Of a DNA stretch of 64,000 bases, positions 1 through 64,000 are shown one piece after another. The DNA is taken from NCBI GenBank assembly GCA_964403795.1, contig CAYOHP010000008.1, forward strand, positions 16,987 to 80,986. The letters are read 5' to 3'. Position 1 is the first letter of the stretch; each line of letters opens with the position of its first letter. Source of the DNA: an uncultured bacterium. GTDB taxonomy: Bacteria; Muiribacteriota; UBA6191; CAZXTJ01; CAYOHP01. Below the pieces are notes generated by a model. That model saw nothing but the letters and a program-made list of their open reading frames with translations. It had not been told where the DNA came from and made no database searches. A program made the translations under genes and the position numbers.

Positions 1-8
1 TAGCTACG

Positions 9-455
9 ATGAAGAAGCTGATCGTGCTGGCCCTGGTGGTGCTCGGACTGCTCGCCTACGCGGGCTCGGACCGCTACGGGGTCTCGGTGCTCGGGGTGGA
101 CCTGGCCTTCGATCCGATCGGGCGCATGCTCGACAGGAAGAGCAAGGGCTTCCTCTCCGACATCCAGTTCAAGGCCTTCGAGCGGGCCGCCCAGTACCAC
201 GCCCCCGAGGACCGCTCGAAGCGGGACATCCCCAAGCTGATCGAGGACAAGTTCGCGGTCAAGCCCGAGGCCCTCGACATCCGCCACTTCGAGGTGCTCC
301 GGGTCGACGTGTCGGAGGACGGTGCCCGGGCCAAGTCGCTCTGCCAGGCCAGCGTCAAGTTCCTGAACACCGACCAGCTGCGGGATTTCGAGCTGGTGCT
401 CTACTGGAAGAAGGTGGGCGAGGAGTGGTGGCTCGACCTCCAGTCGTCGCTCTGA
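9..455 (+). CDS. Hypothetical secreted protein. It has an N-terminal signal peptide and no recognisable domain.
   Basis: Complete ORF with ATG at 9. The hydrophobic N-terminus MKKLIVLALVVLGLLAYAG is typical of a Sec signal peptide. The rest is hydrophilic with plausible composition. Confidence 0.5.
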   Translation: MKKLIVLALVVLGLLAYAGSDRYGVSVLGVDLAFDPIGRMLDRKSKGFLSDIQFKAFERAAQYHAPEDRSKRDIPKLIEDKFAVKPEALDIRHFEVLRVDVSEDGARAKSLCQASVKFLNTDQLRDFELVLYWKKVGEEWWLDLQSSL

Positions 456-461
456 GGAACC

Positions 462-959
462 TCAGATCCCCAGCTTGCGCCGGAGGACGTGGCGCATGAC
501 GATCAGCCAGACGATCCACCCGAGCAGGTCCGTCGGGATCCTCATCGCGACGAGGAACGCGTAGGCGGTCGCGCCGAGCACCAGGATGGCCGCGGCCGGC
601 GCGCCCCAACGAGCGACCGGAGCCATGAGTTCGGTCCAGTGCCGGCGGTTGCCCGCCCGGGACGGGCGGACCGGCCGCCAGACATCGGGCGTGGCCCGGC
701 TCCGGGCCGGTCTCCGCCACGAAGTCCGGTCCCCGGCCAGGGCCCTCGCGACCTCCTGGAGCCGGGCGGGGTTCGGCGGCACCACCCGGTGCCACCGCTT
801 CCCGCACCCGTAGATGGCACAGCCGCCGGCATAGCTCCAGCAGTCCGTGTGGTGGGGGGTGGAGCAGGTCGGGCATGTGCGGGCCGAGGCCAGGGATCCC
901 TTGTCGCCGCAGACCTGGCAGTCGAAGCTGGGGGAATGGAGAGCGAGGGCACCGGGCAT
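462..959 (-). CDS. Cys-rich zinc-ribbon-like protein with a C-terminal transmembrane helix (hypothetical).
   Basis: The C-terminal 165 aa of the 406-aa ORF 462..1682 read MPGALALHSPSFDCQVCGDK...CPTCS...CAIYGCGKRW, with several CxxC-like pairs. They are followed by a TM segment (AAAILVLGATAYAFLVAM...WIVWLIVM). The ATG is at 957-959. The upstream part of the ORF is low-complexity GC-frame noise. Confidence 0.45.
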   Translation of the reverse strand: MPGALALHSPSFDCQVCGDKGSLASARTCPTCSTPHHTDCWSYAGGCAIYGCGKRWHRVVPPNPARLQEVARALAGDRTSWRRPARSRATPDVWRPVRPSRAGNRRHWTELMAPVARWGAPAAAILVLGATAYAFLVAMRIPTDLLGWIVWLIVMRHVLRRKLGI

Positions 960-1021
960 GGGTCCGGAGGCGGACGCAACCGGATTGCCGAAGGCTTCGG
1001 GAGCCGGTCCGGCGGGTCGTG

Positions 1022-1753
1022 TCAGGCGAGACCGGCTGCCAGCGTCTCGGCGACCAGCTCGCAGAGGTCCTTCCAGGCCTTCCCCCCGCGGCGGACGAAG
1101 CGCTGGTTGGACTCGATCTCGATCCCGAGGTACCGGGTGGCCGGGAAGCGCTTCCGAAGGTAGGTCGTGAACCCGTCCGAGATCCCCTTGAAGGGATAGT
1201 TGCGGCGGATCCGGAGGTCGGGGCGGGCACTTGCCATGGCCGCGGCCCAGGCATCGCAGAAGCGCTTCTCGCCCGGGCGCCGGGGGTCGTAGAGGAGCGA
1301 GACGTCGGCCTCCCGCACCACCCCCCGACGCACCGGGGTGAAGCTGTGGACCGCCAGGTGGACCACCGTGGCCCCGGCCTCGACCAGGCCTCGGATCTCG
1401 GCCTCGACCCGATCCCGGTGCGGCCGGTAGTGGCGCTCCACGATCCGTTGCCGCTCCGCCTCGGGCAGCTTCCAGGTCAGCTCCGAGAACACCGAAGGAT
1501 GATGGAGGCTCCGGTTCAGGTCGATGAGCAGCCGGCTCACGGTGGCCGGGAATAGCGGCGCCCCGAACCGGGCGGCCAGCTCCTCGGCCATCTCCAGGGC
1601 GCCCTGGTCGCGCCCCCGATGGCTCTCGAGCATGGCGCGCTTGCCGGCGAAGAGCGGCTTCCAAGGGTCGGGGATCCCGCACCCGCCGTGCTCGCAGGTG
1701 AGGACCAACGAGAACCGGCCGGTGGCCGGAGTCGAGGACCGTCGCCGGGTCAC
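1022..1753 (-). CDS. N-formylglutamate amidohydrolase family protein (FGase-like, PF05013-type).
   Basis: The translation FSLVLTCEHGGCGIPDPW...LIDLNRS...HSFTP...YLGIEI matches the FGase family pattern, including the TCEHGG motif. A GTG start at 1751-1753 overlaps the stop of the upstream LysM gene (GTGA). Confidence 0.6.
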   Translation of the reverse strand: MTRRRSSTPATGRFSLVLTCEHGGCGIPDPWKPLFAGKRAMLESHRGRDQGALEMAEELAARFGAPLFPATVSRLLIDLNRSLHHPSVFSELTWKLPEAERQRIVERHYRPHRDRVEAEIRGLVEAGATVVHLAVHSFTPVRRGVVREADVSLLYDPRRPGEKRFCDAWAAAMASARPDLRIRRNYPFKGISDGFTTYLRKRFPATRYLGIEIESNQRFVRRGGKAWKDLCELVAETLAAGLA

Positions 1754-2598
1754 GGGGAAGGTACCGCCAGGTCCATGCCGGGGCGCAGGCCGACCCCCGG
1801 CTTGGTGAGATCGGGATTGGCCTTCTGCAGGGCCTCCACGGTGACGCCGTACTGCTTGGCGAGACCGTACAGGCTCTCGCCCTGCTTCACCTTGTGGGTC
1901 CGTCCCGGAACCGGTGCCCCGGAAGCGCGGGCGATGGCCTCCCGGAGCTTCCGGTTCTCGGCGTCCACCGCCTCGAGCATGGCCTGGAGCCGGCCCTCGA
2001 AGGCGGTGCGATCCTTGTCCTGCTGCTGGCGGAGTCCCCCCAGCTCGGTGCGGATCGCGACCAGCGACTCGTTGAACCCGGTCGAGAGCGAGGTCATGTA
2101 GGCCCGGAGCTGGTTCAGATCGACGGCCAGCGCCTCCGCCTCCTGGCGATGGCGGGTGCGGTCCTGTTCCAGGGAGGCGGACAGGGCCTCGAGACGCTTC
2201 TCGACCCGGGACCGGAAGTCCTCGGCGGCCCGGTCGGACCCCTCCCGGTGGCGGGTCAGGCCGGTCTCGAGCTCGCTCCTCAGGAGCCCGATGCGTTCCT
2301 CCAGGTGGCGGGCATGCTCGACCCGCTCCTTCAGCGCCTCGGAGATCCGGTCCACCGCCTCGAGGGCGTCCTTGATCTTCTGGGCCGCCACCGCCTCCCG
2401 GCTCGCCAGCGCCAGTTCGAGGGCATCGAGGCGCTGCTTCTCCCGCGAATGGGCGAGGGCGGTCCCGGTGGCCGGTCCGGCGGCAGCCGCCAGGAGCAGG
2501 ACGAGGAGCCGGATTCCGGAGTGGCCTGGCGGGACGAACACCACCGGGACCGAGCCCCATGCCCCCCTCGAACCGGGTCGAGGCGGGGTCACCGGCAT
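1750..2598 (-). CDS. Secreted coiled-coil protein with a C-terminal LysM peptidoglycan-binding domain. It sits in the position of CpoB/YbgF downstream of pal.
   Basis: Signal-like N-terminus (IRLLVLLLAAAAGPATGTALA). The central part is a long heptad-like Ala/Glu/Arg/Leu region. The C-terminal LysM signature is HKVKQGESLYGLAKQYGVTVEALQKANPDL. The start overlaps the pal stop (TGATG). Confidence 0.7.
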   Translation of the reverse strand: MPVTPPRPGSRGAWGSVPVVFVPPGHSGIRLLVLLLAAAAGPATGTALAHSREKQRLDALELALASREAVAAQKIKDALEAVDRISEALKERVEHARHLEERIGLLRSELETGLTRHREGSDRAAEDFRSRVEKRLEALSASLEQDRTRHRQEAEALAVDLNQLRAYMTSLSTGFNESLVAIRTELGGLRQQQDKDRTAFEGRLQAMLEAVDAENRKLREAIARASGAPVPGRTHKVKQGESLYGLAKQYGVTVEALQKANPDLTKPGVGLRPGMDLAVPSP

Positions 2599-3254
2599 CA
2601 GGTGCCTCCCGGCGCGGTGCCGCTGGCGACCCGGAAGTGGGCCCTGCGATTCTGCTTCCAGACCTCTTCACCCCGGCCCGGGACCGCGGGTCGCTCCTCG
2701 CCGAAACTGACGGTGGCCAGCCGATCCGGAGCGATCCGCATGGCGGCCAGGAACTCGCGCACGGCCAGGGCCCGCTTCTCGCCCAGGACGAGGTTGTAGG
2801 CCGCGGTTCCCCGGGAATCGCAATGCCCCTCGATCACCAGCATGGCCCTGGGATTCGCCAGCATCCAGGCCCCGATCCCGGTGAGGACCTGGCGGGTCGC
2901 GGCCGAGAGCCCGTAGCTGTCGAACTCGAAGAACACGTCCCGGAGCACCGAGGCGTCACCGCCTCCCATGGGATCCAGGGACGGATCGTCGAGGGTAGGG
3001 TCCTCGCCGGAGGTCGACGCCGGCTCCCGGTAGCGCGAGTAATCGACCGGCGTCTCGCCGAGCGGGAGGTCGCCGCTCCGGATCCCGCCGCGTCCCTCGG
3101 AGCCCTCGGTGTCGAACACCGGAGCCGGGGTCGGGGAGGCCTCGGGAGGGCGCTGGCCCACCTGGGGGTCGGCGCGATCGCCGCGGCCTCCGCATCCGAG
3201 CGACACGATTCCGAGCAGGCACGCCAGGGCACGCGAGGTCGGGAACCTGTTCAT
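2598..3254 (-). CDS. pal: Peptidoglycan-associated lipoprotein Pal (OmpA-family C-terminal domain).
   Basis: Lipoprotein signal with lipobox (LGIVSLGCGG). The OmpA-like domain reads FEFDSYGLSAATRQVL...LVIEGHCDSRGTAAYNLVLGEKRALAVREFL...ERP. It lies immediately downstream of tolB. Confidence 0.9.
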   Translation of the reverse strand: MNRFPTSRALACLLGIVSLGCGGRGDRADPQVGQRPPEASPTPAPVFDTEGSEGRGGIRSGDLPLGETPVDYSRYREPASTSGEDPTLDDPSLDPMGGGDASVLRDVFFEFDSYGLSAATRQVLTGIGAWMLANPRAMLVIEGHCDSRGTAAYNLVLGEKRALAVREFLAAMRIAPDRLATVSFGEERPAVPGRGEEVWKQNRRAHFRVASGTAPGGT

Positions 3255-3283
3255 GGAGACCCTCTCCCGGCGGAAGCAGCCGA

Positions 3284-4573
3284 TCAATACGAGACCTTAC
3301 ACCAAGTCGGATCGCGCACGCCGGCGAGCGCCGGTAGGGGAATGGAGTAGCGATTGGAGGGTCGACGCGCATCCACGACCTCGAGCCGGGCCACGCCCTG
3401 TCGGGTCGAGGCGACGACCAGATGGCGATTGTCGGGAGCCCAGTCCAGCGCCTCTTCCCCCTCCGACCCGTCGGTCACCTCGAAGAAGGCGGAGTCCGCG
3501 AACCGGTGCACCCGGACCCCGAACCCGCGCGGCCCGCGGGCAGAGAAGGCGAGGAGGTCCCCGCGCGGCGACCAGGCCGGGTTGACGCACTCGTCGGAGG
3601 AGTCGAACCCGTGGGTCAGGCGCCGGGGAGGATCCCGGCCTTCGACCTCCAGCACGTACACCGCCGGAGAACCCGCCCTATCGCTCACGAACGCGATCCG
3701 CGACCCGTCGGGGGACCAGGTCGGGGAGAGATCGTTGGCCCGGTGCGAGGTCAGGCGCCGCCGCACCCTGCCGGTCAGGTCGAGGAGGTAGATCTCGGGA
3801 TTCCCCTCGTAGGAGAGCACCGCGGCCACCTGGGAGCCGTCGGGGGACATCGCCCCCAGGGTGTTCAGGCCGGCCCTGGCGCTCACGATCTGGTTCCGGC
3901 CGCTGACCGGGTCGAAGAGCATGAGCTGAGGGAAGTCCCGGGGATAGGCGGTGTAGAGGAGCCACCGGTGGTTCGGTGCGAACCGCGGGAAGAGGCACTC
4001 GAACGGCCCGGAGACGATGCGCTTCAGGTCGCTGCCGTCGGGGGCCGCGGTGTGGAGGGCGGGCTTGCCCTGGTGGTCGGCGACGAAGGCGAGCACCGTG
4101 CCCGCCAGCCCCGCTTCCCCGGTGAGTTCCCGCACCAGGTCGTCGGCGAAGCGATGGGCGGCCAGGGCCAGACGCCCACCCTCGAGCCGGTACTCGCGTC
4201 CGAACTGGCGGACACCATCGCTGGAATGCAGGTAGCCGCGCAGCAGGATGGCACCGGCATCGTCCCGGACCTCGGAACTCACCAGGAAGCTGGCGGCAGC
4301 CGGGACCTCGGAGGGAAGGACCCTGGCAGGATCGGCGGGAGGGGGACCCGCCAACGGGATCCGCTCGAACCAGTGCGACCGTTCGAGGTCGCCCGTGACC
4401 AGGGCGTCGAAGCGCACCGCCAGGGAGGGATCCCCGGCCGGGGGAGCGATCGCGAGCCGGATCGCCCGGTCGCCCGAGACCTCGATCACACCCCGCACCT
4501 CGGCCCCGCAGACGATCGGGAGGATCAGACCGAGGGCGATCGCCAGCCCCTGAACGCGGTCCTTACGCACCAT
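3284..4573 (-). CDS. tolB: Tol-Pal system periplasmic beta-propeller protein TolB.
   Basis: Signal peptide, TolB N-terminal domain, and repeated beta-propeller blades (SPDGSQVAAV, SPTWSPDGSRIAFVSDRAG, NPAWSPRGDLLAF). It is located between tolA and pal. Confidence 0.9.
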   Translation of the reverse strand: MVRKDRVQGLAIALGLILPIVCGAEVRGVIEVSGDRAIRLAIAPPAGDPSLAVRFDALVTGDLERSHWFERIPLAGPPPADPARVLPSEVPAAASFLVSSEVRDDAGAILLRGYLHSSDGVRQFGREYRLEGGRLALAAHRFADDLVRELTGEAGLAGTVLAFVADHQGKPALHTAAPDGSDLKRIVSGPFECLFPRFAPNHRWLLYTAYPRDFPQLMLFDPVSGRNQIVSARAGLNTLGAMSPDGSQVAAVLSYEGNPEIYLLDLTGRVRRRLTSHRANDLSPTWSPDGSRIAFVSDRAGSPAVYVLEVEGRDPPRRLTHGFDSSDECVNPAWSPRGDLLAFSARGPRGFGVRVHRFADSAFFEVTDGSEGEEALDWAPDNRHLVVASTRQGVARLEVVDARRPSNRYSIPLPALAGVRDPTWCKVSY

Positions 4574-4628
4574 GGTCCTCGCTTCCGGTCCAGGACGAGT
4601 CTCCCCGATGCCGGGCCCCGGTGCAAGG

Positions 4629-5738
4629 TCAGCGGACCACGAACACCAGGAAGAAGTCCTCGCCCGATTCGCCGCCGAGCTTCTCGGGGAGAGGACGGAA
4701 GGGAGCCGAGCGCTCCACTGCGGTGCGGGCCGAGCGGTCGAGACGATCGTCGCCCGAGGGCCGGGTCACCCGGAGATCCGAGAGCGAGCCGTCCCTCCCC
4801 AGCCGGAACCCCACCTCCACGGAGAGGTCGGCACCCAGAGCCGCTCGGGCCGGTCGTTGCCAGGCGGCGCCGAGCCGGGTGGTCAGCAGTTCCAGGTACC
4901 AGTGGACCGAAGGATCGAGCGCGCCCGCGACCCGCACCCCGAGTTCCTGGCCCGGGGCTTCCGGGCCGGGCCCGGTGGAGGTCGGTCTGGTGACGGCCGC
5001 AGGCGGGAGCGGGAGTGCCGCAGCGGTCGAAGTCTCGGCCGGAGGAGCGGCAGGGGTGGAGCTCCGGGTCGGAGCGGGCGGCGGGAGCGTCAGGGACCCG
5101 GGAGGCGGCGGCAGGGGGAGCAAGGGCTCGAGGGTGGGAGCCGGACGAGCCGGCGTCGAGGGCGTAGCGCCCGTCCAGCTCGGATCGCCCAGGAGTCGTT
5201 CCCGGAGCGAGGCACCGAAATCCGGGGGAGGCACCGGCTTGCGCACCGGGGCCGCTGCCGGGGTCGCCCGGGGCGCGGCCGCCGGCTTCGGTGTGGGCGC
5301 GGTCGGGCGGTTAGGGGCCTTGGAGGTCGGAACCGGGGCGGGCCGGGGGGCCTCCTTGGAAGCCGGGGGCGCAGGCGGGGCCGCCGGAGGGGCGGGAGGC
5401 GCGGCAGGCGGCACCGAAGCGGCCGGGGGCGGAGGTGCAGGCGGTGCGGGCGGAGCCGGAGGAGGTGCCGAAGGTGCGGCGGGAGGTGCCGGGGGAACCG
5501 GAGGGGCCACCGAAGGAACCGGCGGGGCGGGGCGGGAGACGGGAGGCGCGGGTCGGGCCGGGGTCACCGGCGGTCGAACGGTCGGAGCCGGCGGTGCGGG
5601 TCGCGGCAGCGCCCCGACGAAGCGGACCGGGATGGGCTTCGGCCTCTCGGTCACCGGGGGTGAGAGCCAGGTCGAGAGACCCATCGCCCCGAGGACCAGG
5701 GCATGGAGTCCCAGACTGAGGACCAGGCCTTCCCGCAA
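4629..5738 (-). CDS. tolA: TolA-like protein: N-terminal TM anchor, Pro/Ala-rich linker, and a TonB/TolA C-terminal domain.
   Basis: N-terminal TM (LVLSLGLHALVLGAMGL). The central linker is extremely Pro/Ala-rich. The C-terminal domain (VHWYLELLTTRLGAAWQRP...LSVEVGFRLGRDGSLSDLRVTRPSGDDRLDRSARTAVERSAPFRPLP) is TolA/TonB-like. It sits between tolR and tolB. Confidence 0.8.
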   Translation of the reverse strand: MREGLVLSLGLHALVLGAMGLSTWLSPPVTERPKPIPVRFVGALPRPAPPAPTVRPPVTPARPAPPVSRPAPPVPSVAPPVPPAPPAAPSAPPPAPPAPPAPPPPAASVPPAAPPAPPAAPPAPPASKEAPRPAPVPTSKAPNRPTAPTPKPAAAPRATPAAAPVRKPVPPPDFGASLRERLLGDPSWTGATPSTPARPAPTLEPLLPLPPPPGSLTLPPPAPTRSSTPAAPPAETSTAAALPLPPAAVTRPTSTGPGPEAPGQELGVRVAGALDPSVHWYLELLTTRLGAAWQRPARAALGADLSVEVGFRLGRDGSLSDLRVTRPSGDDRLDRSARTAVERSAPFRPLPEKLGGESGEDFFLVFVVR

Positions 5739-5740
5739 GG

Positions 5741-6154
5741 TCAGGGCTCCTTCGTGGCCAGCGCCAGGCGGGTCAGCCCGACCCGACGCAGCACGTCCAT
5801 CACCTCCACGACCCGGCCGTAGGCCAGGTCGCGGTCGGCGAGCAGGATCACGTCCGGTTCCGAGGCGCGACGGGCGATCAGTTCGCGGGCCCGCGCCTCG
5901 AGCTCGGAGAGGGTGGCGGGACGGCCCTCGAAGTGGACGTCCCCGGCCCGCGAGACCACCACGTTCACGGCGTCGTCGGTCCGGAGGTCCTTGGGGTCGG
6001 CGCCCGGGAGCTGGAGGGTGAAGCCCTGGTCGATCACGGGAGCGATCAGGATGAACACGATGAGCAACGTCATCATGACGTCGATCAGGTTGGTGAGGTT
6101 GATCTCGGCGATCGGGCGGCTGGGCCCGGACTCATCCCTGAGGAGCCTGCGCAT
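5741..6154 (-). CDS. tolR: Biopolymer transport protein TolR/ExbD.
   Basis: ExbD/TolR signature INLTNLIDVMMTLLIVFIL (single TM) with a periplasmic domain. It follows tolQ. Confidence 0.9.
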   Translation of the reverse strand: MRRLLRDESGPSRPIAEINLTNLIDVMMTLLIVFILIAPVIDQGFTLQLPGADPKDLRTDDAVNVVVSRAGDVHFEGRPATLSELEARARELIARRASEPDVILLADRDLAYGRVVEVMDVLRRVGLTRLALATKEP

Positions 6155-6172
6155 GGGGGACTCCCGCGCCGG

Positions 6173-6856
6173 TCAGGCGCGGCTCCCCTCGCCGGCCACG
6201 GCGGGTGCGCGGCTGGCCTCGACCGCACACAGGAAGTCCATGGCGAAGGACTTCATGCGGGTGACCGCCAGGCGGATCTGGCTCGAGACCAGGTTGTGGC
6301 CGACCAGGGCGGGAATGGCGACCGCCAGTCCCACGACCGTGGTCACCAACGCCACCGTGAGGCCGGGTGCCACCGCCTTCAGGCTGGTGGTCCCATGGAC
6401 GTTCATGTCGTGGAAGCAGAGCAGGATTCCCCAGACGGTCCCGAACAGCCCCAGCAGGGGGCTGACGGAAGCGATGGTCCCGAGCACCCAGAGACGCATC
6501 TCGAGTTCGAGGGCCTCGTGCTGGATCGCCATGGCCATGGAGTCCTCCACGTCCATCAGCTCCTTGGGACCGACCCGCCCCAAGGACTCGATCCGCCGGC
6601 AGCCTGCCGCATAGATCCGCCCCAGCGGACCCCGCGCCTCCTCGGAACCGGGCGGCCCCGGGTGCAGGGCCCGCGGCTCGGGAGTGGCGGCGAGCTGGGC
6701 CGAGAAGCGACGTCCGGCCACCGCGGCCCGGCGCAACCCGACGAGCTCGCCGAGCAGGATCGACCACGAGGCGATCGACATCGCCCCGAGGACCAGGAGC
6801 ACGACCTGCGAGAACGCGTCGCAGGCCAGGAAGGCCTTGGTGAGGATCGAGATCAT
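6173..6856 (-). CDS. tolQ: MotA/TolQ/ExbB proton-channel protein TolQ.
   Basis: Three-TM ExbB/TolQ architecture with the conserved C-terminal helices (VAPGLTVALVTTVVGLAVAIPALVGHN). It is the first gene of the tol-pal cluster. Confidence 0.9.
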   Translation of the reverse strand: MISILTKAFLACDAFSQVVLLVLGAMSIASWSILLGELVGLRRAAVAGRRFSAQLAATPEPRALHPGPPGSEEARGPLGRIYAAGCRRIESLGRVGPKELMDVEDSMAMAIQHEALELEMRLWVLGTIASVSPLLGLFGTVWGILLCFHDMNVHGTTSLKAVAPGLTVALVTTVVGLAVAIPALVGHNLVSSQIRLAVTRMKSFAMDFLCAVEASRAPAVAGEGSRA

Positions 6857-6875
6857 GGGTTCGGGGTGCCTCCCG

Positions 6876-8513
6876 TCAGAGCTGGAACATGGACGAGTAG
6901 TCGGCTCCGCCCCCGGCCATCGGGCCGCCGAGCGGGTCGTCGCCGAAGTCGAGGTCGCGGTCGCGGCCGCGGGTGGAAGCGGATCGCGCCGGGGCGCGGG
7001 TGGCGGCGGCCGGCGGGGATTCCGGGATCCCGGTGGACGCGACGGAGGGCGCGGGCGACGCGACCGGTGCCGTCCGGGCGGAGGGCGGAGGCATCGGCGG
7101 GAGCGGGCCGTCCGGCCCCGGTGCCGGGGTGCGGGCCGCGGCCGGCGGGGGTGGCGGCAGCGAGCCCGACGCCGGCCCCGGGGCGCCGGTGGCGGCGGCG
7201 ACCGAGGTGCCGAGGGCCGCGGCCCCCGAGGCCGCGGCGGATCCCGCTGCCCTGGTCGCGACCGCCGCCAGCTCGGCCGGGACGGTCAAGGGAGGCGCCG
7301 GCAGGGAGAGGCCGGGGACCGAGGCGGGAACCGGGTCCCACCGATCGTTCTTCCACCCGCCGCGCCGGGTCGGCCGGGAGGCGGCCGCCACCGGAGGGGA
7401 CGGAGGCGGCGGCGCGACCGGGACCCCCGAGGCGATCGGGGCGGCTTCGGGCCGACCCGAGGTCGGGGTCGTCGGGAGCGGCAGCGCCAGCGCGGGAGGA
7501 TCCTCGTCCCGGTGGTCGGGAGCCGAGGGGCTCTCCGGTCCGGGTGCGGGGCCGTACTGGCCCTTGGCGAGGTCGAGGAGGGTACCCACCGCCTCGCCCA
7601 CATCCTTGGTCTGGCTGGCGCCGCGCAGGCGCTTCCTCAGGTCGGCGGCCAGGCGCCGGGCGTCGGCGGGAGGCTGGGTGCGTCCCGGCTCGCGGCGGAG
7701 CCCGTCGGCACTGGTGGCAAGGGACTCGCCTTCCCGGAGCACACGCGTGTCCTGGCCGTACCGGGCGTCGACCCTGCCGGAGAACACCTCGATCTCCTCG
7801 GCGCCGCCGGGTACCGCCCGGATCCGCACCACCGCCGACCGCATCGCGAACTCCGCCCGGGGGGTCAGGATCTCGAAGCGCTGGCCTTCACGGCGCCAGT
7901 CGACGAGGACCTCGCCTGCCTCGAGGACCAGGGCGTCCCGCTGCAACTGGACCCGGGTCCCGGGCCCCACCGCGACCGCGGCCCGGGTGTCGAGCTCCAG
8001 CACGGTCCGGGCCGACTCCCCGGTCCTCAGCCAGTCATGGAACCAGAGGGCGTCGCTCCGACCCACCCGGGATGGCCCGCGAGCCCCGGAACGGACCACC
8101 TCGCCGGGGGCGTCGGACGAGAGCTTCGCCGCCACTCCCAGGTGGCGGGTGGCAGACGGAGCCCGGGTCCCGGCGTCGAGGGGTACCGCGAACTGGTACT
8201 CCCGGAAGGCGCCCGAGGCGACCCGCCGGGAAACCCCGGTCCGGGTGATCGCGTACTCGGAGCCCGGGAGCAGGCTGACCGCGCCCGAGTCGAACAGGGC
8301 CAGGTTCGCCCGGGTGCCTTCGGCCACCTGCAGGCGATCCCCGAGTTCGATCCGGGCGAAGTCGAGGACGTCCCGGGCGGTCCGACCCAGCGACGCCACC
8401 GACACCTTGCCCTCGAGGACCCGGAGGCTCCCGGCCATGGGAGCGGCCAGCAGACCGGCTCCCGGGAGCAGCGCCGGGAGGATCGCGAGCAGGGGGACGC
8501 GGCGGGGGTTCAT
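6876..8513 (-). CDS. Secreted FecR-domain protein with a long Pro/Ala-rich C-terminal region.
   Basis: Signal peptide (LLAILPALLPGAGLLAAP). The N-terminal ~250 aa have the FecR-like beta-rich pattern (GKVSV...GDRLQVAEGTRANLALFDSGAVSLLPGSEYAI). The ATG at 8511-8513 overlaps the stop of the upstream CHASE2 gene (ATGA). Confidence 0.6.
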   Translation of the reverse strand: MNPRRVPLLAILPALLPGAGLLAAPMAGSLRVLEGKVSVASLGRTARDVLDFARIELGDRLQVAEGTRANLALFDSGAVSLLPGSEYAITRTGVSRRVASGAFREYQFAVPLDAGTRAPSATRHLGVAAKLSSDAPGEVVRSGARGPSRVGRSDALWFHDWLRTGESARTVLELDTRAAVAVGPGTRVQLQRDALVLEAGEVLVDWRREGQRFEILTPRAEFAMRSAVVRIRAVPGGAEEIEVFSGRVDARYGQDTRVLREGESLATSADGLRREPGRTQPPADARRLAADLRKRLRGASQTKDVGEAVGTLLDLAKGQYGPAPGPESPSAPDHRDEDPPALALPLPTTPTSGRPEAAPIASGVPVAPPPPSPPVAAASRPTRRGGWKNDRWDPVPASVPGLSLPAPPLTVPAELAAVATRAAGSAAASGAAALGTSVAAATGAPGPASGSLPPPPPAAARTPAPGPDGPLPPMPPPSARTAPVASPAPSVASTGIPESPPAAATRAPARSASTRGRDRDLDFGDDPLGGPMAGGGADYSSMFQL

Positions 8514-9661
8514 GCAGCCAGCCTCTCGGTTCCACGGTCCATGGCGGCCCTCCCGGCGACGCCACCGAGCCGGGTGGGCGGGGAGAAGGACGCTCCCAGG
8601 CGCACCGGATCGGTCGCCGACGCCAGGACCGGCGAGGTCATCCCGGCCCGCCGCAGGGCGGCGACCAGGGGACCGAGGAAGGCGCCGAGCAGCAGGGCCA
8701 GGGTCGGACCCCAGGGATCGATCAGCAGATCGGCCCAGACCAGCAGGAGCAGGCTGGCCAGCGAAGGACTCGCGACCCCCGCCAGGAGGACCGGGAGGGC
8801 CGCCCCGCCGAGACCGGGAAGCAGGACTCCCAGCAGGGCGAAGCCGGCTTCGATCCCCAGGACCAGGCCGGGCAGGGGGGGAAGCTCCAGCACCCGTCGC
8901 CCGGCGAGGAGCTGGGCCGTGGCCTGGGCGTGGAGGGACCGGGAGCCGCCCGGCTCGACCAGCACGATCCGGCCCGCCAGGGAGGAATCGGGACGCTCCA
9001 GGCGACGGCCCAGGCGGGCCCTGGGATCCCCGGAGGCGAGTTCCTCGTCGGAGAGGCCGAAGGCCCGGGCCTCCGAGGGCGGGATCGCCTCGGGGTCGTC
9101 GAGCCGGGCCTCCAGGCGCTGGTACTGGAGAGCCTCGCCCAGGACCTCGACGAAGGGACGCACCTCGATCGCCCCGAGGGCATCGACCGAGAAATCGAGC
9201 GGGGACCGGGGCCAGCCGCGGACCGGTCCGCCCATGGCCTCCACGGCTCGACGAGCCGGCGAGGCGCGGTCGAAGGGATAGCGGACCAGGGCTTCGCCCT
9301 CCCCGGGAGCCAGGGTCTCCGAGGGCTCGGCCACCACCACCGAGGCCGCTCCGGCGGCCTCCAGGTAGTCGACCACCGAACCCATCAGTCCGGGAGGCCA
9401 GGCATCCCTGGGTCCCAGTTGATCCTCAGTGGTCAGATCGGACCCGATCTCCACGACCAGCAGCCGGTCGAGCCCGCCGGCGGGGCCATGCCACCAGGAG
9501 CGGGCATCGAAGGCTACCCGGCCCGCGCCCTGGGCGAGGAAGCCGGGTGCCGGGACCCGCTGGGCAGCGGCCACCGCGGCCGCCACGGCCACGCCCAGGG
9601 CCAGAGCCCCGGGGCGGCCCGGTTCGGACCGGATTCGATCACGGGAAGGGTTTCTCGTCAC
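8510..9661 (-). CDS. CHASE2 sensor-domain membrane protein with no cytoplasmic output domain.
   Basis: N-terminal TM is followed by CHASE2 hallmark stretches (DRLLVVEIGSDLTTEDQLGPRDAWPPGLMGSVVDYLEAAGAASVVV). The C-terminus carries three TM helices. Proposed GTG start at 9659-9661. The 5' part of the 488-aa ORF looks like GC-frame noise. Confidence 0.55.
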   Translation of the reverse strand: MTRNPSRDRIRSEPGRPGALALGVAVAAAVAAAQRVPAPGFLAQGAGRVAFDARSWWHGPAGGLDRLLVVEIGSDLTTEDQLGPRDAWPPGLMGSVVDYLEAAGAASVVVAEPSETLAPGEGEALVRYPFDRASPARRAVEAMGGPVRGWPRSPLDFSVDALGAIEVRPFVEVLGEALQYQRLEARLDDPEAIPPSEARAFGLSDEELASGDPRARLGRRLERPDSSLAGRIVLVEPGGSRSLHAQATAQLLAGRRVLELPPLPGLVLGIEAGFALLGVLLPGLGGAALPVLLAGVASPSLASLLLLVWADLLIDPWGPTLALLLGAFLGPLVAALRRAGMTSPVLASATDPVRLGASFSPPTRLGGVAGRAAMDRGTERLAA

Positions 9662-9780
9662 CTCCCTTGGAACATCGGCAGACAAGGACGGACGTCGAAG
9701 CGCACCGACCCGGCACCCCGGGGAGGGCTCGCGGTCGCGGCACCGGGAACCGCACCCGGGGGCGCGGCTCCCGGCCTTCC

Positions 9781-11028
9781 TCAGTCGGTCCCTCCCAGGG
9801 TCGACCGGGACCCCTGGCTCTCGAGGAAGCGCACCACGTCGTCGAAGTGGCGGGACTCGATCCCGCCGGTGCGCACCCGGTGCTGGTCCCGGAACCCTCC
9901 GCCGTCGAAGATCCACAGCTCCCGCTGGCGGAGGCCCCAGGACGAGACCACCTGGAGGTGGCGGTAGTCGCCCCACCAGACCAGGGGCACGTACTTCATC
10001 ATCGCCATGCGCAGCGCGGTGTGGGAGCGGTCCGAGAAGCGGCCGCCCGAAGGCGATTCGGTGGCCAGGATGGCGGCGTTCAGGTTGGCCTTGGCCCTCA
10101 GCATGGCGAGCGCGAACCGGACCGAGGTGGGCTTGACCAGGGTGTCGAAGATCGAGGTCGTGGTGTAGCGGTACAGGATCCAGCCTGTGAGGCTACGGCG
10201 CTCCTCGTCGGGGTTGGCGGGCTTGATGCGCTCGCGCTCCAGGATCTGCCGGGCCTCGGCGGCGTCGGCCAGGGCGGCGTCGAGACCCGCCAGGTAGCGG
10301 TCGGAGAGCGGCTCGGCGACCGAGACCGACAGGTGGGTGCCGCGTCGGACACCGGACGAGGTGGGAAGGCCGACAGGGCGCGCCTCCCATCTCGAGGTGA
10401 GGAGCGGGCGCGACTGCGAGTCCCTCCAATGGGGGCCGTTGTAGAACATGCTGCGGGCCCCGGCCCAGCCGTGGAGCTGGTCGTGGAGGGTGGCGAGCCG
10501 CACCGATTCGAGTCGGGCCTCGAGGGCCCAGGCGGGCTCGTCGCGGGCCTCCATGGTGGCGAGGGTGCGGTGGGCGGCCTGGAGCTTGCCGTTGGCCGCC
10601 AGGATCGCGGCCGAGAGGTCGTCCGCCAGCCGGACCGCCCGGTTGTAGCGGGCCAGGTCGGAGAAGCCGAGCTTGTTCCGGCCCGAGTCCGACTGGTACT
10701 CGGCGGCCCGGTAGATCTCGGCGTAGAGATCCATGGCGGAGACCAGCTGCCGGTCGGCTTCGGCGAGGTCGGCGACGACTCCGTCCCAGTGGGGGGACAC
10801 GGGATGGGCCCCGGCGTGCAGGGGGAAGCCGCCTCGCCCGTCGCCGGTCCCGGTTCCGGTGCCTGCGGCTCCTGCCGCGCCCGGGGGCAGGGCCACAGGA
10901 GTCCGGCCATCGCCGGTTCCGGAGGCCAGGTCTTCGAAGCCGAGCTGGGCGGGACACGGGGGGGGGAGGGAGAGCAGGAGTGCCAACAGGAGCGAGGAAG
11001 AAGGGATCGAGGGTCGCATCGTTTCCAT
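9781..11028 (-). CDS. Hypothetical secreted protein (signal peptide, no recognised domain). It is the first gene of the CHASE2/FecR/tol-pal gene string.
   Basis: METMRPSIPSSSLLLALLLSLPPPCPAQ is a signal peptide. It is followed by ~390 aa of non-repetitive sequence with good coding-like composition. Confidence 0.5.
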   Translation of the reverse strand: METMRPSIPSSSLLLALLLSLPPPCPAQLGFEDLASGTGDGRTPVALPPGAAGAAGTGTGTGDGRGGFPLHAGAHPVSPHWDGVVADLAEADRQLVSAMDLYAEIYRAAEYQSDSGRNKLGFSDLARYNRAVRLADDLSAAILAANGKLQAAHRTLATMEARDEPAWALEARLESVRLATLHDQLHGWAGARSMFYNGPHWRDSQSRPLLTSRWEARPVGLPTSSGVRRGTHLSVSVAEPLSDRYLAGLDAALADAAEARQILERERIKPANPDEERRSLTGWILYRYTTTSIFDTLVKPTSVRFALAMLRAKANLNAAILATESPSGGRFSDRSHTALRMAMMKYVPLVWWGDYRHLQVVSSWGLRQRELWIFDGGGFRDQHRVRTGGIESRHFDDVVRFLESQGSRSTLGGTD

Positions 11029-11349
11029 CCGGTTCCGAGAACCTTCGAGGCAGAAGCCGGGAGTCCGGCGTTGGGCTGCTCCTCGCACGACCCATGCCAG
11101 GACCGTCGATGCCGGACGGGGAACCTTCCGGGGATCGAGAGGTGGCTACTCAGGTTCGTGAACCGTGCCTGCCTCGGCCCATTCCGGATCGATTCAGGAT
11201 GTCAAGCCATGCGGCGAGCGTCGCCCATTTTCGCCCAATCCAAGGATCCCAGTGGCGATCCGGGCGATTCCGGGGCACACTGGAAGGGCAGGTGTCGCCT
11301 CGACTCCGCTCGCGGAGCTGGACGGCGACCGGCCCCACGGAGGTTCGAG

Positions 11350-12546
11350 ATGGCGGGTTCCGATCTTCCCGGCGGATCCGACGGCCTCGACCCCACCGCG
11401 TCCCGGACCGAAGCCACGGTGGAGGTGGAGGCGTCCCGGCAACCTTCCGGTGCGGGTTCCGGTGCCGGCCCCGGACCGGGGGGCAGCCTCTCGGGGGACA
11501 TGACCGGACCCCGGGCCAGCGAGCACTTCGTCGAGTCGACCAACGAGGACACCATCCCCTCGGAGGTCCTGGGTCGGCGGATCTGCGACTTCCTGCTCAC
11601 CATCGACGAGAGCCCGCTGGCCCCGGTGATCCGCCGCTTCCAGGAGGAGCTCCTGGGCCGGGGCATCGACAAGCTGAAGCCGGTCTTCTACCTGACCGAC
11701 GAGTGGGGAGTCCCGGACGGCACGGTGGCCATCGGGATCCCGTTCTACCTGGCCGATCCCGCCCTGCGGCGGGTGCATGAGGCCAGGGTCGGGCTGGTGG
11801 AAGGTACCGACGACGAGGACCTGCTCCGCTACCTGCGCCACGAGATGGGCCACGTCGTGAACTACGCCTACCGCCTCTACCAGACCGAGGACTGGACGGC
11901 GCTGTTCGGGCCGATGGCCCGGCCCTACGTCGAGGACTACGTCTCGATCCCCTTCAGTCCCGACTACGTGCGCCACCTCCCCGGGAACTACGCCCAGAAG
12001 CACCCCGACGAGGACTGGGCCGAGACCTTCGCGGTCTGGATGACCCCCGGCCTCGATTGGCGCGGCCTCTACGAGGATTCCCCCGGCGCCCTGGCCAAGC
12101 TCGAGTACTGCGACCGGGTACTGGCCGAGTCGGTGAAGCGGGAGCCCGAGGTGGTGGTGACCACCCTGCTGACCGACGTCACCGAGATCGACCAGACGGT
12201 CCAGGAGTTCTACGAGCACTTCCAGCTCGGCACCGTGCGGGTGCCCCGCAGCCTGGACGGCGACCTGCGCGGGATCTTCATCCCCAACGACCCGAACCTG
12301 CGCCAGGGCGTGGCCCACATGCTGCTCCGGCGGCAGCGGGACTCCTTGGCCGCCACCGTGTACCGCTGGACCGGGGTCGACCCGAGCTTCACCCAGGAAC
12401 TCCTCCACCACCTGATCGCCCGCGCCCGGGCGCTGGACCTGGCCTACCACCTGAACGAACGCGACACGGTGCTGGTCCAGGTCTCGAGCTTCCTCACCAC
12501 CCTGGCGATGAACTACGCGTACCGGGGGAAGCCGATACCTTCTTAG
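11350..12546 (+). CDS. Putative zinc-dependent metallopeptidase (HExxH motif; 'putative zinc-binding metallopeptidase' type).
   Basis: The only non-noise part of the 1857-aa ORF 6973..12546 is its C-terminal ~400 aa. These contain LRYLRHEMGHVVNYAY (HEMGH) and, downstream, DEDWAETFAVWMTP, which could be a third zinc ligand. The exact start is uncertain (ATG 11350, or later at MTGPRASE). Confidence 0.6.
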   Translation: MAGSDLPGGSDGLDPTASRTEATVEVEASRQPSGAGSGAGPGPGGSLSGDMTGPRASEHFVESTNEDTIPSEVLGRRICDFLLTIDESPLAPVIRRFQEELLGRGIDKLKPVFYLTDEWGVPDGTVAIGIPFYLADPALRRVHEARVGLVEGTDDEDLLRYLRHEMGHVVNYAYRLYQTEDWTALFGPMARPYVEDYVSIPFSPDYVRHLPGNYAQKHPDEDWAETFAVWMTPGLDWRGLYEDSPGALAKLEYCDRVLAESVKREPEVVVTTLLTDVTEIDQTVQEFYEHFQLGTVRVPRSLDGDLRGIFIPNDPNLRQGVAHMLLRRQRDSLAATVYRWTGVDPSFTQELLHHLIARARALDLAYHLNERDTVLVQVSSFLTTLAMNYAYRGKPIPS

Positions 12547-12563
12547 TTTGGCGGAGGGGGGTC

Positions 12564-12800
12564 GGTGCCCCCCTCCTGCACCTTCCCCCACTTTCCCGGG
12601 TCTGGCTGGTTGGACCTTGGCGCCTGCCGGCGGCTGGCCTGGATGGTCCATGGCAGCCAAGAGCCAGCGGGCCGAGGCTACGCCTCGTCACGCTGGCGTT
12701 GACGAGGGTCGTACGGCCCCGGTGCCCCCCTCCTGCACCTTCCCCCACTTTCCCGGATCTGGCTGGTTGGACCTCGGCGCCTGCCGGCGGCTGGCGTGGA
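12564..12800. repeat. Two ~80-bp imperfect direct repeats about 157 bp apart, with an 8-bp-stem hairpin between them, in the 3'-3' intergenic region.
   Basis: Copy 1 (12564-12643) and copy 2 (12721-12800) both read ggtgcccccctcctgcaccttcccccactttcccgg(g/a)tctggctggttggacct(t/c)ggcgcctgccggcggctggc(c/g)tgga, with 3 mismatches. Between them, cctcgtca-cgctggcgt-tgacgagg forms a perfect inverted repeat at about 12693-12717. Confidence 0.8.
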
Positions 12801-12808
12801 CCTTGCCC

Positions 12809-14490
12809 CTACAGGCCGTGCCAGGGAGGGGGGCGACCCAGGGGGGAGAACTCCGGCCGGCGGGCCAGGTAGGTGGGGCGGTGGGCCAGGAAGGCCTTGT
12901 GCTCGGCCTTCACCGCAGCCGAGACCTTGAAGCCCCGGGGGGCCTTGTCGAGGGCGGTCCAGAGCAGCGGCATGATCCGGTGGCGGTGCCACTCCATCGG
13001 ATCCCGGTCCTGGGACCCGGGACGGGGATCAGAGGTCGCGGCCTGGTGGACGTATTCGACGAAGCGGTCGATCACCTCGTGGGCGATCACCGCCCGCTCG
13101 CCCCGGGGCAGCACCCTCCAGGCTTCCCAGAAGAGGACCCCCGGCTCCAGGAAATCGGTCTTGATCCTTCCCCCGCTCGCCTCCAGGGTCGCTGCCCGCG
13201 CCTCCCGCCGCAGCCGTCCGAGCAGCGCCGCGCCTCCATACCGGCGGACCGTCTCCTCCCCGTCCATGAGCAGGAGGTCCTGGGCCAGGGTCGGCACCAC
13301 CGTCACATGCGGGTTCGCCATCAGCCAGCGGGCGTGGTTGGTGTAGAGGAGGAGCGACTCCACGAAATCCCGGGCGCTCGACTTGCACACCTGGCCTCGA
13401 TACTCCCAGGTCGCCTCCCGGTAGACCATGGCGAGGTCCAGCGGTGCGTCGTACTCGGGCACCCGCGCCTCGTCGAGGACCTTGTCGCTCTTCACGTGGC
13501 ACTCGCCGGCGATCTGCAGCCGGTTCAGGTTCCCCTCGCCGTACCGCCCGATCTGGTCCGGCCGGTACCCGGTCTGGCGCACATGGGCCGACTGCCAGTA
13601 CCCGCAATGGATGACCTGGGCGCGCTTGCGGACCGCCCGCCCGAAGGCGAAGTTGGTCTGGAACACCTCGCGAGGCGAGCCCACCGGCCCGGTGCGCGGG
13701 TCGACCAGACCCGGAGGCGGATTGGCAGCCGGTCCCCAGCCCCGGTCCCAGATGGCGTTCTCGGACGTCAGCGTCCCCACCGCGGAAGGATGGAAGCCGC
13801 CTTCCCAGTACGCCTCGATCAGCCGACGGAAGGCGTCGTAGCGCTTGCGGGTGGCCCGGAACGGCCGGTCGTCGGGATTGGGGAAGTCCATCACGAAGCA
13901 CGAGAGCTCGGGATGGTTCAGGCGGGTGGCGATGTCGTCGACCAGGAGGCTCCCCACCATGAAGGTCTTGGCCGAGATGCTGAACTGGCAACCGCCGTGG
14001 AGCAGGGTGCCGACGAGTCCCAGGCTGGCGGGCACGTCCCAGATGTAGGCCTGCAGGAAGTCCACGAACTCGTCCAGGTGGAACCACTCGAGCGGGACCG
14101 GCTTGATCGAGAACTCGATGGTCTCGGGGTCGGTCGTGACCCTGACCTTGAGATCCCGGTGACCCGGCTCCCGGAAGCGGAACCTGAGGCCCTGGCGCCG
14201 GAATCCCCAGGGGTCCTTCTCCTTGCGCAGGTGCACGCTGCCGAACAGGCTGGTCGGGGCTCCCGCGGCCAGGTCGGCCTGGTAGCGTTCGACGATCCTC
14301 CGGGCGATCCGCTCCTGGAGCTCGAGCATGTAGGGATGCTCGAAGTAGTCGACCTCGCCGCCCTCCCGCGCCGCCAGGTGCTCCCAGAGACGCACCGTGC
14401 GCTTGGACTGGAAGGTCGGCTCCATGCCGATCCAGGCCTGGTCGAACCCCGTGGTGGTGGGTTCGTGGAAGGTCGACAGCACCGCCACCA
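12809..14490 (-). CDS. Large conserved-looking hypothetical protein (~560 aa, cytoplasmic). Function unknown.
   Basis: Long ORF with non-repetitive, balanced amino-acid composition, unlike the GC-frame noise ORFs. No family motif that I can name. Start proposed at ATG 14488-14490 (MVAVLSTFHEP). The upstream 97 codons are Lys/Arg/Gly low-complexity. Confidence 0.5.
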
Positions 14491-14762
14491 TGCGGCTGTC
14501 GTCGGCCCTGGGCCCCGCGTCGCCGTCCCGGACCGGGTGGGTCGGGGCGGCTTCCTCGAGCCTGCGCTTCCTTTCCTTCTTCCGCTTGCCGGGTCGTCCC
14601 CGCTGCTTGCCCACTCGTTTCCCTCGGACCTGGCGTGCCGGCGCCGGCGACGCTCCCGCCCCCATCGTGACCCATGGACCGGCGATCCCCAACCCCGGTC
14701 CCACCTCGAACCTTGACGGAGGCCTCGGGGGGGTGTCGAATCCGGCCCGAACGGAGGCCCCG

Positions 14763-15500
14763 GTGCCGGTCCTCGCGGTCATCCCGGCCAGGATGGAGTC
14801 CCAGCGCTACCCGGGCAAGGTCCTGGCGGACCTGCTCGGAGCGCCGATGATCCTCCACGTCCTCCGGGCCGTGCAGCAGTCCCGGCTGGTCGACAAGGTC
14901 GTGGTGGCCACCGACAGCGTCCAGGTCCAGAGCGTGGTGATCGAGAACGGCGGGGTCGCCATCATGACCCGGAGCGACCACCAGAGCGGCTCCGACCGGA
15001 TCGCCGAGGTGGCCGAGGGCCAGCCGGACTTCGACCTGATCGTGAACGTCCAGGCCGACGAGCCGATGATCAGCCCCTCGGTGGTCGACGAGCTGGTCCA
15101 GGGGTTCGGGACCGGCGAGGGTTTCGTGATGGGCACCCTGGCCCGCAAGATCTCCGATGCCTCCCAGGTGAAGGACCCCAACTCGGTGAAGGTGGTCTTC
15201 GACCGCGCCGGATCGGCCCTCTACTTCAGCCGGGCCCCCATCCCCTTCCGTCGCGGCAAGGAAGGGCCCAGCTACTACAAGCACGTCGGCGTCTACCTCT
15301 TCCGACGCGACTTCCTCCTCAAGTTCCCCACCCTGCCTCCCTCGGCCCTCGAGGCCGCCGAGAAGCTCGAGCAGCTACGGGTGCTCGAGGCCGGGTACCG
15401 GATCCGGGTCGTCAAGACCAACTACGAGAGTCACAACGTCGAGACGGCCGAGGACCTGGCGAAGGTCCGGGAGCTGATGCGGGCCAAGCGGAACCGCTAG
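14763..15500 (+). CDS. kdsB: 3-deoxy-manno-octulosonate cytidylyltransferase (CMP-Kdo synthetase).
   Basis: VLAVIPARMESQRYPGKVLADLLGAPMILHV...IVNVQADEPMI are classic KdsB motifs. Proposed GTG start at 14763. Confidence 0.85.
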   Translation: MPVLAVIPARMESQRYPGKVLADLLGAPMILHVLRAVQQSRLVDKVVVATDSVQVQSVVIENGGVAIMTRSDHQSGSDRIAEVAEGQPDFDLIVNVQADEPMISPSVVDELVQGFGTGEGFVMGTLARKISDASQVKDPNSVKVVFDRAGSALYFSRAPIPFRRGKEGPSYYKHVGVYLFRRDFLLKFPTLPPSALEAAEKLEQLRVLEAGYRIRVVKTNYESHNVETAEDLAKVRELMRAKRNR

Positions 15501-15543
15501 TCCCGGATCCAGGATCCGGGGCCCGACCCCGGGAGAGGCGAGA

Positions 15544-16425
15544 ATGAAGATGCGAACCCGCAGCGTCCGGATCGAGGGCTTCGACATCGCCATCGGGAGC
15601 GATCATCCGTTGTGCGTGATCTCCGGGCCCGACGTGCTCGAGGACCTCGACTCGGCGCTGGTGATCGCCCGCAACGTGAAGTCGCTCTGCGACCGGCACG
15701 GGTTCGGCTACGTCTTCAAGGCCAGCTACGACAAGGGCAACCGGGCCAAGTCGGGGAGCTACCGCGGTCCGATGCTCGAGAAGGGTCTCGCCCTCCTCTC
15801 CCGGGTCCGGGACGAGGTGGGATGCCCGGTGCTCACCGACGTCCACTCGGTCGAAGAGGCGGCGGTGGCCGGCGAGGTCGTCGACATCGTGCAGGTTCCC
15901 GCGTTCCTCTGCATGCAGACGGAAGTCGTGCACGCGGCGGCCCGCACCGGCAGGGTCGTGAACCTGAAGAAGGGGCAGTTCCTCGACCCCTGGGCGGCCC
16001 AGTCGCTCGCCGCCAAGGCCATGGAGACCGGCAACGACAAGATCCTGCTGACCGAGCGGGGCACCACCTTCGGCTACCAGAACCTGGTCTCCGACATCCG
16101 GTGCCTGCCGATCATGCGCAGCACCGGCTGCCCGGTGGTCTACGACCCGACCCACATCATCCGGCGGCCCGGCCTCCCGGCCAGCGCTCCCGAGGGCGGC
16201 CAGCCCGAATTCGTCCCCCATCTGACCCGGGCCGCGGTGGCGGCCGGGGTCGACGCCTTGTTCCTGGAGACCCATCCCGAGCCGCGTCTCGCCGGCTGCG
16301 ACCAGTCGAGCATGCTGCGGCTCTCCTACATGCCCGAGATCCTGGACCAGGCGGCCCGGCTCCACGCCCTGGTGCGGGAGTGGGACCTGGGGATCCGCGG
16401 CCGGGACCAGTACGGCTTCGTCTGA
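15544..16425 (+). CDS. kdsA: 3-deoxy-8-phosphooctulonate (Kdo8P) synthase, paralog 1.
   Basis: GYVFKASYDKGNRAKSGSYRGP (KxNR motif), QVPAFLCMQTE and VVYDPTHI match KdsA along its full length. Confidence 0.85.
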   Translation: MKMRTRSVRIEGFDIAIGSDHPLCVISGPDVLEDLDSALVIARNVKSLCDRHGFGYVFKASYDKGNRAKSGSYRGPMLEKGLALLSRVRDEVGCPVLTDVHSVEEAAVAGEVVDIVQVPAFLCMQTEVVHAAARTGRVVNLKKGQFLDPWAAQSLAAKAMETGNDKILLTERGTTFGYQNLVSDIRCLPIMRSTGCPVVYDPTHIIRRPGLPASAPEGGQPEFVPHLTRAAVAAGVDALFLETHPEPRLAGCDQSSMLRLSYMPEILDQAARLHALVREWDLGIRGRDQYGFV

Positions 16426-16438
16426 TGGGGAACGAGCC

Positions 16439-17020
16439 ATGATCGCGGCGCCTCTCGAACCGGTCCACTCGGGTGCCGCCGGGCGCCGCCACCCCGAGTT
16501 CGAAGCCCGGGCCCGGAGGGTCCGGGTCCTGCTCTTCGACGTCGACGGCGTGTTCACCGACGGGGGAGTGATCCTCGGGTCCGGGGGCTTCGAGTCCAAG
16601 CGCTTCCACATCCAGGACGGCATGGGGATCACCCTGGCGCACCAGGCCGGACTCGAGACCGGGGTTCTGACCGGCAGGGTCTCCGAGGCGGTGGAACGCC
16701 GGGCCCGCGAGCTGAAGATGCGCCACGTGGTCCAGGGTGCCGGGGACAAGGCACCGGCGTTCGCCGCCTTGCTGGCACGGGAAGGACTGGCCGCCGAGGA
16801 AGTCGCGTTCATGGGCGACGATCTCCAGGACCTTCCCGTCATGATCCGGGTCGGTCTCGCCATGGCCCCGGCCAACGGCCGGGTCGAGGTGCGGGACCGG
16901 AGCCACATGGTCACCCACGCCATCGGTGGTTCCGGGGCGGTACGGGAGGCGATCGAAGCCATCCTGGTGGCCCGCGGGAGCTGGGATGGACTGGTCGCGT
17001 CCTACCTGGAGGCGGGATGA
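16439..17020 (+). CDS. kdsC: Kdo 8-phosphate phosphatase (HAD superfamily, KdsC).
   Basis: LLFDVDGVFTDGGV (HAD motif I), GMGITL, and FMGDDLQDLPVM (motif III). It sits between the two kdsA genes. Confidence 0.8.
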   Translation: MIAAPLEPVHSGAAGRRHPEFEARARRVRVLLFDVDGVFTDGGVILGSGGFESKRFHIQDGMGITLAHQAGLETGVLTGRVSEAVERRARELKMRHVVQGAGDKAPAFAALLAREGLAAEEVAFMGDDLQDLPVMIRVGLAMAPANGRVEVRDRSHMVTHAIGGSGAVREAIEAILVARGSWDGLVASYLEAG

Positions 17021-17868
17021 CCCCGGTACGAACGGTTCGGATCGGATCGGTGGCGATCGGACCCGATCAACCCCTCGGACTGATCCTCGGCCCCTGCGTG
17101 GTCGAGGATCCGGAGCGCACCCTGGCGATCGCCCGCCGGGCCCGGGACATCGCCCGGGAAGCCGGTCTGCCCTTCGTCTTCAAGGCCAGTTACGACAAGG
17201 CGAACCGCACCAGCCTGGCGTCGTACCGAGGGCCCGGGGTCGACGAGGCGCTCGCCACCCTGGCCTCGATCAAGCGGGAACTCGGCGTCCCGCTGCTCAC
17301 CGACGTCCACCGGGAGGACGAGATCGAGCGGGCGGCCGCGGTCGCCGACTGCCTCCAGATCCCGGCGTTCCTGTGTCGCCAGACCGACTTCGTGGTGGCG
17401 GTGGCCAGGGCGGGGCGGGCCGTCAACGTGAAGAAGGGGCAGTTCCTCTCCCCCTGGGACGTCGGCCCCATCGCCGAGAAGGTGCTCTCGACCGGCAACC
17501 CGAATCTGCTGCTCACCGAGCGGGGAGCCAGCTTCGGCTACCAGAACCTGGTGGTCGACATGCGCTCGCTGCCCGCCATGCGGGCGGTCGGCTTCCCGGT
17601 GGTCTTCGACGCCACCCACTCGGTGCAGCTCCCCGGTGCCCACGGCCACGAGACCGGCGGGATGCGTCCCTACATCCCCTACCTGGCCAGGGCCGCGGTC
17701 GCCGCCGGCTGCGACGCGGTGTTCATGGAGGTCCACGACGACCCCGAACAAGGGCTCTCGGACCGGGCCACCATGTTCCCGCTCGCCGACCTGGAGCGGC
17801 TGGTCGGCGACCTGGCGGCGCTCGACCGGATGTCCCGGGAGCGCGGCTTCCGCGGCGCCATCGGGTAG
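17017..17868 (+). CDS. kdsA: Kdo8P synthase, paralog 2. It carries the Cys-type (metal-dependent) residue at the N26/C11-equivalent position.
   Basis: LILGPCVVEDPE..., LPFVFKASYDKANRTSLASYRGPG, IPAFLCRQTD and VVFDATHSVQ. The ATG overlaps the kdsC stop (ATGA). Confidence 0.85.
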   Translation: MTPVRTVRIGSVAIGPDQPLGLILGPCVVEDPERTLAIARRARDIAREAGLPFVFKASYDKANRTSLASYRGPGVDEALATLASIKRELGVPLLTDVHREDEIERAAAVADCLQIPAFLCRQTDFVVAVARAGRAVNVKKGQFLSPWDVGPIAEKVLSTGNPNLLLTERGASFGYQNLVVDMRSLPAMRAVGFPVVFDATHSVQLPGAHGHETGGMRPYIPYLARAAVAAGCDAVFMEVHDDPEQGLSDRATMFPLADLERLVGDLAALDRMSRERGFRGAIG

Positions 17869-17881
17869 CAGGCTCGCCCCG

Positions 17882-18622
17882 TCAGGGAGCGGCCGAGGAA
17901 GGCGGACCCGGCTGCCCGCTCCGATCGATCCCGCCGAGCCAGAAACTCGCCCCCAGGTAGTAGACGACGTACCCGAGCGATCCCCAGACCAGGGCCGCGG
18001 GCGGGGTCGGGAGCGTCAGCAGGATGCCCGCCACCGAGGCAGCCCACAGGAGCGTCAGGGCGAGGGTGAGCCTCTGCCACGGGACCGTGCGGGAGGGGTA
18101 GACGAACTTCAGCGGCAGGAAGACCGCCACCGCCAGCAGGAGGACCACTGCCAGATTGGTGGTCGGTCGCAGGCCGAGCACATGCAGGTAGACCACCAGG
18201 ATGTTCCAGTAGGACGGGAAACCCCGGAAGAAGTGGTCGTCGGTCTTGGCACGGACATGGGCGAACTGGTAGCCGGACGCCAGGCAGATCGCCCCGGCGC
18301 CGACCAGGCACAGCTCGTCGGGGAGGAGCGCCGATCGCATGAGGAACCAGGCCGGCACGAAGCAATAGGTGACGAAATCGACCAGGTTGTCGAGCAGGGC
18401 CCCGTCGATCTCCGGGATCAGACGGTCGAGGCGCATCCGGCGCGCCAGGGTGCCGTCCACCGAATCGATCGCGACCGGGATGGTCATCCAGAGCAGGGCT
18501 TCGCTGAGCCGCCCCCCGGCGATCGCTTCCAGTGCCAGCAGGTCGAAGATCGCCGAACTGGCGGTGAGCAGGTGGACGCACCAGCCCTCGATGCGGTTGC
18601 CCCTGGGGGGCTCCCCGCTCAT
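17882..18622 (-). CDS. CDP-alcohol phosphatidyltransferase family membrane protein, probably a phosphatidylcholine synthase (Pcs-like).
   Basis: DSVDGTLARR...DxxxD motif (AIDSVDGTLARRMRLDRLIPEIDGALLDNLVD) in a polytopic membrane protein of about 246 aa. Only the 3' third of the 451-aa ORF is credible. ATG at 18620-18622. Confidence 0.6.
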   Translation of the reverse strand: MSGEPPRGNRIEGWCVHLLTASSAIFDLLALEAIAGGRLSEALLWMTIPVAIDSVDGTLARRMRLDRLIPEIDGALLDNLVDFVTYCFVPAWFLMRSALLPDELCLVGAGAICLASGYQFAHVRAKTDDHFFRGFPSYWNILVVYLHVLGLRPTTNLAVVLLLAVAVFLPLKFVYPSRTVPWQRLTLALTLLWAASVAGILLTLPTPPAALVWGSLGYVVYYLGASFWLGGIDRSGQPGPPSSAAP

Positions 18623-18720
18623 GGTCTCGAGGCGGGCGCCCCCGGGACGGGCCGGTTCGTCCGTACCCATGGCAGCCGTCGACCTCCTCGGTTCCCCATG
18701 ATGGTAGCCGGTCGCAGGCG

Positions 18721-20277
18721 CTACTTCCCGTCGAGGAAGCCGGCGGCGACCTCGGCCGGGGAGCGATGGGTCTCGTCGACGGCGTGGTTCAAGGTCTGCA
18801 TCGTCCGGTCGTCGATCCGGTTGGAGAGCGAAGCCAGGGCCGCTCGGACCCCGGGTCGCGCCAGGGCGTCCGCCCGCGCCACCGCGGCGGCGTGGTAGGG
18901 CGGGAAGTAGCGACGGTCGTCCTCCAGGGCGACGAGGTCGAAGACCAGGATCCGGCCGTCGGTCGAGTAGTTGCAGATCACGTCCACCTCGCCCGCCGAG
19001 AGCGCCTGGTACATGAGGTTGGTGTCGAGGTCCCGGGCCTCCCCGAAGCGCATGCCGTAGGCCTTGCACAGGCCTTCGAACCCGTCGGAGCGCTCCATGA
19101 ACTCGGCCACGAAACCGCCCTTCAGGCTCCCCGCCGAGGCCGCCAGGTCGGAGATCCGGGTCCAGCCCCGACGCTTCGCCTCCGCCCGGGGCAGGCTCAG
19201 CACGTAGGTGTTCTCGAACCCGTAGGGGTCGAGCCACTCGCAGCCGAGCCGGGCGTACTCGCGGCGCACGGTGGCGAGCACCGAGACCGGATCCCGGTCG
19301 ACCGGCAGGTCGAGGATCGCCATCAGGGCGGTCCCGGTGTACTCGGGATAGACGTCGATCTCCCCCCGGACCAGGGCCTCGTGGGCGATCATGGTGGCGC
19401 CCAGGTTGAAGCGCCGCTCGACCGGGTGCCCCGCCCGCTCCAGCACCTGCGCCATGAGCTCACCCAGCACCAGCTGCTCGGTGAAGTTCATGCTCCCGAC
19501 CACCACCGGGCGGACTCCGGTCCCGGGACGGGCCGCGGGGACCCGGAGGGCGATCGCCCCCGCCGTCAGCAGGACCACCAGCACCAGGCTGACCCGCCCG
19601 ATCCACCGCACCAGGGAGGATGTCCTCCGGGCCGGGGTCCGGCGCCGGTCCCCGGCGAGCAGGCGGGCCGCTTCGCCCAGGGCCGCGTCCACCACCAATG
19701 CCAGGACCGCGGCGGGGATGGCGCCCAGGAGCAGGAGCCGATCGTTGCGCAGGGCCAGCCCCTCGTTGATGAAGCGCCCTAGCCCCCCGGCCCCCACGAA
19801 CGCAGCCAGGGTGGCGATCCCCACCCCGACCACCGCGGCGGTGCGGACCCCGGCCGCGATCACCGGCAGGGCGAGGCGCAGCTCCACCATCCAGAGCCGC
19901 TGCCAGGAGGTCATCCCGATCCCGGTGGCGGCATCCACCACCGGGCGAGGGATCCCTTCGATCCCGGCCACGGTGTTGGCGACGATCGGGAGCAGGGCGT
20001 AGAGCGCCAGGGCCAGGAGCGCGGGGGTGGCCCCCAGGGCCCCGGTCACCGCCAGCAGGAAGGCCAGCAGGGCCACGGTGGGCAGGGTCTGGATGACCCC
20101 CACCGCGGCCAGCACCAGACCCCGCACCCGGCGGAACCGGCAGGCGGTCACCCCCAGGGGGACGCCGATCACGATCCCGGCCAGGGTCGAGACCACCGTC
20201 AGGAAGACGTGCTCGGCGATCTCGACGCGGAGCTCCGGTCCGCGGGCGATCACGAAGGCGAGGGTGTCCTGGTTCAA
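18721..20277 (-). CDS. Osmoprotectant/choline-type ABC transporter. It is a fused permease (N-terminal) and substrate-binding domain (C-terminal), OpuBC/OpuCC-like.
   Basis: The N-terminal half has ABC permease helices with an EAA-like loop. The C-terminal half (VVVGSMNFTEQLVLGELMAQVLE...YPEYTGT...) matches glycine-betaine/choline-binding proteins. The start is uncertain: TTG at 20277, or an internal GTG. Confidence 0.7.
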   Translation of the reverse strand: MNQDTLAFVIARGPELRVEIAEHVFLTVVSTLAGIVIGVPLGVTACRFRRVRGLVLAAVGVIQTLPTVALLAFLLAVTGALGATPALLALALYALLPIVANTVAGIEGIPRPVVDAATGIGMTSWQRLWMVELRLALPVIAAGVRTAAVVGVGIATLAAFVGAGGLGRFINEGLALRNDRLLLLGAIPAAVLALVVDAALGEAARLLAGDRRRTPARRTSSLVRWIGRVSLVLVVLLTAGAIALRVPAARPGTGVRPVVVGSMNFTEQLVLGELMAQVLERAGHPVERRFNLGATMIAHEALVRGEIDVYPEYTGTALMAILDLPVDRDPVSVLATVRREYARLGCEWLDPYGFENTYVLSLPRAEAKRRGWTRISDLAASAGSLKGGFVAEFMERSDGFEGLCKAYGMRFGEARDLDTNLMYQALSAGEVDVICNYSTDGRILVFDLVALEDDRRYFPPYHAAAVARADALARPGVRAALASLSNRIDDRTMQTLNHAVDETHRSPAEVAAGFLDGK

Positions 20278-20440
20278 GGGAGTCGGGGTCCGGGGTCCGG
20301 GGTCCGGGCATGGTACCCGACTTGCCGCCCCTGCCCTTCCCGGGCTAGCCTCCTCCGCTCGCTCCGCGGCGCCGACCGGCGACCTCGATCACAACACAAA
20401 GACGGAGCGACGAGCCGAGTATCGAGCAGAGGAGTCCGTC

Positions 20441-21736
20441 GTGTCGTCAGCCTTCCGTCGCGCCGCGATCCGCGGTTTCGGCCTTCCCCTCTTCACCGCC
20501 CTGCTGGGCCTCGCCGCGGTCCCGGCCGCCGCCGACGAGTACCTGGTCTTCCTCTCCGGGTATCCCGACATGGAGGAGGTCTCCGAAGGTTCGACCTCGG
20601 TGGTGGCCCTCCTCCAGGAACACCATGACCGGGCCTTCTCCCGGGTCGAAGCCGGCATCCGCGGGCTCGGTTTCGGCGAGACGACGACCACCCACCTCTG
20701 GATCGCCAACGCCTTCCACCTCGAGTGCGACCGGGTGACCGCCGGCCGGATCTCCCGGCTCGCCGGGGTCGAGCGGGTGCAGCCCGTCGAGCGGGTACCC
20801 CGGCCCCGGGTGACGGTCCCCGATCGCACCGCGCCCCAGGCGTCCAAGATCACCTGGTCGGTCGAGAAGGTGAAGGCCCCGGCGGCCTGGGCTGCCGGGA
20901 TCGACGGCCGGGGAGTGGTCGTCGGCCACATCGACACGGGAGTGGACCCGAACCACCCCGACCTGAAGGGCAAGATCCTCCGCTTCCGCGATTTCGTCGA
21001 CACCGCCAACACGAGCCCCAAGGACGGCGACGGCCACGGCACCCATACCGCCGGGACCATCGCGGGCGGCGCCGCCGGCGGTACCGCCATCGGCGTGGCG
21101 CCGGGCGCCCGGCTGATCGTGGCCCGGGTCCTGGACGAGAACGGGTCCAATACCTTCCGCCTGCTCCGGGCCATGCAGTGGATGATGGACCCCGACGACA
21201 ACAACGCCACCAACGACGCCCCCCAGGTTTGCTCCAACTCCTGGGGCTCGACGTTGGGCTTCGATCCCTCGTTCTGGCTCACCGTGTCCTCGTGGCGCAA
21301 GGCCGGGATCGTCCCGGTGTTCGCGGCCGGGAACGAAGGCCCCGATCCCAAGACCACCGGGATCCCGGGCGGGTATCCCCACAGCTACGCGGTGGGCGCC
21401 ACCGACGACCGGGACCGGATCGCCGACTTCTCCAGCCGGGGCCCGGTGCGCTGGGGTCTCTCGACCTACGTGAAGCCCGATGTCTCGGCCCCCGGGGACT
21501 TCGTCTACTCGGCCAACGACGGGGGCGGCTACACCTACCTGTCGGGGACCTCGATGGCGACCCCGGCCGTAGCCGGCGCCCTGGCCCTGCTCAAGCAGAA
21601 GCACCGGAACTGGACCGTCGACCAGCTCGAGGCGAGGTTGGCAGCCACCTCCGTCGACCTCGGGGCCGCCGGCAAGGACAACGACTTCGGCGCCGGCCGG
21701 ATCGACGTGGCGCGGGCGCTGGGCCTGGCGGAGTAG
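20441..21736 (+). CDS. Secreted subtilisin-like serine protease (peptidase S8).
   Basis: Signal peptide. The catalytic triad motifs are present: VGHIDTGVD (Asp), DGDGHGTHTAGTIAG (His), and YTYLSGTSMATPAVAGALAL (Ser). Proposed GTG start at 20441. Confidence 0.85.
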   Translation: MSSAFRRAAIRGFGLPLFTALLGLAAVPAAADEYLVFLSGYPDMEEVSEGSTSVVALLQEHHDRAFSRVEAGIRGLGFGETTTTHLWIANAFHLECDRVTAGRISRLAGVERVQPVERVPRPRVTVPDRTAPQASKITWSVEKVKAPAAWAAGIDGRGVVVGHIDTGVDPNHPDLKGKILRFRDFVDTANTSPKDGDGHGTHTAGTIAGGAAGGTAIGVAPGARLIVARVLDENGSNTFRLLRAMQWMMDPDDNNATNDAPQVCSNSWGSTLGFDPSFWLTVSSWRKAGIVPVFAAGNEGPDPKTTGIPGGYPHSYAVGATDDRDRIADFSSRGPVRWGLSTYVKPDVSAPGDFVYSANDGGGYTYLSGTSMATPAVAGALALLKQKHRNWTVDQLEARLAATSVDLGAAGKDNDFGAGRIDVARALGLAE

Positions 21737-21935
21737 CCGGCTCGGGCACCCGGAGTCAGCGCAGGAAGCTCAGCCACACCGCGTTGGCGAGCACCAGCAC
21801 GAGGATCGCGATCCCGACCGGGAATCCGGAGCCGGGCTCGGAATCGGGATCGCTCTCCTCGGCTCCACCATCGGACCCGGGATCGGGGTCGTCCTTCCCG
21901 GCTCCAGCTCCGGACTCCCGGTCGACCACTCGCGC

Positions 21936-24224
21936 TCAACCGCCGATCAGGTAGATCCGCGCCAACCGCCCCAGGGCGATGGCCGCGATCGCGAACACCA
22001 GCATCTGGAAATAGCCGATCGCCACCTGCGCCGGGGTGAGCGCCTGGGTGGTGCGGGTGGCCGCGGTCGTCTTCCCGGATCCCCCGGGCGGCGAGGTAGC
22101 GGGGGCCGAGCGGGGACCGGTGCCGGGCGAGGGCTCGAAGTAGGTGGAGCGCTCCACCGCCAGCTGCTGGTCCTCGCCTGAGACCTGGCGGGCTCCCTCC
22201 AGGGCCAGCGCCGCCTCCTCCTCGGAGAGCATGGCGCTGCCACCGAGCTTGGGTTGGGGCAGGGCGGTGGAGGCCCGGATCCGATCGCCGCCGTAGGCCT
22301 CCTTGTTCCGGTTTCGCCCGCTGGCCGCAAGGGGGGGCATGAGCCCCGCCGCCTCCTGCGCCTTGCCGGCGATCTCGGCCGAGGTCTCGGTCCGGCTCTC
22401 GGACCGGCCACCGCCCCCCACCGCGGCCTGCTTCGAGCTCGCCTCCCGGAACGCCTCGCCCAGTGCCTTGGCGAGCGGCTCGAGCAGGCTCGCCTCGGTG
22501 GCCATCACGGCGGTCTCGGCGACCACCCGGGCGACCTGGGCGGCAGCCAGGAAGGACTCCTCGTCCCGACCTCCCACCAGTACCCCGAGCTCGGTCAGGT
22601 CGGTGTCGCCCAGGATCCAGCGCCGCAGCGCCCCGTAGGCACGGACCCCGGCGTCCCGGCTCTTCCCCAGTCGCTCGGCTTCCGGCGACCGCAACAGGGC
22701 CGTCGCCAGCGCCCGGGCCGCGGCGCGGGCCGCCGGCCCTCCCAGCTCGACCGCTCCCTCCAGGGCCCCGGCCGCCGACGCAGCCTCGGGTCCGAGCTGG
22801 CCGAGGCTGTCGGCGAGCACCACCCGGGTCTCGACGTCCTGGGACTTCTGGAGCGCCTTGCCGAGCACCCCGGCGCACCCCCTCCGGGCACTGGGATGGA
22901 CCCCCGACAGGAACCAGGCAGCCGTCCGGCACGCCACCGGATCGTCCAGTTCGAGGAGCTTCGAGAGGTAGGCGGCCGCCTGGGGATCGTCGGTCGCCCG
23001 TCGTCCCAAGGCCCGGATGGCCTGGATCCGCATGGCGCCCGGGGACGCCTTGGAGACCACGGTGGCGAGGATGGCCGAGGACTGCGGGTAGTCCATGTAG
23101 GCCAGGCAGTGGATCCCCTGGAGCAGCTCCTGGGGATTGCCGGAGGCCAGCAGGTCCTTGACCCGACGCACCGCCCGGCGGGGGTCGAGCAGCGTGGTCG
23201 CCAGGGCCACGTTCATCGCCAGCTTGGGATGGCGGGTGTCGAGCAGGGCCAGGACCTTCTCGGAATACTGCTCCGGCGGGACCGGGAGCTTGACCAGGGT
23301 CTCGACCGCGGCGGCCTGCACCACCGGGTTCGAAGTGGCCAGCGCCTCCATCGCCATCTCGAAGCCCTGGCGTTCGCCGGCGGCGGCCACGGCCTGCAGG
23401 CAGGCCACCCGCGCCAGCGGATGGTCGAGCCCGCGGAACACCGAGCCGATCCGGCGGGTGAGCTCGGCGCCCCCGAGCCGCCCCATGGTCTCCACGCTCT
23501 GGATCACGGTCCAGGGATCCCGGGACTCGAGCAGGCGGGTCAGGACCTTCTGGTAGTCGTAATCCCCGAAGCCCTCCATGGCGTAGGCGATCCAGGGCCG
23601 GACCTTTTCCTCCCGGTCGACCAGGCCGGAGAGGTACTCGAAGGCCGGACGGCTGGGAACTCCGCGGAACGCCTGGACCAGACCCGAGAAGACCGGGGTG
23701 CCGGAGCGCTTGGTGGCCAGGTCCATGGCCCGGCCGGCCGCCTCGTCGCCCCCGAAGACCGCATAGGCCGCCATGCACAGCGGTGCCATGGCCCCGGGTC
23801 CCGAGACCTCCTGGATGGCCTCCAGGCTGGCCGGGATCCGGATCCTCCCCAGCACCCGGAGCGCCGCCACCGAACGGCGTCCCCCGGCCCGGGCCTGGTT
23901 CTGGAGGGGCGGTACCAGGGTCGCCAGGCTGGAGGCCGCGGCCTGCTCGACGTCGCCGCCATCGACCTTGACGCGGGTGGCGCCGGCGTCGGCATGCCCG
24001 AGGAAGCGGGTCCAGTTGCCGGCCTCCCGGGGCGGATCGCCCCCGGCCCGGAGCAGCCCGTCCTCCAGGCGGCGGCTCCAGAACACGTCCTCGGCCAGCC
24101 GGGCGGAGTCGGCGACCTCCCCGGACTCGGCGGCCTCCAGCAGGTCGAGGGCCACCGCACTGTCGACGGTGATGGGCTGGCGCTCCAGCCTCCGGAGCAG
24201 GAAGGCCTTCGCCATGGTCCCCTG
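21936..24224 (-). CDS. HEAT/PBS-lyase-type repeat protein with a C-terminal TM anchor.
   Basis: Many degenerate alpha-helical repeats of the form D/NPxVRxxAaxaLgxig. The C-terminal hydrophobic segment reads IGYFQMLVFAIAAIALG. ATG proposed at 24222-24224; the ORF track's TTG at 24263 is also possible. Confidence 0.55.
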   Translation of the reverse strand, partial: QGTMAKAFLLRRLERQPITVDSAVALDLLEAAESGEVADSARLAEDVFWSRRLEDGLLRAGGDPPREAGNWTRFLGHADAGATRVKVDGGDVEQAAASSLATLVPPLQNQARAGGRRSVAALRVLGRIRIPASLEAIQEVSGPGAMAPLCMAAYAVFGGDEAAGRAMDLATKRSGTPVFSGLVQAFRGVPSRPAFEYLSGLVDREEKVRPWIAYAMEGFGDYDYQKVLTRLLESRDPWTVIQSVETMGRLGGAELTRRIGSVFRGLDHPLARVACLQAVAAAGERQGFEMAMEALATSNPVVQAAAVETLVKLPVPPEQYSEKVLALLDTRHPKLAMNVALATTLLDPRRAVRRVKDLLASGNPQELLQGIHCLAYMDYPQSSAILATVVSKASPGAMRIQAIRALGRRATDDPQAAAYLSKLLELDDPVACRTAAWFLSGVHPSARRGCAGVLGKALQKSQDVETRVVLADSLGQLGPEAASAAGALEGAVELGGPAARAAARALATALLRSPEAERLGKSRDAGVRAYGALRRWILGDTDLTELGVLVGGRDEESFLAAAQVARVVAETAVMATEASLLEPLAKALGEAFREASSKQAAVGGGGRSESRTETSAEIAGKAQEAAGLMPPLAASGRNRNKEAYGGDRIRASTALPQPKLGGSAMLSEEEAALALEGARQVSGEDQQLAVERSTYFEPSPGTGPRSAPATSPPGGSGKTTAATRTTQALTPAQVAIGYFQMLVFAIAAIALGRLARIYLIGG

Positions 24225-24287
24225 GGAGCCGTAGGACCAGAGGATCTCGTCGAGCTGGCGCAACCCCTTGCCTCCCCTGGCGTTCGC

Positions 24288-24728
24288 CTACTTGAAGAGC
24301 GACTTGAGGAGCGACAGGCCCTTGCCGCCCGCCTTCTCCTTCGCCTGTTCCTTCTTGACCTTGTCCTCTGCCTTGTTACCGAGCCAGTTGCTCAGGAGGC
24401 CGCCCCCGATGGACTTGGCCTGGAGCCCGCCGAGCTCCTTGTCCCGGTGGTGGCGTCGGGTCGCCTCGAGCTTGTGGACTCCCGGTTCGGAACCCTTGGC
24501 GAGGCTGGCGAAGCCTCCGAAGGGTCTGCCCACGGCCAGGCTCCGGGAGAGCCGGACCCGCTCCCCGTCGCTCCACACCATGAGCTTCGATCCCTTCGAG
24601 ACCACCATGCCGGCCTCGGGCAACGGGACGAGCTCGTCGGCCGCCCGGACCGCGTGGCCGAGGAGACCGGCAGAGAGCGCCAGCACCAGGATCCTCCCGG
24701 TCCAGCCGGGGACTCCGATGACGACCAT
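24288..24728 (-). CDS. Small secreted hypothetical protein with a Lys-rich C-terminus.
   Basis: Signal peptide (RILVLALSAGLLGHAVRA). 146 aa. It lies between the FecR-domain gene and the HEAT-repeat gene on the same strand. Confidence 0.45.
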   Translation of the reverse strand: MVVIGVPGWTGRILVLALSAGLLGHAVRAADELVPLPEAGMVVSKGSKLMVWSDGERVRLSRSLAVGRPFGGFASLAKGSEPGVHKLEATRRHHRDKELGGLQAKSIGGGLLSNWLGNKAEDKVKKEQAKEKAGGKGLSLLKSLFK

Positions 24729-24740
24729 CAGGCCACCTCC

Positions 24741-25907
24741 TCAGGGATTGTCGATGGACAGGACCTTCACGTCACCCTCGAGCACGTCGACGGTGGGCAT
24801 GCGCCCGGCGCCGGCCATCTCGAGGGTGGCCATGGTGACCCCGCCCCTGCGGGTGAAGTCGACCACCTTCAGGTCGTCCCCGTTGGTCCGCGCCATGAAC
24901 ACCGCCACGTCGTGCCGGGGACCGTGTCGCAGCGGCTGGAAGGTGGGATCGGCCCGGTGGAAGGTCATCTTCCCCTTGCGCAGCCGGCCCATCAGGGCGT
25001 TGCCCATGCGATAGAAGCTGAACTCGGTCCCGGACTCGAAGCGCAGCCAGCCGGTGTGCCGGAGGTGGAGGATGGCGTAGCCGGTGCCCACGGTCAGCAC
25101 CAGCGGGTTCTGCCAGTCGCGCCCCGGGGCATCCCAGTCGATCTCCTTGTTCCACCAGGTGGCGTCGACCAGGGCCCCGTCCAGCAGGACCTGCCCCGCG
25201 GTCGCCTCGGCGACGTGGAACTCCCGGTTGTACTTGGCGTTGACGTGGTCCTGGTTCTCGTAGAGGAACTGCTGGGCGGCCCGGGCCATCATGGCGTAGC
25301 GGAAGACCCGGATGGCATCCACCGCCAGCTCTTGGTTGGAGGTCACCAGTCCGAGCAGGGCCCCGCCGTAGGCCAGGCCGTTCAGGATGCCCCGGGTCAC
25401 CCCCAGGAAGGTCCGCTTCTTGCGATGGTCGTACTCGACCGCGAACTCGGTGCCCCGCACCCCGGCCACGACGGTGGGAGCCCGGACGTTGAAGGGGCTC
25501 GCCTCGTGCTCCGCGGGGGGCCGCCGGGTGACCTGGCAGACGACCTTGCCCAGGCTCTCGGAGAACATCCCGACCCAGCTCGTCTGGTCCTGGTTCTCGG
25601 GGATGTCGGGGATCTCGAGCATGGTGTTCTCGGAGACCGCGACCGAATCCTGGCCGCCTTCCTTGTTGTAGAACACCACCTCGCAACTCGACCCGGGACC
25701 GGTCCGCACCCGGTCCCCCATCTGCACCGGCACCTCGCCGGCCAGCGGTCCCTTCCACCGGTTGAAGGCCGCGGCGTAGATCTCGACTTTGCCCCTGGGC
25801 TTGGTGATCCGCCCCCGCGCCGTGCCCTGGGCGATCGCCTGGGGAACCGCAGCCACCGTCAACCAGACCGCAGCGAGCGCCAACCCGACGATGCCAGAGG
25901 TCTTCAC
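24741..25907 (-). CDS. Secreted FecR-domain protein, the partner of the CHASE2 cyclase.
   Basis: Signal peptide (GIVGLALAAVWLTVAAVPQAIAQG), then a FecR-like region (GRITKPRGKVEIYAAAFNRWKGPLAGEVPVQMGDRVRTGPGSSCEVVF). The GTG start at 25905-25907 overlaps the cyclase gene stop (GTGA). The 5' 350 codons of ORF 24741..26957 are noise. Confidence 0.6.
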   Translation of the reverse strand: MKTSGIVGLALAAVWLTVAAVPQAIAQGTARGRITKPRGKVEIYAAAFNRWKGPLAGEVPVQMGDRVRTGPGSSCEVVFYNKEGGQDSVAVSENTMLEIPDIPENQDQTSWVGMFSESLGKVVCQVTRRPPAEHEASPFNVRAPTVVAGVRGTEFAVEYDHRKKRTFLGVTRGILNGLAYGGALLGLVTSNQELAVDAIRVFRYAMMARAAQQFLYENQDHVNAKYNREFHVAEATAGQVLLDGALVDATWWNKEIDWDAPGRDWQNPLVLTVGTGYAILHLRHTGWLRFESGTEFSFYRMGNALMGRLRKGKMTFHRADPTFQPLRHGPRHDVAVFMARTNGDDLKVVDFTRRGGVTMATLEMAGAGRMPTVDVLEGDVKVLSIDNP

Positions 25908-28846
25908 TTGTGCTCCATGGTCCACACGCCGTCCCAGTCCCCCCGGGGAGGATGTTCCCTGAGCAGCGTAATCCGCTCCAGGTAGCGCATGGAAGGCGCA
26001 TCGCCGGGCCGGACCTCGAGCACCCGCCCGAATCCCGCCTCGGCCTCGTCCCAGGCCTGGGCCCGGTAGGCGGAGAGGGCCGCCTCCCAGGGCGAGAGCA
26101 GGCCGTCGTGGTTCCCCTCGCCCTTCTCGGCCAGCACCTCGAAGACGCTCGCCGGGATCGTCTTGCCCTTGACCCGGACCCGGTCGAGCTCCCGCATCAC
26201 CAGCTCGGCACCGGCGACCCGGGCGGTGTTCTCCCCGATCATCAGGTAGGTCCCGTACTCCTTGTTCAGCGCCTCGAGGCGGGCCGCCAGGTTCACCGCG
26301 TCCCCCAGCACCGTGTAGTTCTTCTTCCGCTCGGTGCCGACGTTCCCGACCACCACCGAGCCGGTGTTGATGCCGATCCTGGTCTTGACCTCGGGAAGGT
26401 CGCGGGCCCTCCACACCTTGCGGAGCGCCTCCTCGCGGGCCTTGAGCTCCAGGGCCGCCAGGCAGCAGCGCACCGCGTGGTCCGGCTGGTGGCGGGGGGC
26501 GTTGAAGACGCAGACGATGGCGTCCCCGATGAACTTGTCGACCCAGCCGCCGTAGCGCATCAGCACATCCGACATGGCGGTCAGGTACTCGTTCATGAAC
26601 ACCACAAGCTCGGGCGGGGTCATCTTCTCGGAGAATCCGGAGAAGCCCTCGATGTCCGAGAAGTAGCAGGAGACGTCGCGCTGGGTCCCCCCCAGGGCCA
26701 CCGCCGCCGGGCTCGCCTCCAGCTCCGAGACGATGTCGGGATCGAGGTAGTGCTGGAACATGGCCCGGATCTCCCGGCGCTTCCGCTCCACGGTGGCGTA
26801 GTTCCAGGAGAGCAGCGCCAGGCAGGTCCCGGCGAGCGCGATCACGGGCAGACCGACGTGGACCCATCGCCCTGCCACCAGCAGCCGGTACCCGATCTCG
26901 TAGCCGGCGGCGACCAGGGCCAGGACCAGCCCGAGGTGGCGCACCCTCTGGAACCACAGGGCGGTGGCGACGCAGAGCACCACCAGCCAGGGGAGCAACG
27001 AGAGCTGCCCGGAAGCCCGCTCCCGGAAATCGGGCGCTCCCATCTCGAGGAGGCCGGTGGGCGCCTCCCGGAGGGAGCCGGAGATCAAGGTATGGACCGC
27101 GTGCCCATGCACCTCGACCCCCGGGGTCCGGTTCCGGCCGCGGCGGGCGGTGGCGGAGAAGAAGCCCGCCTGGTCGAAGGGGGTTCGATGGAAGTCCTGG
27201 GACAGCTCGGTGACGTCCCCTACCAGCACGATGGCGTCCTGGAAGATGGTGGCCGTCTCCACCTCGAGGTGGCCGCGGTGCCCGGTGCGGGGATCCTCGA
27301 CCAGCACGGTCCTGCGACCCGCGGCGGTGTCGGGCAGCGGCCCGGGCCGAGGCGCGTAGGGGGGTGCCGGGAGGGTACGGTCCACCGCCAGCAGCGCCAG
27401 GGGCCCTTCCCCTCCTTCCACCCGGATCGCGGGAGGCTCGCGACGGGACCCGGCCCGCCGCGGTGCCCGGGCCGCCACCACGATCTCGTCGGAAAGCACC
27501 GGGACGGGATCGCCCCCCGCCTCGACCAGGACGTCCTCGCTGGCCAGGGGCGGGGTCTGGAACCCGCCGTCCGGTCCGGTGGCCACCTCGACCCGCTCCC
27601 GGTAGACCAGGTCGGCCAGGTAGCGGTCGCCCTCGAAGACCACGGCGCGATCGGCCAGGGCGACGTCGAGCCGACCGCGGATCACGCGGCTGGGCGACGG
27701 GAGCTCCACCGACACCTCACCGGCCGTGGCGGCCACATTGCTGCGGGTCGCCACCCCGAAGGCCCTCGGCCCCAGGGTGCGTCCCACCCACAACGCGTAG
27801 GGACCTGGCGACAACCCGGAGAGGACGACCTTGCCGCGTCCCCGCGCCGAGGCCCACACGCCGTCCCCCTCGGGGAGCGCGAGCACGTCGAGGTCTTCGT
27901 CGGCCGGGGCCAGGACCACCGTCAGCGAGTGGGGACCGGGCGGAGCCAGCACCGCGCGGGTCGGGTGGATCCGGCCGGACTCGAGCAGGAGTTCCTGGCC
28001 GCCCGAGCCGGCCTCCTCGTTGAGCAGGTCGGCCACCGAGACCGTGGGGATGGTCCCGCCCGGTCCCAGGAACGAGATCGGGTAGCGGCCGAAGCGGTCG
28101 ACCTCGAGCTCCCGCCCCCAGGGCAAGGTCACCCGCCCGGTGGCGAAGGCTGCTTCCGCCGGCGACCCGGGAGGAGGTGCCGAGGGTCCCCGCAGGACCA
28201 GGTCGGCGAGCTGGAGATCGAGCGAGGCGAGGGTCTGCATCCCGGGCGTCATCAGCCAGGAGGAGCCGTAACGGAGGCAGCCGTCCCGATCCTGGAAGGT
28301 GTTGACGTGGCCCACCCGGGCGACCTCGGAGAGCTCGGGCAGCGGCAGCACCAGGTCGATCCTGGAACTGGTCCCGAACGACCCGCCCACCACGCCCCGC
28401 TCTCGCTCCGCCGCCAACACCGTGTCGCGCCGGAGCGAAAGGACCCGGATCAACTCGTCGGTCCCGGGCCGCGGCATGTCCATCACCACGTCGAACCCGA
28501 TCGCCTTGGCGCCACGCTCCCGGAGCCTCTCCACGATCCGGGCATAGACTTCGCGGCTCCACGAGCCGGGCGCGAAGCCCCATCGTTTCTGGACCAGGCG
28601 ATTGGCCTCGTCATCGATCCCGAGGACGACCACGCGGGGATCGCCGGGCCGGCGGGGGATCACCCCCCGACGTTGGATCCAGGAACGTTCGAGGGCCAAC
28701 TCGAGGTCGAGGAACGGCGCCGGGAAGACCACCGCTGCCAGCCAGGTCGCGAACGCGACCAGGGTCCCCGCGACCACGGCGATGGCGGCCCGCTCCTCGC
28801 GGGGGGCGGAAAGCGACGCGGCCTCTCCGCCGGACGAGACGCTCAT
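25904..28846 (-). CDS. CHASE2-sensor adenylate/guanylate cyclase (class III nucleotidyl cyclase), with a large insertion in the periplasmic part.
   Basis: N-terminal TM plus CHASE2 hallmark (PRVVVLGIDDEANRL...REVYARIVERLRERGAKAIGFDVVMD). About 450 aa of extra periplasmic sequence follows, then TM helices. The C-terminal CYCc domain reads SCYFSDIEGFSGFSEKM...FIGDAIVCVF...IGINTGSVVVGNVGTERKKNYTVLGDAVNLAARLEA. ATG at 28844-28846. Confidence 0.8.
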   Translation of the reverse strand: MSVSSGGEAASLSAPREERAAIAVVAGTLVAFATWLAAVVFPAPFLDLELALERSWIQRRGVIPRRPGDPRVVVLGIDDEANRLVQKRWGFAPGSWSREVYARIVERLRERGAKAIGFDVVMDMPRPGTDELIRVLSLRRDTVLAAERERGVVGGSFGTSSRIDLVLPLPELSEVARVGHVNTFQDRDGCLRYGSSWLMTPGMQTLASLDLQLADLVLRGPSAPPPGSPAEAAFATGRVTLPWGRELEVDRFGRYPISFLGPGGTIPTVSVADLLNEEAGSGGQELLLESGRIHPTRAVLAPPGPHSLTVVLAPADEDLDVLALPEGDGVWASARGRGKVVLSGLSPGPYALWVGRTLGPRAFGVATRSNVAATAGEVSVELPSPSRVIRGRLDVALADRAVVFEGDRYLADLVYRERVEVATGPDGGFQTPPLASEDVLVEAGGDPVPVLSDEIVVAARAPRRAGSRREPPAIRVEGGEGPLALLAVDRTLPAPPYAPRPGPLPDTAAGRRTVLVEDPRTGHRGHLEVETATIFQDAIVLVGDVTELSQDFHRTPFDQAGFFSATARRGRNRTPGVEVHGHAVHTLISGSLREAPTGLLEMGAPDFRERASGQLSLLPWLVVLCVATALWFQRVRHLGLVLALVAAGYEIGYRLLVAGRWVHVGLPVIALAGTCLALLSWNYATVERKRREIRAMFQHYLDPDIVSELEASPAAVALGGTQRDVSCYFSDIEGFSGFSEKMTPPELVVFMNEYLTAMSDVLMRYGGWVDKFIGDAIVCVFNAPRHQPDHAVRCCLAALELKAREEALRKVWRARDLPEVKTRIGINTGSVVVGNVGTERKKNYTVLGDAVNLAARLEALNKEYGTYLMIGENTARVAGAELVMRELDRVRVKGKTIPASVFEVLAEKGEGNHDGLLSPWEAALSAYRAQAWDEAEAGFGRVLEVRPGDAPSMRYLERITLLREHPPRGDWDGVWTMEHK

Positions 28847-28882
28847 TTCCGCCCGAGAGTACCATGCACTAGCATTGCCGCC

Positions 28883-29821
28883 ATGTCGGCTCGGGTCGCC
28901 CGTTTCCTCGCCCTCTCCGTGGCAGTCCCCCTGGCGCTCCTGCCGTTCCGGATCCAGGAGTTCCTGGCCCGCCTGGCCGCCGCCGTCCTGCGCCTCTCCC
29001 TGCCCCGACGGATCGCCATCGCCCGCCGCAACCTGGCGATCGCCTTCCCCGAGCTCGAGCCCTCCGAGCGGGAGCGACTCCTCGACCGCCACTTCCGGCA
29101 CCTGGGCCGTCTGGTGGTCGACACCCTTCAGCAGCCGGCCTTCCGGTTCCGGAGCCTGCTCTGGCAGAAGGTCCATCCGGTGGGCTGGGGCCATCTCGAG
29201 GACGCGCTCCGGAAGGGTCCGAGCGCCATCCTGCTCTGCGCCCACCTCGGCTCATGGGAGATCGGCGCGGCGGTGGCGACCCTGCCGGGGGTGCGCCTGC
29301 TCTCGGTCTACAAGCCGTCCCGGCGGGGCTTCGCCGACGCCTTCGTGGCGGCCCTGCGCGAGGGCCTCCCCCAGGTGCTGCTCCCCAAGCAGGACGCGCT
29401 GCGCCCCCTGGTCCAGGGGGCCCGCTCCGGCGCCCTGCTCGGCCTGATCGCCGACCAGGGCGGTCTCGAGGAGTACACCTTCTTCGGGCGGCCGGCCCGG
29501 TTCCCGGAGGGTCCCGGCCACTTCGCAGCCAGGTTCGGCAGCCTCCCGGTTCCGTGCTTCTCGATCCGACGCGACGACGGCAGCTACGACTGCCATTGCC
29601 TGCCGCCGCTCTCCCTCCCCGAAGGCCGCGGCCGGGAGGCCAAGCGCCGGGTCATGACCGAGTACGTGGCCTTGCTCGAGACCTGGATCCGCCGCCACCC
29701 CGAGCAGTACTACTGGGTCCACGACATCTGGCGGTCGTTCAAGGACGACGCCCCCCCTCCCGGATCCGGAGCCGAAGGCCCCGAAGGCAGCCCGGACCCG
29801 GGCACCGGTACCGCGGCATGA
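28883..29821 (+). CDS. Lipid A biosynthesis late acyltransferase (LpxL/LpxM/HtrB family).
   Basis: N-terminal TM, then the LpxL-family pattern (RRNLAIAFPELEPSERERLLDRHFRHLGRLVVDTL...ILLCAHLGSWEIG...GLIADQ). It sits next to waaA, as in many Gram-negatives. Confidence 0.7.
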   Translation: MSARVARFLALSVAVPLALLPFRIQEFLARLAAAVLRLSLPRRIAIARRNLAIAFPELEPSERERLLDRHFRHLGRLVVDTLQQPAFRFRSLLWQKVHPVGWGHLEDALRKGPSAILLCAHLGSWEIGAAVATLPGVRLLSVYKPSRRGFADAFVAALREGLPQVLLPKQDALRPLVQGARSGALLGLIADQGGLEEYTFFGRPARFPEGPGHFAARFGSLPVPCFSIRRDDGSYDCHCLPPLSLPEGRGREAKRRVMTEYVALLETWIRRHPEQYYWVHDIWRSFKDDAPPPGSGAEGPEGSPDPGTGTAA

Positions 29822-31875
29822 AACTCCCCGGCTTCGTCCCGGCCGGCCGCGCCGACACCCGCGCCCTGCTCCGGGCCGAGGAGGCCGAGCGGCTGGTGGC
29901 GAGCGGGATCCTGGTCCCGGAGCGCCTGGCCACCCGGGTCAGGGGCCGCTTCCAGGGTCGGGGCACGACCGCGCTGCTGGATCTCGGCGGGATCCCGGCG
30001 GTGCTGCGCCGGTACCGCCACGGTGGCCTGCTGCGTCTCTTCTCCCGCGACCTCTACCTGGATCGTCGCGGCGTCGCCGAGGCCGCCGCCCTGGAGGAGC
30101 TCCGCGCCCGGGGGGCGCCCTGCCCTGTGCCCCTGGCGGTGCTGGAGGAGGACGCCGGCTTCGGCGGCCTGATCCGCCAGTCGCTGGCGACCCTCGCCAT
30201 CCCCGGGGCCCGGGCGGCTCCCGAGGCCCTCGCCGGCCTCCCGGTCCGGGAACGCCGACGCCGCCTCGCCCGGCTGGCGGAAGCCGTCCGTGCCCTCCAT
30301 GACGCGGGCGGGGACCACGCCGACCTGAACGCCCGGAACCTGGTCCTCGACGGCTCTGGCCGGGGCTGGGTCGTCGACCTCGACCGGGCCGTGGTCCATC
30401 CCGGCCCGCTCCCGGCCCACCGACGCGCCGCCAACCTCCGACGCCTGGCCCGCAGCTGGCGCAAGCTCGATCCCGAGGGCCGCGTCGTCTCGCCGCGGGA
30501 CGCCCTCGCCTTCGCCCGGGCCTACGCGGGGGGAAGGCTGGGAGGACTGCCCCGGGGAGCTCCCGGGGCCCCGCCACGCCCGCGGTTCCCGGCCGGCCTC
30601 GGCTACGACCTGGCGTTGCTGCTGCTCTCGCCGCTGGTGCTCGCCACCCTGGCATGGCTGGTCCTGGTGAGGGGCCGCTTCGCCGGCTCCTGGCGCCAGC
30701 GCCTCGGACTCTGCGCCCCGCCCCGGCCCCCGGGTCCCCGCCCCATCCTGGTCCATGCCGCCAGCGTGGGGGAGGCCACCTCGGCCGTCGCCCTGGTCCG
30801 GGAGCTGCGCCGCGCCTTCCCCGGGGTGCCGGTGGTGATCTCCACGTTGTCCGACGCGGGGAACGAGGCGGCCCGTCGTCTGGCTCTCGGCGATGCCGTG
30901 ACCTTCCTGCCGGCCGACCTCCCCGGGATCCCCGGCAGGTTCCTCGACCGGCTCGCCCCCCGCCTGGTCGTGATGCTCGAGACCGAGATCTGGTGCGGGT
31001 TCTACCGGGCCCTGGAGGAGCGCGGCATCCCGCTCGCCACGGCCGGTGCCCGGATCGCCCCCAACCGGGTCGGGCGCTACCGGTCGCTCGGCTTCCTCTA
31101 CCGGCGCCTGATGCGGATCCCGGACTACTTCGGGATGCAATCCCGGGACGACGCGGAACGCGTCATGGCGATGGGCGCGCCCCGGGGGCGGGTCCATGTA
31201 CCCGGCGACCTGAAGTACGACTCGGTGCTCGGCAACCTCTCGGATCCCCGCCGGGACCGCTTCCTCGCCCTGCGCCGCGGCGAGCGACCGTTCCTGGTGG
31301 CCGGGAGCGTCCATCCCGGGGAAGCCGAGGCCGTGCTCGATGCCTTCGGCTCGCTCCGGGCGCGCCGGCCCGGGGTCCGCCTGGTGATCGCCCCCCGCCA
31401 TCTCGACAAGGTCCCGGCGGTGCTGGCCGCGGCCAGGAGCCGCGGGCTCGATGCCCGGCTGCGCTCCGAGGCCGGGGCCCTGGCTTCGGCAGCGGTGATC
31501 GTCCTCGACACCATGGGAGAGCTCGCCTTCGCCTACGAGGGCTGCCGGGTGGCCTTCGTGGGAGGGAGCCTGGTGCCGGTGGGCGGCCACAGCCCGTTGG
31601 AGCCGGCGGTCTTCCGGGTGCCCGTCCTGTTCGGACCGCAGGCCTACAACTTCGCCACCACCAACCGCGCCCTGGTGGAGGCCGGGGGAGCCCGCGAGGT
31701 CGGGGACGGCATGGCCCTGGCCGCCGCCTGGGAGGAACTGCTGGCCGAGCCGCGCCGGGCCGGTGCCATGGGCGAGGCCGCCCATGGAGTGCTCGCATCC
31801 TGGGGGGGCGCATGCCGTACCATCGCGGTGGATCTCGCCACGCGATGGCCCGGCCTGTCCGGGACCTCGTCCTAG
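29818..31875 (+). CDS. waaA: Fusion protein. The N-terminal part is a Kdo kinase (KdkA / LPS-kinase fold). The C-terminal part is a 3-deoxy-D-manno-octulosonic-acid (Kdo) transferase WaaA (KdtA).
   Basis: Residues ~1-240 have the kinase-like motifs (RYRHGGLLRLFSRDLY...HDAGGDHADLNARNLVLDGSGRGWVVDLDRA). A TM follows. Residues ~260-685 carry the WaaA signature (ILVHAASVGEATSAVALVRELRRAFPGVPVVISTLSDAG...ETEIWCGFY...). The ATG overlaps the lpxL-like stop (ATGA). Confidence 0.7.
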   Translation: MKLPGFVPAGRADTRALLRAEEAERLVASGILVPERLATRVRGRFQGRGTTALLDLGGIPAVLRRYRHGGLLRLFSRDLYLDRRGVAEAAALEELRARGAPCPVPLAVLEEDAGFGGLIRQSLATLAIPGARAAPEALAGLPVRERRRRLARLAEAVRALHDAGGDHADLNARNLVLDGSGRGWVVDLDRAVVHPGPLPAHRRAANLRRLARSWRKLDPEGRVVSPRDALAFARAYAGGRLGGLPRGAPGAPPRPRFPAGLGYDLALLLLSPLVLATLAWLVLVRGRFAGSWRQRLGLCAPPRPPGPRPILVHAASVGEATSAVALVRELRRAFPGVPVVISTLSDAGNEAARRLALGDAVTFLPADLPGIPGRFLDRLAPRLVVMLETEIWCGFYRALEERGIPLATAGARIAPNRVGRYRSLGFLYRRLMRIPDYFGMQSRDDAERVMAMGAPRGRVHVPGDLKYDSVLGNLSDPRRDRFLALRRGERPFLVAGSVHPGEAEAVLDAFGSLRARRPGVRLVIAPRHLDKVPAVLAAARSRGLDARLRSEAGALASAAVIVLDTMGELAFAYEGCRVAFVGGSLVPVGGHSPLEPAVFRVPVLFGPQAYNFATTNRALVEAGGAREVGDGMALAAAWEELLAEPRRAGAMGEAAHGVLASWGGACRTIAVDLATRWPGLSGTSS

Positions 31876-31889
31876 CGGGAGGAGGCTGC

Positions 31890-33050
31890 ATGGGTTCCAG
31901 GGAAGGCCGGAAGTACCTGGTGCAGGTGTGCATGGGTCAGGCCTGGTCCGGTCCGCACATGTACCTCCTGCGGATCGCGGCCGAGGCCAGGGCCAGGGGC
32001 TACGAGAGCGTGGTCGCCACCTCGGCCGGGAGCGAGCTGGAGCGACGCTCGCTCTGCGCCGGTTTCCGCACCATCGGATTGCACGAAGACGATCGCGGCA
32101 GCTTCTGGTCGCGCCTTTCCGAGGTGATCCGGACGGGGCGCTGCGACACCGTGCACCTGCACTCGATCCGCGGCCTGCCACGCGGCTTCATCAGCCTTCC
32201 CGGGCACATCCAGATGGTCCTGACCGAGCACTCCTTCCGCTCCCGCGAGGTGTTCCACCCGCTGTCCCGGATGGCCCTCTCCCGGGTCGACATGGTGCTC
32301 GCCACCAGCGACGCGGTGGCCGCGGTCAATGGTCCGGCCCTGGGGGTGAATCCGGAACGGATCCGCAACCTGCACCACGGCGTCGACCTCCAGCGATTCC
32401 ATCCGGAGGTCCGACGTTCCCACCGGTCGAGGGCCCGGCGACGCTTCCGGTTCGGCGAGGACGACCGGGTAGTGCTGGTCCCCACCGTGTTCCGCCGGGT
32501 CAAGAATCTCGGCGTCCTGGTCTCGGCCCTGGGCCGGATGAAGAAGGACTCGGCGATCCAGCTCCTCCTCACCGGGGACTTCGAGGCCGACGCCGACTCG
32601 CGCGAGTATCGCCAGGAACTGAACCGCCAGGTGGCCGCCAACGGGGTCCGGACCCGGGTCCACCTCACCGGGTTCCTCGACGACATCGAGGAGGCCTATG
32701 CAGCCGCCGATATCGTGGCGGTGCCGACCGAACTCGAGGCCTTCGGCCTCCCGGCCATCGAGGCGATGGCCTGTAGCCTGCCGGTGGTCGGCTCCAACAA
32801 GGGGGCGTTCCCCGAACTGGTGGTCGACGGGGAGTGCGGCATCTGCCTCGACGTCCACGACGTGGAGAGCTGGACCCGTACCCTCGAGCGCCTGGCCGGG
32901 GATGCCGATCTCCGGGACCGGTTCGGGATCGCGGGGAGGACCCGGGCGGAGCGGCTCTTCTCGATCGAGGGCCACTGGGACGACCTGTTCGCGATCTACG
33001 AGGCGGGCCGCCGGCCGAGCGGGCGCGGCGAAGCCGTCCAACGGGGCTGA
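31890..33050 (+). CDS. Glycosyltransferase family 4 (GT-B, RfaG/WaaG-like), presumably for LPS core.
   Basis: GT4 C-terminal motif block (ADIVAVPTELEAFGLPAIEAMACSLPVVGSNKGAFPELVVDGECGI, the E-x7-E type). A GGAGGAGG Shine-Dalgarno sits upstream of ATG 31890. Confidence 0.75.
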   Translation: MGSREGRKYLVQVCMGQAWSGPHMYLLRIAAEARARGYESVVATSAGSELERRSLCAGFRTIGLHEDDRGSFWSRLSEVIRTGRCDTVHLHSIRGLPRGFISLPGHIQMVLTEHSFRSREVFHPLSRMALSRVDMVLATSDAVAAVNGPALGVNPERIRNLHHGVDLQRFHPEVRRSHRSRARRRFRFGEDDRVVLVPTVFRRVKNLGVLVSALGRMKKDSAIQLLLTGDFEADADSREYRQELNRQVAANGVRTRVHLTGFLDDIEEAYAAADIVAVPTELEAFGLPAIEAMACSLPVVGSNKGAFPELVVDGECGICLDVHDVESWTRTLERLAGDADLRDRFGIAGRTRAERLFSIEGHWDDLFAIYEAGRRPSGRGEAVQRG

Positions 33051-33066
33051 GGGACCACCGGCGGAC

Positions 33067-35151
33067 CTACGTCCCCGGGACCTCGAGGTCGAGGCCCACC
33101 CAGTAGACCGCCACGGCGGTCCACCGGGGCAGCCCGGAGAGCGGGCGGGGCACCAGCTCGACCCGGTTCTCGCCGGGGCGGATCGCCTCTCGCGGGATCC
33201 CTACCATGGCGACGTAGTCGGGCTTCTCCGGGTGCCGCCAGTCCCAGTGCTCGCCGAAGGAGAGGTCGGAGTACCAGGCGAGCGGGTACCCGTTCCAGAG
33301 CACCATCAGGCGGTAGGGCACGACCAGGTTCGAGATGGGGAGCACCAGCCGCGCCGAGGCCAACCGCTCCAGGGTCTCGGGGGGGAACCGGATCGCGAAC
33401 TTCTGCTCGCGGTGGCGATCGAGCCGGTAGGTCCCGTTGGTCATGCCCTGGAGGGCCTTGAGACCGATCCCCTCGATGTCTGAGTACTGGTCCCCCGGTT
33501 CGAACAACCAGGGGTAGCGGCGGTCCAACTCGTCCGTCCACGAGAACACCAGGTACCGCCCTCCCGTGACCAGGCCCTTCTCCGGGAGCACCCGCCCCGG
33601 GATGCTCACCTCGTTCGCCTGCCGGGTCTCGCCGGGATGGACCGCCTCGATCACCCGGGCAGCCCGGTAGGGCGGATCCTGGTTCCAAGCCTCCCAGTAC
33701 GCGTCGATCTGGCGAAGGCCCCCGATCCTGGACAGGAGCAGGCTGCGGAGTTCCCAGGAGACCTCCCGGGTGGTCGCGGCCTGGGCCAGTTCGTCCCGGC
33801 TGTCCTCGAAAGCCTGGCGCTCGGGCAGGGATTCGAAGCGGGCCAGCAGGGCCTCGAGGTTGGCCGAACGCGGGATCTGGCCCGAGCGGGCATCGAGCAT
33901 GGCCTTGGGGTAGGGATTCAGGAAGTCGGGGACCCCCTGGAGCCCCGGCAGCACTTCGCGATGGAGCGGACCCAGGATGGCCCCGGGGTCCACCGCGCCC
34001 AGGCGATCCACCCAGGTCTCGACCAGCGAACGCCGGCGGGCGACCTCGGCGGCATCCAGGGCCGGGGGCCCGGCCTGGGCCGAAGACCCTGGATCCGAGG
34101 CGGGCGACCCGGGTCCGGGCCGGAGACCCAGGACCCCGGCCGCGGCCAGGCCGAGGGTGCAGACCAGGCCCAGGATGATCCCGTTCCGGTGGGACGGTCC
34201 CGTGGCCGGGACCGCCGACATCGAGGAGGTGGCGGCCAGCGGCGATCCCGAGGAGGAGGCGGAGGCAGAGGCGGAGCGCCCCGGGACACGACCCGAGGGC
34301 GGGGTGATGGGGCGACTGACCACCGTCAGCTTGCCGCGGTCGGCCTCGCCGGGTAGGTCCGGGCCGGCGGTACCCGAGAGCAGGGCGAGCAGTTCCGGGA
34401 TCCCGGCCCTGCGGGCCGGATCGGGTTCGAGGGCCCGCCGGATCGCCCGCTCCGCGGTCCCCAGGTTCACAACCTTCCCGTAGGCTCCCTTGCGCTTGGC
34501 ATCGAGCATCTCGGAGACGGTCCCCCCATGGGGCGCCCTCCCGGTGCGCAGTGCGAAGAGGAGACAACCCCACGAGTAGAGGTCCGACATGGGTGTGGCG
34601 ACCTCGCCGAGCATGACCTCGGGAGCCATGTACTCGGGGGTCCCGAGGATCACCCCGGTGGCGGTGTGGACCCCGCTGCCCTTGGTCTTGGCCAGACCGA
34701 AGTCCGAGATCAGGGCCGTGCCTTCGCGGGTCAGCAGGACATTGCCGGGCTTGAGATCGCGGTGGACGATCCCCGCCTCGTGGACCGCACCCAGTCCCTC
34801 CAGGGTCTGGCGGGCCAGGTCGAGGGCGACCTCCTCGCCGGGGATGCCCCGCAGGATGCGGTCCGCCAGGCTGCCCCCCTCGGCGACCTCGGTGACCAGG
34901 TACGGGCGCCCTTCGTAGACGCCGAAAGCCATGATCTGAAGCACGTTGGGGTGCTTGACCCGGGCCAGGACCCGGGCCTCCTCCCCGAAACGGGCCGGGT
35001 CGGCGAGCGGCCCCTTGGGCTCGAGGACCTTGACCGCCACGGGACGTCCGAGTTCCAGGTCGAAGCAGCGGAACACCATGGCCGCAGCACCCGTCCCGAG
35101 CTTGCGCTCGAGGCGATAGCGATCTGCGATCACGGTCCAGGCTCCGGACAT
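33067..35151 (-). CDS. Hanks-type Ser/Thr protein kinase with a TM segment and a large extracytoplasmic C-terminal domain.
   Basis: Kinase subdomains: GTGAAAMVF (Gly loop), AVKVL (Lys), HRDLKPGNVLL (catalytic loop), DFG, and GTPEYMAPE. There is a TM at about residue 320 (IILGLVCTLGLAAAGVLGL), then ~370 aa of unknown sensor domain. Confidence 0.85.
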   Translation of the reverse strand: MSGAWTVIADRYRLERKLGTGAAAMVFRCFDLELGRPVAVKVLEPKGPLADPARFGEEARVLARVKHPNVLQIMAFGVYEGRPYLVTEVAEGGSLADRILRGIPGEEVALDLARQTLEGLGAVHEAGIVHRDLKPGNVLLTREGTALISDFGLAKTKGSGVHTATGVILGTPEYMAPEVMLGEVATPMSDLYSWGCLLFALRTGRAPHGGTVSEMLDAKRKGAYGKVVNLGTAERAIRRALEPDPARRAGIPELLALLSGTAGPDLPGEADRGKLTVVSRPITPPSGRVPGRSASASASSSGSPLAATSSMSAVPATGPSHRNGIILGLVCTLGLAAAGVLGLRPGPGSPASDPGSSAQAGPPALDAAEVARRRSLVETWVDRLGAVDPGAILGPLHREVLPGLQGVPDFLNPYPKAMLDARSGQIPRSANLEALLARFESLPERQAFEDSRDELAQAATTREVSWELRSLLLSRIGGLRQIDAYWEAWNQDPPYRAARVIEAVHPGETRQANEVSIPGRVLPEKGLVTGGRYLVFSWTDELDRRYPWLFEPGDQYSDIEGIGLKALQGMTNGTYRLDRHREQKFAIRFPPETLERLASARLVLPISNLVVPYRLMVLWNGYPLAWYSDLSFGEHWDWRHPEKPDYVAMVGIPREAIRPGENRVELVPRPLSGLPRWTAVAVYWVGLDLEVPGT

Positions 35152-35234
35152 CGGGTCCGGCCAGTGTAGCCCCGGCCTACCGCTCTCCCCCTTCCCGGGC
35201 TACGCTCGGCCCCGATCGGAAGGGAGGGGAACCC

Positions 35235-36143
35235 ATGGACGCGCTCCGAGGCCGACGGCTCCTGCCTTCCCTCCTCGCACCGCTCGCGCTGGTCGCCGGC
35301 TGCGCCGCGCCGGGAGGGCCCCCCGGCTCCATGGAGCTCGAACTGGAACTGAGCGACCGGACCTTCTGTCCCTCGGGGCGCCTGATCGAGGGTCCCGCCC
35401 GGAGCGAGCAGATCCGGGCCACGGTACGGGCCCGGGCCCGCCAGGGGACGTTCCGCAGCCCGCCGGAGGCCATGCTGCGGATCGTCCTCTTCCCGGAGGG
35501 AGAACCCCTCCAGGTCCTCCAGCGCGAGGAGGTCCCGGTCCCCGGCGAGATCGGGGGCGACTGGATCCCGCTGGCGATCAAGGCCCCGCTGGTCCCGCCG
35601 CCGCGCCAAGGCAGCTTCGTGGTCCGGGCCTCGCTCGCCGACGGATCCATGGTCGAGGACCGCATCGGGGTCTGGTTCGACGAGCGGGCATGCCCGGAGC
35701 CCGGGAAGGCCGCGGACCCGACCTCGGCGACGACCTCCGACTCGAGCTCGGCGACTCCACCGGTCTCCCGCCCCGCCAGCGGCTTCGCAGACCAGGTACG
35801 GATCGGGATCGAACCGAGCTGGGAGTGCGACGCCGAGGGCGGGGTCCATGATCTGAGGATCCGCGCCCGGGTCGAGAACCACCGGACCCCGGGACGGGCG
35901 GTACTGCTGGGAGCCCTGGAAGCCGAGGGGATCCCGGAGCTCGACGCCTTCTCCCTGGTCGAGGGCCGCCTGGTCTCGGGCTACCTCCAGGTGGGGACCA
36001 CCGCCGTGTTCGAGGCCCACGGCTGGACCGAGGTCGGGGACAACCGCATCGAGGTCCGCCTGTCGCGCTACCCCGACGTGGTCGCGATCGGCGAGTTCGA
36101 GATCGACTGCGGCCCCCCTGGTTTCGCTCCCGACGAGGAGTGA
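35235..36143 (+). CDS. Hypothetical lipoprotein.
   Basis: Signal peptide with lipobox LALVAGCAAP. A GGGAGGGGA RBS precedes ATG 35235. No recognisable domain. Confidence 0.5.
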   Translation: MDALRGRRLLPSLLAPLALVAGCAAPGGPPGSMELELELSDRTFCPSGRLIEGPARSEQIRATVRARARQGTFRSPPEAMLRIVLFPEGEPLQVLQREEVPVPGEIGGDWIPLAIKAPLVPPPRQGSFVVRASLADGSMVEDRIGVWFDERACPEPGKAADPTSATTSDSSSATPPVSRPASGFADQVRIGIEPSWECDAEGGVHDLRIRARVENHRTPGRAVLLGALEAEGIPELDAFSLVEGRLVSGYLQVGTTAVFEAHGWTEVGDNRIEVRLSRYPDVVAIGEFEIDCGPPGFAPDEE

Positions 36144-36229
36144 TTCGCGACCACGGCGCGGCCCACGAATCGAGCGGCCCCCCGGGGAGGATCCCCGGAG
36201 GGCCGCTCGTTCCTCCCTGCCGCCTCGGG

Positions 36230-38098
36230 TCAGGCGGCGCGCCGCTCGGGCCGGGGCGAGACCGGCTCGGACACCTCCTCCCGTTCCGGCTCGGCGGGAC
36301 CGGCCAGGCTACCGACCACCACTTCCTGGGCCTTCACCTTGGCGGCGGCCAGGCCCATGGCGGCGGCCTCGAGGCCCTGCTCGACGATGTTGCCGAGCAG
36401 CGGGTTCCCGTCCTTGAGGCCGGACACGATCTGGCTGACCCCCAGTCCCTGGGCGAAGCGTTCGGTCATGGTGGCCAGGGTGTTGGGATCGCCGAAGATC
36501 TGGAACTGTCCCTGGGCCATGAACTTCCCGAACGCCTCGGCCATGGCGATCCCGACCTCCTTGCTGGCCGACACCTGCAGGCGAGCCAGCTCCAGGTGGA
36601 TGGCCGTCTGCTGGTGGGCATCCTTGGCCTCGAGTTCCTGGCGCAGGACCTCGACCCGCTTGGCCTCGACGCCGACCCGTTCGGTCTCGACCTCGACCGG
36701 GATCATCTCCACGGCCTTCAGGCCCTCGGCCTCCCTCCGTCGGGCCTGCAGGTCGGCCTCGGCGATCCGGACTCGTGCCAGCGCCCGGTTCTCGGCGGCG
36801 AGCTTCTCGGCCTCGGCCTCCCGCACCTTGGTGTAGGCCTCGGCGTCGGCGGCCTTGCGCACCTCGATCAACTGTCGTTCGCCCTCCTGCTCGGCCTGCA
36901 GCACCGCCTTGTCCCGCTCGCGCCGGGCCACCTCGAGGACCGCCGCGGTGATCGCCCGCTCCGCCGCCTCGCGCTCCTTGGCCTCGGCATCCCGCTGGGT
37001 AGCCTCGGCCTCGGCCCGCAGCGCCTCGGCCTGGGCGATCTCGATCTGCTGCTGTCGGAAGGCCAGCTCCAGGGCCTTCTTCTTCTCGATCTCGGCGGTC
37101 TCCCGGGCCTTCTCCTCGGCGACCAGCGCCGCCTCGCGCTGGATCTCGAGGGCACGGAGCGCCCGATCCTTGGCCACCCGTCGGCTCTCGACCTGCTCGG
37201 CCTGGGCGATCTCGAACTCCGAGACTTCCCTCAGCCGCTCGGCCTCCCGGAGCTTCACCTGCGCCTTCTGGTCGGTCTCGGCGAAGGCCCGGGCCCGTTC
37301 CTGCTCGAGCACCCGCTGGCGGGTGACCACGTTCTCCTGGGTCATGGCGATCTCGGCCTGGCGCTCGATCCGGTTCTTGATCACCAGCTGCTCGTTGGTG
37401 ATCTCGGCGGCCTTGCGCAGGCCCTGGGCGTCGAAGACGTTGTCCTTCTTCAGGAGCTTCACGTCGGTCTGGTCGAGCTGCGAGATGGTGACGGTCTCCA
37501 GGATGAACCCGTTGGGACGGATGTCCTTGGCGATGGCGTCCTGCACCCGGGCCGCGAACTCGTCGCGGTTCTGGTGCAGCTCGTTGAGCTCCATGGTGGC
37601 GGCCACGGTCCGGAGCGCCGAGACCAGCTTCTCGAGGAGCCGCTCCTTGATCTTGGCGGGATGGGCTGCGTCCCGGCCGAGGGTGGTGGCGGCGGCCTTC
37701 ACGCCCTCGTCGTTCTTGTTGACCCGGATGAAGAACTCCGCCGAGACGTCGACCCGGAGGAAGTCCTTGCAGATCAGGGCGTCGGGCCCCTGGCGGACCA
37801 CCTGCAGGTTCATGGTCTCCAGCAGCACCCGGGTCAGCTCGTGGAAGCCGGGGACGACCAGGGCGCCGCCGTCGATGATGACGGTGGGCTTGCCCCAGCC
37901 GGTCCGGAAGAACGACTCGTTGGCCGAGGTGCGGACGTAGAGGTTGGTGTAGACGAGCACCGCGGTGCCGAGCAGGGCCAGCACCAGGCCGGCGGTGCCG
38001 AGGACCGCGCCGCCCAGGGCGTCACGGGGGGCCAGCGACATGCCGCCCACCATCAGCGCCAGGGAGACGAGAAGCCAGAGAGGGACGAGGAGTCCCAT
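36230..38098 (-). CDS. Flotillin/SPFH (band-7) family protein, YqiK/FloT-like, with a long Ala/Glu/Arg/Lys coiled-coil region.
   Basis: N-terminal membrane hairpin. The SPFH core reads ICKDFLRVDVSAEFFIRVN...LNELHQNRDEFAARVQDAI. The EA-rich coiled coil and the C-terminal flotillin tail follow. ATG at 38096-38098. Confidence 0.8.
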   Translation of the reverse strand: MGLLVPLWLLVSLALMVGGMSLAPRDALGGAVLGTAGLVLALLGTAVLVYTNLYVRTSANESFFRTGWGKPTVIIDGGALVVPGFHELTRVLLETMNLQVVRQGPDALICKDFLRVDVSAEFFIRVNKNDEGVKAAATTLGRDAAHPAKIKERLLEKLVSALRTVAATMELNELHQNRDEFAARVQDAIAKDIRPNGFILETVTISQLDQTDVKLLKKDNVFDAQGLRKAAEITNEQLVIKNRIERQAEIAMTQENVVTRQRVLEQERARAFAETDQKAQVKLREAERLREVSEFEIAQAEQVESRRVAKDRALRALEIQREAALVAEEKARETAEIEKKKALELAFRQQQIEIAQAEALRAEAEATQRDAEAKEREAAERAITAAVLEVARRERDKAVLQAEQEGERQLIEVRKAADAEAYTKVREAEAEKLAAENRALARVRIAEADLQARRREAEGLKAVEMIPVEVETERVGVEAKRVEVLRQELEAKDAHQQTAIHLELARLQVSASKEVGIAMAEAFGKFMAQGQFQIFGDPNTLATMTERFAQGLGVSQIVSGLKDGNPLLGNIVEQGLEAAAMGLAAAKVKAQEVVVGSLAGPAEPEREEVSEPVSPRPERRAA

Positions 38099-38173
38099 GG
38101 GAGATCCGTCCTTTCGAGGTCGAGGAGTGGTCGAGAAGGGAGAGCCTGTGAACCTGTCCACGCCCTGCGGGCG

Positions 38174-38926
38174 TCACGGCCTCACGTCTTCAGGACACAC
38201 CTCCACTTCGAAGTTCCCGCGGCGGGGATCCCAGACCACCAGGATCACGGGGGTCCCTGCCGGCATCGGATCCGGACCGATGTTCAACGCCTGGTACTGG
38301 AGCTGGTTGCCATGCGGGTCGGCAACCCGCACCACGCCTTGCCGTCCCGGCTCGATGGGGTAGAGGGCCTCCCCGATCCGACCGAGCAGGTCCCGGTCCC
38401 GGACGCCGTGGGTCTCGGTCTTCGGCAGCCATCGCACCGCCATCGCAGCCACGGTCCGGCTGGCCAGCGCGCTCGCCAGGCCCGCCAGCGCAGCCGAGAT
38501 CGGGAAGAAGGCGACCGGGGAGACGAGCGCGGGAGCCAGGACCGCATTGGCGACCCAGCCGGTCATCCCCCAGACGAAGCAGAGGGTGGTGAGCAGCAGG
38601 GCGAGCGGAGCCTTGCCGATGCCCAACGCCGCCAGCGCCCCGGAGACGAGGACGGCAGGGAGGTGCGGGCCGGAACCGGCCGGAGCCACCTCGGCGGCCA
38701 CGATCTCGCCATCGAGGTCGGCGTCGAGTTCCCCGGCAGCCCCGTCGCCGGCGACCTCCAGGTCGCCCGCGTCCGCGCCCACCTCCACGTCCCCGGCCCC
38801 GGCGTCGACCTCGGTCTGCCCCTGGTCGTCGAACCCCACGGCCTGGAGGACCAGGAAGACGCCTCCCATGCCGAAGGGGACGAGGAAGACGAGGTTCCAC
38901 CAGGCGAGAGGATGGTTCGTGGGCAT
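38174..38926 (-). CDS. NfeD-like / YqiJ-type membrane protein, the partner of the flotillin.
   Basis: Polytopic N-terminal half with an acidic Asp/Gly-rich loop. The C-terminal OB-fold-like soluble domain reads GRIGEALYPIEPGRQGVVRVADPHGNQLQYQALNIGPDPMPAGTPVILVVWDPRRGNFEV, typical of NfeD. It is immediately upstream of the flotillin gene, as in yqiJ-yqiK. Confidence 0.65.
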   Translation of the reverse strand: MPTNHPLAWWNLVFLVPFGMGGVFLVLQAVGFDDQGQTEVDAGAGDVEVGADAGDLEVAGDGAAGELDADLDGEIVAAEVAPAGSGPHLPAVLVSGALAALGIGKAPLALLLTTLCFVWGMTGWVANAVLAPALVSPVAFFPISAALAGLASALASRTVAAMAVRWLPKTETHGVRDRDLLGRIGEALYPIEPGRQGVVRVADPHGNQLQYQALNIGPDPMPAGTPVILVVWDPRRGNFEVEVCPEDVRP

Positions 38927-39128
38927 GGCCGCCGTTTCCCCGGGCCTTTCGTCGGTCCGGTATCCAGGCGGCCTCAACGTCCTGTCCGCTCGCCGGCCAT
39001 GCCCCGCACTCCGCAACCGGGCCCGGACGGTGCCGCACATGTGTCGACCCGGCAGGCCGGGAAGCGTCCTCATCCCGCGAGCGCGACCTCGCGTGCTCCC
39101 ATGGGGAGGACGCACGAGGAGGCGCGGC

Positions 39129-39779
39129 ATGCTCCGGCGGTATCCCTGGACCCTGGCGATCGTGATCGGTGGTTGGCTGGCGGCGGGACCGCTCCGGGCC
39201 GGGATCGAGGACAACGTCGAGGGCCTCGCCGACCTGCGCGCCGAGATCATGACCAAGGTCCGGAGCAACGAGCTCAAGACCGCGGGCCCCTGGAACCTGA
39301 AGTACGTCGGTCCCCTGCCCCAGGGCGCGCTGGTGTTCCTGAAGGCGCTCCCGGAAGCCGCCTTCCAGACCAGGCCCACCGCCGCCGACGGCTACGAGGT
39401 CCGCCTCAAGGACTCGAAGGCCCTCTTCACCAAGGTGACCGGCGAGCTGCGTCCGATCGGCGTCTCGATCACCAAGACCCTCGAAGGGCCCGGCCTCGGG
39501 CGGGTGTACGTCACCTTCCAGACCAAGGGCGGGAAAACCCTGGACCTCGAGAAGCTCTTCAAGGCGGGCATGATCCGCGACATCGAGTGGTCGGACCGGG
39601 ACGCCGTCTCCTTCATCGGCTACGTCGGCAAGGAGGCCGGCTTCGAGCGCAAGCTGGGCCACGGCGACACCCCGGTGCGCATCAAGCTCACCCTCCAGGA
39701 GGAGGGCGACCTCTACACCTTCACCGAGTGGCTGCCCCGACTGGGCGTCGAGCCGGAGGCCGCCGAGTCGCTCTGGTAG
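39129..39779 (+). CDS. Hypothetical secreted protein.
   Basis: Signal peptide (YPWTLAIVIGGWLAAGPLRAG) and a GAGGAGG RBS before ATG 39129. The product is 216 aa. It is the C-terminal part of the 410-aa ORF 38547..39779. Confidence 0.5.
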   Translation: MLRRYPWTLAIVIGGWLAAGPLRAGIEDNVEGLADLRAEIMTKVRSNELKTAGPWNLKYVGPLPQGALVFLKALPEAAFQTRPTAADGYEVRLKDSKALFTKVTGELRPIGVSITKTLEGPGLGRVYVTFQTKGGKTLDLEKLFKAGMIRDIEWSDRDAVSFIGYVGKEAGFERKLGHGDTPVRIKLTLQEEGDLYTFTEWLPRLGVEPEAAESLW

Positions 39780-39845
39780 ACCCGGGTCGGGTCTCCGGGA
39801 GACCGTTCCGCAGGACGGCCCGCGACCGGGCTTCCCGGCGCCGGA

Positions 39846-41132
39846 TCACGCCTCGATGCGTTCGATCGAACCGCCCAGGCCGAGGATCTTCTTGTCGAGG
39901 TTCTCGTAGCCCCGGTCGATCTGCTGGATGTTGGAGATGACGGTCTCGCCGCGGGCGCACAGGCCGGCCAGCACCATGGCGATGCCGGCCCGGATGTCGG
40001 GGCTCTCGACCCGCTGGCCGTAGAGTCGGCTGGGACCGACCACCACGGCACGGTGGGGATCGCAGAGCACGATCCTCGCTCCCATGCTCTGGAGCCGGTC
40101 GGTGAAGTAGAGCCGGCTCTCGAACATCTTCTCGTGGACCAGGACCGTACCCCTCGCCTGGGTCGCCACCACCAGGGCGATCGGCATCAGGTCGCTGGGG
40201 AAGGCCGGCCAGATCCCGTCGTCGAGCTTGGGGACCGCGCCATGCATGTCGGTCTTCACCTCGAGCTCCTGGCCCCCCGGCACCAGCAGATCGCCGTCCC
40301 GGAACCGCATCCGCACCCCGAGACGCCCCAGGCCGATCTCGATCATGCGGAAGTCGTCGGGACGCACGTCCTTGATCAGCACCTCGCCGCCGGTGATCAC
40401 CGCCGCGGCCACCCAGGAGCCGGCCTCGATGTAGTCGCTCCCGAGCCGGAACCTGCCACCCGAGAGCGACTCCACGCCTTGGATCTCGAGGGTCCCGGTG
40501 CCGACTCCGCCGATCTTCGCCCCCAGTCCGTTCAGGAACCGGCACAGGTCCTGGACATGGGGCTCCTGGGCGGCATTGAGGAGCCGGGTCGTACCCCGGG
40601 CCAGGGCCGCAGCCATGACGGCGTTCTCGGTGGCCGTCACCGAGGCCTCGTCGAGGAAGATCTCGGCGCCCTGCAGACCCTGGGCCGCCTCCACGTCATA
40701 GCTCCCGTTGACCTCGACGGTGGCGCCCAGCCGCTCGAAGGCGAAGAAGTGGGTATCCACCCGGCGGCGCCCGATCACGTCTCCCCCGGGAGGAGGCAGC
40801 TTGGCCCGGCCGGTCCGGGCCAGCAGCGGTCCCGCCACCAGGATCGAAGCCCGGATTCGGGCGCCGAGCGCCTTGTCCACCTCGGAAGTCCTGAGGTCGG
40901 CGGCCTTCACCTTGACCGAACCGTCGAGCTGGCGGGTGACCTCGGCCCCCAGCTGCCGGAGCACGTCCATCATCACCTCGACGTCGCGGATCCGGGGGAC
41001 GTTCTCGAGGACGATCTCCTGGTCCGAGAGGATGCAGGCCGCCAGGATGGGCAGGGCTGCGTTCTTGTTCCCGCCCGGGGTGACCTCTCCGGAGAGGGTG
41101 CGCCCGCCGCGCACCAGGTATCGGGACGACAT
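39846..41132 (-). CDS. murA: UDP-N-acetylglucosamine 1-carboxyvinyltransferase.
   Basis: Full-length match to the MurA/EPSP fold: GGNKNAALPILAACIL, KLPPPGGDVIGRRRVDTH, and the catalytic-Cys-region equivalents. ATG at 41130-41132 (MSSRYLVRGG). Confidence 0.9.
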   Translation of the reverse strand: MSSRYLVRGGRTLSGEVTPGGNKNAALPILAACILSDQEIVLENVPRIRDVEVMMDVLRQLGAEVTRQLDGSVKVKAADLRTSEVDKALGARIRASILVAGPLLARTGRAKLPPPGGDVIGRRRVDTHFFAFERLGATVEVNGSYDVEAAQGLQGAEIFLDEASVTATENAVMAAALARGTTRLLNAAQEPHVQDLCRFLNGLGAKIGGVGTGTLEIQGVESLSGGRFRLGSDYIEAGSWVAAAVITGGEVLIKDVRPDDFRMIEIGLGRLGVRMRFRDGDLLVPGGQELEVKTDMHGAVPKLDDGIWPAFPSDLMPIALVVATQARGTVLVHEKMFESRLYFTDRLQSMGARIVLCDPHRAVVVGPSRLYGQRVESPDIRAGIAMVLAGLCARGETVISNIQQIDRGYENLDKKILGLGGSIERIEA

Positions 41133-41348
41133 CAGAGATCCTCCCCACGCATGGCGTGACCCGCTCATTCTAGCGCCGATCCCCGGGGCTTTTGTACTTC
41201 CTCGTGCCCCGAGGGCGCTCCTGAAGTCGATCCTAGAGGATGGAGCCTTCCCGAAGCGATCCCTCCTCCGGCGCCACGGCCACGGTTTGGATCCGCGCCC
41301 GGAGCGGGCTACCTTGGAGAAGTCCAGCCCCGAGCGGAAGGATCCCCG

Positions 41349-41681
41349 ATGCAGACCGTGCGGAAGACCACCGGCGCGAGGAAGCGGACCGCCAGGCTGG
41401 TCCTGGCGATCGCGATCGCCACCATGCCGCTGACCACCGGCTGCCAGATCATGTCCATGCTGGGTCCCCTGATGTCGGTCTTCAGCGGACTCTCGGGCCT
41501 CTTCAAGGGTGCCGGCGGCGGCGCGGCGGCGGCCGCGGCCCCCCAGACCAACGCCACCCCGCCGGCCGCCCAGAACGCCTCGCTGTTGAAGCTCACGGCG
41601 ACCGACCCGAGCGACCCCAGCAAGGTCGGCGGCAAAGGTACCGGGACCGAACCCGGCAAGGACACGCTGGCCGGCAAGTAG
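41349..41681 (+). CDS. Small hypothetical lipoprotein, Ala/Gly-rich.
   Basis: Lipobox LTTGCQ after a basic N-terminus. 110 aa. Low-complexity, so the coding call is tentative. Confidence 0.35.
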   Translation: MQTVRKTTGARKRTARLVLAIAIATMPLTTGCQIMSMLGPLMSVFSGLSGLFKGAGGGAAAAAAPQTNATPPAAQNASLLKLTATDPSDPSKVGGKGTGTEPGKDTLAGK

Positions 41682-41755
41682 GGGTCTCCCCCCGAGCCCA
41701 CCAGCCTCCCGCCCAGGGCGTCCCCCCGCACCGGAGTGGTAGCGTTCCCGACCTC

Positions 41756-42775
41756 ATGCGGGTTCTGGTAGTCCGCCCCGATCGGATCGGCGACCTGGTG
41801 CTTACGCTCCCGAGCGTCGAGGCCCTGCGTCGCGCCCTGCCGGAGGCCCGGATCGAGGCCCTGCTGGCTCCCCGGGTGAGCGGCCTGGCCGCCTGCATCC
41901 CGGCGTTCGACGGGGCGGTCGAGGACCCGGGTGGCCTGCTCTCGCTGGCGGGTAGGCTCCGGGACCAGGCCTACGACCTGGCGGCCTTCCCCTACGCGAG
42001 CTTCCGCCACGTCGCGGCCGCGGCCCTCGCCGGGATCCCCCGGAGGATCGGCAATGGGCTGAGAGCCTTCTCCCCCCTCTTCACCGATCGGGTCCGGGTG
42101 CACCGTTCCCGGCCCCCCCTGCACGAGGCCGTCTACTGCCTCAGGCTGCTGGAACCGCTCGGGATCGAGCCTCCCGCCGGCCTGCCGGCGCCCTCGCGCC
42201 TGGTGGCGCCACCCGAGGCCGAGCAGGCGGCCGACGCCCTGCTGCCGCGCCGGGAGACGGGGAGGACGCCGGTGGTCGTGGTCCATCCCGGAGGCGGTGG
42301 CAGCGCGGGGCGTCCCGCGCCCGCGGAGTTCGCCCGGTTCGCACGCAGCGCGGCCCTTTCGGCCTTCCCCCAGGGCCATGGGATCGTGGTGACCGCGGGT
42401 CCCGGCGAGGAGGCCCTGGCCGACCAGGTGGCGCACCTCGCCGGCGCCCGACGCCTGGCCCCGATCCCTGACCTGGCGGTGCTCACCGCCATGCTGGGCC
42501 GGGCCGATCTCTTCCTGGCGGGCTCCACCGGACCGCTCCACCTGGCGGCCGCCGCGGGCGCCCCGGTGCTCGGCTTCTACCCCTGGAAGGCGAGCCAGCA
42601 GGCCGATCGCTGGCGACCCCTGGGCTCCCGGGTGGCGGTGCTCTCGCCCGACCGGGACGGTTGCCGGGCCTGCCGGGACGCCACCTGCGAGGCCCCGGAG
42701 TGCTTCGTCCGGATCACCGACGAGGCCGTCCGCGCCGGCGCCCTGGCCGCCACCCGGGCCGAGGCACCGGCATGA
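41756..42775 (+). CDS. ADP-heptose:LPS heptosyltransferase (GT9 family), copy 1.
   Basis: N-terminal MRVLVVRPDRIGDLVLTLPSVEALRRALP and the C-terminal GSTGPLHLAAAAGAPVLGFY block are GT9 (RfaC/RfaF/RfaQ) hallmarks. Confidence 0.75.
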   Translation: MRVLVVRPDRIGDLVLTLPSVEALRRALPEARIEALLAPRVSGLAACIPAFDGAVEDPGGLLSLAGRLRDQAYDLAAFPYASFRHVAAAALAGIPRRIGNGLRAFSPLFTDRVRVHRSRPPLHEAVYCLRLLEPLGIEPPAGLPAPSRLVAPPEAEQAADALLPRRETGRTPVVVVHPGGGGSAGRPAPAEFARFARSAALSAFPQGHGIVVTAGPGEEALADQVAHLAGARRLAPIPDLAVLTAMLGRADLFLAGSTGPLHLAAAAGAPVLGFYPWKASQQADRWRPLGSRVAVLSPDRDGCRACRDATCEAPECFVRITDEAVRAGALAATRAEAPA

Positions 42776-43587
42776 CCCGTCCCCGGCTCACGGTCACGGT
42801 GATCACCCTCGACGAGGAGCGCAACCTGCCGCGCTGCCTGGCCTCGGTCGAGGGCCTCGCCGACGAGATCGTGGTGGTCGACTCCGGCTCCCGCGACCGC
42901 ACCCGCCAGGTCGCCGAGGCCTTCGGGGCCCGTTTCCTGGAGAACCCCTGGCCAGGCCACAAGGAACAGAAGCAGCTCGCCGTCGACCGTGCCGGCAACG
43001 ACTGGATCCTCTCGCTCGACGCCGACGAGTGGATCACCCCTGAGCTCCGCGCCGAGATCTCCACCCTGCTCGACTCCGATCCTGGGCCGGCCAGCTACGC
43101 CATCAACCGGGTGACCAAGTTCATGGGCCGATTCATGTGGCACTGCTGGCAGCCGGACTGGAACGCCCGCCTGTTCCACCGCTCGGTCGCCTACTGGGGC
43201 GGAGTGAATCCCCACGACCACGTCCACCGCTTCGACGGCGGCGAGCACGCCCGACTCTCGGAGCCCTTCTTCCACGACAGCTACCAGTCCATCGCCCAGT
43301 ACCTCGATCGCATGAACCGCTACACCTCGATCGCGGCCGACGCCCCCGAGGCCAAGCGCTTCCGCTGGTTCAAGCTGGTGGTCAGCCCGATCGCCGGCTT
43401 CCTCAAGATCTACGTGATGCGGCGGGGCTTCCTGGACGGGCTCCACGGGTTCGTGCTCTCGGTCTACGCCGCCACCTACGGGTTCTCGAAGTACGCCAAG
43501 CTCTGGGAGAAGCAGCTCGGCACGCCCGACCCGGATCCGGGCGGCCCCTTTCCCGATGCCGCCTCCGTACTCGAGAGACGCCGATGA
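42772..43587 (+). CDS. Glycosyltransferase family 2 (LPS-core type).
   Basis: LTVTVITLDEERNLPRCLASV...VVVDSGSRDRT...SLDADEW has the GT2 DxD/ED architecture. The ATG overlaps the upstream stop (ATGA). Confidence 0.75.
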   Translation: MTRPRLTVTVITLDEERNLPRCLASVEGLADEIVVVDSGSRDRTRQVAEAFGARFLENPWPGHKEQKQLAVDRAGNDWILSLDADEWITPELRAEISTLLDSDPGPASYAINRVTKFMGRFMWHCWQPDWNARLFHRSVAYWGGVNPHDHVHRFDGGEHARLSEPFFHDSYQSIAQYLDRMNRYTSIAADAPEAKRFRWFKLVVSPIAGFLKIYVMRRGFLDGLHGFVLSVYAATYGFSKYAKLWEKQLGTPDPDPGGPFPDAASVLERRR

Positions 43588-44771
43588 CGGGGGAAGGTCG
43601 GGAGCCGCGCCCCGGCATGGTCCCGCGGACCCCGGCCGGCCTCCCCCGCCGCCACGCCCCGGAACGCATCCTCCTGATCCGGCTCTCGGCCCTGGGGGAC
43701 GTGCTGGTCACCCTGCCGCTGCTGCGCCGTCTCCGGGAGGAGCTGCCCGGGACCCGGATCGACTTCGCCGTCCAGGACGAACTGGCGCCGCTCCTGCTAG
43801 GACATCCCGACCTCGACGGCGTGGTGTCGATCCCGGTCCGCGCCCTGGGCCGGCTGCTGGCGCGGCCTTGGCGCTGGCCCGAGGCCCTCTCGAGGCTGGG
43901 CGCACTCCGGCGGCGGCTGGCCGGGCCGGGGTACGACTGCGTGCTCGACGCCCACGGCAACCTGAAGTCGGCGCTGGTGGCGCGCCTCAGCGGTGCCCCG
44001 CGGATCCTCGGACCGGCACCGGGAGAAGGGCGCGAGGGCAACGCCCTCTGGACCACCGAGCGCCCCCGGCGTCCCGCCTCGACCCGTCGCCACCGGTCGG
44101 AGCGCGCCCTGGCCCTCCTCTCGCCGCTCGGGTTCGAGCCGCGCTGGGCCGCGCCGCGACTGCCGGCGTTCCCCTCGGATTGGGCAGACCGCGCCCTGGC
44201 GGCAGCTCATGGGGAGGGACCCCCGGTCCTGCTCCATCCCGGCACCAGCCCCCGGGCTCCCCACAAGCGCTGGCCGGCGGAACGTTTCGGCGCCCTGGCA
44301 GCGAGGCTGGCGGGGGCGGGGGCCAGGGTGCTGGTGGTCGGCGGGCCCGGCGAGGACGACCTGGTGGCCGAGGCGGTGGCCGCCTCCCGCGGGACCGCCG
44401 GTGCGCTCCCCCGGCCGCCCGGCCTGCCCGAACTCGGCGCCCTGGTGGCCCGCGCCCGCCTCTTCGTGGGCGCCGACTCGGGACCTGCCCACCTGGCCGA
44501 GGCCTGCGGGATCCCCACCCTGGCCCTCTTCGGTCCCAAGGATCCGACCCTCTACGGGCCCCGTCGTGGGCTCTCCGTGCGGGTCGACGTGCCCTGCGGA
44601 CCCTGCGGCCTGAGGCGCTGCCCCCTCCCCCGGCTGGCCTGCATGGAGGACCTCTCCCTGGAGGCGGTGGCCGCCGCCGCGGTCGGGATGCTAGAAGGGA
44701 GTCTGCCGAAGGCCGTCGGACGGCAGGGACCGGTCAGGATCCTGGTCGAACCGGCGAGGAGGCGCGAGTGA
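43584..44771 (+). CDS. ADP-heptose:LPS heptosyltransferase (GT9 family), copy 2.
   Basis: ILLIRLSALGDVLVTLPLLRRLREELPGTRIDF and VGADSGPAHLAEACGIPTLALFGP. The ATG overlaps the upstream stop (ATGA). Confidence 0.75.
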   Translation: MTGEGREPRPGMVPRTPAGLPRRHAPERILLIRLSALGDVLVTLPLLRRLREELPGTRIDFAVQDELAPLLLGHPDLDGVVSIPVRALGRLLARPWRWPEALSRLGALRRRLAGPGYDCVLDAHGNLKSALVARLSGAPRILGPAPGEGREGNALWTTERPRRPASTRRHRSERALALLSPLGFEPRWAAPRLPAFPSDWADRALAAAHGEGPPVLLHPGTSPRAPHKRWPAERFGALAARLAGAGARVLVVGGPGEDDLVAEAVAASRGTAGALPRPPGLPELGALVARARLFVGADSGPAHLAEACGIPTLALFGPKDPTLYGPRRGLSVRVDVPCGPCGLRRCPLPRLACMEDLSLEAVAAAAVGMLEGSLPKAVGRQGPVRILVEPARRRE

Positions 44772-45922
44772 GCGGAATTCCCGAGGGGGCCAAGGTCCTC
44801 CTGGTGGGACCCAACTGGCTCGGCGACATGGTGATGGCCGAGCCGGCGCTACGCGCCGCGGCCGCGGCCCGTCCCGACCTCTCGTTCTCCTGGCTGGCGC
44901 CGGCCTCGCTCGCACCCCTCCTGCGCGGCCACCCGGCCCTCTCCGAGGTCATCGCCTGGGATCGCCGGGGCGAGCATCGCGGCTTCTTCGGTCGGGGCCG
45001 GCTGCGGGCCAGCCTGCGGGAGCGGGGATTCGCCGCGGTGGTACTGCTCCGCAACTCCCTGGGAGCGGCCTGGGATGCCTGGCGGACGGGCATCCCGGTC
45101 CGGATCGGCTTCTCCTTCTTCCCGCGCAGCCTCCTGCTCACCGAGGCGCTCCCGCTGCCTCCCGGCTTCCGCTCGCGGCACCGTACCGGGAGCTACCTCG
45201 ACCTGGTGCGAACCCTGGGGGTCGCCCCGGACGCTACCGCCGGACCGCCCCGGCTGGCCGCCCCCGAAGCCGAGAAGGCCAAGGTCCCCGGACTCCTGGC
45301 GGCGGCCGTCGAGGGCGGCGGGGACGCCGACCTCACCCGCCCGCTGGTAGGGATCCACCCGGGAGCTTCCTACGGTCCTTCGAAGCTCTGGGGAGTCGAA
45401 CGCTTCGCCGGCTTCGCCGACCGGTGGATCGAGGACCACGGCGCGACCGTGGTGATCCTCGGAGGTCCCGACGAGGTCGAACTGGGTCGCTCCATCGTGG
45501 CCGGGATGCGCACCGCCTCGGATCATCCCGCCAAGGTGCGGAACCTGGTCGGCTCGACCCCCGACATCGCCACCTTGGCCGCCGTGATGTCCGACCTCGA
45601 CCTCTTCCTGGGGAACGACTCCGGGCCCTCCCACCTCGCCGCCGCCCTGGGCATCCCCACGGTGGCGGTGTACGGCTCGACCTCCACCGATTTCACCGGG
45701 GTGCGCGGCGCCAAGGTGGCCCCCCTTTGGGAGCACCTGGACTGCTCGCCTTGCTTCAAGCGGGAGTGCCCCCGGGAGGACTACATGGCCTGCATGGATG
45801 CGATCCCGGTGGCCCGGGCGTACACTTCCGCCTGCGAACTCCTCGGGATCCGGGAGCGCGCCTTCGAGGAGATCCGACCTGCCGTGGGGGACACCCCCAC
45901 CATGCCCGACCGGGGGGACTGA
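44768..45922 (+). CDS. ADP-heptose:LPS heptosyltransferase (GT9 family; WaaF/RfaF-like), copy 3.
   Basis: VLLVGPNWLGDMVMAEPALRAAAAA and LGNDSGPSHLAAALGIPTVAVYG. The GTG start overlaps the upstream stop (GTGA). Confidence 0.75.
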   Translation: MSGIPEGAKVLLVGPNWLGDMVMAEPALRAAAAARPDLSFSWLAPASLAPLLRGHPALSEVIAWDRRGEHRGFFGRGRLRASLRERGFAAVVLLRNSLGAAWDAWRTGIPVRIGFSFFPRSLLLTEALPLPPGFRSRHRTGSYLDLVRTLGVAPDATAGPPRLAAPEAEKAKVPGLLAAAVEGGGDADLTRPLVGIHPGASYGPSKLWGVERFAGFADRWIEDHGATVVILGGPDEVELGRSIVAGMRTASDHPAKVRNLVGSTPDIATLAAVMSDLDLFLGNDSGPSHLAAALGIPTVAVYGSTSTDFTGVRGAKVAPLWEHLDCSPCFKRECPREDYMACMDAIPVARAYTSACELLGIRERAFEEIRPAVGDTPTMPDRGD

Positions 45923-45927
45923 CCGAA

Positions 45928-46350
45928 ATGTCGCTTTCCATCCTGATCGTCGACGACGACCGCTTCACCCGCAAGAAGGTCTCGGCCATGCTCGAGGGCC
46001 AGGGCTTCCACGTGCATGCCACCGACGACTGGGCCGAGATCACCCGGATCGTGGCCACCCGCCACATCGACGTGATCCTCATGGACGTCGAGATGCCGGA
46101 CCTGACCGGGGACCGGCTGGCCAAGGTCATCCTGAAGACGGTCGCCGAACCCCCCAAGATCCTGCTCCACTCCTCGCTCGATGCCGCCGTCCTCGACCAG
46201 AAGGCCAGGGAGATCGGCGCCCAGGGCTACATCACCAAGGGCCTGCCAGCCGAGGAGTACGCCGAGCGCATCGAGGCCTCGATCACCGGGAAGGCCGCCA
46301 GCTTCGAAGGCGGCCATCTGGGATTCGGGACCGGCAAACCCCCGGCCTGA
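45928..46350 (+). CDS. Stand-alone response-regulator receiver domain (CheY-like).
   Basis: ILIVDDD...DVILMDVEMPDLTG...K: the conserved acid pocket, the phospho-Asp (DVILMD) and the Lys are in register. 140 aa with no output domain. Confidence 0.8.
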   Translation: MSLSILIVDDDRFTRKKVSAMLEGQGFHVHATDDWAEITRIVATRHIDVILMDVEMPDLTGDRLAKVILKTVAEPPKILLHSSLDAAVLDQKAREIGAQGYITKGLPAEEYAERIEASITGKAASFEGGHLGFGTGKPPA

Positions 46351-46434
46351 CAGGTTCGCCCCCCTCGGACCGCCTCCTGGACACCCCGGGCTCGTCCTGC
46401 TGCACCGGTCGCCCCACCCTGCTACCTTGAGGGC

Positions 46435-47880
46435 ATGATCGAGCTCCAGCCGAAGGGTCGTCAGAAGCCGCTGACCGAGCTCCGCAAGCCGCGCTTCTGG
46501 CCCATGCCGGGTCTGCTGCACGTGGTGATCGGACTGATCGTGGTGGTCCTGCTGGCGGCCGGCTTCCTGGGCTCGACGCACCTCCTGGACCTGATCCTCA
46601 AGCGGTCCGAGGCGGGCACCGCCTCCGGATTCGGGGCAGGGGTCCACCTGCTGTTCGCCGGCTGGCTGGGGATCGCGGTGGCCGCCGCCCTGCTCCTCAC
46701 GGTGGTCGAGTCCTTCGGCGGGCCGGAACGGCTGCGGGCGATCTTCGACCAGGAGGCCTGGTTCCGCTACGGGAAGGCGAGCGCCCACATCCGCGAGATT
46801 CTCCACAAGGACGAGGTCCCGGTCGGGTACGTCGAGGTCGACCATCCCGACATGAGCGCTCCCAAGCTCTTCGAGCGCCTCTTCCTCCTGCTCCTCATCC
46901 TCTCCCACGTGGGCGTCCTGGCGGCGGTCCACCGCCTGGCCTCCAACGACGGGTACCAGGCCTTCACGCTCTGGGTGAGCTTCGCTCCGGTGGCGACCCT
47001 GGTCGTCTGCGGTGCCTTCGCCTGCTGCCGTCCTTCCAGCGGCTTCCTGATCCTGGTGATGGCGATCTTCCCGATCTTCCACCGGGTCCACTGGAAGATC
47101 GACCCGGTGGCCACCGGCCCCGCCCTCGGCCTGCCACCGCTCAGCCTGCCGATCGGACTCGTCCTGCTTGTCTTGCTGACCGGGATCCATCTCCTGAGAG
47201 CCCAGCGGGACCACTCCCTGCTCGTGGTCACCAATCGGGGCGTCCGGCGCTTCCATGTCTCCGGCTCCGAGGCCACCCTGGTCGACAAGGCCGACCATCC
47301 CCTGGTCATGGTCGCCACTCCCACCGCCTCCGGCTGCCGGATGCAGATCGGCGGGAGCCAGGGTCGGGAGAAGCTCCGGCCGGTCCACCTGGTGGGACCC
47401 AACGAATCCGAGGCGGTCGCGGCCGCCGCCCGACCCCACTCCGAGAAGACCATCCTCGAGGGGAGCGGCGAGCCCAGCGGCATCGCGGGACGCCTCGGCG
47501 AGTTGCCCATGCTGGGGGTGGCTTTCGTGCTCCTGCTGGCGCTGGTCACCCACCAGATGCTGCTGCCTCCCGTGATCGGTCGCCTCGAGACCCAGCGACT
47601 CCTCGACCAGCACCAGGAGGAGTGGGTGGCCGGGAAGGGCATGCCGCTGGCCGACGACCTGGGCAAGCTGCTCGCCGCCAACCCGGCCCTGGGTCCTGCC
47701 CGCCTGATCCGGGCCCAGATCCTGGCCGACTCCGGCCATCCCGACCAGGCAGCAAGGGAAGTCGACGAGTTCCTGCGTCGCCGGGCGCCCTGGGCGAGTT
47801 CGGCCCTGGTCGTCCAGGCCGAGGCCCTGCGCGCCACGCTTTCCGCCCCTGCCCCGGGGGCGCCGGCGAACCCGCCGTGA
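46435..47880 (+). CDS. Polytopic integral membrane protein of unknown function.
   Basis: At least six strongly hydrophobic helices. The stop overlaps the GTG of the downstream Ser/Thr kinase gene (GTGA). Confidence 0.5.
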   Translation: MIELQPKGRQKPLTELRKPRFWPMPGLLHVVIGLIVVVLLAAGFLGSTHLLDLILKRSEAGTASGFGAGVHLLFAGWLGIAVAAALLLTVVESFGGPERLRAIFDQEAWFRYGKASAHIREILHKDEVPVGYVEVDHPDMSAPKLFERLFLLLLILSHVGVLAAVHRLASNDGYQAFTLWVSFAPVATLVVCGAFACCRPSSGFLILVMAIFPIFHRVHWKIDPVATGPALGLPPLSLPIGLVLLVLLTGIHLLRAQRDHSLLVVTNRGVRRFHVSGSEATLVDKADHPLVMVATPTASGCRMQIGGSQGREKLRPVHLVGPNESEAVAAAARPHSEKTILEGSGEPSGIAGRLGELPMLGVAFVLLLALVTHQMLLPPVIGRLETQRLLDQHQEEWVAGKGMPLADDLGKLLAANPALGPARLIRAQILADSGHPDQAAREVDEFLRRRAPWASSALVVQAEALRATLSAPAPGAPANPP

Positions 47881-50213
47881 CCTCGGGGGAGGCGGCACCG
47901 GTCCGCCTTCCAGAGGCCCTCTCGGAGCGCTTCCGGGTCCTCGGTACCATCGGTCGGGGAGCCATGGGAGCGGTCCTCGAAGCCGAGGACCGGATCCTGG
48001 GCCGGCGGGTCGCCCTGAAGCTCCTCTCGCTGCCCGGCAACGACCGGGAACTCCGGCGCTTCCAGCGCGAAGCCGTGGCCATGGCCCGTCTGCGCCATCC
48101 CAACGTCGTGCAGGTCTTCGATTCGGGCGTGGAGGAGGGTGTCCCCTACCTGGTCATGGAGGTCCTCGAGGGTCGTGACCTCGATTCGGCCCCACCCGAC
48201 GACCCCATGGCGGTGCTGCTGCCGATCGCGGACGCGATCGAGGCCTGCCATCGGGAGGGCATCCTCCACCGCGACATCAAGCCTGCGAACATGTTCCTGA
48301 CCCGAGAGGGCCGGCCGGTCCTCCTCGATTTCGGGCTCGCCCGGGACACCGCCAGGACCCAGCTCACGTCCACCGGGATGGTTCCCGGGACCCTGGCCTT
48401 CCTCAGCCCGGAACGCTTGCGAGGGGACGACTCGGGTTGGCCTTCGGACTGGTGGTCGTTCGGGGTCTCGCTGTTCCGGATCGTGGAGAGGCGCCTGCCC
48501 TTCGATTTCGACGCCTTGTCGGCAGGAGCCCGCGGCGACGCCATGGATCTCCCCCGCTTCCACCGGATCCATCCCGGGTCGGGGATCGCCAGGGTGATCG
48601 CCGCCTGCCTGGATCCTGATCCTGCCCGACGGCCCGCTTCCCGGGCCGACCTCGAGTCGATCCTCGAGTCGGAGCCGGAGCCGGAGCCGGGCCCCTGGGG
48701 AGGACCGGACGACGAGGCCGGACCCGGGTCCGACCCGGCCATGGACTCACGACTCGCGGGCCTGGACCGGGGAACCCGCACCTTCCTCGCGGTCTTGCTG
48801 GCGGTGGGTCTCGGGTCGCTGACGGCGGCCCGCTGGCTGGCACGGGGCAGCCCCCCTAGGAACCCGGAAGGATCCCGGCCGACGCCGGCGGACGGCACGA
48901 TCGGGAGCCGGAGCGAGGACGAGTCCGGGACGATTCCCGGGGAGCTGGGTCCGGGCTATCCCTCCGAGCTCCGGCGCGAGGCGGAGGCGAACCTGGGGAC
49001 CTGGCTCGATCCCCAGGGACGCCGATCGGAACCGCCGGGCGGGACCGCGCCTCCCGGCTGGCGCCCGTACCTGGACGATGATCCCTTCGAATGGGGCGCG
49101 GTGCTCCGCCGCCTGACCGGGCCGTCCCGCTTCGCCCGCTGGGCCGGCCAGGGGGGCCAGGTCTCCTCGCTGCCGATCCCCTTCCTCGACGAACTCTTCG
49201 CGGTCGACGGCTGGTTCCTGGCCCAGGATCTGCCGCGCCCGCTCTTCCCCTACCTGTACGTGGTGCCGGCGAGCGACGACGTCCCGGTCGCCGGCTCGCG
49301 ACTCTCTCCGGTCGGGACCGGGAGCCTCCCCGAGACCGTCTCGGGTTGGCTGGCGACGGCGCTGCGGGCGCGCCAGCGCGGCCTGGAACTGCAACGACGC
49401 TTCGAGGCCCAGGTGACGGCCGCCGCCAAGGGTGGCGACCCCGGAACCCTGCCGGTGGGCGAACTGCGCCCCTTCCTGCCGGCCATCGACTCGCTGCGCG
49501 CCCTGATCGAGGTGGGTTCCGCCAATCCCGCCCGCCGGCGCGCCATCCGGGCCTGGCTGCGGGAAGGCTCCGAGGAGGTCCACGCCCTCTGCTATGCGCT
49601 CTCGCGGTCGCTCTCCGAGCAGCCGCAGCTGGCGCTGGCGGCGGCTGGGATGGGCATCGAGGCCATGGAGGACCTGCGCTCCCTCTTCACCGGGCACCTC
49701 ACCGGACTCGACTGGGAACAGGCCACCGGAAGGCCTCCCGTCTCGCCGCCCGACCTCCTGGTCGCCGGATGGTTCCACCTGCAGACCGCGGTGGCATCCC
49801 GCCGGGGAGGTCGCGACGCCCAGGCGGAGCGGGAGCGCTGCCTGGCTGGGCTCGACCGGGCGATCGCCTCCGCCCCGGGGAGCGGCACGGCGGACGCCTG
49901 GATCCGGATGAGGGCCTTCGACGGCCACTTCGAGCTCATGCAGGCGTTCCCGGGCGCGGTTCCCTTCCGCAGCTTCTACGAAGCCCACACCGCCGAGCTC
50001 CAGGCCCTCCACTCCCGCTGGTTCCACGCGGGCCCATGGCGGCGCGTCATGGAGGACTACCTGGACGCCCGCGAGCTGGCCCCGGCTTCGCTGGACGCGG
50101 CCCGGAAGCTCTGGGCCTGGCTCGCCCTCCAGATCTCCCGACGTCCCACGCTGCTCGAGGATCCCGAGCGCGCCGATCTGTGGCGACGCTTCACCGCCCG
50201 GTTCGCACCGTGA
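47876..50213 (+). CDS. Hanks-type Ser/Thr protein kinase with a TM segment and a ~450-aa C-terminal domain.
   Basis: GRGAMGAVL, VALKLL, HRDIKPANMFL, DFGLA and LAFLSPE place all kinase subdomains. A TM (FLAVLLAVGLGSLTAA) sits at about residue 300. It is the 3' portion of ORF 47622..50213, with GTG at 47876. Confidence 0.8.
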
Positions 50214-50229
50214 CGGGTTCTCCGCCCGG

Positions 50230-51453
50230 CTACTCCCAGCGCAGCGCCTCGATCGGGTCGAGCTGGGCTGCCCGCCAGGCCGGATAGACGCCGAACACGA
50301 TCCCGGTGCTCCCGGAGACACCGAGTCCCGCCAGTACCGCCCACAGGGGGACCTCGGCATTGAAGTCCCCCAGCCACTGCAGGAGCAGGACGCCTCCACC
50401 CCCGATGGCCAGACCGAGCAGGCCACCCAGCATGGCCACCACCACGGCTTCGCCCAGGAACTGGACCAGGATGTCGCGACGGGTGGCCCCCAGCGCCTTG
50501 CGGACGCCGATCTCGCGGGTCCTCTCGGTCACCGAGACCATCATGATGTTCATGATCCCGATGCCCCCGACCAGCAGCGAGAGACCGGCGCTGGCCGCGA
50601 TCAGGAAGGCGAAGGCCCCGACCGCCGACTCGGCCCGGCCCAGGATCTCGGTGAAGTTGAAGACCGCCACCAGCGGTTCGTCCCCCGGGGGAGGAGGATG
50701 GAGCACCACCATCAGGTCCTCGATCTCCCGCATGGCGCGGTCGACCAGGGCGGGATCCCGGGCCTTGACGTTGATCATGCGCAGGACCCGCCGCTGGGAG
50801 ACCTTGCGGAACCATGTCTCGATCGGGATCACGACCTGCTCGTCCAGCGAGTTGAAGCCGGCCCGGCCCTTGGCCACGAGCACGCCGACCACCTGGTAGG
50901 GAGCGCCGCGGATCCGCACTTTCTCGCCCACCGAAGGCGCCCCGTGGAAGAGCTTCTCGGCGATCTCGGCTCCCAGCACGCAGACCCGCTGGGCGGTCGA
51001 CGCCTCGTTCTCGTCGAAGAACCGCCCTTCCGAGAGGTCGAGGTAGCGGATCCGCTCGTACTGGGGCGTGGTCCCCAGCACCTGGGCCATCACGTTCTCG
51101 TCGAAGTACTTCACCTGGAGCGGCTTCGAGGTCTCGGGAGCCACCCATCCGACGCTCGGGCAGTTCCGCAGGATGGCTTCGGCGTCCACCGGTTCCAGGA
51201 GGTTCGACATGTGCAGCGAGACCCCGCCGTGACCCTTCTTGCGGCCCGGGAAGACCAGCAGCAGGTCGGTCCCCATGGCCTGGAACTCCTGCAGGACGCG
51301 CTCGCGGGCCCCGTGCCCGACCGCCACCATGACGATGACGGCGCCCACTCCGATGATCACCCCGACGATGGTGAGGGCAGAGCGGAGCTTGTTCGCCATC
51401 AGGTTGTGGAAGGCGATCCGGGCCGCGATCGCGAGTACCCGCCAGGTCCTCAC
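50230..51453 (-). CDS. ABC transporter permease, MacB/FtsX family.
   Basis: N-terminal TM, a large periplasmic domain, and the C-terminal FtsX-like four-helix bundle (ILGRAESAVGAFAFLIAASAGLSLLVGGIGIMNIMMVSVTERTREIGVRKALGA). The GTG start overlaps the ATPase gene stop. Confidence 0.8.
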   Translation of the reverse strand: MRTWRVLAIAARIAFHNLMANKLRSALTIVGVIIGVGAVIVMVAVGHGARERVLQEFQAMGTDLLLVFPGRKKGHGGVSLHMSNLLEPVDAEAILRNCPSVGWVAPETSKPLQVKYFDENVMAQVLGTTPQYERIRYLDLSEGRFFDENEASTAQRVCVLGAEIAEKLFHGAPSVGEKVRIRGAPYQVVGVLVAKGRAGFNSLDEQVVIPIETWFRKVSQRRVLRMINVKARDPALVDRAMREIEDLMVVLHPPPPGDEPLVAVFNFTEILGRAESAVGAFAFLIAASAGLSLLVGGIGIMNIMMVSVTERTREIGVRKALGATRRDILVQFLGEAVVVAMLGGLLGLAIGGGGVLLLQWLGDFNAEVPLWAVLAGLGVSGSTGIVFGVYPAWRAAQLDPIEALRWE

Positions 51454-52133
51454 CGCGCCACCCGCTCGTCCCGCACCAGGACCCCGTCCTTCATGTGCAG
51501 GATCCGGTGCGCCTGCTCCGCCACCTCCCGGGAGTGGGTGACCACCACCAGGGTCGTACCCTCCCGGTTCAGTTCGGAGAAGAGGGCGAGGATCTCGTCG
51601 CCGGTCTTCGAGTCCAGGTTGCCGGTGGGCTCGTCGGCGAGGATCAGGCTCGGGGAGTTGACCAGGGCCCGGGCGACCGCGACGCGTTGGCACTGGCCGC
51701 CCGAGAGCTGGGACGGGATGTGGTCGCAGCGGTCGCCCAGACCGACCCGGGTGAGGACTTCCCGGGCCCTGCCCCGGGTGTCGGTGTGCCCGGCGTAGAG
51801 CAAGGGAAGCTCCACGTTCTCGAGAGCCGTGGACCGGGGGAGCAGGTTGAAGCTCTGGAACACGAACCCGATCCGGGTGTTCCGGATCCGTGCCAGGTCG
51901 TCCTCGGCGAGCCGGGACACGTCGACCTCGTCGAGGAAGTAGCTCCCCGAGGTCGGGGTGTCGAGGCAGCCGAGCTGGTTCATCAGGGTCGACTTCCCGG
52001 ACCCGGAGGGTCCCATCAAGGCGACGTACTCCCCGGCCAGGATCTCGAAGGACACGCCGTTCAGGGCCCGGACCTCGTTGGAGAGGCCGCGGTGGTAGAC
52101 CTTGGCGAGATCCTCGACCCGGACTACCCGTCT
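51450..52133 (-). CDS. ABC transporter ATP-binding protein (MacB/LolD-type).
   Basis: Walker A (GPSGSGKST), Q-loop, signature LSGGQCQRVAVARAL, and Walker B (ILADEPTGNLD). The exact start is unresolved: there is no ATG/GTG in frame near VVRVEDLAK, and the 5' end is approximate. Confidence 0.8.
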   Translation of the reverse strand, partial: RRVVRVEDLAKVYHRGLSNEVRALNGVSFEILAGEYVALMGPSGSGKSTLMNQLGCLDTPTSGSYFLDEVDVSRLAEDDLARIRNTRIGFVFQSFNLLPRSTALENVELPLLYAGHTDTRGRAREVLTRVGLGDRCDHIPSQLSGGQCQRVAVARALVNSPSLILADEPTGNLDSKTGDEILALFSELNREGTTLVVVTHSREVAEQAHRILHMKDGVLVRDERVAR

Positions 52134-53506
52134 CCGGTCTTGCCCTCGTCCGGCTTCTTCGCCTGGCCCGTGTTGCGCTTGCGCTTCAGGAACCAAATCG
52201 GGTCCTCGCCCCTCTCGCCCCCGGGGGTTTCCGTGTCCAATCGCCCCAGGACCACCGACAGCCCCTCGGCGAGACCGGTCCCGGTGATCTCGACCTGGGC
52301 CTGGTTCCGGAGTCCCGTCTCCACCGGCAGGCGATCGATCGCCTCGGGGCGGGCGGGGTCGCGGACCAGGTTCACCCAGGTCCCGCTCCTCCCGGTGCGC
52401 AGGGCCGCGGGCGGGACCCAGAGGGCCTCCGCCCGGCGATCGGTCACGAAGCGCACGGTGGCACTCATGCCCGGCTTCAGGAGCGTCACGCCCCGCCCGA
52501 CCACCTCGACCTGGACCTCGAAGGAGGTGACGTCGCTCTCGGTCCTCCCCATCGGGGACACCCACTTCACCCGCCCCTCGAACGCCTCCTCGGGAAAGGC
52601 GTCGCAGACCACCTCGGCAGGGAAGCCCTCCCCGAGCCGACCGGCGTCGGCCTCGTCGACCATGGCCTTGACCGAGAGCCGGGACACGTCGGCCAGGATC
52701 AGGAGCGGGGTCCCGCCCCCCACGTTGGAGATGCCCGAGGCGATGATCTGGCCCACCTCGACCTTCCGCTCCAGCACGATGCCGTCGATGCTGGCCCGGA
52801 TGGTGGTGTCGGCCAGCCGCTCCTTCGCCCGGTCGAGCGCCACCTGGGCCTGGATCCGACCGGCCTCGGCCAGCACCACCTCCTGGGCCATGAGCTCGAC
52901 CTGGCGCTCCTGGGTCTCGACCAGCCGGACCTCGGCCTCCAGGGCCGCCACCGAGGCCTCGGCCCCGTCCCTGGTCGTGGAGGCCGCCTCGTAGGTCTGG
53001 CGGGAGGCGAGACCCCGCTGGAGGAGATCGCGCTGGCGCTCGAACTCGTGCCGGGCCCGCTCCCGTTCCGCCAGGGTCCTCTCCAGGTTGGCCCTGACCC
53101 GGTCGCGCTCGATGGCCACCCGGTCCTTCTCGAGTCCGAGCCGGGTGGTCGCCTGGACGAGCCTGGCGCCCGCGGTCATCACATCGGCCTCGGCCAGTCG
53201 CACTGCCTGGAGTTCCTCCCGGGGGTCGATGAGCGCCAGGGTCGTGCCGGTCGTCACCGCGGCCCCGGCTTCGAAGGGAATCCCCAGGATCTGACCGGAA
53301 GCGCGGCTCTTCACCTCGACGGCCCGGGCCGGCTGCACCGGACCGGCCGCGGTCACCACCACCTCGACGGGTCCCCGTTCGACCCTGGCGGTCGGCAGGA
53401 CCTTGGTCGGCGCTGCCGGTCCGCATCCGGGGATCGCCCCGATCTCCATGATGGCGACCAGGAAGACCAAGGTCCGGGGCCACGGCCGAAGGTCGTCGGC
53501 TCTCAT
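52124..53506 (-). CDS. HlyD/MacA-type periplasmic adaptor (membrane fusion) protein, lipoprotein-anchored.
   Basis: Lipobox (AIMEIGAIPGCGP), then a beta-barrel/lipoyl/coiled-coil MFP pattern (IDPREELQAVRLAEADV...coiled coil...ASIDGIVLERKVEVGQ). ATG at 53504-53506. The 5' 330 codons of ORF 52124..54520 are noise. Confidence 0.8.
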   Translation of the reverse strand: MRADDLRPWPRTLVFLVAIMEIGAIPGCGPAAPTKVLPTARVERGPVEVVVTAAGPVQPARAVEVKSRASGQILGIPFEAGAAVTTGTTLALIDPREELQAVRLAEADVMTAGARLVQATTRLGLEKDRVAIERDRVRANLERTLAERERARHEFERQRDLLQRGLASRQTYEAASTTRDGAEASVAALEAEVRLVETQERQVELMAQEVVLAEAGRIQAQVALDRAKERLADTTIRASIDGIVLERKVEVGQIIASGISNVGGGTPLLILADVSRLSVKAMVDEADAGRLGEGFPAEVVCDAFPEEAFEGRVKWVSPMGRTESDVTSFEVQVEVVGRGVTLLKPGMSATVRFVTDRRAEALWVPPAALRTGRSGTWVNLVRDPARPEAIDRLPVETGLRNQAQVEITGTGLAEGLSVVLGRLDTETPGGERGEDPIWFLKRKRNTGQAKKPDEGKTGDG

Positions 53507-54408
53507 GGGGACCCGGTCGCCGCCAGCAACCCGGCGACCTCGGGGAAGCCCGCGGCCTTGGCCCTCTCGCCCGGGGTGCGTCCGGAGCCGTCGCGTCGGG
53601 TCCGGTCCGCGCCCCTCCGCAAGAGCTCCCGCACCACCTCGGCGTGTCCGGCCCCGGCCGCGGCGTGGAGAGCCGTTCCACCCTGCGGGTCGATCTCCTC
53701 CGGATCCTCGCCCCGGTCGAGCAGTTGGGCGACGAGGTCGCTCCACCCCAGGGAAGCGGCCTGGATCAACTTCGAGGTGGGCCGGACCTCGGGTACCGGG
53801 GGGGCCGGGACCGGAGGACGGGGGGCGGCACGGGGAAGGGCGCGGGTCGGCGCCCGGGCCACGGCAACGGGAGGCGCTCCTGGGGCAGGAGGAGTCCCGG
53901 AGGCGACAGTCTGGACCGCTGGCGCGGTGGTCGCAGGCGGGAAGGCCGGGATCAGGGGCTTGGCAGGCACCGGCGGGGAAGCCTGGGCGGGTTCCAGGGT
54001 CCGGGGCGGGACCGGTGCGGCATCCTGGACCGGGTCCGAAGTCCCGGCCGGGGCCTGTGCCGCATCCCGGACCGGATCCGAAGCTCCGACCGGGGCCGCC
54101 GCCGGCGTCGGAGCCGGAGAGGGAAGGCCTGCCTCCAGCGCATCGAGGCGGGCCATGAGTTCCTGGATCCGCGGATCCGCTCCGGCAGCCGGATCCCCGC
54201 CTTCCGCCCGGGCGCGCTGGCGGGCCGCCGCCAGGACCAGGGCATCGACCTCCTCGATCCGGGCCTCCAGGTCCCGGACCCGGACGGCGAGCTGCTCCGA
54301 GCGACGCAGCCGGGCTCCCTGGGACCAGCTCGCCCCGGCCGCGGCCACCGCCAGCGCCAGCCCGACACCGAGCACCAGCTCCGGAGCCCGCTCGATCGCG
54401 CCCGGCAT
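53503..54408 (-). CDS. Membrane-anchored ankyrin-repeat protein (TM, coiled coil, Pro-rich linker, ANK repeats).
   Basis: N-terminal TM (LVLGVGLALAVAAAGA). The C-terminal ANK consensus reads GGTALHAAAGAGHAEVVRELLRRGAD...GRTP. Its stop overlaps the MFP start (ATGA). Confidence 0.6.
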   Translation of the reverse strand: MPGAIERAPELVLGVGLALAVAAAGASWSQGARLRRSEQLAVRVRDLEARIEEVDALVLAAARQRARAEGGDPAAGADPRIQELMARLDALEAGLPSPAPTPAAAPVGASDPVRDAAQAPAGTSDPVQDAAPVPPRTLEPAQASPPVPAKPLIPAFPPATTAPAVQTVASGTPPAPGAPPVAVARAPTRALPRAAPRPPVPAPPVPEVRPTSKLIQAASLGWSDLVAQLLDRGEDPEEIDPQGGTALHAAAGAGHAEVVRELLRRGADRTRRDGSGRTPGERAKAAGFPEVAGLLAATGSP

Positions 54409-54494
54409 GGCCACCTCCGCACTCCGAGCCCAGGCCCAGAGGGTACACTTCCCGGGCCCGCGGAGGCGTCGCCCCACGCCGCCCGCAGGACTCG

Positions 54495-55482
54495 CATGCA
54501 GAGCCCCAGCACGTCGACACCGGAGAACGGCACCCCCCTGGTGGTGGGCGCCGGCGGGGTCGGCCTGCTGCTCGCCCACCTGCTGTCGAGCCAAGGACCT
54601 CCCTCCCCGGAGGTCCCGGCGGTCCGGGTCCTGGGTCGGGGCGAAACCCTGGAGCGCCTCCGGTCCGAAGGCTTCGTGGCCTTCGACGCGGGCGTCCACA
54701 CCCATCGGCCCGAAGCCCAGGATTGGGAGGACTGGCACCGGGACCCGCGCGTCGGTCCGGTGCTGGTAGCGGTCAAGGCGGGCGACCTCGAGGCGGTCCT
54801 CAGGAGCCTGGCCCTGCGTCCCGAGGGGATCTCCTGCCTCTACCTCCTCCAGAACGGCCTGGGCATCCTGGAACTCGCCCGCTCCCTCCTCCCGGACGTC
54901 CCCACGGTGAGGGTGAGCTGTTACACGGGAGTCGCCCGCGAGGGCCGCAACACCATCCGGGTCCTGGGCCGGGGTCCCTTCCGGATCGCCGCCGAAGGAG
55001 CCGGCCGCTCCCACCTGGGGTGGCTGCCGGCACGCCTCGAACCCACCGGGTTCACCGTCCAGGTGGTCGGATCCCCGCATCGCATGGAGTGGGAGAAGGC
55101 GATGTTGAACCTGGTGGTGAACGGCATCTGTTCCGTGCTGGCGGCACCCAACGGAGCGGTCCTCGAGTCCCCCGAGCTGGTGGAACTGGCGCGCGAGCTC
55201 GTGCGCGAGTGCGTGGCGGTAGCCGCCAGCCGCGGGGTGCGCGTCAAGAAGGACATCGAGGAAGCGGTCCTGGAGGCGATCGCCCGGGTCGCGGGCAACC
55301 TGAACTCGACCCTCCAGGACCTGCGGGCCGGTCAGCCCACCGAGCTCGACTTCCTCCACCACCGGGTCGTCGCCTGGGCCGAGGAAGGCGGCATCCCCTG
55401 CCCCGTGACCCGGACCCTGCTCCGGCTGGTGCGGTCCCACGAGACGAGCCGGCGACTGGCGGAGCCCCGGGTCACAGCATGA
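54495..55482 (+). CDS. panE: 2-dehydropantoate 2-reductase (ketopantoate reductase, ApbA/PanE family).
   Basis: N-terminal Rossmann motif VVGAGGVGLLLAHLL. ApbA central and C-terminal regions (LQNGLG...NxxxN-like NLVVNGICSVLAAPNGAV, and the ApbA_C helices). Confidence 0.7.
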
Positions 55483-56863
55483 GCAGCGGGCGCTGGTTGG
55501 CGAAGATCTCGACCGAGCCGTCGGAGCTGACCATCAGGGCGACCCCGACCCGGCTCGCCTCCCGGCAAGCCTGGTAGCGCGCTCCCCGATGGCTGGTACG
55601 CGCCTCCGAGGAGAGCTTCACGATCGCACCGTAGGCCAGGCAGCTTCCCTTGGCGTCGAGGATCACCGAACCGTCCAGCGAGGCCAGGTCGCAGAGGACC
55701 TCTCGGGGGACCTTGGTCACGTCGTGCTGCACGAACCCGATGTCCAGGCCCCGGTCCGAGATGTGGCGGTCGGGGTACTCGAGGCGCTGGTCGGGATCGA
55801 TGAGCGGCGTCGGCTCGGCACCCGAGGGCAGGATCACGAACAGGCCGCCCCGGCGCTGGAAGCTCATGTCCAGGGCCGCCGAGTAGATGTGGTGGGCGAT
55901 CTCGGCCACCCGCCGCTCGTCGTGGGGCATGCCCTGGATGGCGCGGCGCAGCACCGCTGCGTTCTCGATGTGGTTCCAGACCTGCCACTGGCCCTGGGAG
56001 AGGGACGCCACCATGGTCCCCTTGTGCAGGCAGACGATGTCGCCGTGCTCGCTCAACCCGATCGCCAGGCTGGCCCGGACCGAGGCGCGCCCCAGGGCCT
56101 CGAAGCTGCGCGGCCGGTAGACCCTGAGGTCCCGGTCCCGCTGGTACCGGTCCTCGGTGATCGACATCAGGCCCAGGACCTTGCCCTCGCGATCCAGGCG
56201 CAGCGCGGTGTTGCGCCCGTCGGTCACGGCCAGGTAGCGGCGGTTCTCCAGGACGTCGAGCGGGAAGGTCCCCCGTCCCCCGGTACGCCGGCTGACGATC
56301 ACCCCGTAGGAGATCTTGGAGTTCTCGTAGGTCTGCTGGGAGATGCTCCGCAGGTGGAGCAGCATCGGGGTGGGATCGAAGCGCAGCTTGGCGACGCTCC
56401 AGACGTAGCGGGCCACCGACAGCGATCCGATGTCGATGTGGAACGGCAGGATGTCGGTGCGCCGGCGCTGGCTCACCGCCAGGCGGGAGACCGTCGAGAG
56501 GCTTTCCACCAGGGTACCGACGAAGTCCGCGAAGGACCGGAGCGCCTCCCGGTCGAGGCGCGGGATCGGGACCCCGGCGAGCGTCCCCACCTTGCAGGCG
56601 ATCCCCTTGCCCTCGCCGAGCCGGACCCGCACCCGGAGGACGGCACGATCCCGCTTGTAGACGGTGATGTCGCCGAACTCGCCGCGTCGGGGGGGGTTGG
56701 ACTGGGTCCACATCCCGAAGCTCAGATGGGGGAACGGGCGTTGCAACGACGTCAGCAGTGAGACCATCTGCTGAAGATCGAAGATCTCCTTGATGGATTC
56801 CTTGGTGCGTTCACCGAGGACGACATCGCCCGACATGGCCCAGCTCCAGCCCGCGCCAAGCAT
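55472..56863 (-). CDS. Protein with a C-terminal diadenylate-cyclase (DAC/DisA_N) fold whose catalytic motifs are substituted. The N-terminal ~330 aa are an unknown domain.
   Basis: The C-terminal 130 aa align motif-by-motif with DisA/CdaA DAC domains. RRGGLFVIL matches the GGLIVVG/RKIGALIVI region. LDGSVIL stands where the DGA motif would be. GARYQACREASRVGVALMVSSDGSVEIF matches [24 protein letters not shown] in B. subtilis DisA. The canonical T-R-H-R appears here as A-R-Y-Q. Start is at ATG 56863 or 56836. Confidence 0.6.
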   Translation of the reverse strand: MLGAGWSWAMSGDVVLGERTKESIKEIFDLQQMVSLLTSLQRPFPHLSFGMWTQSNPPRRGEFGDITVYKRDRAVLRVRVRLGEGKGIACKVGTLAGVPIPRLDREALRSFADFVGTLVESLSTVSRLAVSQRRRTDILPFHIDIGSLSVARYVWSVAKLRFDPTPMLLHLRSISQQTYENSKISYGVIVSRRTGGRGTFPLDVLENRRYLAVTDGRNTALRLDREGKVLGLMSITEDRYQRDRDLRVYRPRSFEALGRASVRASLAIGLSEHGDIVCLHKGTMVASLSQGQWQVWNHIENAAVLRRAIQGMPHDERRVAEIAHHIYSAALDMSFQRRGGLFVILPSGAEPTPLIDPDQRLEYPDRHISDRGLDIGFVQHDVTKVPREVLCDLASLDGSVILDAKGSCLAYGAIVKLSSEARTSHRGARYQACREASRVGVALMVSSDGSVEIFANQRPLLML

Positions 56864-57001
56864 AGAGCCCGGGAGTCGACGGGAGTCGAGGGATCTGATC
56901 CGGCCCGATCCTGGTCCCTCGACCCGACAATTCGTGGCCGCCCGGAGCCGGGATCCGGGAGGTCCACCGGTGCCGACCGCGGTCGCCCGGCGACCACCCG
57001 G

Positions 57002-59056
57002 CTAGCGGGAACAGCAGCCTGCGGATTCCTCGCAGGCGGGCTCCTCGGGGACGGCCTCCGGCTCGCACCCATGCTCGTGGCTGCAGCCATGGTCATGGCG
57101 GACGCTGGGCACCGCCTCGGGGCACTCGTGACCGTGGTGCCCGTCGTGGGGATCGGTCGGGGTCGCCTCGGCCGCGCAGCAGCCCTCCGTCGAACCGCCG
57201 AAGGGCAGGTCGTCCAACCGGATCACCTGCTTGAGGAGGCCCCGAGGTCCCTGGCGGAGCAGGGCCGAGAGGAAGGCCAGGGTCAGCACGATCCCGGCCG
57301 CCAGCTGCCAAGGTCCCGGCTCGTGGTGGCCGGCCCCCGGTACCCCGGCCACCGCGGAAGCCCGGATCCCGGGTACGAGTTCGACCGCCAGGCCCGCCAC
57401 CAGGCAGGTCCCGATCACCGTGACCACGAAGAGGGCGGCGGTGCCGAACCCGTGCATGCGCCGCAGCACCGCGAAGGTCGTCAGGTTGGTGGCCGGACCG
57501 GTGAGGAGGAAGGCCAGCACCGCCCCCGGTGCCAGGCCCTTCTGCAGCAGGACGGCCGCGATCGGGGTCGCGCCCGAGGCACAGACGTAGACCGGCATCC
57601 CGACCAGGGTCATCACCAGGATCTGCTCCAGGACACCGAGGCCGGCCAGGGATTCGAGCGAGAGATGGGGTTGGATCAAGGCGGCGACCCCCAGCCCCAC
57701 CAGGATCCAGGGACCGGTATGGTCGACCAGCTCCACCATCCCGTACCGGAACGCGACTCCCAGCCTTCCCCCGGAACCCGGGTGGAGCGAAGGGGAGATC
57801 GGATCGCCCTCGTGGACCCCGCCCGCGGCGCGGTCGGGCACCTCGGGGGACCAGGCGGAGACCAGGAGTCCGGTCCCGAGGGCCACGCCCACCGCGGCCA
57901 CCAGCCTCACCAGGGTGAACTGCGTCCCGAGCAGGGGGACCGAGAGCAGCAGGGCATCGATGCCGAGCTCGGGAGTGGCGACCAGGAAAGCGATGGCGGC
58001 GGCCATCGGCGCTCCCCTCGACACCAGACCCTGGTACACGGGCACCACGCCGCAGGAACAGATCGGGAGGGGCAGCCCGAAGACCATCCCCTTCATCGCC
58101 TGGCGGAAGCGGCCGCCCGAGCGCAGCCAGGCGATCCCTGCCTCGGGGAGCATCGCATGCACCAGGCCCGCCGCCAGGAAGCCGAGGAGCAGCGCCGGGG
58201 CACTCTCGAGGAAGAGGTGGCGGAAGGCCTCGAGGGCACCGGGACCCTCGTGGTCGTGGCCCATCAGGAACAGGGCTCCCACCGCCAGCAGGGCCCCGGT
58301 ACCGGCCCAGTGGGGGCAGTTGTGGGTCCGCTCCGAGAAGCCCTCGGGACCGGTCTGGTGGAGGATCACGTGGAGCACGCCGCCGGCCACCAGGGCGGCC
58401 ATCATCCCGCCCGCGACGCCGTGGAGCGGCAGGGAGTCGCCCATCCCGGCATAGCCGACGGCGGTGCTGGCGGCGATCGCGGCCAGGGCCGCGCCCGCGT
58501 ACAGGACGCCGAAGGCCGGACGCAGGGCCCACCAGACGAGCAGCCCGACCGGCAGGCGATGGATCACGATGCCGGCCACCACCGCATTCGAGAGGTCGGG
58601 GCCCAGGCCGCCGGCACCTCCGGCGGCCGCGGCCAGGGCGGCACCGTCCAGGGCGCTGTGCAGAGCCAGACCCAGGGCCGCCAGCGCCAGCACCAGCCGG
58701 TGGCGGGTTCCCAGGGGGCCGGAGACCCGACGCTCGGCCCAGGTCGGCAGCAGCAGTCCGGCCGTGAAGGGAAGGACGGCGAGGACCCCGGCCTCGGCCA
58801 GGGCATCGGGGAGCAGGTGCCCGAAGCAGAGCCCCAGGATGGACACCAGCACGAACCCGTCGAGCAGCTGGAGGCCCATGGCGCTGCCCCGGAGGATCCA
58901 TCCCATGAGCGGCCCGCACGCCAGCACCACCGTCGAAAGGATGAGCCCGGTCAACAGAACGCCTCCGGGCTCCAGGTTACCCCGTGGATCGGCTGCCGGT
59001 CCGCTTCTCCGGTGGCGGGCACCTCGGGCCCCCCCGACGGTCCGTCGTGCTAGCAT
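57002..59056 (-). CDS. Metal-ion permease. It has a DUF318/ArsP-type core with a CSC motif and a His/Cys-rich cytoplasmic tail. The N-terminal half may be ZIP-like.
   Basis: About 14 TM helices. GLPLPICSCGVVPV is the hallmark CxC motif of the UPF0718/ArsP (SO_0444-type) permeases. The C-terminus HDGHHGHECPEAVPSVRHDHGCSHEHGCEPE...CCS is a metal-binding tail. The N-terminal helices carry HSALDGAAL and IVIHRLPVGLL, which resemble ZIP-family metal sites. ATG proposed at 59054-59056. Confidence 0.6.
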   Translation of the reverse strand: MLARRTVGGARGARHRRSGPAADPRGNLEPGGVLLTGLILSTVVLACGPLMGWILRGSAMGLQLLDGFVLVSILGLCFGHLLPDALAEAGVLAVLPFTAGLLLPTWAERRVSGPLGTRHRLVLALAALGLALHSALDGAALAAAAGGAGGLGPDLSNAVVAGIVIHRLPVGLLVWWALRPAFGVLYAGAALAAIAASTAVGYAGMGDSLPLHGVAGGMMAALVAGGVLHVILHQTGPEGFSERTHNCPHWAGTGALLAVGALFLMGHDHEGPGALEAFRHLFLESAPALLLGFLAAGLVHAMLPEAGIAWLRSGGRFRQAMKGMVFGLPLPICSCGVVPVYQGLVSRGAPMAAAIAFLVATPELGIDALLLSVPLLGTQFTLVRLVAAVGVALGTGLLVSAWSPEVPDRAAGGVHEGDPISPSLHPGSGGRLGVAFRYGMVELVDHTGPWILVGLGVAALIQPHLSLESLAGLGVLEQILVMTLVGMPVYVCASGATPIAAVLLQKGLAPGAVLAFLLTGPATNLTTFAVLRRMHGFGTAALFVVTVIGTCLVAGLAVELVPGIRASAVAGVPGAGHHEPGPWQLAAGIVLTLAFLSALLRQGPRGLLKQVIRLDDLPFGGSTEGCCAAEATPTDPHDGHHGHECPEAVPSVRHDHGCSHEHGCEPEAVPEEPACEESAGCCSR

Positions 59057-59110
59057 CCGGCCCAGGCGACGCGCCCGCCACCGATCGGCGCGTGCCCCGT
59101 CAGGACCCCG

Positions 59111-60559
59111 ATGGAGACCCCGATCGCAGGCCGCCGTCCCCAGCGGGCCGCGACCGCCACCAAGGCCTTCGGAACCGGCCGGCGCGAGAGCCACGACGCG
59201 TCCCCGTTCTACGCCCGCTTCGAAGCTCCCGAGATGCGCCGGTCCGACGACCTCGACCCGGAGCCCCGGAGGGTGTCCGAGCCATGCGTCCTGGGCGACT
59301 CCCGTCGGCTCCTCGACCATGTGCGCCCGGCTTCGGTGGCGCTGGTGGTGACCTCACCTCCCTACTTCGCCGGCAAGGAGTACGAGCTGGCGCTCGGCCA
59401 GGGGCACATCCCCGGTTCCTACCTCGAGTACCTCGGGATGCTCCGGGACGTGTTCGCGGCCTCGGTCGAGGCCTTGGAACCGGGAGGCCGGATCGCCGTC
59501 AACGTCGCCAACCTGGGCCGCCGCCCCTACCGCAGCCTCTCGGCGGACGTGATCCGCATCTTCGAGGACCTGGGCCTGCTGCTCCGGGGCGAGGTGATCT
59601 GGCAGAAGGCCCAGGGGGCCACCGGGAGCTGCGCCTGGGGCTCCTTCCGCAGCCCGGTGAACCCGGTGCTCCGGGATCTCTCGGAGCGGGTGGTGATCGC
59701 CAGCAAGTGGCGGTTCGACCGGGCCGTCGCACCCGCTCTGCGGCAGGCCCGCGGCCTGCCCTGGGAAGGCTCGCTCACCGCCGACGAGTTCATGGAGGCC
59801 ACCCTCGACGTCTGGAACCTCCCCCCCGAGAGCGCCCGCAAGGTGGGTCACCCGGCGCCGTTCCCGGTCGCCCTCCCCCAGCGCCTCATCGACCTCTACA
59901 CCTACAAGGGCGACATCGTCCTCGATCCCTTCATGGGTGCGGGGAGCACCCTGGTGGCGGCGAAGCGGTCCGGGAGGCTGGGCATCGGCTTCGACACCGA
60001 CCCGGCCTACGTGGAGCTGGCCCGGGACCGCCTGCGGGACGAGCCACGCGAGCCGGGCGGGGCTCTCCACGACCGCGCGGCCGCCTCGGGACAGCCGGTC
60101 CGGACCCTGGCCGAATCGCTCCTCCGGGAGGCCGGCTTCGAGATCCTGGCGACCCGGACGCCGGTGCCGAAGTCCGGGGTGGCCCCCGATTTCGTCCTCC
60201 GCAGCACCGACGGGGGAGAGTGGTTCGCGGACCTCACCGGTTCGGTCACGGCCCGTCCGCGCTCCGGCCTCTCGACCCTGGAGACCGCCGCGGCCGCGGT
60301 GGGGCGGGCCGCGGCCCTGGCGGCTCGGGCCCCTGGCAAGCCGGTGCTGCTGCTGTCCACCGACGTTCCCTCCAAGGGGCCCGCAGCCCAGCTGCTCACC
60401 TCGGTAGGTCCCGGGATCGTGTTCGACGTCCTCGACCTGGGGTCGTCGGCAGCCCTTCAGCGTCTGGCCCGCTATGCCGCCGAGGGCGCCGAGGCCGGGC
60501 CCATTCCCGGATTCTGGAGAGGGCGCGACTTCGGACCCGGGGTCAGGTTCCGATTGTGA
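59111..60559 (+). CDS. DNA methyltransferase of the β-class (N6-adenine or N4-cytosine) with a ~180-aa C-terminal extension of unknown function.
   Basis: Motif IV VVTSPPYF precedes motif I VLDPFMGAGSTLVAA, which is the β-class order. The N-terminus may instead begin at the internal ATG near 59234. No restriction endonuclease gene is evident nearby. Confidence 0.7.
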   Translation: METPIAGRRPQRAATATKAFGTGRRESHDASPFYARFEAPEMRRSDDLDPEPRRVSEPCVLGDSRRLLDHVRPASVALVVTSPPYFAGKEYELALGQGHIPGSYLEYLGMLRDVFAASVEALEPGGRIAVNVANLGRRPYRSLSADVIRIFEDLGLLLRGEVIWQKAQGATGSCAWGSFRSPVNPVLRDLSERVVIASKWRFDRAVAPALRQARGLPWEGSLTADEFMEATLDVWNLPPESARKVGHPAPFPVALPQRLIDLYTYKGDIVLDPFMGAGSTLVAAKRSGRLGIGFDTDPAYVELARDRLRDEPREPGGALHDRAAASGQPVRTLAESLLREAGFEILATRTPVPKSGVAPDFVLRSTDGGEWFADLTGSVTARPRSGLSTLETAAAAVGRAAALAARAPGKPVLLLSTDVPSKGPAAQLLTSVGPGIVFDVLDLGSSAALQRLARYAAEGAEAGPIPGFWRGRDFGPGVRFRL

Positions 60560-60972
60560 GTTCCTCCTCCCCATCCCCGGGCCCCGATCCGGACCGCGAC
60601 CTCGCCTCCGCCCGTCGCTGGATCGCGGCCGGAGCCCTGTTGGCAGCCGCCGGGGTGGCGCTCGGCGCCTTCGGCGCCCATGGCCTGCGGACCCGGGTGA
60701 CTCCCCGGGACCTGGAGATCTTCGAGACCGCGGTCCGCTACCAGCTCGTGCATGCCCTGGGCATCCTCGCCTGCGGCACCCTGCTCTCGCTGCCGCGCCC
60801 GGTGCCGGCCGGGACCGCGGCCGCCTGGCTGGTGCTCGGGATCGTTCTCTTCTCGGGGAGCCTCTACCTGCTGGTCGGGACCGGGATCCGCCAGCTGGGC
60901 ATGGTCACTCCCCTGGGTGGGACGGCTTTCCTGGTGGGATGGATCCTGCTCGCCCGGGCTGCCCTGCGCTGA
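60556..60972 (+). CDS. DUF423-family small membrane protein (YgdD/TMEM256-like).
   Basis: Four-helix membrane protein with the characteristic GAFGAHGL...FETAVRYQLVHAL motif. The GTG overlaps the methyltransferase stop (GTGA). Confidence 0.6.
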   Translation: MSSSSPSPGPDPDRDLASARRWIAAGALLAAAGVALGAFGAHGLRTRVTPRDLEIFETAVRYQLVHALGILACGTLLSLPRPVPAGTAAAWLVLGIVLFSGSLYLLVGTGIRQLGMVTPLGGTAFLVGWILLARAALR

Positions 60973-60993
60973 GCCCCTGAGGTCCGGCCGACC

Positions 60994-61431
60994 TCAGGTC
61001 CGGCCGGAACCGGATCCCTGGCGGCGGGGTTCGGAGCCGGCCCCGGAAGCGCGACCGAAGCGCTTCGCCATCCAACCCTCCAGGGCCCGCACGGCCGCCT
61101 CGGCCACCGGCGCCATGCGAGCCGCCTGGGACCGGGATTGGGCGAACTCCGAAGCGCGGGCCAGGGTCTCGATCCGGTCCGCCTCGGCGCGCAGGCGCCG
61201 GACCCCCAGGTTCCCGGCCGAGGACTTCAACCCGTGGGCGGCCCGGACCAGATCCTCCCCGCCGTCGCCCTCGGCGGCGCGGACGACGGCCGCCACCCGC
61301 ACCGGAAGGTCGCGCTCGAAGATGTCGACGAGCTCCCGGAGGATCCGGGGAGCATCCTCCCCGAAGGCTTCGGCCAACTCGTCCAGACGTTCCAGATCAA
61401 GCTCCGCGGACGCGTCCGCCGGATCTCCCAT
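60994..61431 (-). CDS. Stand-alone histidine phosphotransfer (Hpt) domain protein.
   Basis: Hpt consensus (AAHGLKSSAGNLG with the phosphorylatable His) in a 145-aa all-helical protein. Confidence 0.7.
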   Translation of the reverse strand: MGDPADASAELDLERLDELAEAFGEDAPRILRELVDIFERDLPVRVAAVVRAAEGDGGEDLVRAAHGLKSSAGNLGVRRLRAEADRIETLARASEFAQSRSQAARMAPVAEAAVRALEGWMAKRFGRASGAGSEPRRQGSGSGRT

Positions 61432-61556
61432 GCCCCCACGCCCCCTCCGGCCGACACCTTGGGAGCCCGTCGAACCTAGAACCCCTGGCCGGGCTCTGCT
61501 AGTGTAGCCGTGCTCATCGTACCCCAGATCAAGGCGCGAGACGAGAGGAGAGGGTC

Positions 61557-62543
61557 ATGTCCAAGACGGTACGGGTCGCCGTGACCGGTGCGGCCGGCCA
61601 GATCGGTTACCAGCTTCTGTTCCGGATCGCCTCCGGGGAGATCTTCGGCCGGAATACCCCCGTGGCCCTGAACCTGGTCGAGGTCGAAGGCGCCCTCAAG
61701 TCCCTCCAGGGCGTCGTCATGGAGCTCGACGACTGCGCCTTCCCGCTCCTGCAGGACGTGGTGGTCACCGCCGACCCCAAGGTGGGCTTCCAGGACGTGA
61801 ACTGGGCCCTGCTGGTCGGCGCCGCGCCCCGCAAGCAGGGCATGGAGCGCAAGGACCTGATCCGCATCAACGGTCCCATCTTCGTGGGTCAGGGTCGGGC
61901 CCTGGCCGAGAAGGCGGCGAGCGACGTCCGGGTCCTGGTGGTCGGCAATCCCTGCAATACCAACTGCCTGATCGCCCGCAACGCCGGCAGCTCGATCCCG
62001 GCGGACCGCTGGTTCGCCATGACCCGCCTCGACGAGAACCGGGCCCGCAGCCAGCTCGCCAAGAAGGCCGGGGTCCCGGTCTACGCGGTCAGCAACATGG
62101 CGATCTGGGGCAACCACTCGACCACCCAGTATCCCGACTTCTTCCACGCCCGCATCCACGGACAGCCGGTGCCCGAGGTGATCCAGGACCATGATTGGCT
62201 CCGGACCACCTTCGTCTCCACGGTCCAGAAGCGGGGCGCGGCGGTGATCGAGGCCCGGGGCGCCTCCTCGGCGGCCTCGGCGGCCAACGCCGCGCTCGAC
62301 ACCGTGAAGTCGCTGGAATCCCCCACCCGCAGCGGCGAGTGGCACAGCGTGGCGGTCGTCAGCGACGGCTCCTACGACGTGGAAGAGGGCCTGGTCTGCG
62401 GCTTCCCGGTCCGCACCACGAGCGGCGGCTGGGAGATCGTGCAGGGCCTGGCCCTGGGCGAGTTCGGGCGCCAGAAGCTGGACGCCTCGCTCGCCGAGCT
62501 CCGCGAGGAGCGCACCGCGGTCGCCGACCTGCTGCAGGGCTGA
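61557..62543 (+). CDS. mdh: Malate dehydrogenase (NAD-dependent, LDH-like 'type 2' MDH).
   Basis: [16 protein letters not shown] (Rossmann), the catalytic region [10 protein letters not shown]...MTRLDENRA, and [28 protein letters not shown] is upstream. Confidence 0.9.
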
Positions 62544-62610
62544 GGGTGTCGGGGGGCTGGGGCGATCCCCCAACCCCCCGGCTCGCTCCGCTCGCGGGTG
62601 AGTGGCTGCC

Positions 62611-63711
62611 CTAATTCCCCGCCAGGGACTCGGTCTCCTTGGCGATGTCGCCCTTCCACATGGCGCCGTCGCGGTTGGTCTGGCCGGCCTTCTCGCGCTT
62701 GGCCTTGCGCTGGCGCTCGACCAGGTCGGCGTGGGTGGAGAAGTAGGGCAGCGCCTTGCCGACCATCTCGGCGACGCTCCGGAACCCCATCTCCTTCATG
62801 TAGCCGGCCAGGCCTTCCTGGAGGCCGGCGATCATCTCGTAGCCCTGGAGCATGGCCCCGGTGCAGATCTGCACGGTGCTCGAACCCATGAACAGGAACT
62901 GGACGCAGTCCTCCCAGGTCTCGGCCCCGCCCATGCCGGAGATCGGGGTGTCGGGGAGCGCCTTGGCGATCTCCATGACCTGGCGCAGGGCGATCGGCCG
63001 GACCGCCTGGCCCGAGTACCCGCCCGGCACCGTGTAGCCCTCGACGGTCGGCATGGGCCGGAGGGTCTTCAGGTCGATCCCGATCACGCACAGGATCGTG
63101 TTGATGGCCGAGATGCCGTCTGCCCCGCCCTTCACGGCTGCGGCGGCCGGCTCGGCGATGTGCCCGACGTTGGGGGTCATCTTCGCCCAGACCGGGATCT
63201 TGGCGACTTCCTTCACCCAGCCGGTCACTTCCTCGACCAGCGAGCAGTCCTCGCCCATCGCCATGCCCATCTTGCGCTCGGGCAGGCCGTGGGGACACGA
63301 GAGGTTCAGCTCGAAGGCATCGACCCCGGTGGCCTGGGTCCGCTCCGCGATCTCCTGCCAGGCCCCCTTCGAGTACTCCTCCATGATCGAGGCGACCAGG
63401 ATGTGGTCGGGGTGCTTCTGCTTGCACTCCGCCAGGTCGTCAAGCCAGGCCTCGAAGGGGCGGTCGGAGATCAGCTCGATGTTCTCGAACCCGATCACCG
63501 CCTCGTCGGTCCGGCTCTTCAGCCGGGCGTAGCGGGGGACCGTGTTCACGACCTTGGAGTTGTCGAGGCTGATGGTCTTGCAGACGATCCCGCCCCACCC
63601 CAGGTCGAAGGAGCGGCTGATCACCTTGCCGTTGGTCCCCGGGGGGCCCGAACCGAGCACGAACGGGTTCGGGAACTTCATGCCGTTGACCACGATGCCG
63701 AGATCGGTCAT
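62611..63711 (-). CDS. Dihydroorotate-dehydrogenase-family flavoprotein (PyrD/PreA-like TIM-barrel).
   Basis: NPFVLGSGP, GGIVCKTISL, ELNLSCPH (catalytic Cys/Ser region), GISAINT and GMGGAETWED are DHOD/DHPD family motifs. There are no ferredoxin-type Cys clusters. ATG at 63709-63711. The 5' part of ORF 62611..63858 is noise. Confidence 0.7.
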   Translation of the reverse strand: MTDLGIVVNGMKFPNPFVLGSGPPGTNGKVISRSFDLGWGGIVCKTISLDNSKVVNTVPRYARLKSRTDEAVIGFENIELISDRPFEAWLDDLAECKQKHPDHILVASIMEEYSKGAWQEIAERTQATGVDAFELNLSCPHGLPERKMGMAMGEDCSLVEEVTGWVKEVAKIPVWAKMTPNVGHIAEPAAAAVKGGADGISAINTILCVIGIDLKTLRPMPTVEGYTVPGGYSGQAVRPIALRQVMEIAKALPDTPISGMGGAETWEDCVQFLFMGSSTVQICTGAMLQGYEMIAGLQEGLAGYMKEMGFRSVAEMVGKALPYFSTHADLVERQRKAKREKAGQTNRDGAMWKGDIAKETESLAGN

Positions 63712-63793
63712 GCCTCGCCCCTTTCCGGCCCCCCGAGGCGATCGCCTCGTCGAGGACTCATGCATTCCCCGGACGGTCCGGTCCCTCAGTCCG

Positions 63794-63988
63794 CTAGCTG
63801 CCCCAGATCTGGGCCCGGGCCGCGGCGATGTCCTCTTCCATGATGGTCTTGCGCCCATGGCCCCGGGCGATCACGGACGCCCGCAGGCCCAGCTTGCGCA
63901 GGAACTCGGCCGCCGCCTTGGTGGCCGCCGGGACCGAGTCCGCCGAGATCCGCATGCCCTCGGCGTCCTCCAGCACGAGCTTCTTCAC
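63794..63988 (-). CDS. Small bacterial histone-fold protein (archaeal-histone/HMf-like singlet).
   Basis: The 64-aa product ...ISADSVPAATKAAAEFLRKLGLRASVIARGHGRKTIMEEDIAAA... reproduces the histone-fold α2-L2-α3 signature of archaeal HMfB (…ITLAKILEEMGRDIASEAIKLARHAGRKTIKAEDIELA). The ATG at 63986-63988 lies inside the window, and the window ends 12 nt upstream. Confidence 0.55.
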   Translation of the reverse strand: MKKLVLEDAEGMRISADSVPAATKAAAEFLRKLGLRASVIARGHGRKTIMEEDIAAARAQIWGS

Positions 63989-64000
63989 GTGACTGGCTGC

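Follow-up and report, generated by a model that had tools for sequence, protein, structure and literature searches.

A LysM protein with a predicted long helix encoded directly behind pal in the tol-pal operon of an uncultured bacterium, a putative Tol-Pal accessory

Gene layout of the tol-pal locus

Few envelope machines of double-membraned bacteria are as conserved as Tol-Pal. The window analyzed here, a 64-kb stretch of DNA from an uncultured bacterium, carries tolQ-tolR-tolA-tolB-pal in order on one strand (minus, positions 2598-6856). The gene that follows pal encodes a protein with a long predicted helix and a LysM domain, referred to below as LysMcc. It is followed by a gene of the N-formylglutamate amidohydrolase (FGase) family and by a zinc-finger gene. 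The features are, in the direction of reading:

6173..6856 (-): tolQ, MotA/ExbB/TolQ proton channel (Pfam MotA_ExbB, E=2.8e-30; best NCBIfam match TIGR02796 tolQ, E=2.7e-41, under the equivalog cutoff)
5741..6154 (-): tolR, ExbD/TolR protein (Pfam ExbD, E=1.7e-22; best NCBIfam match TIGR02801 tolR)
4629..5738 (-): tolA-type force transducer (Pfam TonB_2, E=6.9e-11; NCBIfam tolA_full, E=3.4e-7)
3284..4573 (-): tolB, beta-propeller (NCBIfam TIGR02800 TolB, E=3e-67, full length; also Pfam PD40)
2598..3254 (-): pal (Pfam OmpA, E=5e-18, residues 108-203; best NCBIfam match TIGR02802 Pal, E=2e-31)
2605..2610 (-): GGGAGG Shine-Dalgarno sequence lying within pal near its 3' end, 6 nt ahead of the LysMcc ATG (read from the sequence)
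1750..2598 (-): LysMcc, 282 aa, signal peptide, long helix and C-terminal LysM domain (ORF, HMMER family, alignment A1, synteny)
1022..1753 (-): FGase-family amidohydrolase, Atu2144-like subfamily, 243 aa (Pfam FGase, PF05013, E=2e-23)
462..959 (-): Prok-RING_1 zinc-finger protein with a C-terminal membrane segment (Pfam PF14446, E=8e-7)

The top NCBIfam models of all five Tol-Pal proteins were Tol-specific, and every score was below the equivalog cutoff, as is expected of a distant lineage. The assignment of tolA is backed by its location between tolR and tolB; its product is rich in Pro and Ala in the middle and ends in a domain of the TonB_C type. The pal gene begins with ATG. The signal sequence of its product, which ends in IVSLGC, fits a lipoprotein signal (MNRFPTSRALACLLGIVSLGC; the lipobox cysteine was judged by eye); next come a low-complexity linker of roughly 85 aa and, at the C-terminus, an OmpA-like peptidoglycan-binding domain.

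The first-pass annotation had placed pal, LysMcc and the FGase-like gene on the minus strand with overlaps at both junctions, and the sequence and the reading frames bear this out. At the pal/LysMcc junction (TGATG) the LysMcc ATG (2598-2596) and the pal TGA (2600-2598) have base 2598 in common. At the LysMcc/FGase junction (GTGA) the FGase GTG (1753-1751) overlaps the LysMcc TGA (1752-1750), which makes co-expression likely. Start/stop overlaps are frequent in high-GC operons. The Prok-RING_1 gene lies on the same strand, 62 nt past the FGase-like gene, and is possibly the final gene of the transcription unit; it did not adjoin LysMcc in the locus of any relative. A promoter and terminator scan of positions 1-9000 gave no signal exceeding the shuffled expectation, and neither Rfam families nor tRNAs were found in the 64-kb window.

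Sequence and predicted structure of LysMcc

Three regions of LysMcc were distinguished:

2452..2598 (-): residues 1-49, Sec-type signal peptide, then the conserved mature N-terminus HSREKQRLDALE (hydropathy profile)
1924..2457 (-): residues 48-225, one uninterrupted amphipathic helix (AlphaFold2 and hydrophobic period)
1759..1896 (-): residues 235-280, single LysM domain (Pfam PF01476, E=3e-11, 43.5 bits against a cutoff of 20.9)

The signal peptide has a charged n-region, an LLVLLLAAAA core and a c-region with TALA. Directly past the AxA-like site, the family alignment (A1) has three invariant residues (A49, H50 and R56) and three that are at least 90% conserved (R52, E53 and E61). The consensus of this tip is H-T-R-E-R-x-R-I-D-A-L-E, which reads HSREKQRLDALE in the window protein. 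In A1, the signal peptide is followed by the invariant AH..R motif; a V..EN.K.R segment and the LysM domain are conserved as well.

The helix of 178 residues was modeled with block pLDDT values of 81-98, above 90 from residue 61 (AlphaFold2 monomer, pTM 0.32), and would measure about 26 nm if straight. A hydrophobic period of 3.56-3.62 (about 3.58) extends over about 175 residues in nine of ten family members. In this monomer model, the helix and its period are compatible with a coiled coil that supercoils weakly, or with a long amphipathic helix; presumably, the helix forms a coiled-coil rod. Profile matches to apolipoprotein A-I were also obtained and are taken as compositional, amphipathic-helix likeness, not homology.

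The LysM call made on first reading survived profile search, as the Pfam score above shows. The domain is predicted to adopt a beta-alpha-alpha-beta fold and superposes on the LysM domains of YkuD, MltD and CBM50 proteins with 0.9-2 A rmsd. It was the sole region of the model to match the PDB with Foldseek, and the family profile also matches LysM chains in the PDB. The description of the gene past pal as encoding an exported, coiled-coil-type protein ending in LysM thus agrees with its signal-like N-terminus, the predicted helix and the Pfam match.

The LysMcc family and its association with pal

At least 10 clusters of the family were found among 1.84 billion representative proteins by an exhaustive HMMER scan. 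Among the matches are full-length relatives that share the architecture of LysMcc and measure 250-302 aa (P0122, P0140, P0141, P0150, P0151, P0152, P0159, P0174, and P0213), with E-values of 3e-50 to 1e-19. The family is small and its known members come from metagenomes only; it has no Pfam or NCBIfam model, and a literature search turned up no description. Members were recovered only by the exhaustive scan. A word-indexed protein search returned the query itself when LysMcc was used alone, and the query, P0152, one LysM-only match and nothing else when A1 was used, because coiled-coil composition defeats the word index. A metagenome scan with A1 was seeded on the LysM motif and gave 80 loci with LysM-only matches, among which HMM re-scoring found no additional family member. 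Inspection of the sequences indicated that the two longer matches are unrelated: L094 is a coiled-coil/LysM/M23-like protein and L086 a TPR/LysM/YkuD-like protein. A genome-contig scan with TolB found relatives only 27-34% identical, mostly Gammaproteobacteria with an ordinary cpoB, and no LysMcc in them.

The LysMcc gene lies immediately 3' of a same-strand pal orthologue in seven of seven independent relatives with readable context (the contexts of P0151 and P0174 were left out of the count). The spacings are 13, 23, 16, -1, 3, 12, and 11 nt; the LysMcc start is thus fused to the pal stop in the window and in one relative, and is at most 23 nt away in the others. The Pal orthologues of the relatives show 40-57% identity, and a TolB orthologue (41-61% identity) precedes pal in every relative contig that reaches far enough. 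The GC content of the loci with LysMcc ranges from 49% to 74%. The Pal proteins of the family are 213-222 aa in total, with unusually long linkers. Such recurrence of the pal-LysMcc adjacency is not chance. At the level of gene order, the conserved synteny shows that LysMcc truly belongs to the tol-pal operon of this lineage; what it shows in this way is apparent co-regulation, not physical partnership.

Comparison of LysMcc with known envelope proteins

CpoB (YbgF), the product of the last gene of the Escherichia coli tol-pal operon, has an N-terminal trimerization coiled coil and a C-terminal TPR domain; it binds TolA and modulates PBP1B-LpoB. Both CpoB and LysMcc are encoded right after pal, both are periplasmic (LysMcc by predicted export), and both combine an N-terminal coiled coil (a presumed one in LysMcc) with a C-terminal binding domain. 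CpoB is an accessory and not a core component of Tol-Pal, and LysMcc is viewed here likewise. The output domains differ, LysM being a glycan-binding family whereas the TPR of CpoB binds protein, and the coiled coil of CpoB is much shorter than the helix of about 178 residues in LysMcc. Pfam and NCBIfam searches found neither a TPR or tol_pal_ybgF (TIGR02795) match in LysMcc at E<=0.01 nor a match to TolA_bind_tri (PF16331). Alignment of A1 with a six-sequence CpoB alignment by hhalign gave a probability of 12.6% over 32 columns. Judged by these profile comparisons, LysMcc is not a CpoB homologue, and in this the first-pass annotation was right.

Its further suggestion, that LysM has been swapped for TPR in this operon slot, fails as a general rule: CpoB homology is lacking, and in three relatives (L100, L107, and L108) a TPR-domain gene lies further downstream of LysMcc in the same gene string, so that LysMcc is there an addition and not a replacement. 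The TPR protein of these loci was rejected as a CpoB, as it shows generic TPR similarity only (hhalign 68% over 72 columns; E of about 1e-3 to tol_pal_ybgF, far below cutoff), and it has no homologue in the 64-kb window. No CpoB or TPR gene was found anywhere in the window or, in the closest relative (L101), in the 10 kb flanking LysMcc on each side.

NlpD, DipM, and EnvC are activators of septal cell-wall hydrolases with LytM/M23 as the defining domain. They resemble LysMcc in being periplasmic, in carrying LysM (NlpD and DipM) or a coiled coil (EnvC), and in having a role at the wall; LysMcc differs in that it has no LytM/M23 domain and no lipobox. The NCBIfam DipM model matched only the LysM part of LysMcc, with 16.9 bits against a cutoff of 740. 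Braun's lipoprotein (Lpp), 58 residues long and lipidated, is joined covalently to peptidoglycan. As a periplasmic helical rod with one end on peptidoglycan it resembles the structure predicted for LysMcc, for which a spacer role is plausible. In contrast to Lpp, LysMcc carries no lipid, has about three times the length, is predicted to attach non-covalently via LysM, and has no sequence relationship to it.

The FGase-like gene

The FGase-like protein scored 84 bits against a cutoff of 28.9 over positions 2-216 of the 219 in the PF05013 profile, and it has the fold of the family. Its homologues align from about residue 14, which favors the GTG start over the 203-aa call on the Logan contig. 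The first beta-strand of the fold also begins at residue 14, and the protein has neither a signal peptide nor a hydrophobic N-terminal segment. A Tat signal (TRRRSS) was considered for the N-terminus and rejected, as no hydrophobic core follows and the strand from residue 14 belongs to the catalytic core.

The nearest PDB entry is Atu2144 (2ODF), on which the protein superposes with a TM-score of 0.79 at 30% identity; resemblance to the Ralstonia FGase (2Q7S) is weak. We know of no established substrate for the Atu2144-like subfamily. The HutG equivalog TIGR02017 gave 20.3 bits, far under its cutoff of 278.75, and no hut genes were found in the 64-kb window. By these scores the protein is not a HutG orthologue.

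It had also been proposed that this enzyme, as a member of the zinc amidase/peptidase superfamily, could be a cell-wall amidase. The superfamily statement is correct, but the likeness is distant, with a TM-score of only about 0.45 to the Amidase_3 enzymes 4RN7 and 7RAG versus 0.79 to Atu2144. No Amidase Pfam match was found in the protein. None of the five relatives in which the sequence past LysMcc can be read has an FGase homologue there. There are thousands of homologues with 51-60% identity, and the neighborhoods examined contain transglutaminase-like genes (in three cases) or GCS2/RimK (in one), with no envelope genes. The missing signal peptide, the absence from all five relatives and these unrelated cytoplasmic contexts speak against the amidase proposal, and a link of the protein to the cell wall is not supported. 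With co-expression likely in this genome, a functional link between the FGase-like gene and LysMcc that is confined to the lineage of the window may exist.

Candidate roles of LysMcc

We consider it probable that LysMcc is an undescribed Tol-Pal accessory and that the FGase-like gene encodes an unrelated cytoplasmic enzyme which joined the operon only in the lineage of the window. LysMcc would be produced along with Pal and leave the cytoplasm through Sec. Oligomerization via the long helix would give a rod displaying two or three LysM domains, which could provide a multivalent grip on the glycan strands of peptidoglycan. The conserved tip at the far end may touch TolB, Pal, the C-terminal domain of TolA or a membrane, and the rod would then be a scaffold or spacer tying Tol-Pal action to the cell wall. 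A more specific version seems rather unlikely to us: an extra Tol-Pal component in the form of an oligomeric rod of about 26 nm, with its tip on TolA, TolB or Pal and LysM on glycan strands, that replaces CpoB functionally in genomes like that of the window.

Somewhat less likely again is that LysMcc is a functional CpoB replacement in the stricter sense, a periplasmic coiled-coil oligomer reporting Tol-Pal status to the peptidoglycan machinery, with LysM as the output instead of TPR. It fills the operon slot of cpoB and shares the overall layout of its product, in which a signal peptide is followed by a coiled coil (presumed in LysMcc) and, at the C-terminus, by a binding domain, and neither the window nor the 10-kb flanks in L101 contain a TPR/CpoB gene. 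In favor of this reading, too, cpoB does not adjoin tol-pal in about 30% of non-proteobacterial species (PMC12204202). The low hhalign probability speaks against this reading, as does the occurrence of LysMcc together with a TPR-domain protein in L100, L107, and L108; moreover, the output would be a different one, as LysM binds glycan instead of TolA and PBP1B-LpoB. We give a similarly low likelihood to a general peptidoglycan-attached rod, a spacer like Braun's lipoprotein that has no specific Tol-Pal partner and lies beside pal through co-regulation of envelope genes. The modeled long rigid helix with one peptidoglycan-binding end suits such a rod, and Pfam and NCBIfam detected no known Tol-binding domain in LysMcc; the long linkers of the Pal proteins hint that the space separating the outer membrane from the wall is wide or flexible. 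However, the adjacency is tight in all seven relatives across the range of GC content and down to 41% TolB identity, which exceeds the usual loose co-regulation, and the conservation of the N-terminal tip points to a specific partner.

Very improbable, in our judgment, is a cell-wall hydrolase module in which LysMcc and the FGase-like enzyme work together like NlpD-AmiC, or, alternatively, the recycling of murein peptides in the cytoplasm by the enzyme. The activity of NlpD, itself a LysM protein, is functionally tied to Tol-Pal in E. coli and needs it (PMC5533458). The GTGA overlap implies co-expression, and the fold superfamily is common to Amidase_3, carboxypeptidases and the poly-gamma-glutamate hydrolase YndL. 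Against this stand the cytoplasmic character of an enzyme made without a signal peptide, its absence behind LysMcc in all five relatives, the thousands of homologues with neighbors other than envelope genes, and the remoteness of its likeness to cell-wall amidases.

Implications

LysMcc looks like a new Tol-Pal-linked accessory family, and the FGase-like gene like an ordinary hitch-hiking enzyme. The negative result for the latter averts its mis-annotation as a cell-wall amidase, and it illustrates that, in a high-GC genome, a start/stop overlap is no proof of common function. LysMcc is a simple and testable protein for work on periplasmic spacing and outer-membrane tethering. What is known of the communication between Tol-Pal and the wall comes mainly from CpoB and NlpD of E. 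coli. In the more specific version given above, which we hold to be rather unlikely, the Tol cycle, which is driven by the proton-motive force, would be coupled to the wall in a manner not known from model organisms. If the proposed role is true, a long-rod accessory with a glycan-binding end, strictly linked to pal in an uncultivated lineage, would mean that bacteria have found more than one way to couple Tol-Pal to the wall.

The tol-pal gene string

The window has a G+C content of about 72%, and its minus strand carries an uninterrupted gene string from 6856 to 1022, from tolQ to an N-formylglutamate-amidohydrolase-family (FGase-like) gene. The gene directly after pal encodes an exported long-helix protein with a C-terminal LysM domain, here called LysMcc.

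6173-6856, minus: tolQ (MotA_ExbB, E=3e-30)
5741-6154, minus: tolR (ExbD, E=2e-22)
4629-5738, minus: tolA-type gene (TonB_2/TonB_C)
3284-4573, minus: tolB (TIGR02800, E=3e-67)
2598-3254, minus: pal (signal ending ...IVSLGC; OmpA domain, E=5e-18; TIGR02802 the best NCBIfam match)
1750-2598, minus: LysMcc (LysM, E=3e-11)
1022-1753, minus: FGase-family gene (FGase, E=2e-23)
462-959, minus: Prok-RING_1 zinc-finger gene (PF14446; 165 aa; C-terminal membrane segment), 62 nt after the FGase gene

All Tol matches fell below the NCBIfam equivalog cutoffs, yet the Tol models were the top-scoring ones and the genes stand in canonical order; the tol-pal core is thus divergent but ordinary. Base 2598 is common to the LysMcc ATG (2598-2596) and the pal TGA, with GGGAGG six nt upstream of the ATG, and the LysMcc TGA (1752-1750) is overlapped by the FGase GTG (1753-1751). 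Since the gene string and both start/stop overlaps were located here, the order pal, LysM protein, FGase-like gene described in the first-pass annotation is confirmed at the coordinates given there, as are its overlaps. In none of the relatives was the PF14446 RING-finger gene found near LysMcc.

The Pal linker between lipobox and OmpA domain is low-complexity and about 85 residues long (family Pal proteins total 213-222 aa). The centre of TolA is Pro/Ala-rich and not helical, with local G+C up to 80% at 5001-5500. Both may be connected with the dimensions of the periplasm in this lineage. Directly upstream of tolQ lies a FecR-domain gene (6876-8513, minus; 545 aa, its C-terminal half very Pro/Ala-rich), in place of which one related locus, L101, has an AMP-binding enzyme.

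A conserved family linked to pal

A word-indexed protein search with LysMcc returned no match but the query itself. When 1.84 billion representative proteins were scanned exhaustively with HMMER, nine further proteins each gave one full-length match (P0122, P0140, P0141, P0150, P0151, P0152, P0159, P0174, and P0213; 250-302 aa, E 3e-50 to 1e-19), interspersed with multi-LysM proteins matching via the LysM domain only. In the family alignment, the signal peptide ends at an AxA-like site and is followed at once by an invariant A-H and a conserved R-E-(R/K)-x-R-(I/L)-x-x-(L/F)-E. A variable-length middle leads to a conserved L-L-x-x-V-x-x-E-N-x-K-(L/V)-R and the LysM domain.

Contig context was read for seven relatives, and neighbours were named by BLASTP with the window proteins. 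In each of the seven independent loci, the same-strand gene directly upstream encodes a Pal orthologue (40-57% identity). Distances from pal stop to LysMcc start were:

L100: 13 nt
L101 (= L102): 23 nt
L103: 16 nt
L104 (= L105): 1-nt overlap, as in the window
L106: 3 nt
L107: 12 nt
L108: 11 nt

Upstream of pal, a TolB orthologue (41-61% identity) was present in every locus whose contig reaches that far, and L101 holds the complete tolQRAB-pal-LysMcc string. Because the loci span 49% to 74% G+C, this adjacency has survived considerable divergence. Judged by gene context, LysMcc is a conserved tol-pal operon member in these organisms, which is our main positive result. Outside LysM, the family is covered by no model in Pfam or NCBIfam, and a full-text literature search turned up no account of a coiled-coil LysM protein encoded next to pal in this way.

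In L108, tolB-pal-LysMcc stands without tolQRA in front. A divergent AstE/AspA-type (succinylglutamate desuccinylase/aspartoacylase) gene lies upstream of it (L108:4931-5863, minus); the proximity of this zinc-hydrolase-superfamily gene is probably a coincidence.

Domains and predicted structure of LysMcc

LysMcc has 282 residues, of which 1-49 are signal-peptide-like (charged start, LLVLLLAAAA core, TALA before H50). The sole Pfam domain is the C-terminal LysM (residues 235-280; 43.5 bits against a cutoff of 20.9), so the LysM call made earlier from sequence is upheld by profile and also by the predicted fold. AlphaFold2, run on the 10-sequence family alignment, modelled residues 48-225 as a single uninterrupted helix (block pLDDT 81-98, above 90 from residue 61), connected by a short linker to a LysM fold (beta-alpha-alpha-beta) that superposes on solved LysM domains with an rmsd of 0.9-2 A. 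With 178 helical residues at about 0.15 nm each, the rod would be about 26 nm long. A hydrophobic period of 3.56-3.62 residues is coherent over about 175 residues in nine of the 10 family members; it falls between heptad and hendecad spacing and is compatible either with a coiled coil of weak supercoiling or with one long helix of amphipathic character.

Relation to CpoB

In E. coli, cpoB is the gene after pal. A 2025 survey found cpoB adjoining tol-pal in about 70% of non-proteobacterial species having the system, which leaves about 30% without an adjacent cpoB; the non-proteobacterial CpoB encoded there is often a lipoprotein (PMC12204202).

LysMcc has no TPR or TolA_bind_tri match in Pfam or NCBIfam, and profile-profile comparison of its family with a CpoB alignment (six sequences, genes after pal in gammaproteobacterial loci) gave a probability of 12.6%. 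On these grounds LysMcc as a CpoB homologue was ruled out. A Pfam scan of every predicted gene found no TPR or CpoB-like ORF in the 64-kb window, nor did HMMs built from CpoB and from the TPR protein of the relatives match any six-frame window ORF of at least 50 codons. The closest relative, L101, has no TPR/CpoB-like gene within 10 kb either side of LysMcc.

Three more distant, lower-GC loci (L100, L107, and L108) encode a conserved TPR protein (about 277 aa) either one or two genes beyond LysMcc, and next to it a conserved small membrane protein further downstream:

L100:2676-3509, L107:1247-1968, L108:9905-10741: TPR protein
L100:3561-3935, L107:1937-2368, L108:10757-11584: small membrane protein

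In the TPR protein, a signal peptide is followed by a unique N-terminal domain (motifs RRAxRW, GGFRVEQRAEIV, and SRRELANRWAD) and two to three C-terminal TPR motifs. Its likeness to CpoB is confined to the generic TPR part, and it is a candidate for another Tol-Pal accessory specific to the lineage.

The FGase-like enzyme

The FGase-like product (243 aa) matches PF05013 over nearly the whole model. As a HutG orthologue it was ruled out (20 bits against a cutoff of 279), and a Pfam scan of predicted genes found no histidine-utilisation genes in the window. The enzyme has over 2,800 matches among database proteins (best 51-60% identity), with CEHGG, HRGxD, DLNRS, HSFTP, RRNYP, and GIExExNQ strongly conserved. 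The nearest solved structure is that of the uncharacterised protein Atu2144 (2ODF; phmmer E=2.5e-21, Foldseek TM 0.79, 30% identity) and the next is Ralstonia FGase 2Q7S. The proposed amidase/peptidase superfamily relationship is borne out by carboxypeptidases, the poly-gamma-glutamate hydrolase YndL and Amidase_3 cell-wall amidases, all of them remote neighbours (TM about 0.4-0.45).

Homologue N-termini are all short and hydrophilic and the first core strand of the window protein starts at residue 14, hence the enzyme is predicted to be cytoplasmic. Gene context was read for four homologues, none with tol-pal nearby. In three of the four, a transglutaminase-core gene (PF01841) is paired with an FGase-like gene with 51-56% identity to the window enzyme:

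L109:4375-6053 (also L110-L112): transglutaminase-core gene overlapping the FGase-like start by 4 nt
L003:6001-8379 and L004:6001-8324: pair with an unannotated 240-aa gene in between

The repeated pairing suggests a conserved cytoplasmic two-enzyme module. In the fourth context (L005:3161-9014), the homologue follows RimK-like and GCS2 (glutamate-cysteine-ligase-type) genes. Immediately downstream on the opposite strand are DinB_2/FGE-sulfatase and Methyltransf_33 domain genes, the domain pairs of egtB and egtD, which are ergothioneine genes. A role of the FGase-like enzyme in taking off a gamma-glutamyl group in an ergothioneine-type pathway is purely speculative.

The first-pass annotation had suggested that the enzyme could be a cell-wall amidase rather than a histidine-catabolic enzyme. 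The cell-wall role is not supported: the predicted location is cytoplasmic, the homologues whose context was read lie away from tol-pal, and no FGase gene follows LysMcc in any of the five relatives whose downstream sequence could be read. Most simply, the gene is a lineage-specific passenger at the operon end.

Other genes in the window

The presence of lipopolysaccharide genes confirms that the source organism is double-membraned. Among them are a HAD phosphatase gene with a DAHP_synth_1 (KdsA-like) gene on each side, a lipid A acyltransferase gene, a gene that joins a Kdo transferase and a Kdo/WaaP-type kinase domain, GT4 and GT2 glycosyltransferases, and three GT9 heptosyltransferase-like genes. 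Five sizeable ORFs with a strong codon-position G+C signal had no Pfam match at E<=0.001 and are candidate lineage-specific proteins.

15544-17868, 28883-33050, 41756-45922, plus: lipopolysaccharide genes
24741-25907, minus: second FecR-domain protein, overlapping the end of the cyclase gene
25904-28846: CHASE2-adenylate/guanylate cyclase gene (980 aa)
9781-10800, 12809-14614, 20389-21357, minus: ORFs without Pfam match
38547-39779, 46435-47880, plus: ORFs without Pfam match

A possible role for LysMcc

The analysis shows the parts list, export signal, single long helix, LysM fold, and synteny; the remainder of the mechanism is inferred. LysMcc would be co-translated with Pal and leave the cytoplasm through Sec, and its helix would form a dimeric or trimeric rod, so that LysM domains that are weak singly would bind peptidoglycan multivalently. 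The conserved tip, some 26 nm away, would contact a Tol-Pal protein or a membrane.

Alternatively, LysMcc might fully replace CpoB, in line with the LysM-for-TPR swap proposed earlier. A LysM protein does occupy the post-pal slot in a window free of TPR/CpoB ORFs; LysMcc and the TPR protein coexist in part of the family (three relatives carry both), so a simple swap does not hold throughout, although the high-GC branch may have lost the TPR gene. LysMcc might also be a general spacer comparable to Braun's lipoprotein and without a specific partner; the tight adjacency to pal, conserved in all seven loci, speaks against this. Joint work with the FGase-like enzyme is a third alternative: the GTGA overlap makes co-expression in the window likely, and none of the five readable relatives has the gene downstream of LysMcc.

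The first interpretation is thus partly supported: beside its gene-order observation, a LysM protein tied to pal stands, and the cell-wall amidase is not supported. LysMcc represents a new, conserved, pal-linked accessory family, and in the mechanism that we favour it would act as a scaffold or spacer coupling Tol-Pal activity and the wall.

Follow-up and report, generated by a model that had tools for sequence, protein, structure and literature searches.

In the ferric citrate cell-surface signalling system of E. coli (FecI-FecR-FecA), FecR presents a periplasmic FecR domain (PF04773), and the canonical tol-pal layout of Gammaproteobacteria is ybgC-tolQRA / tolB-pal-cpoB. Partnerships between CHASE2 and FecR-domain proteins have already been described (PMC5192318, PMC9239204). 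In Campylobacterota, a CHASE2 adenylate cyclase gene and a FecR-domain gene are clustered with genes for a phosphodiesterase and a TPR protein (PMC9239204), and the Burkholderia 'BiofilmReg' operon and a pair in Pseudomonas aeruginosa combine a response regulator, a LysM+FecR protein, a CHASE2 histidine kinase, and DUF4136 (PMC5192318). CHASE2 cyclases are also known from Sinorhizobium meliloti (CyaD1/CyaD2/CyaK; PMC13001267) and from magnetotactic bacteria, in which a CHASE2 adenylate cyclase is clustered with MtxA (PMC4439547).

We analysed a window, i.e. the whole stretch of 64,000 nucleotides of DNA from an uncultured bacterium (GCA_964403795.1 CAYOHP010000008.1:16987-80986), in which a CHASE2 gene (CHASE2_1) and a FecR-domain gene (FecR1), together pair 1, lie directly in front of tolQ. 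Like the CHASE2-cyclase/FecR clusters, pair 1 places a membrane CHASE2 sensor gene beside a secreted FecR-domain gene, and the exact cyclase architecture of those clusters is shared by a second pair in the window (pair 2) and by P0002, a CHASE2-adenylate cyclase of the relative L004. Unlike these clusters, pair 1 has a shortened CHASE2 domain with no cyclase or other output, lacks an accompanying phosphodiesterase or TPR gene, and is joined to tol-pal. With BiofilmReg it shares a periplasmic FecR-domain protein and a CHASE2 sensor in one (here putative) operon with very short spacers, whereas in BiofilmReg the FecR protein comes first and a histidine kinase with its cognate regulator serves as the output; pair 1 has neither kinase nor regulator, and FecR1 has no LysM. 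The MtxA cluster likewise has a gene for a periplasmic beta-rich accessory protein beside a CHASE2 gene, but MtxA is not called a FecR-domain protein there, and that cluster includes a cyclase and has no connection with tol-pal. FecR1 resembles E. coli FecR in its periplasmic domain; however, its sole hydrophobic segment is the signal-peptide-like N-terminus (residues 6-24), which replaces the cytoplasmic anti-sigma domain and membrane anchor, and no ECF sigma or TonB-dependent transducer gene was found among its neighbours (CHASE2_1, tolQ, a secreted orphan, and Peptidase_Mx). The initial annotation knew of no described system with this arrangement. Because the CHASE2/FecR partnership is already in the literature, only the tol-pal position and the missing output are unusual.

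No strand switch interrupts the region, as had been claimed: all genes from 11028 to 462 lie on the minus strand, in the order secreted orphan, CHASE2_1, FecR1, tolQ, tolR, tolA, tolB, pal, LysM gene, FGase, and Prok-RING_1 (Table 1). All Pfam domains of the five consecutive tol-pal products were above threshold, and their best NCBIfam matches were TolQ, TolR, TolA, TolB, and Pal, with scores below the equivalog cut-offs. The gene order and single strand are those of gammaproteobacterial tol-pal, but ybgC is absent, the place of cpoB is taken by the gene of a coiled-coil LysM protein, and the CHASE2/FecR pair stands ahead of tolQ instead of an own promoter. The LysM gene is the conserved last gene of the clade's cluster, following pal in L016, L018, L020/21, L022, and L050; in the permuted cluster of L049, it directly follows pal yet lies upstream of tolQ. 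Coding-type GC3 (0.85-0.94) was observed across all genes of the region. The DNA was identical in three independent read-set assemblies, so the short CHASE2_1 gene is not an assembly artefact, and the available contigs carried no sequence variation.

Table 1 Features of the two CHASE2/FecR pairs and the adjoining tol-pal cluster in the window (NCBIfam matches of the tol-pal products are below equivalog cut-offs).
Feature	Position	Strand	Evidence or remark
Secreted orphan, 415 aa, signal-peptide-like N-terminus	9781..11028	-	upstream of pair 1
GC-rich stem-loop, 15-bp stem, no U tract, 5 nt past orphan stop	9742..9775	-	
Conserved block CTGCCGATGTTCCAAGGGAG abutting CHASE2_1 start codon	9662..9681	-	aligns with L004
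CHASE2_1, 383 aa: N-terminal membrane segment, periplasmic domain, 3 membrane segments, 48-aa tail	8510..9661	-	homology and hydropathy
FecR1, secreted FecR-domain protein, 545 aa	6876..8513	-	Pfam FecR 27.3 bits, cutoff 24
FecR1-tolQ spacer, 19 nt, GGGAGG at 6869-6874	6857..6875	-	
tolQ	6173..6856	-	MotA_ExbB 2.8e-30; top NCBIfam match TolQ
tolR	5741..6154	-	ExbD 1.7e-22; top NCBIfam match TolR
tolA, Pro-rich, TonB_2 C-terminal domain	4629..5738	-	TonB_2 6.9e-11; TolA_full 3.4e-7
tolB	3284..4573	-	PD40 repeats; propeller_TolB 3.1e-67
pal, probable start ATG 3254	2598..3287	-	OmpA 5.7e-18; Pal_lipo 2.5e-31
Coiled-coil + LysM protein gene, after pal	1750..2598	-	LysM 3e-11
Pair 2, complete, internal reference	24741..28846	-	CHASE2 6.5e-34, Guanylate_cyc 2.2e-24, FecR 1.5e-8
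CHASE2-adenylate cyclase of pair 2	25904..28846	-	
FecR2 of pair 2, GTGA overlap with cyclase gene	24741..25907	-	

The short gap reported between FecR1 and tolQ was exact, running from the FecR1 stop codon to the tolQ ATG, and this junction sits where relatives carry the tolQ promoter. For comparison, nine other tolQ loci were used: seven from the clade, with TolQ 48-58% identical, and two from outgroups. All seven in-clade loci have an extended -10 promoter motif, TGnTAnnnT, whose end lies 7-9 nt ahead of the tolQ ATG and which is kept across upstream GC contents of 34-79%. The same motif, followed by 6-10 nt and ATG, is used elsewhere in the genome of the window, e.g. by the pair 2 cyclase gene; it is absent from the minus strand of the window over 1-13500. 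In place of the tolQ promoter, the window has the FecR1 stop codon and a GGGAGG ribosome-binding site resembling those of the internal genes tolR, pal, and lysM, and the last 10 nt of the junction (CCCCGAACCC) still resemble L022 and L016. No terminator-like site was found in the FecR1-tolQ gap. The sequence is thus compatible with shared transcription, and co-expression of the pair with tol-pal is plausible on these features, gaining support because the promoter carried by relatives before tolQ is missing here.

Adjacency of CHASE2-FecR to tolQ was not conserved: the gene upstream of tolQ matched CHASE2 or FecR at 0/9 other loci, making the arrangement unique to this lineage, an outcome that the initial annotation had named as refuting its proposal. 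A different gene occupied that position at each locus, namely AMP-binding, PGA_cap, RND pump, DEAD/DbpA helicase, HEAT, SpoIIE/STAS-like (labelled by eye from the translation, with no HMM behind it), Pkinase-FGE-sulfatase, LysM, and Yip1, whereas the tolQRAB-pal-lysM cluster itself is conserved in relatives. These differing upstream genes, together with the replacement of the promoter by the FecR1 stop codon and Shine-Dalgarno site, point to a lineage-specific operon fusion. Our preferred reading, to which we give a probability of roughly 0.55, is that pair 1 is a lineage-specific, output-less CHASE2/FecR descendant and that a local rearrangement fused tol-pal behind FecR1, probably as one transcript.

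It is possible, at clearly lower probability, that the adjacency has no consequence: tol-pal would keep an unrecognised promoter of its own within the 3' end of FecR1, and CHASE2_1 and FecR1 would be an independent, possibly decaying signalling remnant. A promoter scan of 1500-12500 found none, and promoters may be missed because a high-GC genome has few consensus promoters; this reading also draws on the two internal deletions of CHASE2_1 and its GC3 of 0.85, the lowest in the cluster once the low-complexity tolA is set aside (other neighbours, 0.88-0.94). However, L016, with 79% GC upstream, still carries TGnTAnnnT before tolQ, as high-GC relatives do, the tolQ of the window has gained a Shine-Dalgarno site typical of operon-internal genes, and the CHASE2_1 and FecR1 reading frames are intact and translationally coupled.

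An orthologous pair is known from one lineage only, L004, in which the P0002 gene is followed by a FecR gene in the same order and with the same 4-nt overlap. The product of this FecR gene scored 44 bits for the FecR domain and was 39% identical to FecR1 over 204 aa (E 7e-37). FecR1 consists of a signal peptide, a conserved N-terminal part of ~300 aa, a Pro/Ala-rich linker, and a C-terminal DPLGGP..GAD...FQL motif that is common to the L004 ortholog; residues 162-248 cover profile positions 3-96/97 of PF04773, above its gathering threshold. The 4-nt coupling in pair 1 that the initial annotation described is gcATGA (8510-8513), and a start/stop overlap of this length occurs in 3/3 pairs (pair 1, pair 2, and L004). 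The genes of pair 1 are adjacent and co-directional, this arrangement is kept in L004, and pair 2 has the same layout. Given its homology to the L004 pair and the presence of the complete pair 2 in the window, pair 1 is regarded as an output-less member of the known CHASE2/FecR module. The L004 pair is followed by Prok-RING_1 and FGase, not tol-pal; the two regions are syntenic, flanked by kdsB/kdsA and by FGase/Prok-RING_1 at opposite ends, and tol-pal lies in between only in the window. LPS/Kdo genes adjoin both window pairs and the L004 pair.

An envelope-sensing module that might modulate Tol-Pal or be co-expressed with it had been suggested initially. Recruitment of the pair to act on Tol-Pal by direct contact with TolQR or TolA is, in our judgement, unlikely, even though the junction is tight, tolQ has lost its own promoter, CHASE2_1 and FecR1 are both envelope-located, the cyclase loss coincides with the fusion, the long Pro-rich linker of FecR1 possibly spans the periplasm, and all three pairs share an LPS/Kdo neighbourhood. 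None of the nine other tolQ loci has the arrangement, and the orthologous L004 pair has no tol-pal beside it. Moreover, no tol-specific innovation is visible, because the conserved features of FecR1, its N-terminal domain and C-terminal motif, both occur in this tol-less ortholog. Proximity to tolQ alone is uninformative, since unrelated co-directional genes lie 5-340 nt upstream of tolQ in relatives. No comparative support was found for a dedicated role in Tol-Pal sensing; because related bacteria are without the arrangement, it looks like a local operon fusion, and nothing ties the pair functionally to Tol-Pal beyond a probable shared transcription unit. Still more doubtful is a connection between cyclase loss and tol-pal capture, by which CHASE2_1 and FecR1 would have taken on a new role as accessory proteins of the envelope, acting on the TolQR motor or TolA by direct contact; if true, this would be a periplasmic sensory input to Tol-Pal of a kind not known from any bacterium.

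Both domain assignments of the initial annotation were checked with profile HMMs. FecR was confirmed (Table 1), whereas CHASE2 failed in the direct Pfam test: PF05226 gave 13.6 bits (gathering threshold, 26.3; E 0.051) and covered only profile positions 13-74/257. An exhaustive HMMER search with CHASE2_1 (phmmer, 1.84e9 proteins) returned only itself and P0002 (E 1.8e-4), which carries CHASE2 at 1e-35 plus Guanylate_cyc. Pairwise BLASTP of the two proteins gave 2e-8 and 2e-6. Their alignment is collinear, with two deletions, across residues 64-261 and runs through both conserved blocks and the membrane segments. The CHASE2 label is accordingly one of transitive homology, judged from significant similarity to P0002, which does pass the CHASE2 model, with a sub-threshold direct Pfam score for CHASE2_1. 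Hydropathy peaks at residues 18-36 and 263-339, a pattern shared by P0002 and the pair 2 cyclase, correspond to the CHASE2 family topology of one plus three membrane segments around an extracytoplasmic domain. It is very improbable that 8510-9661 encodes an unrelated polytopic membrane protein: the low Pfam score, the lack of an NCBIfam match, and a structure model of too poor quality favour this view, but the sole database-wide relative is a CHASE2 protein aligning collinearly, with an orthologous FecR gene downstream and the same overlap in both.

The claim that CHASE2_1 lacks a cytoplasmic output held. Its 48-aa tail had no Pfam or NCBIfam match and did not resemble cyclase domains (equally good scores arose in 967 and 465 of 1000 shuffles), and neither cyclase, kinase, nor GGDEF output is present. 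No cyclase coding was found within pair 1; the only such coding in the window is 26210-26842, in pair 2. Because the output domain is missing, CHASE2_1 would be unable to make cAMP. The argument for a loss of the cyclase here, as opposed to its gain elsewhere, draws on the degraded CHASE2 score rather than on a tree.

The CHASE2_1 start, GTG 9661, lines up with the ATG of the L004 ortholog in a conserved block, CTGCCGAT..C.AGGGAG(G/A)TGAC; the public gene call at 9592 would truncate the first membrane helix. Given this start, the gap between the orphan and CHASE2_1, put at ~120 nt by the initial annotation, is 119 nt. The orphan had no Pfam or NCBIfam match and no counterpart beside the orthologous pair in L004, and it is probably a unit separate from the pair. 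The stem-loop following its stop codon, a candidate terminator or transcript boundary, has a folding energy of -32.3 kcal/mol (40-nt window); no other 40-nt window on the minus strand over 1-13000 is as stable (mean -13.1, sd 4.3). The conserved block abutting the CHASE2_1 start codon aligns with L004 sequence that precedes the CHASE2-cyclase ATG and is situated in a divergent intergenic region. This block may hold the pair's own expression signals, with an inferred promoter role; a recognisable promoter was detected neither upstream of CHASE2_1 nor upstream of the orphan.

Taken together, the operon fusion that we favour would have started from a widespread two-gene module of a CHASE2 transmembrane sensor and a secreted FecR-domain partner. 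In pair 1 the cyclase would have disappeared and the CHASE2 domain itself been shortened, the nearest relative keeping its class III adenylate cyclase. A local rearrangement would then have joined tolQRAB-pal-lysM directly to the FecR1 stop codon, removing the leaderless-type extended -10 promoter before tolQ and leaving a Shine-Dalgarno site in its place. Signals upstream of CHASE2_1 would most likely drive a single transcript covering CHASE2_1, FecR1, and tol-pal, in which case the link to Tol-Pal would be transcriptional rather than a dedicated sensory circuit. FecR1 is presumed to be exported and, like the FecR partners of other such pairs, to act together with the CHASE2 domain in the periplasm. 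CHASE2_1 could be a relic, kept because the reading frames now stand within the 5' portion of the tol-pal operon; alternatively, it may be an accessory subunit modulating the complete CHASE2-cyclase encoded 17 kb away.

If the fusion is real, the promoter of what was once a cAMP-signalling sensor module would control an envelope-maintenance system in this lineage, while relatives express tol-pal from their own conserved leaderless promoter. It would illustrate clearly, in a natural setting, how rearrangement can bring about regulatory capture and how a CHASE2 sensor can persist with no output domain. The fusion offers no evidence for a general Tol-Pal regulator, and its value would lie mainly in being a well-defined evolutionary case and in drawing attention to the common occurrence of CHASE2/FecR pairs in this uncultured clade. 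Of perhaps wider use are two by-products, namely the leaderless promoter conserved before tolQ and the LysM protein at the position of CpoB.

The genes from the orphan, which encodes a secreted protein, down to the Prok-RING_1 gene (11028 to 462) run without a break on the minus strand of the window, whose G+C content is about 72%; the initial annotation was right that no strand switch occurs from the orphan through tol-pal. Its spacings were also correct. The genes of CHASE2_1, the CHASE2-like membrane protein, and FecR1, the FecR-domain protein (together pair 1), overlap by 4 nt in an ATGA common to the stop of the former and the start of the latter (8510-8513), the FecR1 stop lies 19 nt from the tolQ ATG with a GGGAGG within the spacer, and 119 nt (annotated as ~120 nt) separate the orphan stop from GTG 9661. 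GC3 far exceeded GC2 in all genes of the run, the pattern of real coding sequence. The public annotation (P0001) places the CHASE2_1 start at GTG 9592, giving 360 aa and losing half of the first membrane helix; GTG 9661 is supported as the probable start, because the conserved block directly abuts the ATG of the ortholog in L004, a locus of a relative. Contigs of three other sequencing runs were identical in DNA to the window, so the short CHASE2_1 gene is not an assembly error. The Rfam scan of the window gave no match. The 415-aa and 657-aa orphans had no Pfam or NCBIfam match; both sit between kdsB and pair 1, and a 143-aa gene is all that L004 has at this place.

Coordinates of the features in the window
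Feature	Position	Strand	Description
Prok-RING_1 gene	462-959	-	
FGase-family gene	1022-1753	-	
LysM protein gene	1750-2598	-	coiled-coil
pal	2598-3254/3287	-	
tolB	3284-4573	-	
tolA	4629-5738	-	
tolR	5741-6154	-	
tolQ	6173-6856	-	
FecR1	6876-8513	-	545 aa, FecR domain
FecR1 linker and C-terminal motif	6876-7613	-	linker of low complexity, about 220 aa
CHASE2_1	8510-9661	-	383 aa, polytopic membrane protein
Hairpin	9742-9775	-	perfect 15-bp GC-rich stem
Orphan	9781-11028	-	415 aa, N-terminus signal-peptide-like
Orphan	12809-14782	-	657 aa
kdsB, kdsA	14397-16425		
LPS/Kdo genes near pair 1	14397-17020	+	kdsB, kdsA, KdsC-like HAD hydrolase
HEAT-repeat protein gene	21936-24263		775 aa
Orphan	24288-24740		150 aa
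FecR2	24741-25907	-	388 aa, FecR 1.5e-8
CHASE2-adenylate cyclase 2	25904-28846	-	980 aa, CHASE2 6.5e-34, cyclase 2.2e-24
LPS/Kdo genes near pair 2	28883-31875	+	lpxL-like acyltransferase, Kdo kinase/KdtA fusion

Pair 1 is an ortholog of a CHASE2-cyclase/FecR pair, with the cyclase absent. In L004, the gene of P0002, a CHASE2-cyclase protein, is followed by that of a 746-aa FecR-domain protein with the same 4-nt overlap. FecR1 was 39% identical to the latter over 204 aligned N-terminal residues (E 7e-37), and both proteins have a Pro-rich linker and, at the C-terminus, a DPLGGP..GAD...FQL motif. The linkers are of low complexity and rich in Pro, Ala, and Arg, that of the L004 protein (L004 5080-6260) being about 430 aa long, and the motif closes each of them. 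The flanks correspond as well: kdsB and kdsA are oriented divergently to the L004 pair (L004 744-1496, L005 148-1029) and lie a few kb upstream in the window, and the other flank consists in both of the Prok-RING_1 and FGase genes (55% identical). These directly follow the FecR gene in L004; in the window, tolQRAB-pal-lysM separates the two. Of the 21 loci that a metagenome scan returned for the FGase alignment, 0 had CHASE2, FecR, or tol genes nearby.

The sequences upstream of homologous tolQ start codons were then aligned. In all seven in-clade loci, exactly one extended -10 motif, TGnTAnnnT, was present in the 200 nt upstream of tolQ; it ended 7-9 nt before the ATG (7/7), was kept across upstream G+C contents of 34% to 79%, and was accompanied by TTGAAC (-35) 17 nt further upstream in four of the seven. 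Because of this position relative to the ATG, and on the general spacing between a -10 element and the start site, the tolQ mRNA of these relatives would be leaderless or nearly so, implying a clade trait. In the window, the 200 nt next to tolQ gave no TGnTAnnnT, and neither did the rest of the minus strand across 1-13500. The 10 nt that precede its tolQ ATG (CCCCGAACCC) still resemble those at two in-clade loci, L022 (TCCCGACCC) and L016 (TCCCGGTCCC), and directly upstream lies CGGGAGGCA, preceded by the FecR1 stop codon. FecR1 and its L004 ortholog have the same 3' end (TTCCAGCTCTGA), with similarity stopping at the stop codon. These similarity limits and the missing TGnTAnnnT indicate a breakpoint within about 9 nt and removal of the proximal promoter: tol-pal has been fused to pair 1 and the clade's tolQ promoter lost. 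GGGAGG also precedes the internal genes tolR, pal, and lysM at a comparable distance.

A consensus sigma-70 scan of 1500-12500 found no promoter, no terminator-like structure fitted the FecR1-tolQ spacer, and the only two terminator-like sites were one within pal and one in the 5' end of the FGase gene, just past the lysM stop. Tol-pal would now be co-transcribed with pair 1. The hairpin lies 5 nt past the orphan stop and lacks a U tract; no other 40-nt structure on the minus strand of 1-13000 is as stable (-32.3 kcal/mol vs a mean of -13.1, sd 4.3). This suggests, without proving it, that the orphan forms a unit of its own and that CHASE2_1 is the first gene on the tol-pal transcript. An unrecognised internal promoter might instead drive tol-pal and make the adjacency inconsequential; we consider this rather unlikely. 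TGnTAnnnT followed by 6-10 nt and ATG is used elsewhere in the genome, including by the cyclase gene of pair 2. The motif occurs 6 times in the window (28864 (-), 41737 (+), 46420 (+), 59048 (+), 61497 (+), and 14280 (+)) where base composition would predict about 18; in at least three cases, a long high-GC3 ORF starts 6-10 nt after the motif (starts 28846, 41756, and 46435), and leaderless transcripts are suggested to be frequent in this organism.

The TolQ search delimited a clade of about 14 relatives with 48-65% identity, everything else being below 40%, and every clade member with a usable contig was taken into the comparison of upstream genes. The tolQRAB-pal-lysM cluster is conserved in the in-clade relatives (TolB 40-61% identical), and the gene directly upstream of tolQ is different at each locus: an AMP-binding enzyme (L016), PGA_cap (L018), an RND pump (L020/L021), a DEAD/DbpA helicase (L022), a HEAT-repeat protein (L023), a SpoIIE/STAS-like protein (L026; assigned by eye from the translation, not by HMM), and a Ser/Thr kinase-FGE-sulfatase (L027), with tolB-pal-lysM (L049) and a Yip1 protein (L050, Eisenbacteria) in the outgroup. 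No match to CHASE2_1 or FecR1 was obtained by tblastn against the seven in-clade loci. All upstream neighbours were co-directional, at 5-340 nt from tolQ; close spacing and shared direction are the rule next to tolQ and therefore carry no functional message. The initial annotation had suggested that pair 1 is an envelope-sensing module which could modulate Tol-Pal or share its expression; CHASE2-FecR-tolQ synteny was found at 0 of the 7 in-clade and 2 outgroup loci, which, on the refuting condition set in that annotation, refutes the dedicated system. A true Tol-Pal-directed sensory role is improbable, and co-option of pair 1 as a Tol-Pal accessory is highly doubtful. A TolQ scan of genome contigs returned only distant Proteobacteria, not the source genome, and was uninformative on synteny. 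The coiled-coil LysM gene was conserved after pal in L016, L018, L020-22, L049, and L050; it sits in the CpoB/YbgF position and may be a peptidoglycan-binding functional analogue.

The Tol-Pal assignment can be regarded as solid from profile matches: MotA_ExbB, ExbD, TonB_2, PD40, and OmpA all exceeded Pfam thresholds, and the best NCBIfam matches were TolQ, TolR, TolA, TolB, and Pal, below the equivalog cut-offs as is expected for a deep lineage. FecR1 passed the Pfam FecR gathering score (27.3 vs 24 bits), bearing out its label. For CHASE2_1, the direct Pfam CHASE2 score failed (13.6 vs 26.3 bits, E 0.051), and the label stands on homology to P0002 and topology. Searched exhaustively with HMMER against 1.84 billion representative proteins, CHASE2_1 matched itself and P0002 alone (E 1.8e-4). 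In P0002 (664 aa), the CHASE2 match is at 1e-35 and that to a class III cyclase domain at 2.5e-12; the two proteins are collinear in the membrane helix at the N-terminus, the two conserved CHASE2 blocks (BLASTP 2e-8 and 2e-6), and three C-terminal membrane helices. Compared with P0002, CHASE2_1 lacks about 60 and about 15 residues in two internal deletions; it ends 48 residues past the last membrane helix, and no cyclase coding was found in any frame nearby. A cyclase remnant in this tail was rejected, the alignment score being no better than with shuffled tails. Because of the homology, the deletions, the short non-cyclase tail, and the lack of a nearby cyclase, CHASE2_1 is judged from sequence to be a degraded CHASE2 protein without the output domain that defines CHASE2 receptors, in agreement with the earlier claim that it has no cytoplasmic output. 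Despite the low Pfam score, the collinearity with P0002 leaves very little chance that the CHASE2 call is wrong.

In word-indexed homolog searches, CHASE2_1 and the FecR1 N-terminus returned self or nothing, these low-complexity Ala/Gly/Pro-rich queries swamping the index, and a metagenome scan with the FecR alignment gave no relatives. In the PDB sequence search, FecR1 had no match and alignment A3 (CHASE2_1 and P0002) matched only cyclase domains, from the P0002 part. The structure predictions were unusable (pLDDT 47.8 for CHASE2_1 from a 2-sequence alignment; 36.4 for the FecR1 N-terminus from a single sequence). A FecR-type anti-sigma factor was rejected for FecR1, which has only an N-terminal signal-like segment and whose gene has neither an ECF sigma gene nor that of a TonB-dependent receptor in its neighbourhood.

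The second CHASE2-cyclase/FecR pair of the window, pair 2 (24741-28846), is joined by a GTGA overlap, and its cyclase has a ~300-aa insertion inside CHASE2. FecR2 is followed by the 150-aa orphan and then by the HEAT-repeat protein. Recent paralogy of the two pairs was rejected, as no significant pairwise similarity was found. Both pairs adjoin LPS/Kdo genes; the lpxL-like gene start is 36 nt from that of the divergent cyclase 2 gene.

Taken together, we assign a probability of roughly 0.55 to the whole account, in which an output-less orthologous pair has been fused to tol-pal and is co-transcribed with it. FecR1 would be exported and, like its counterparts in other pairs, act together with the CHASE2_1 periplasmic part, and CHASE2_1 alone would be unable to make a second messenger. 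It may persist because its reading frames now make up the 5' part of an operon that is important. Alternatively, it may persist as a modulator of the full-length CHASE2-cyclase, which is encoded at a distance of 17 kb; cyclases of class III work as dimers.

In Burkholderiales and Pseudomonas aeruginosa, a CHASE2 histidine kinase is known to occur with a LysM/FecR protein (PMC5192318); in Campylobacterota, a FecR-domain protein accompanies a CHASE2 cyclase, together with a phosphodiesterase and a TPR protein (PMC9239204). CHASE2 ligands were still termed unknown in 2023 (PMC10581220); for the CHASE2 cyclases of Sinorhizobium meliloti, a plant protein signal has since been reported, ribosomal protein uL2, sensed via the outer-membrane protein NsrA (PMC13001267). 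Both the components and their CHASE2/FecR pairing are known. The output-less, shortened CHASE2 and the joining of its pair to tol-pal are variants that have so far been observed in one uncultured lineage. We regard this as a neat evolutionary case rather than a new system.

Follow-up and report, generated by a model that had tools for sequence, protein, structure and literature searches.

The window analyzed here is a 64,000-nucleotide stretch of DNA, in which positions 24741..28846 hold exactly two genes, both on the minus strand. The same two genes were obtained from an independent gene call in the public assembly. They encode a receptor-type class III nucleotidyl cyclase and a secreted FecR-domain protein, referred to below as the partner (Table 1), and the preliminary description of a CHASE2 and class III cyclase gene overlapped by a downstream FecR gene agrees with the coordinates, the overlap and the Pfam matches. 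The stop of the cyclase gene and the start of the FecR gene share four nucleotides, GTGA (...cac aaG TGA aga...), and the pair is translationally coupled. Overlaps of 4 nt are the commonest type of operon junction and are unremarkable by themselves. This one was retained in most of the related contigs and was missing in the orthologous loci L004 and L005. The pair belongs to a four-gene cluster, whose third and fourth genes encode a small basic protein that is secreted and a HEAT protein with a tail anchor.

Table 1. Features of the cyclase-FecR cluster and of the similarly ordered gene pair in the same window.
Feature	Coordinates	Strand	Basis
Receptor-type class III cyclase (predicted adenylate cyclase), 980 aa, ATG start	25904..28846	-	Gene call and AF2 model
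N-terminal TM helix, residues 19-48	28703..28792	-	Hydropathy scan; model helix 16-40
CHASE2 N-terminal part, residues 49-278	28013..28702	-	Pfam; alpha/beta in model
Lineage-specific CHASE2-loop insert, ~250 aa, residues 279-530	27257..28012	-	Anchor spacing; common to orthologues
Insert module 1, eight-stranded beta-sandwich, residues 293-381	27704..27970	-	Model, all-beta, pLDDT 85-91
Insert module 2, smaller beta domain, residues 390-445	27512..27679	-	Model, pLDDT 65-84
CHASE2 C-terminal part, residues 531-610	27017..27256	-	Conserved VG...D...TP...PGVE...H motifs
Three TM helices, residues 611-682	26801..27016	-	Hydropathy scan; model helices 617-635, 638-657, 665-697
Class III nucleotidyl cyclase catalytic domain, residues 719-907	26126..26692	-	Key residues D731, D775, K771, T845, N852, R856
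C-terminal three-helix tail, residues 914-964	25955..26107	-	Kept in CHASE2 cyclases; model
Secreted FecR-domain partner, 388 aa, GTG start	24741..25907	-	Gene call and AF2 model
Sec-type signal peptide of partner, ~residues 1-26, A-I-A motif	25830..25907	-	Hydropathy scan and sequence
FecR domain of partner, residues 65-164	25416..25715	-	Pfam; alignment
C-terminal beta-sandwich of partner, residues 230-388	24744..25220	-	Specific to the orthologue group of the window partner
Small secreted Lys/Arg-rich protein, 146 aa, third gene	24288..24728	-	Conserved position in related contigs
HEAT-repeat protein, 775 aa, fourth gene	21936..24263	-	Pfam HEAT_2, 69.6 bits; synteny
First pair, upstream gene: degenerate CHASE2-like membrane protein, true start uncertain	8510..9976	-	1 + 3 TM helices
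First pair, downstream gene: secreted FecR-domain protein, 545 aa	6876..8513	-	Pro/Ala-rich tail; Pfam FecR, 27.3 bits (cut-off 24)

The cyclase consists, in order, of TM1, a periplasmic CHASE2 domain with an insert, three TM helices, the catalytic domain and a helical tail, and its topology of 1 + 3 TM helices was obtained from the hydropathy scan and the AF2 model (mean pLDDT 78; md1d8fc3f0d41). The Pfam CHASE2 profile scored 118.1 bits (cut-off 26.3), its best stretch joining residues 37-279 to profile positions 6-181 of 257, and the C-terminal part of the domain contains the invariant columns G543, D551, T555, G576 and V577. The class III cyclase output claimed earlier was borne out by a Guanylate_cyc match above the cut-off (86.5 bits, residues 723-896). 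Since K771 and T845 match the P. aeruginosa CyaB residues, the catalytic domain is predicted to be an adenylate cyclase. Among those genes of the window that were scanned, none was Crp-like.

The anchors PGGTIPTVS and IVLVG are separated by 284 residues in this cyclase, compared with 31-35 in canonical CHASE2 domains. The extra inserted sensor domain that had been proposed is thus present, according to both the anchor spacing and the model, although it is much shorter than the ~450 aa first given, and the range of ~330-780 assigned to it overruns into the TM helices and the catalytic domain. As modelled, the insert is made up of lineage-specific beta-sandwich modules, the first of which is possibly CarboxypepD_reg-like; the corresponding Pfam match was found in the L005 orthologue only and was sub-threshold (E = 5.9e-5, 23.8 bits, cut-off 32.3). 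Relatives of the insert were limited to 3 among 1.84e9 (1.84 billion) representative proteins. The CHASE2 loop that holds it is insertion-tolerant, and a different, helical insert occupies the equivalent position in the sampled cyclases P0003 and P0007. The long periplasmic region could also be read as an ordinary CHASE2 domain lengthened by disordered linkers, with no real inserted domain, as the Pro-rich, low-confidence residues 446-530 (pLDDT 30-60) and the absence of any Pfam family matching the insert of the window protein would suggest. This reading is largely refuted and hardly credible, given that residues 293-381 and 390-445 are modelled as two beta modules, the former with high confidence, and that the insert is conserved among orthologues in both length and sequence (phmmer E = 1e-19 to 2e-14). 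Its identity among these orthologues (21-32%) is near that of the N-terminal part of CHASE2 (25-37%).

The partner scored 35.4 bits against Pfam FecR (cut-off 24), and its signal peptide contains no lipobox cysteine in the sequence. The most conserved motif of the family in the alignment, FNVRTPTVVAGVRGTxF, lies inside the FecR domain. The partner was modelled by AF2 with a mean pLDDT of 69.7 (mf7141854f5f7). Its fold is akin to that of the periplasmic domains in the anti-sigma regulators FecR and PupR, and the partner family matched the N-terminus of S. meliloti NsrA with an hhalign probability of 77% (E = 2e-5).

The complete order of cyclase, FecR protein, small protein and HEAT protein was observed in four metagenome contigs (L001, L004, L025, and L026), and the truncated contigs L002, L003, L028 and L029 agree with it. 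The FecR gene stood beside the cyclase gene in every orthologous contig with a visible junction. The small basic protein, for which no Pfam or NCBIfam match was obtained, was encoded at the equivalent position in all related contigs long enough to include it (L001-L005 and L025-L029), and the C-terminal TM anchor of the HEAT protein was present in all six orthologues examined (6/6). No HEAT gene follows the small protein in L005, the most divergent locus.

Outside this group, all of the annotated plasmid or chromid loci (7 of 7), those of Variovorax and Paraburkholderia among them, had a FecR gene immediately next to a co-oriented CHASE2 gene; two of the seven encode histidine-kinase-type CHASE2 proteins. 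FecR genes also adjoined three of four distant metagenomic CHASE2 cyclases. The same adjacency was detected in two MAGs, one from Armatimonadia and one from Halothermotrichaceae. An adjacent co-oriented FecR gene is therefore far commoner at CHASE2 genes than expected by chance. Of the earlier idea that the FecR protein is an obligate partner, the association proved to be general, but the word obligate fails, since no FecR gene lies within 6 kb of the P0007 cyclase gene. When the sampling was seeded with FecR, CHASE2 was adjacent in 2/18 and 2/29 loci, and most FecR genes had no CHASE2 neighbour.

A similarly ordered gene pair with an ATGA overlap, the first pair of the preliminary description, was indeed seen about 16 kb away, inside a Tol-Pal operon. 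Its identification as a CHASE2-FecR pair was upheld for the downstream protein, which passes the FecR cut-off, but not for the upstream one, for which the CHASE2 match was sub-threshold (13.6 bits, E = 0.051) and no output domain was found with Pfam. It had also been suggested that the two loci are paralogous modules, which would imply a duplication. The common gene order and 4-nt overlap, the FecR matches of both downstream proteins, and the CHASE2 topology of the first upstream protein, with two weak matches in the correct order, would be consistent with such an origin. However, tblastn between the pairs returned nothing at E <= 1, hmmsearch gave 0.4 and 4.7 bits, and the suggested alignment of the two CHASE2 and the two FecR domains reached hhalign probabilities of 20% (on the IVLV...HA motif) and 9.5%, respectively, all at noise level. 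Because no sequence similarity between them is detectable, the two pairs are not demonstrable paralogues. The first upstream protein moreover lacks most of the invariant CHASE2 residues, the first pair belongs to a Tol-Pal context, and the window partner is closer by hhalign to the NsrA N-terminus than to the first-pair FecR protein, all of which makes a duplication very unlikely.

The idea of a CHASE2-FecR partnership is not new and has already been published. In S. meliloti, the CHASE2 cyclases CyaK, CyaD1 and CyaD2 depend on NsrA for signal perception (PMC7529298, PMC13001267). NsrA carries an N-terminal FecR domain (57.2 bits), with which the FecR module of the window partner aligns, and nsrA lies directly upstream of cyaK with the genes overlapping. 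In both systems, a CHASE2 and class III cyclase gene adjoins and overlaps a gene for a secreted FecR-domain protein, but the order is reversed, the window partner being encoded downstream. NsrA is 1200 aa long and has both TPR repeats and a beta-barrel of the outer-membrane type, whereas the 388-aa window partner has neither and ends in a beta-sandwich; the CHASE2 loop of CyaK has the canonical 35 residues and no insert, and neither a small basic nor a HEAT protein is annotated alongside nsrA-cyaK. A CHASE2/FecR gene neighbourhood has also been described in Burkholderia and Pseudomonas (PMC5192318). In the Burkholderia "BiofilmReg" and P. aeruginosa PA4035/PA4036-type loci, a secreted LysM-FecR protein (COG4254) is encoded directly beside a CHASE2 histidine kinase in one operon (PMC5192318), as in the window, but the output is a histidine kinase and response regulator, the partner bears LysM, and the CHASE2 domain has no insert. 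The Campylobacterota CHASE2 adenylate cyclase clusters with a FecR-domain protein, and a single pathway was proposed by the authors (PMC9239204). The accessory proteins in that cluster are a phosphodiesterase and a TPR protein instead of the small basic and HEAT proteins, and its FecR-domain protein is described as an outer-membrane protein, which differs from the window partner. Unlike in the FecI-FecR-FecA and PupI-PupR-PupB systems, where the output is sigma-factor release and not cAMP, the window partner has no cytoplasmic anti-sigma domain or membrane anchor, and the window operon encodes neither an ECF sigma factor nor a TonB-dependent transducer. The sensor-partner system is a known one, of which the locus is a lineage-specific variant.

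By analogy with NsrA-CyaK, the locus probably represents (a probability of about 0.6) a conserved CHASE2/FecR-type operon that signals from the envelope to cAMP, with the partner as a periplasmic co-sensor or relay. The partner would capture or transmit an envelope-derived cue and contact the periplasmic CHASE2 sensor of the inner-membrane cyclase; this contact would rearrange the TM helices and alter catalysis by the dimeric cytoplasmic domains, raising or lowering cAMP. The FecR domain may be the common CHASE2-facing module, and input specificity may be set by accessory parts such as the C-terminal sandwich of the window partner, the NsrA TPR repeats and beta-barrel, the LysM of the Burkholderia partner and the cadherin-like repeats of L030. 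An additional docking or ligand surface is probably supplied by the cyclase insert. Counting against a co-sensor are the lack of the NsrA-type repeats and barrel in the window partner, the poor modelling of its most conserved stretch (residues 102-166, pLDDT < 50) and the missing FecR neighbour of P0007. Additionally, the S. meliloti FecR-domain gene smc02177, located next to cyaD1, is not needed for plant-signal perception (PMC5498481); therefore, CHASE2-FecR adjacency does not always mean co-sensing.

Two other roles for the partner were considered. It may chiefly be an inhibitor that, like an anti-sigma regulator, keeps the cyclase inactive until it is itself removed or remodelled in response to a cue, instead of presenting a ligand. 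Its fold kinship to FecR and PupR would suit this role, as would the constitutive cAMP production of pCyaD1-deltaCHASE2 (PMC5498481), which implies that the sensor module restrains the enzyme. Nevertheless, the loss of NsrA in S. meliloti abolishes signalling and causes no constitutive activity (PMC7529298), and the sign of regulation cannot be read from the sequence; inhibition as the main role is rather unlikely. The partner may instead act in the envelope as a co-expressed effector, or further down the cAMP pathway, with co-regulation as its only link to CHASE2 genes. smc02177 is itself a Clr/cAMP target and is needed for the infection-control phenotype (PMC5498481), and the scarcity of CHASE2 genes in the FecR-seeded samples points the same way. 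This role is unlikely, since the translational coupling suggests joint production of both proteins, the adjacency holds across phyla and across cyclase and histidine kinase outputs, and the FecR-bearing NsrA acts genetically upstream of the cyclases (PMC7529298).

The G+C content of the window is about 72%, and therefore most of its long open reading frames are spurious; true and spurious genes were told apart by codon-position G+C. Four co-directional genes form the cluster, coding for a CHASE2 protein with a class III cyclase domain (the cyclase), a secreted FecR-domain protein (the partner), a small secreted protein and a HEAT-repeat protein. The cyclase and partner genes are translationally coupled, and the GTG start codon of the latter overlaps the TGA stop codon of the former by 4 nt (GTGA). 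Identical products of 980 and 388 aa were obtained in an independent gene call on the same sequence in the public assembly. The coordinates, the gene order, the 4-nt overlap and the domain calls of the preliminary description were all borne out by the gene calls, the GTGA junction and Pfam. No promoters or terminators were returned by a scan of the region between 21.4 and 29.4 kb, as expected at this G+C content.

Features of the cyclase cluster and its first two proteins, and of the first pair of the window with the genes that follow it (nucleotide positions in the window, residues in the respective protein)
Feature	Position	Strand	Length	Remarks
Cyclase gene	28846..25904	minus	980 aa	
FecR-domain (partner) gene	25907..24741	minus	388 aa	GTG start
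Small secreted protein gene	24728..24288	minus	146 aa	
HEAT-repeat protein gene	24263..21936	minus	775 aa	
First pair, upstream gene	9976..8510	minus		
First pair, downstream gene	8513..6876	minus		
TolQ/ExbB	6856..6173	minus		
TolR/ExbD	6172..5741	minus		
TolA/TonB-like gene	5738..4629	minus		
TolB (PD40)	4765..3284	minus		
Pal (OmpA family)	3296..2598	minus		
LysM protein	2667..1750	minus		
Cyclase insert, module 1	residues 293-381			eight-stranded beta-sandwich; pLDDT 85-91 (model)
Cyclase insert, module 2	residues 390-445			smaller beta module; pLDDT 65-84 (model)
Cyclase insert, end segment	residues 446-530			Pro-rich; low confidence (model)
Partner, N-terminal part				beta domain (model)
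Partner, conserved stretch	residues 102-166			very highly conserved, poorly modelled; contains FNVRTPTVVAGVRGTxF
Partner, linker	residues 172-226			three-helix linker (model)
Partner, C-terminal domain	residues 230-388			beta-sandwich, confident (model)

The cyclase matched Pfam CHASE2 (PF05226) with 118.1 bits (gathering cut-off 26.3), in two stretches split by an insert, and Guanylate_cyc with 86.5 bits at residues 723-896. Hydropathy placed an N-terminal transmembrane helix at residues 19-48 and three further helices at 611-682, and matching helices were present in an AF2 model built from P-id sequences (sampled CHASE2 cyclase proteins) only. Therefore, residues 49-610 are extracytoplasmic and the catalytic domain is cytoplasmic, in the topology of the Sinorhizobium meliloti cyclases CyaK and CyaD1: a transmembrane helix, an extracytoplasmic domain, three transmembrane helices and a cytoplasmic output. 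The class III catalytic residues are intact. Alignments showed the conservation of the two metal-binding aspartates (D731 and D775), of the Lys and Thr/Asp pair that specifies adenine (K771 and T845) and of the transition-state Asn and Arg (N852 and R856), and the closer orthologues share about 70% identity in this domain. Among class III cyclases, the Lys/Thr pair is that of adenylate cyclases of the class IIIb type. The protein is predicted to be an adenylate cyclase of this type, because in an alignment with solved structures its K...T pair is that of the adenylate cyclase CyaB. It is unlike the E...G pair of the guanylate cyclase Cya2.

An insertion of about 450 aa in the sensor had been proposed in the preliminary description. 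The length was measured between the conserved CHASE2 anchors PGGTIPTVS and IVLVG in 13 sampled CHASE2 proteins. The anchors stand 31-35 residues apart in nine of them, S. meliloti CyaK included, 48 in L069, 177-179 in the cyclases P0003 and P0007 (a helical segment) and 284 in the window cyclase; the insert is therefore shorter than proposed, at about 250 aa (residues 279-530). The inserted extra domain itself was recovered, as the confidently modelled sandwich of module 1. Orthologues from other contigs retain the insert at a similar length, with an identity of 21-32%, close to that of the N-terminal part of CHASE2 (25-37%). Among 1.84 billion representative proteins, searched exhaustively with HMMER, only three relatives of the insert were detected, all of them cyclases of 972-1027 aa. 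When the periplasmic region alone was used in a word-indexed homology search, the cyclase itself was the only match. Whole-chain fold searches were dominated by cyclase and GGDEF matches and were uninformative for the insert or the CHASE2 core.

The insert of the window cyclase matched no Pfam family. Module 1 of the orthologue in L005, the most divergent related locus, reached 23.8 bits (E = 5.9e-5) against CarboxypepD_reg (PF13620), below the cut-off of 32.3. The comparison by hhalign of the insert with a protein carrying several CarboxypepD_reg domains was not significant (E = 0.37) and rested on the motif G.l.l.gL.pG.Y.v.V only, and nothing significant was found among PDB sequences when the insert profile was used in hmmsearch (best E = 0.66). 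Module 1 is regarded as a sandwich resembling prealbumin or Ig domains, its family being uncertain. In another lineage, that of P0003 and P0007 (949 and 971 aa; L031), the same loop holds a different, unrelated insert, about 145 aa long and apparently helical. The insert of the window cyclase shows that one CHASE2 loop can accommodate whole domains.

The partner matched Pfam FecR (PF04773) with 35.4 bits (gathering cut-off 24) at residues 65-164. According to hydropathy and sequence, it carries an N-terminal signal peptide in which an A-I-A motif is present and a lipobox cysteine is absent, and there is no other hydrophobic or transmembrane segment. Ten homologous proteins of 370-388 aa were collected, with identities of 33-58%, and the partner is better conserved than the sensor region of the cyclase. 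The mean pLDDT of its model was 69.7. Residues 102-166 (window 25416-25600) are the best-conserved stretch of the family (ENxxxTSWVGMFS...FNVRTPTVVAGVRGTxF, with many residues invariant) and also the worst part of the AF2 model (pLDDT 25-47); this stretch may become ordered only upon binding. The N- and C-terminal domains share no sequence similarity, i.e., there is no internal repeat, and the family had no match among PDB sequences.

The kind of FecR protein represented by the partner was judged from the domains around the FecR module and from the neighbouring genes. A FecR anti-sigma factor was rejected: only a signal peptide lies N-terminal of the FecR domain, with neither a cytoplasmic anti-sigma domain nor a membrane anchor, and the operon contains genes neither for a sigma factor nor for a TonB-dependent transducer. 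The neighbours of the partner gene are those of the cyclase, the small protein, the HEAT protein and LpxL. In NsrA of S. meliloti, Pfam places a FecR domain near the N-terminus (residues 66-160, 57.2 bits), with TPR repeats after it; the partner family aligns to the N-terminus of NsrA by hhalign with a probability of 77% (E = 2e-5, 218 columns). However, the 388-aa partner has no TPR match in Pfam, and its helical linker is followed by a beta-sandwich instead of an outer-membrane barrel of the NsrA type. Therefore, the partner is not an NsrA orthologue but a relative via the FecR module only. It also differs from the COG4254/PA4035 type, to which LysM belongs, as no LysM match was obtained with Pfam. 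Being compact and soluble, without barrel or TPR repeats, the partner may suit binding or structural work better than NsrA.

The order of the cluster was checked on contigs bearing seven partner homologues. The complete order cyclase-FecR-small-HEAT was found on four contigs (L001, L004, L025, and L026), with products of 972-1027 aa (CHASE2 cyclase), 370-385 aa (FecR), 128-140 aa (small) and 700-791 aa (HEAT), and on the incomplete contigs L002, L003, L028, and L029 the parts reached stand in the same order. L005 codes for a 1136-aa cyclase, a FecR protein and a 268-aa protein, with no HEAT gene after them. The adjacency of partner and cyclase genes on the same strand is conserved across the orthologous contigs, and the 4-nt overlap is present in most loci and absent from L004 and L005. 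An alignment of the small proteins showed a signal peptide and a C-terminus rich in Lys and Arg, and the small protein of the window (24288-24728) had no family match. A hydrophobic C-terminal transmembrane anchor ends the HEAT protein in all six orthologues examined.

The CHASE2-FecR gene neighborhood is already described in the literature. The gene for a LysM-FecR protein accompanies that for a CHASE2 kinase in Burkholderia and P. aeruginosa (PMC5192318), and the S. meliloti CHASE2 cyclases CyaK, CyaD1, and CyaD2 require the outer-membrane protein NsrA for signal perception (PMC7529298, PMC13001267). The nsrA gene was mapped to pSymB, directly upstream of cyaK and overlapping it. A counter-example is smc02177, a FecR-domain gene beside cyaD1 that is dispensable for signal perception (PMC5498481).

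The generality of this adjacency was analyzed from both sides. Four distant CHASE2 cyclases from metagenomes were inspected, and three of them have a FecR gene immediately upstream; the fourth, P0007, is the sole sampled CHASE2 cyclase without one within 6 kb. In all six annotated plasmid or chromid CHASE2 loci, the gene directly upstream, on the same strand, bears the annotation "FecR domain-containing" or "FecR family". Two of these six CHASE2 proteins, from Variovorax and Paraburkholderia, adjoin response-regulator genes, and a histidine-kinase-type CHASE2 operon like theirs has been described (PMC5192318). By contrast, when loci were seeded with FecR, neighboring CHASE2 genes were few: among 18 genome loci only two had one (from MAGs of Armatimonadia and Halothermotrichaceae, both confirmed with Pfam), and among 29 metagenome loci again only two. 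The association is therefore one-way, from CHASE2 to FecR, and it holds regardless of the output domain and of the gene order. In alphaproteobacteria (L032, L033, L035, and L036) the locus often comprises three genes, for a regulator of the Crp/Fnr family, a FecR protein as short as about 170-205 aa and a cyclase with CHASE2, which brings sensor, partner and cAMP receptor together in a single locus; the scanned genes of the window included none that is Crp-like. Additionally, in Turneriella MAGs (L017, L018, L020, and L022) FecR-domain genes adjoin class III cyclases without CHASE2, that of L017 being a receiver-domain fusion, and FecR proteins may associate with cyclases more widely.

The cyclase-partner pair and the first pair of the window had been described as paralogous modules. 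The gene order is the same in the first pair, with an ATGA overlap, and its downstream protein matched Pfam FecR with 27.3 bits (cut-off 24). The upstream protein scored only 13.6 bits (E = 0.051) against Pfam CHASE2, below 26.3; an output domain and most of the invariant CHASE2 residues are missing from it, and it agrees with CHASE2 in topology and two short motif matches only. No tblastn match was obtained between the two pairs, the hhalign probabilities of their profiles were 20 and 9.5%, and hmmsearch gave 0.4 bits (CHASE2 profile against the upstream protein) and 4.7 bits. In the absence of similarity between the pairs, paralogy is unsupported, and at most an ancient architecture is shared. 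No relatives of the CHASE2-like protein were found in the metagenome scan. The first pair, an output-less CHASE2-like membrane protein and a FecR-domain protein whose tail is rich in Pro and Ala, heads a Tol-Pal cluster (window 1750-9976, minus strand).

The locus is thus a variant, specific to its lineage, of a sensor-partner system that is already documented. It is set apart by a CHASE2 domain with a beta-sandwich insert, a partner that is compact and soluble, and two additional conserved genes; otherwise, it is an ordinary member of a known neighborhood. The preliminary description stood as to the genes, the overlap and the domains, but not as to the length of the insert or the paralogy, and its interpretation was supported in part. 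To our knowledge, genetics on CHASE2 sensing is available for the S. meliloti system only. In the proposed mechanism, the secreted partner would contact the CHASE2 domain and relay or present an envelope cue, and this contact would modulate the dimeric cyclase via the transmembrane helices; the insert would probably add a docking or ligand surface. The FecR module would act as the common adaptor, with accessory domains conferring specificity. Of most use beyond this locus is the point that the usual companion of CHASE2 appears to be the FecR module, that of NsrA included. A general CHASE2-facing FecR adaptor is suggested by the adjacency in nearly all sampled loci, whatever the output domain, taken together with the FecR domain of NsrA, and is a directly testable hypothesis.

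A more specific reading takes the four genes as a dedicated outer-membrane or LPS sensor, in which the FecR and small proteins would report defects of the envelope or LPS to the beta-sandwich insert of the cyclase and the tail-anchored HEAT protein would serve as a cytoplasmic scaffold or cAMP effector. This reading arises because the cluster adjoins lipid A/Kdo genes in two lineages and because the other FecR-bearing pair of the window heads the tol-pal operon; it is considered rather improbable, and the lipid A/Kdo neighbors may point to some connection with the cell envelope or LPS. The arrangement of these genes differs between the two lineages (window 14349-17020 and 28883-31875; L005 5770-7971). 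In the window, the cluster adjoins lpxL, which codes for a divergent acyltransferase of the LpxL kind, and a fused kdkA-waaA gene, with kdsB, kdsA, and kdsC 5-10 kb away. In L005, kdsA, kdsC, and kdsB immediately adjoin the cyclase cluster, all three above the NCBIfam cut-offs.
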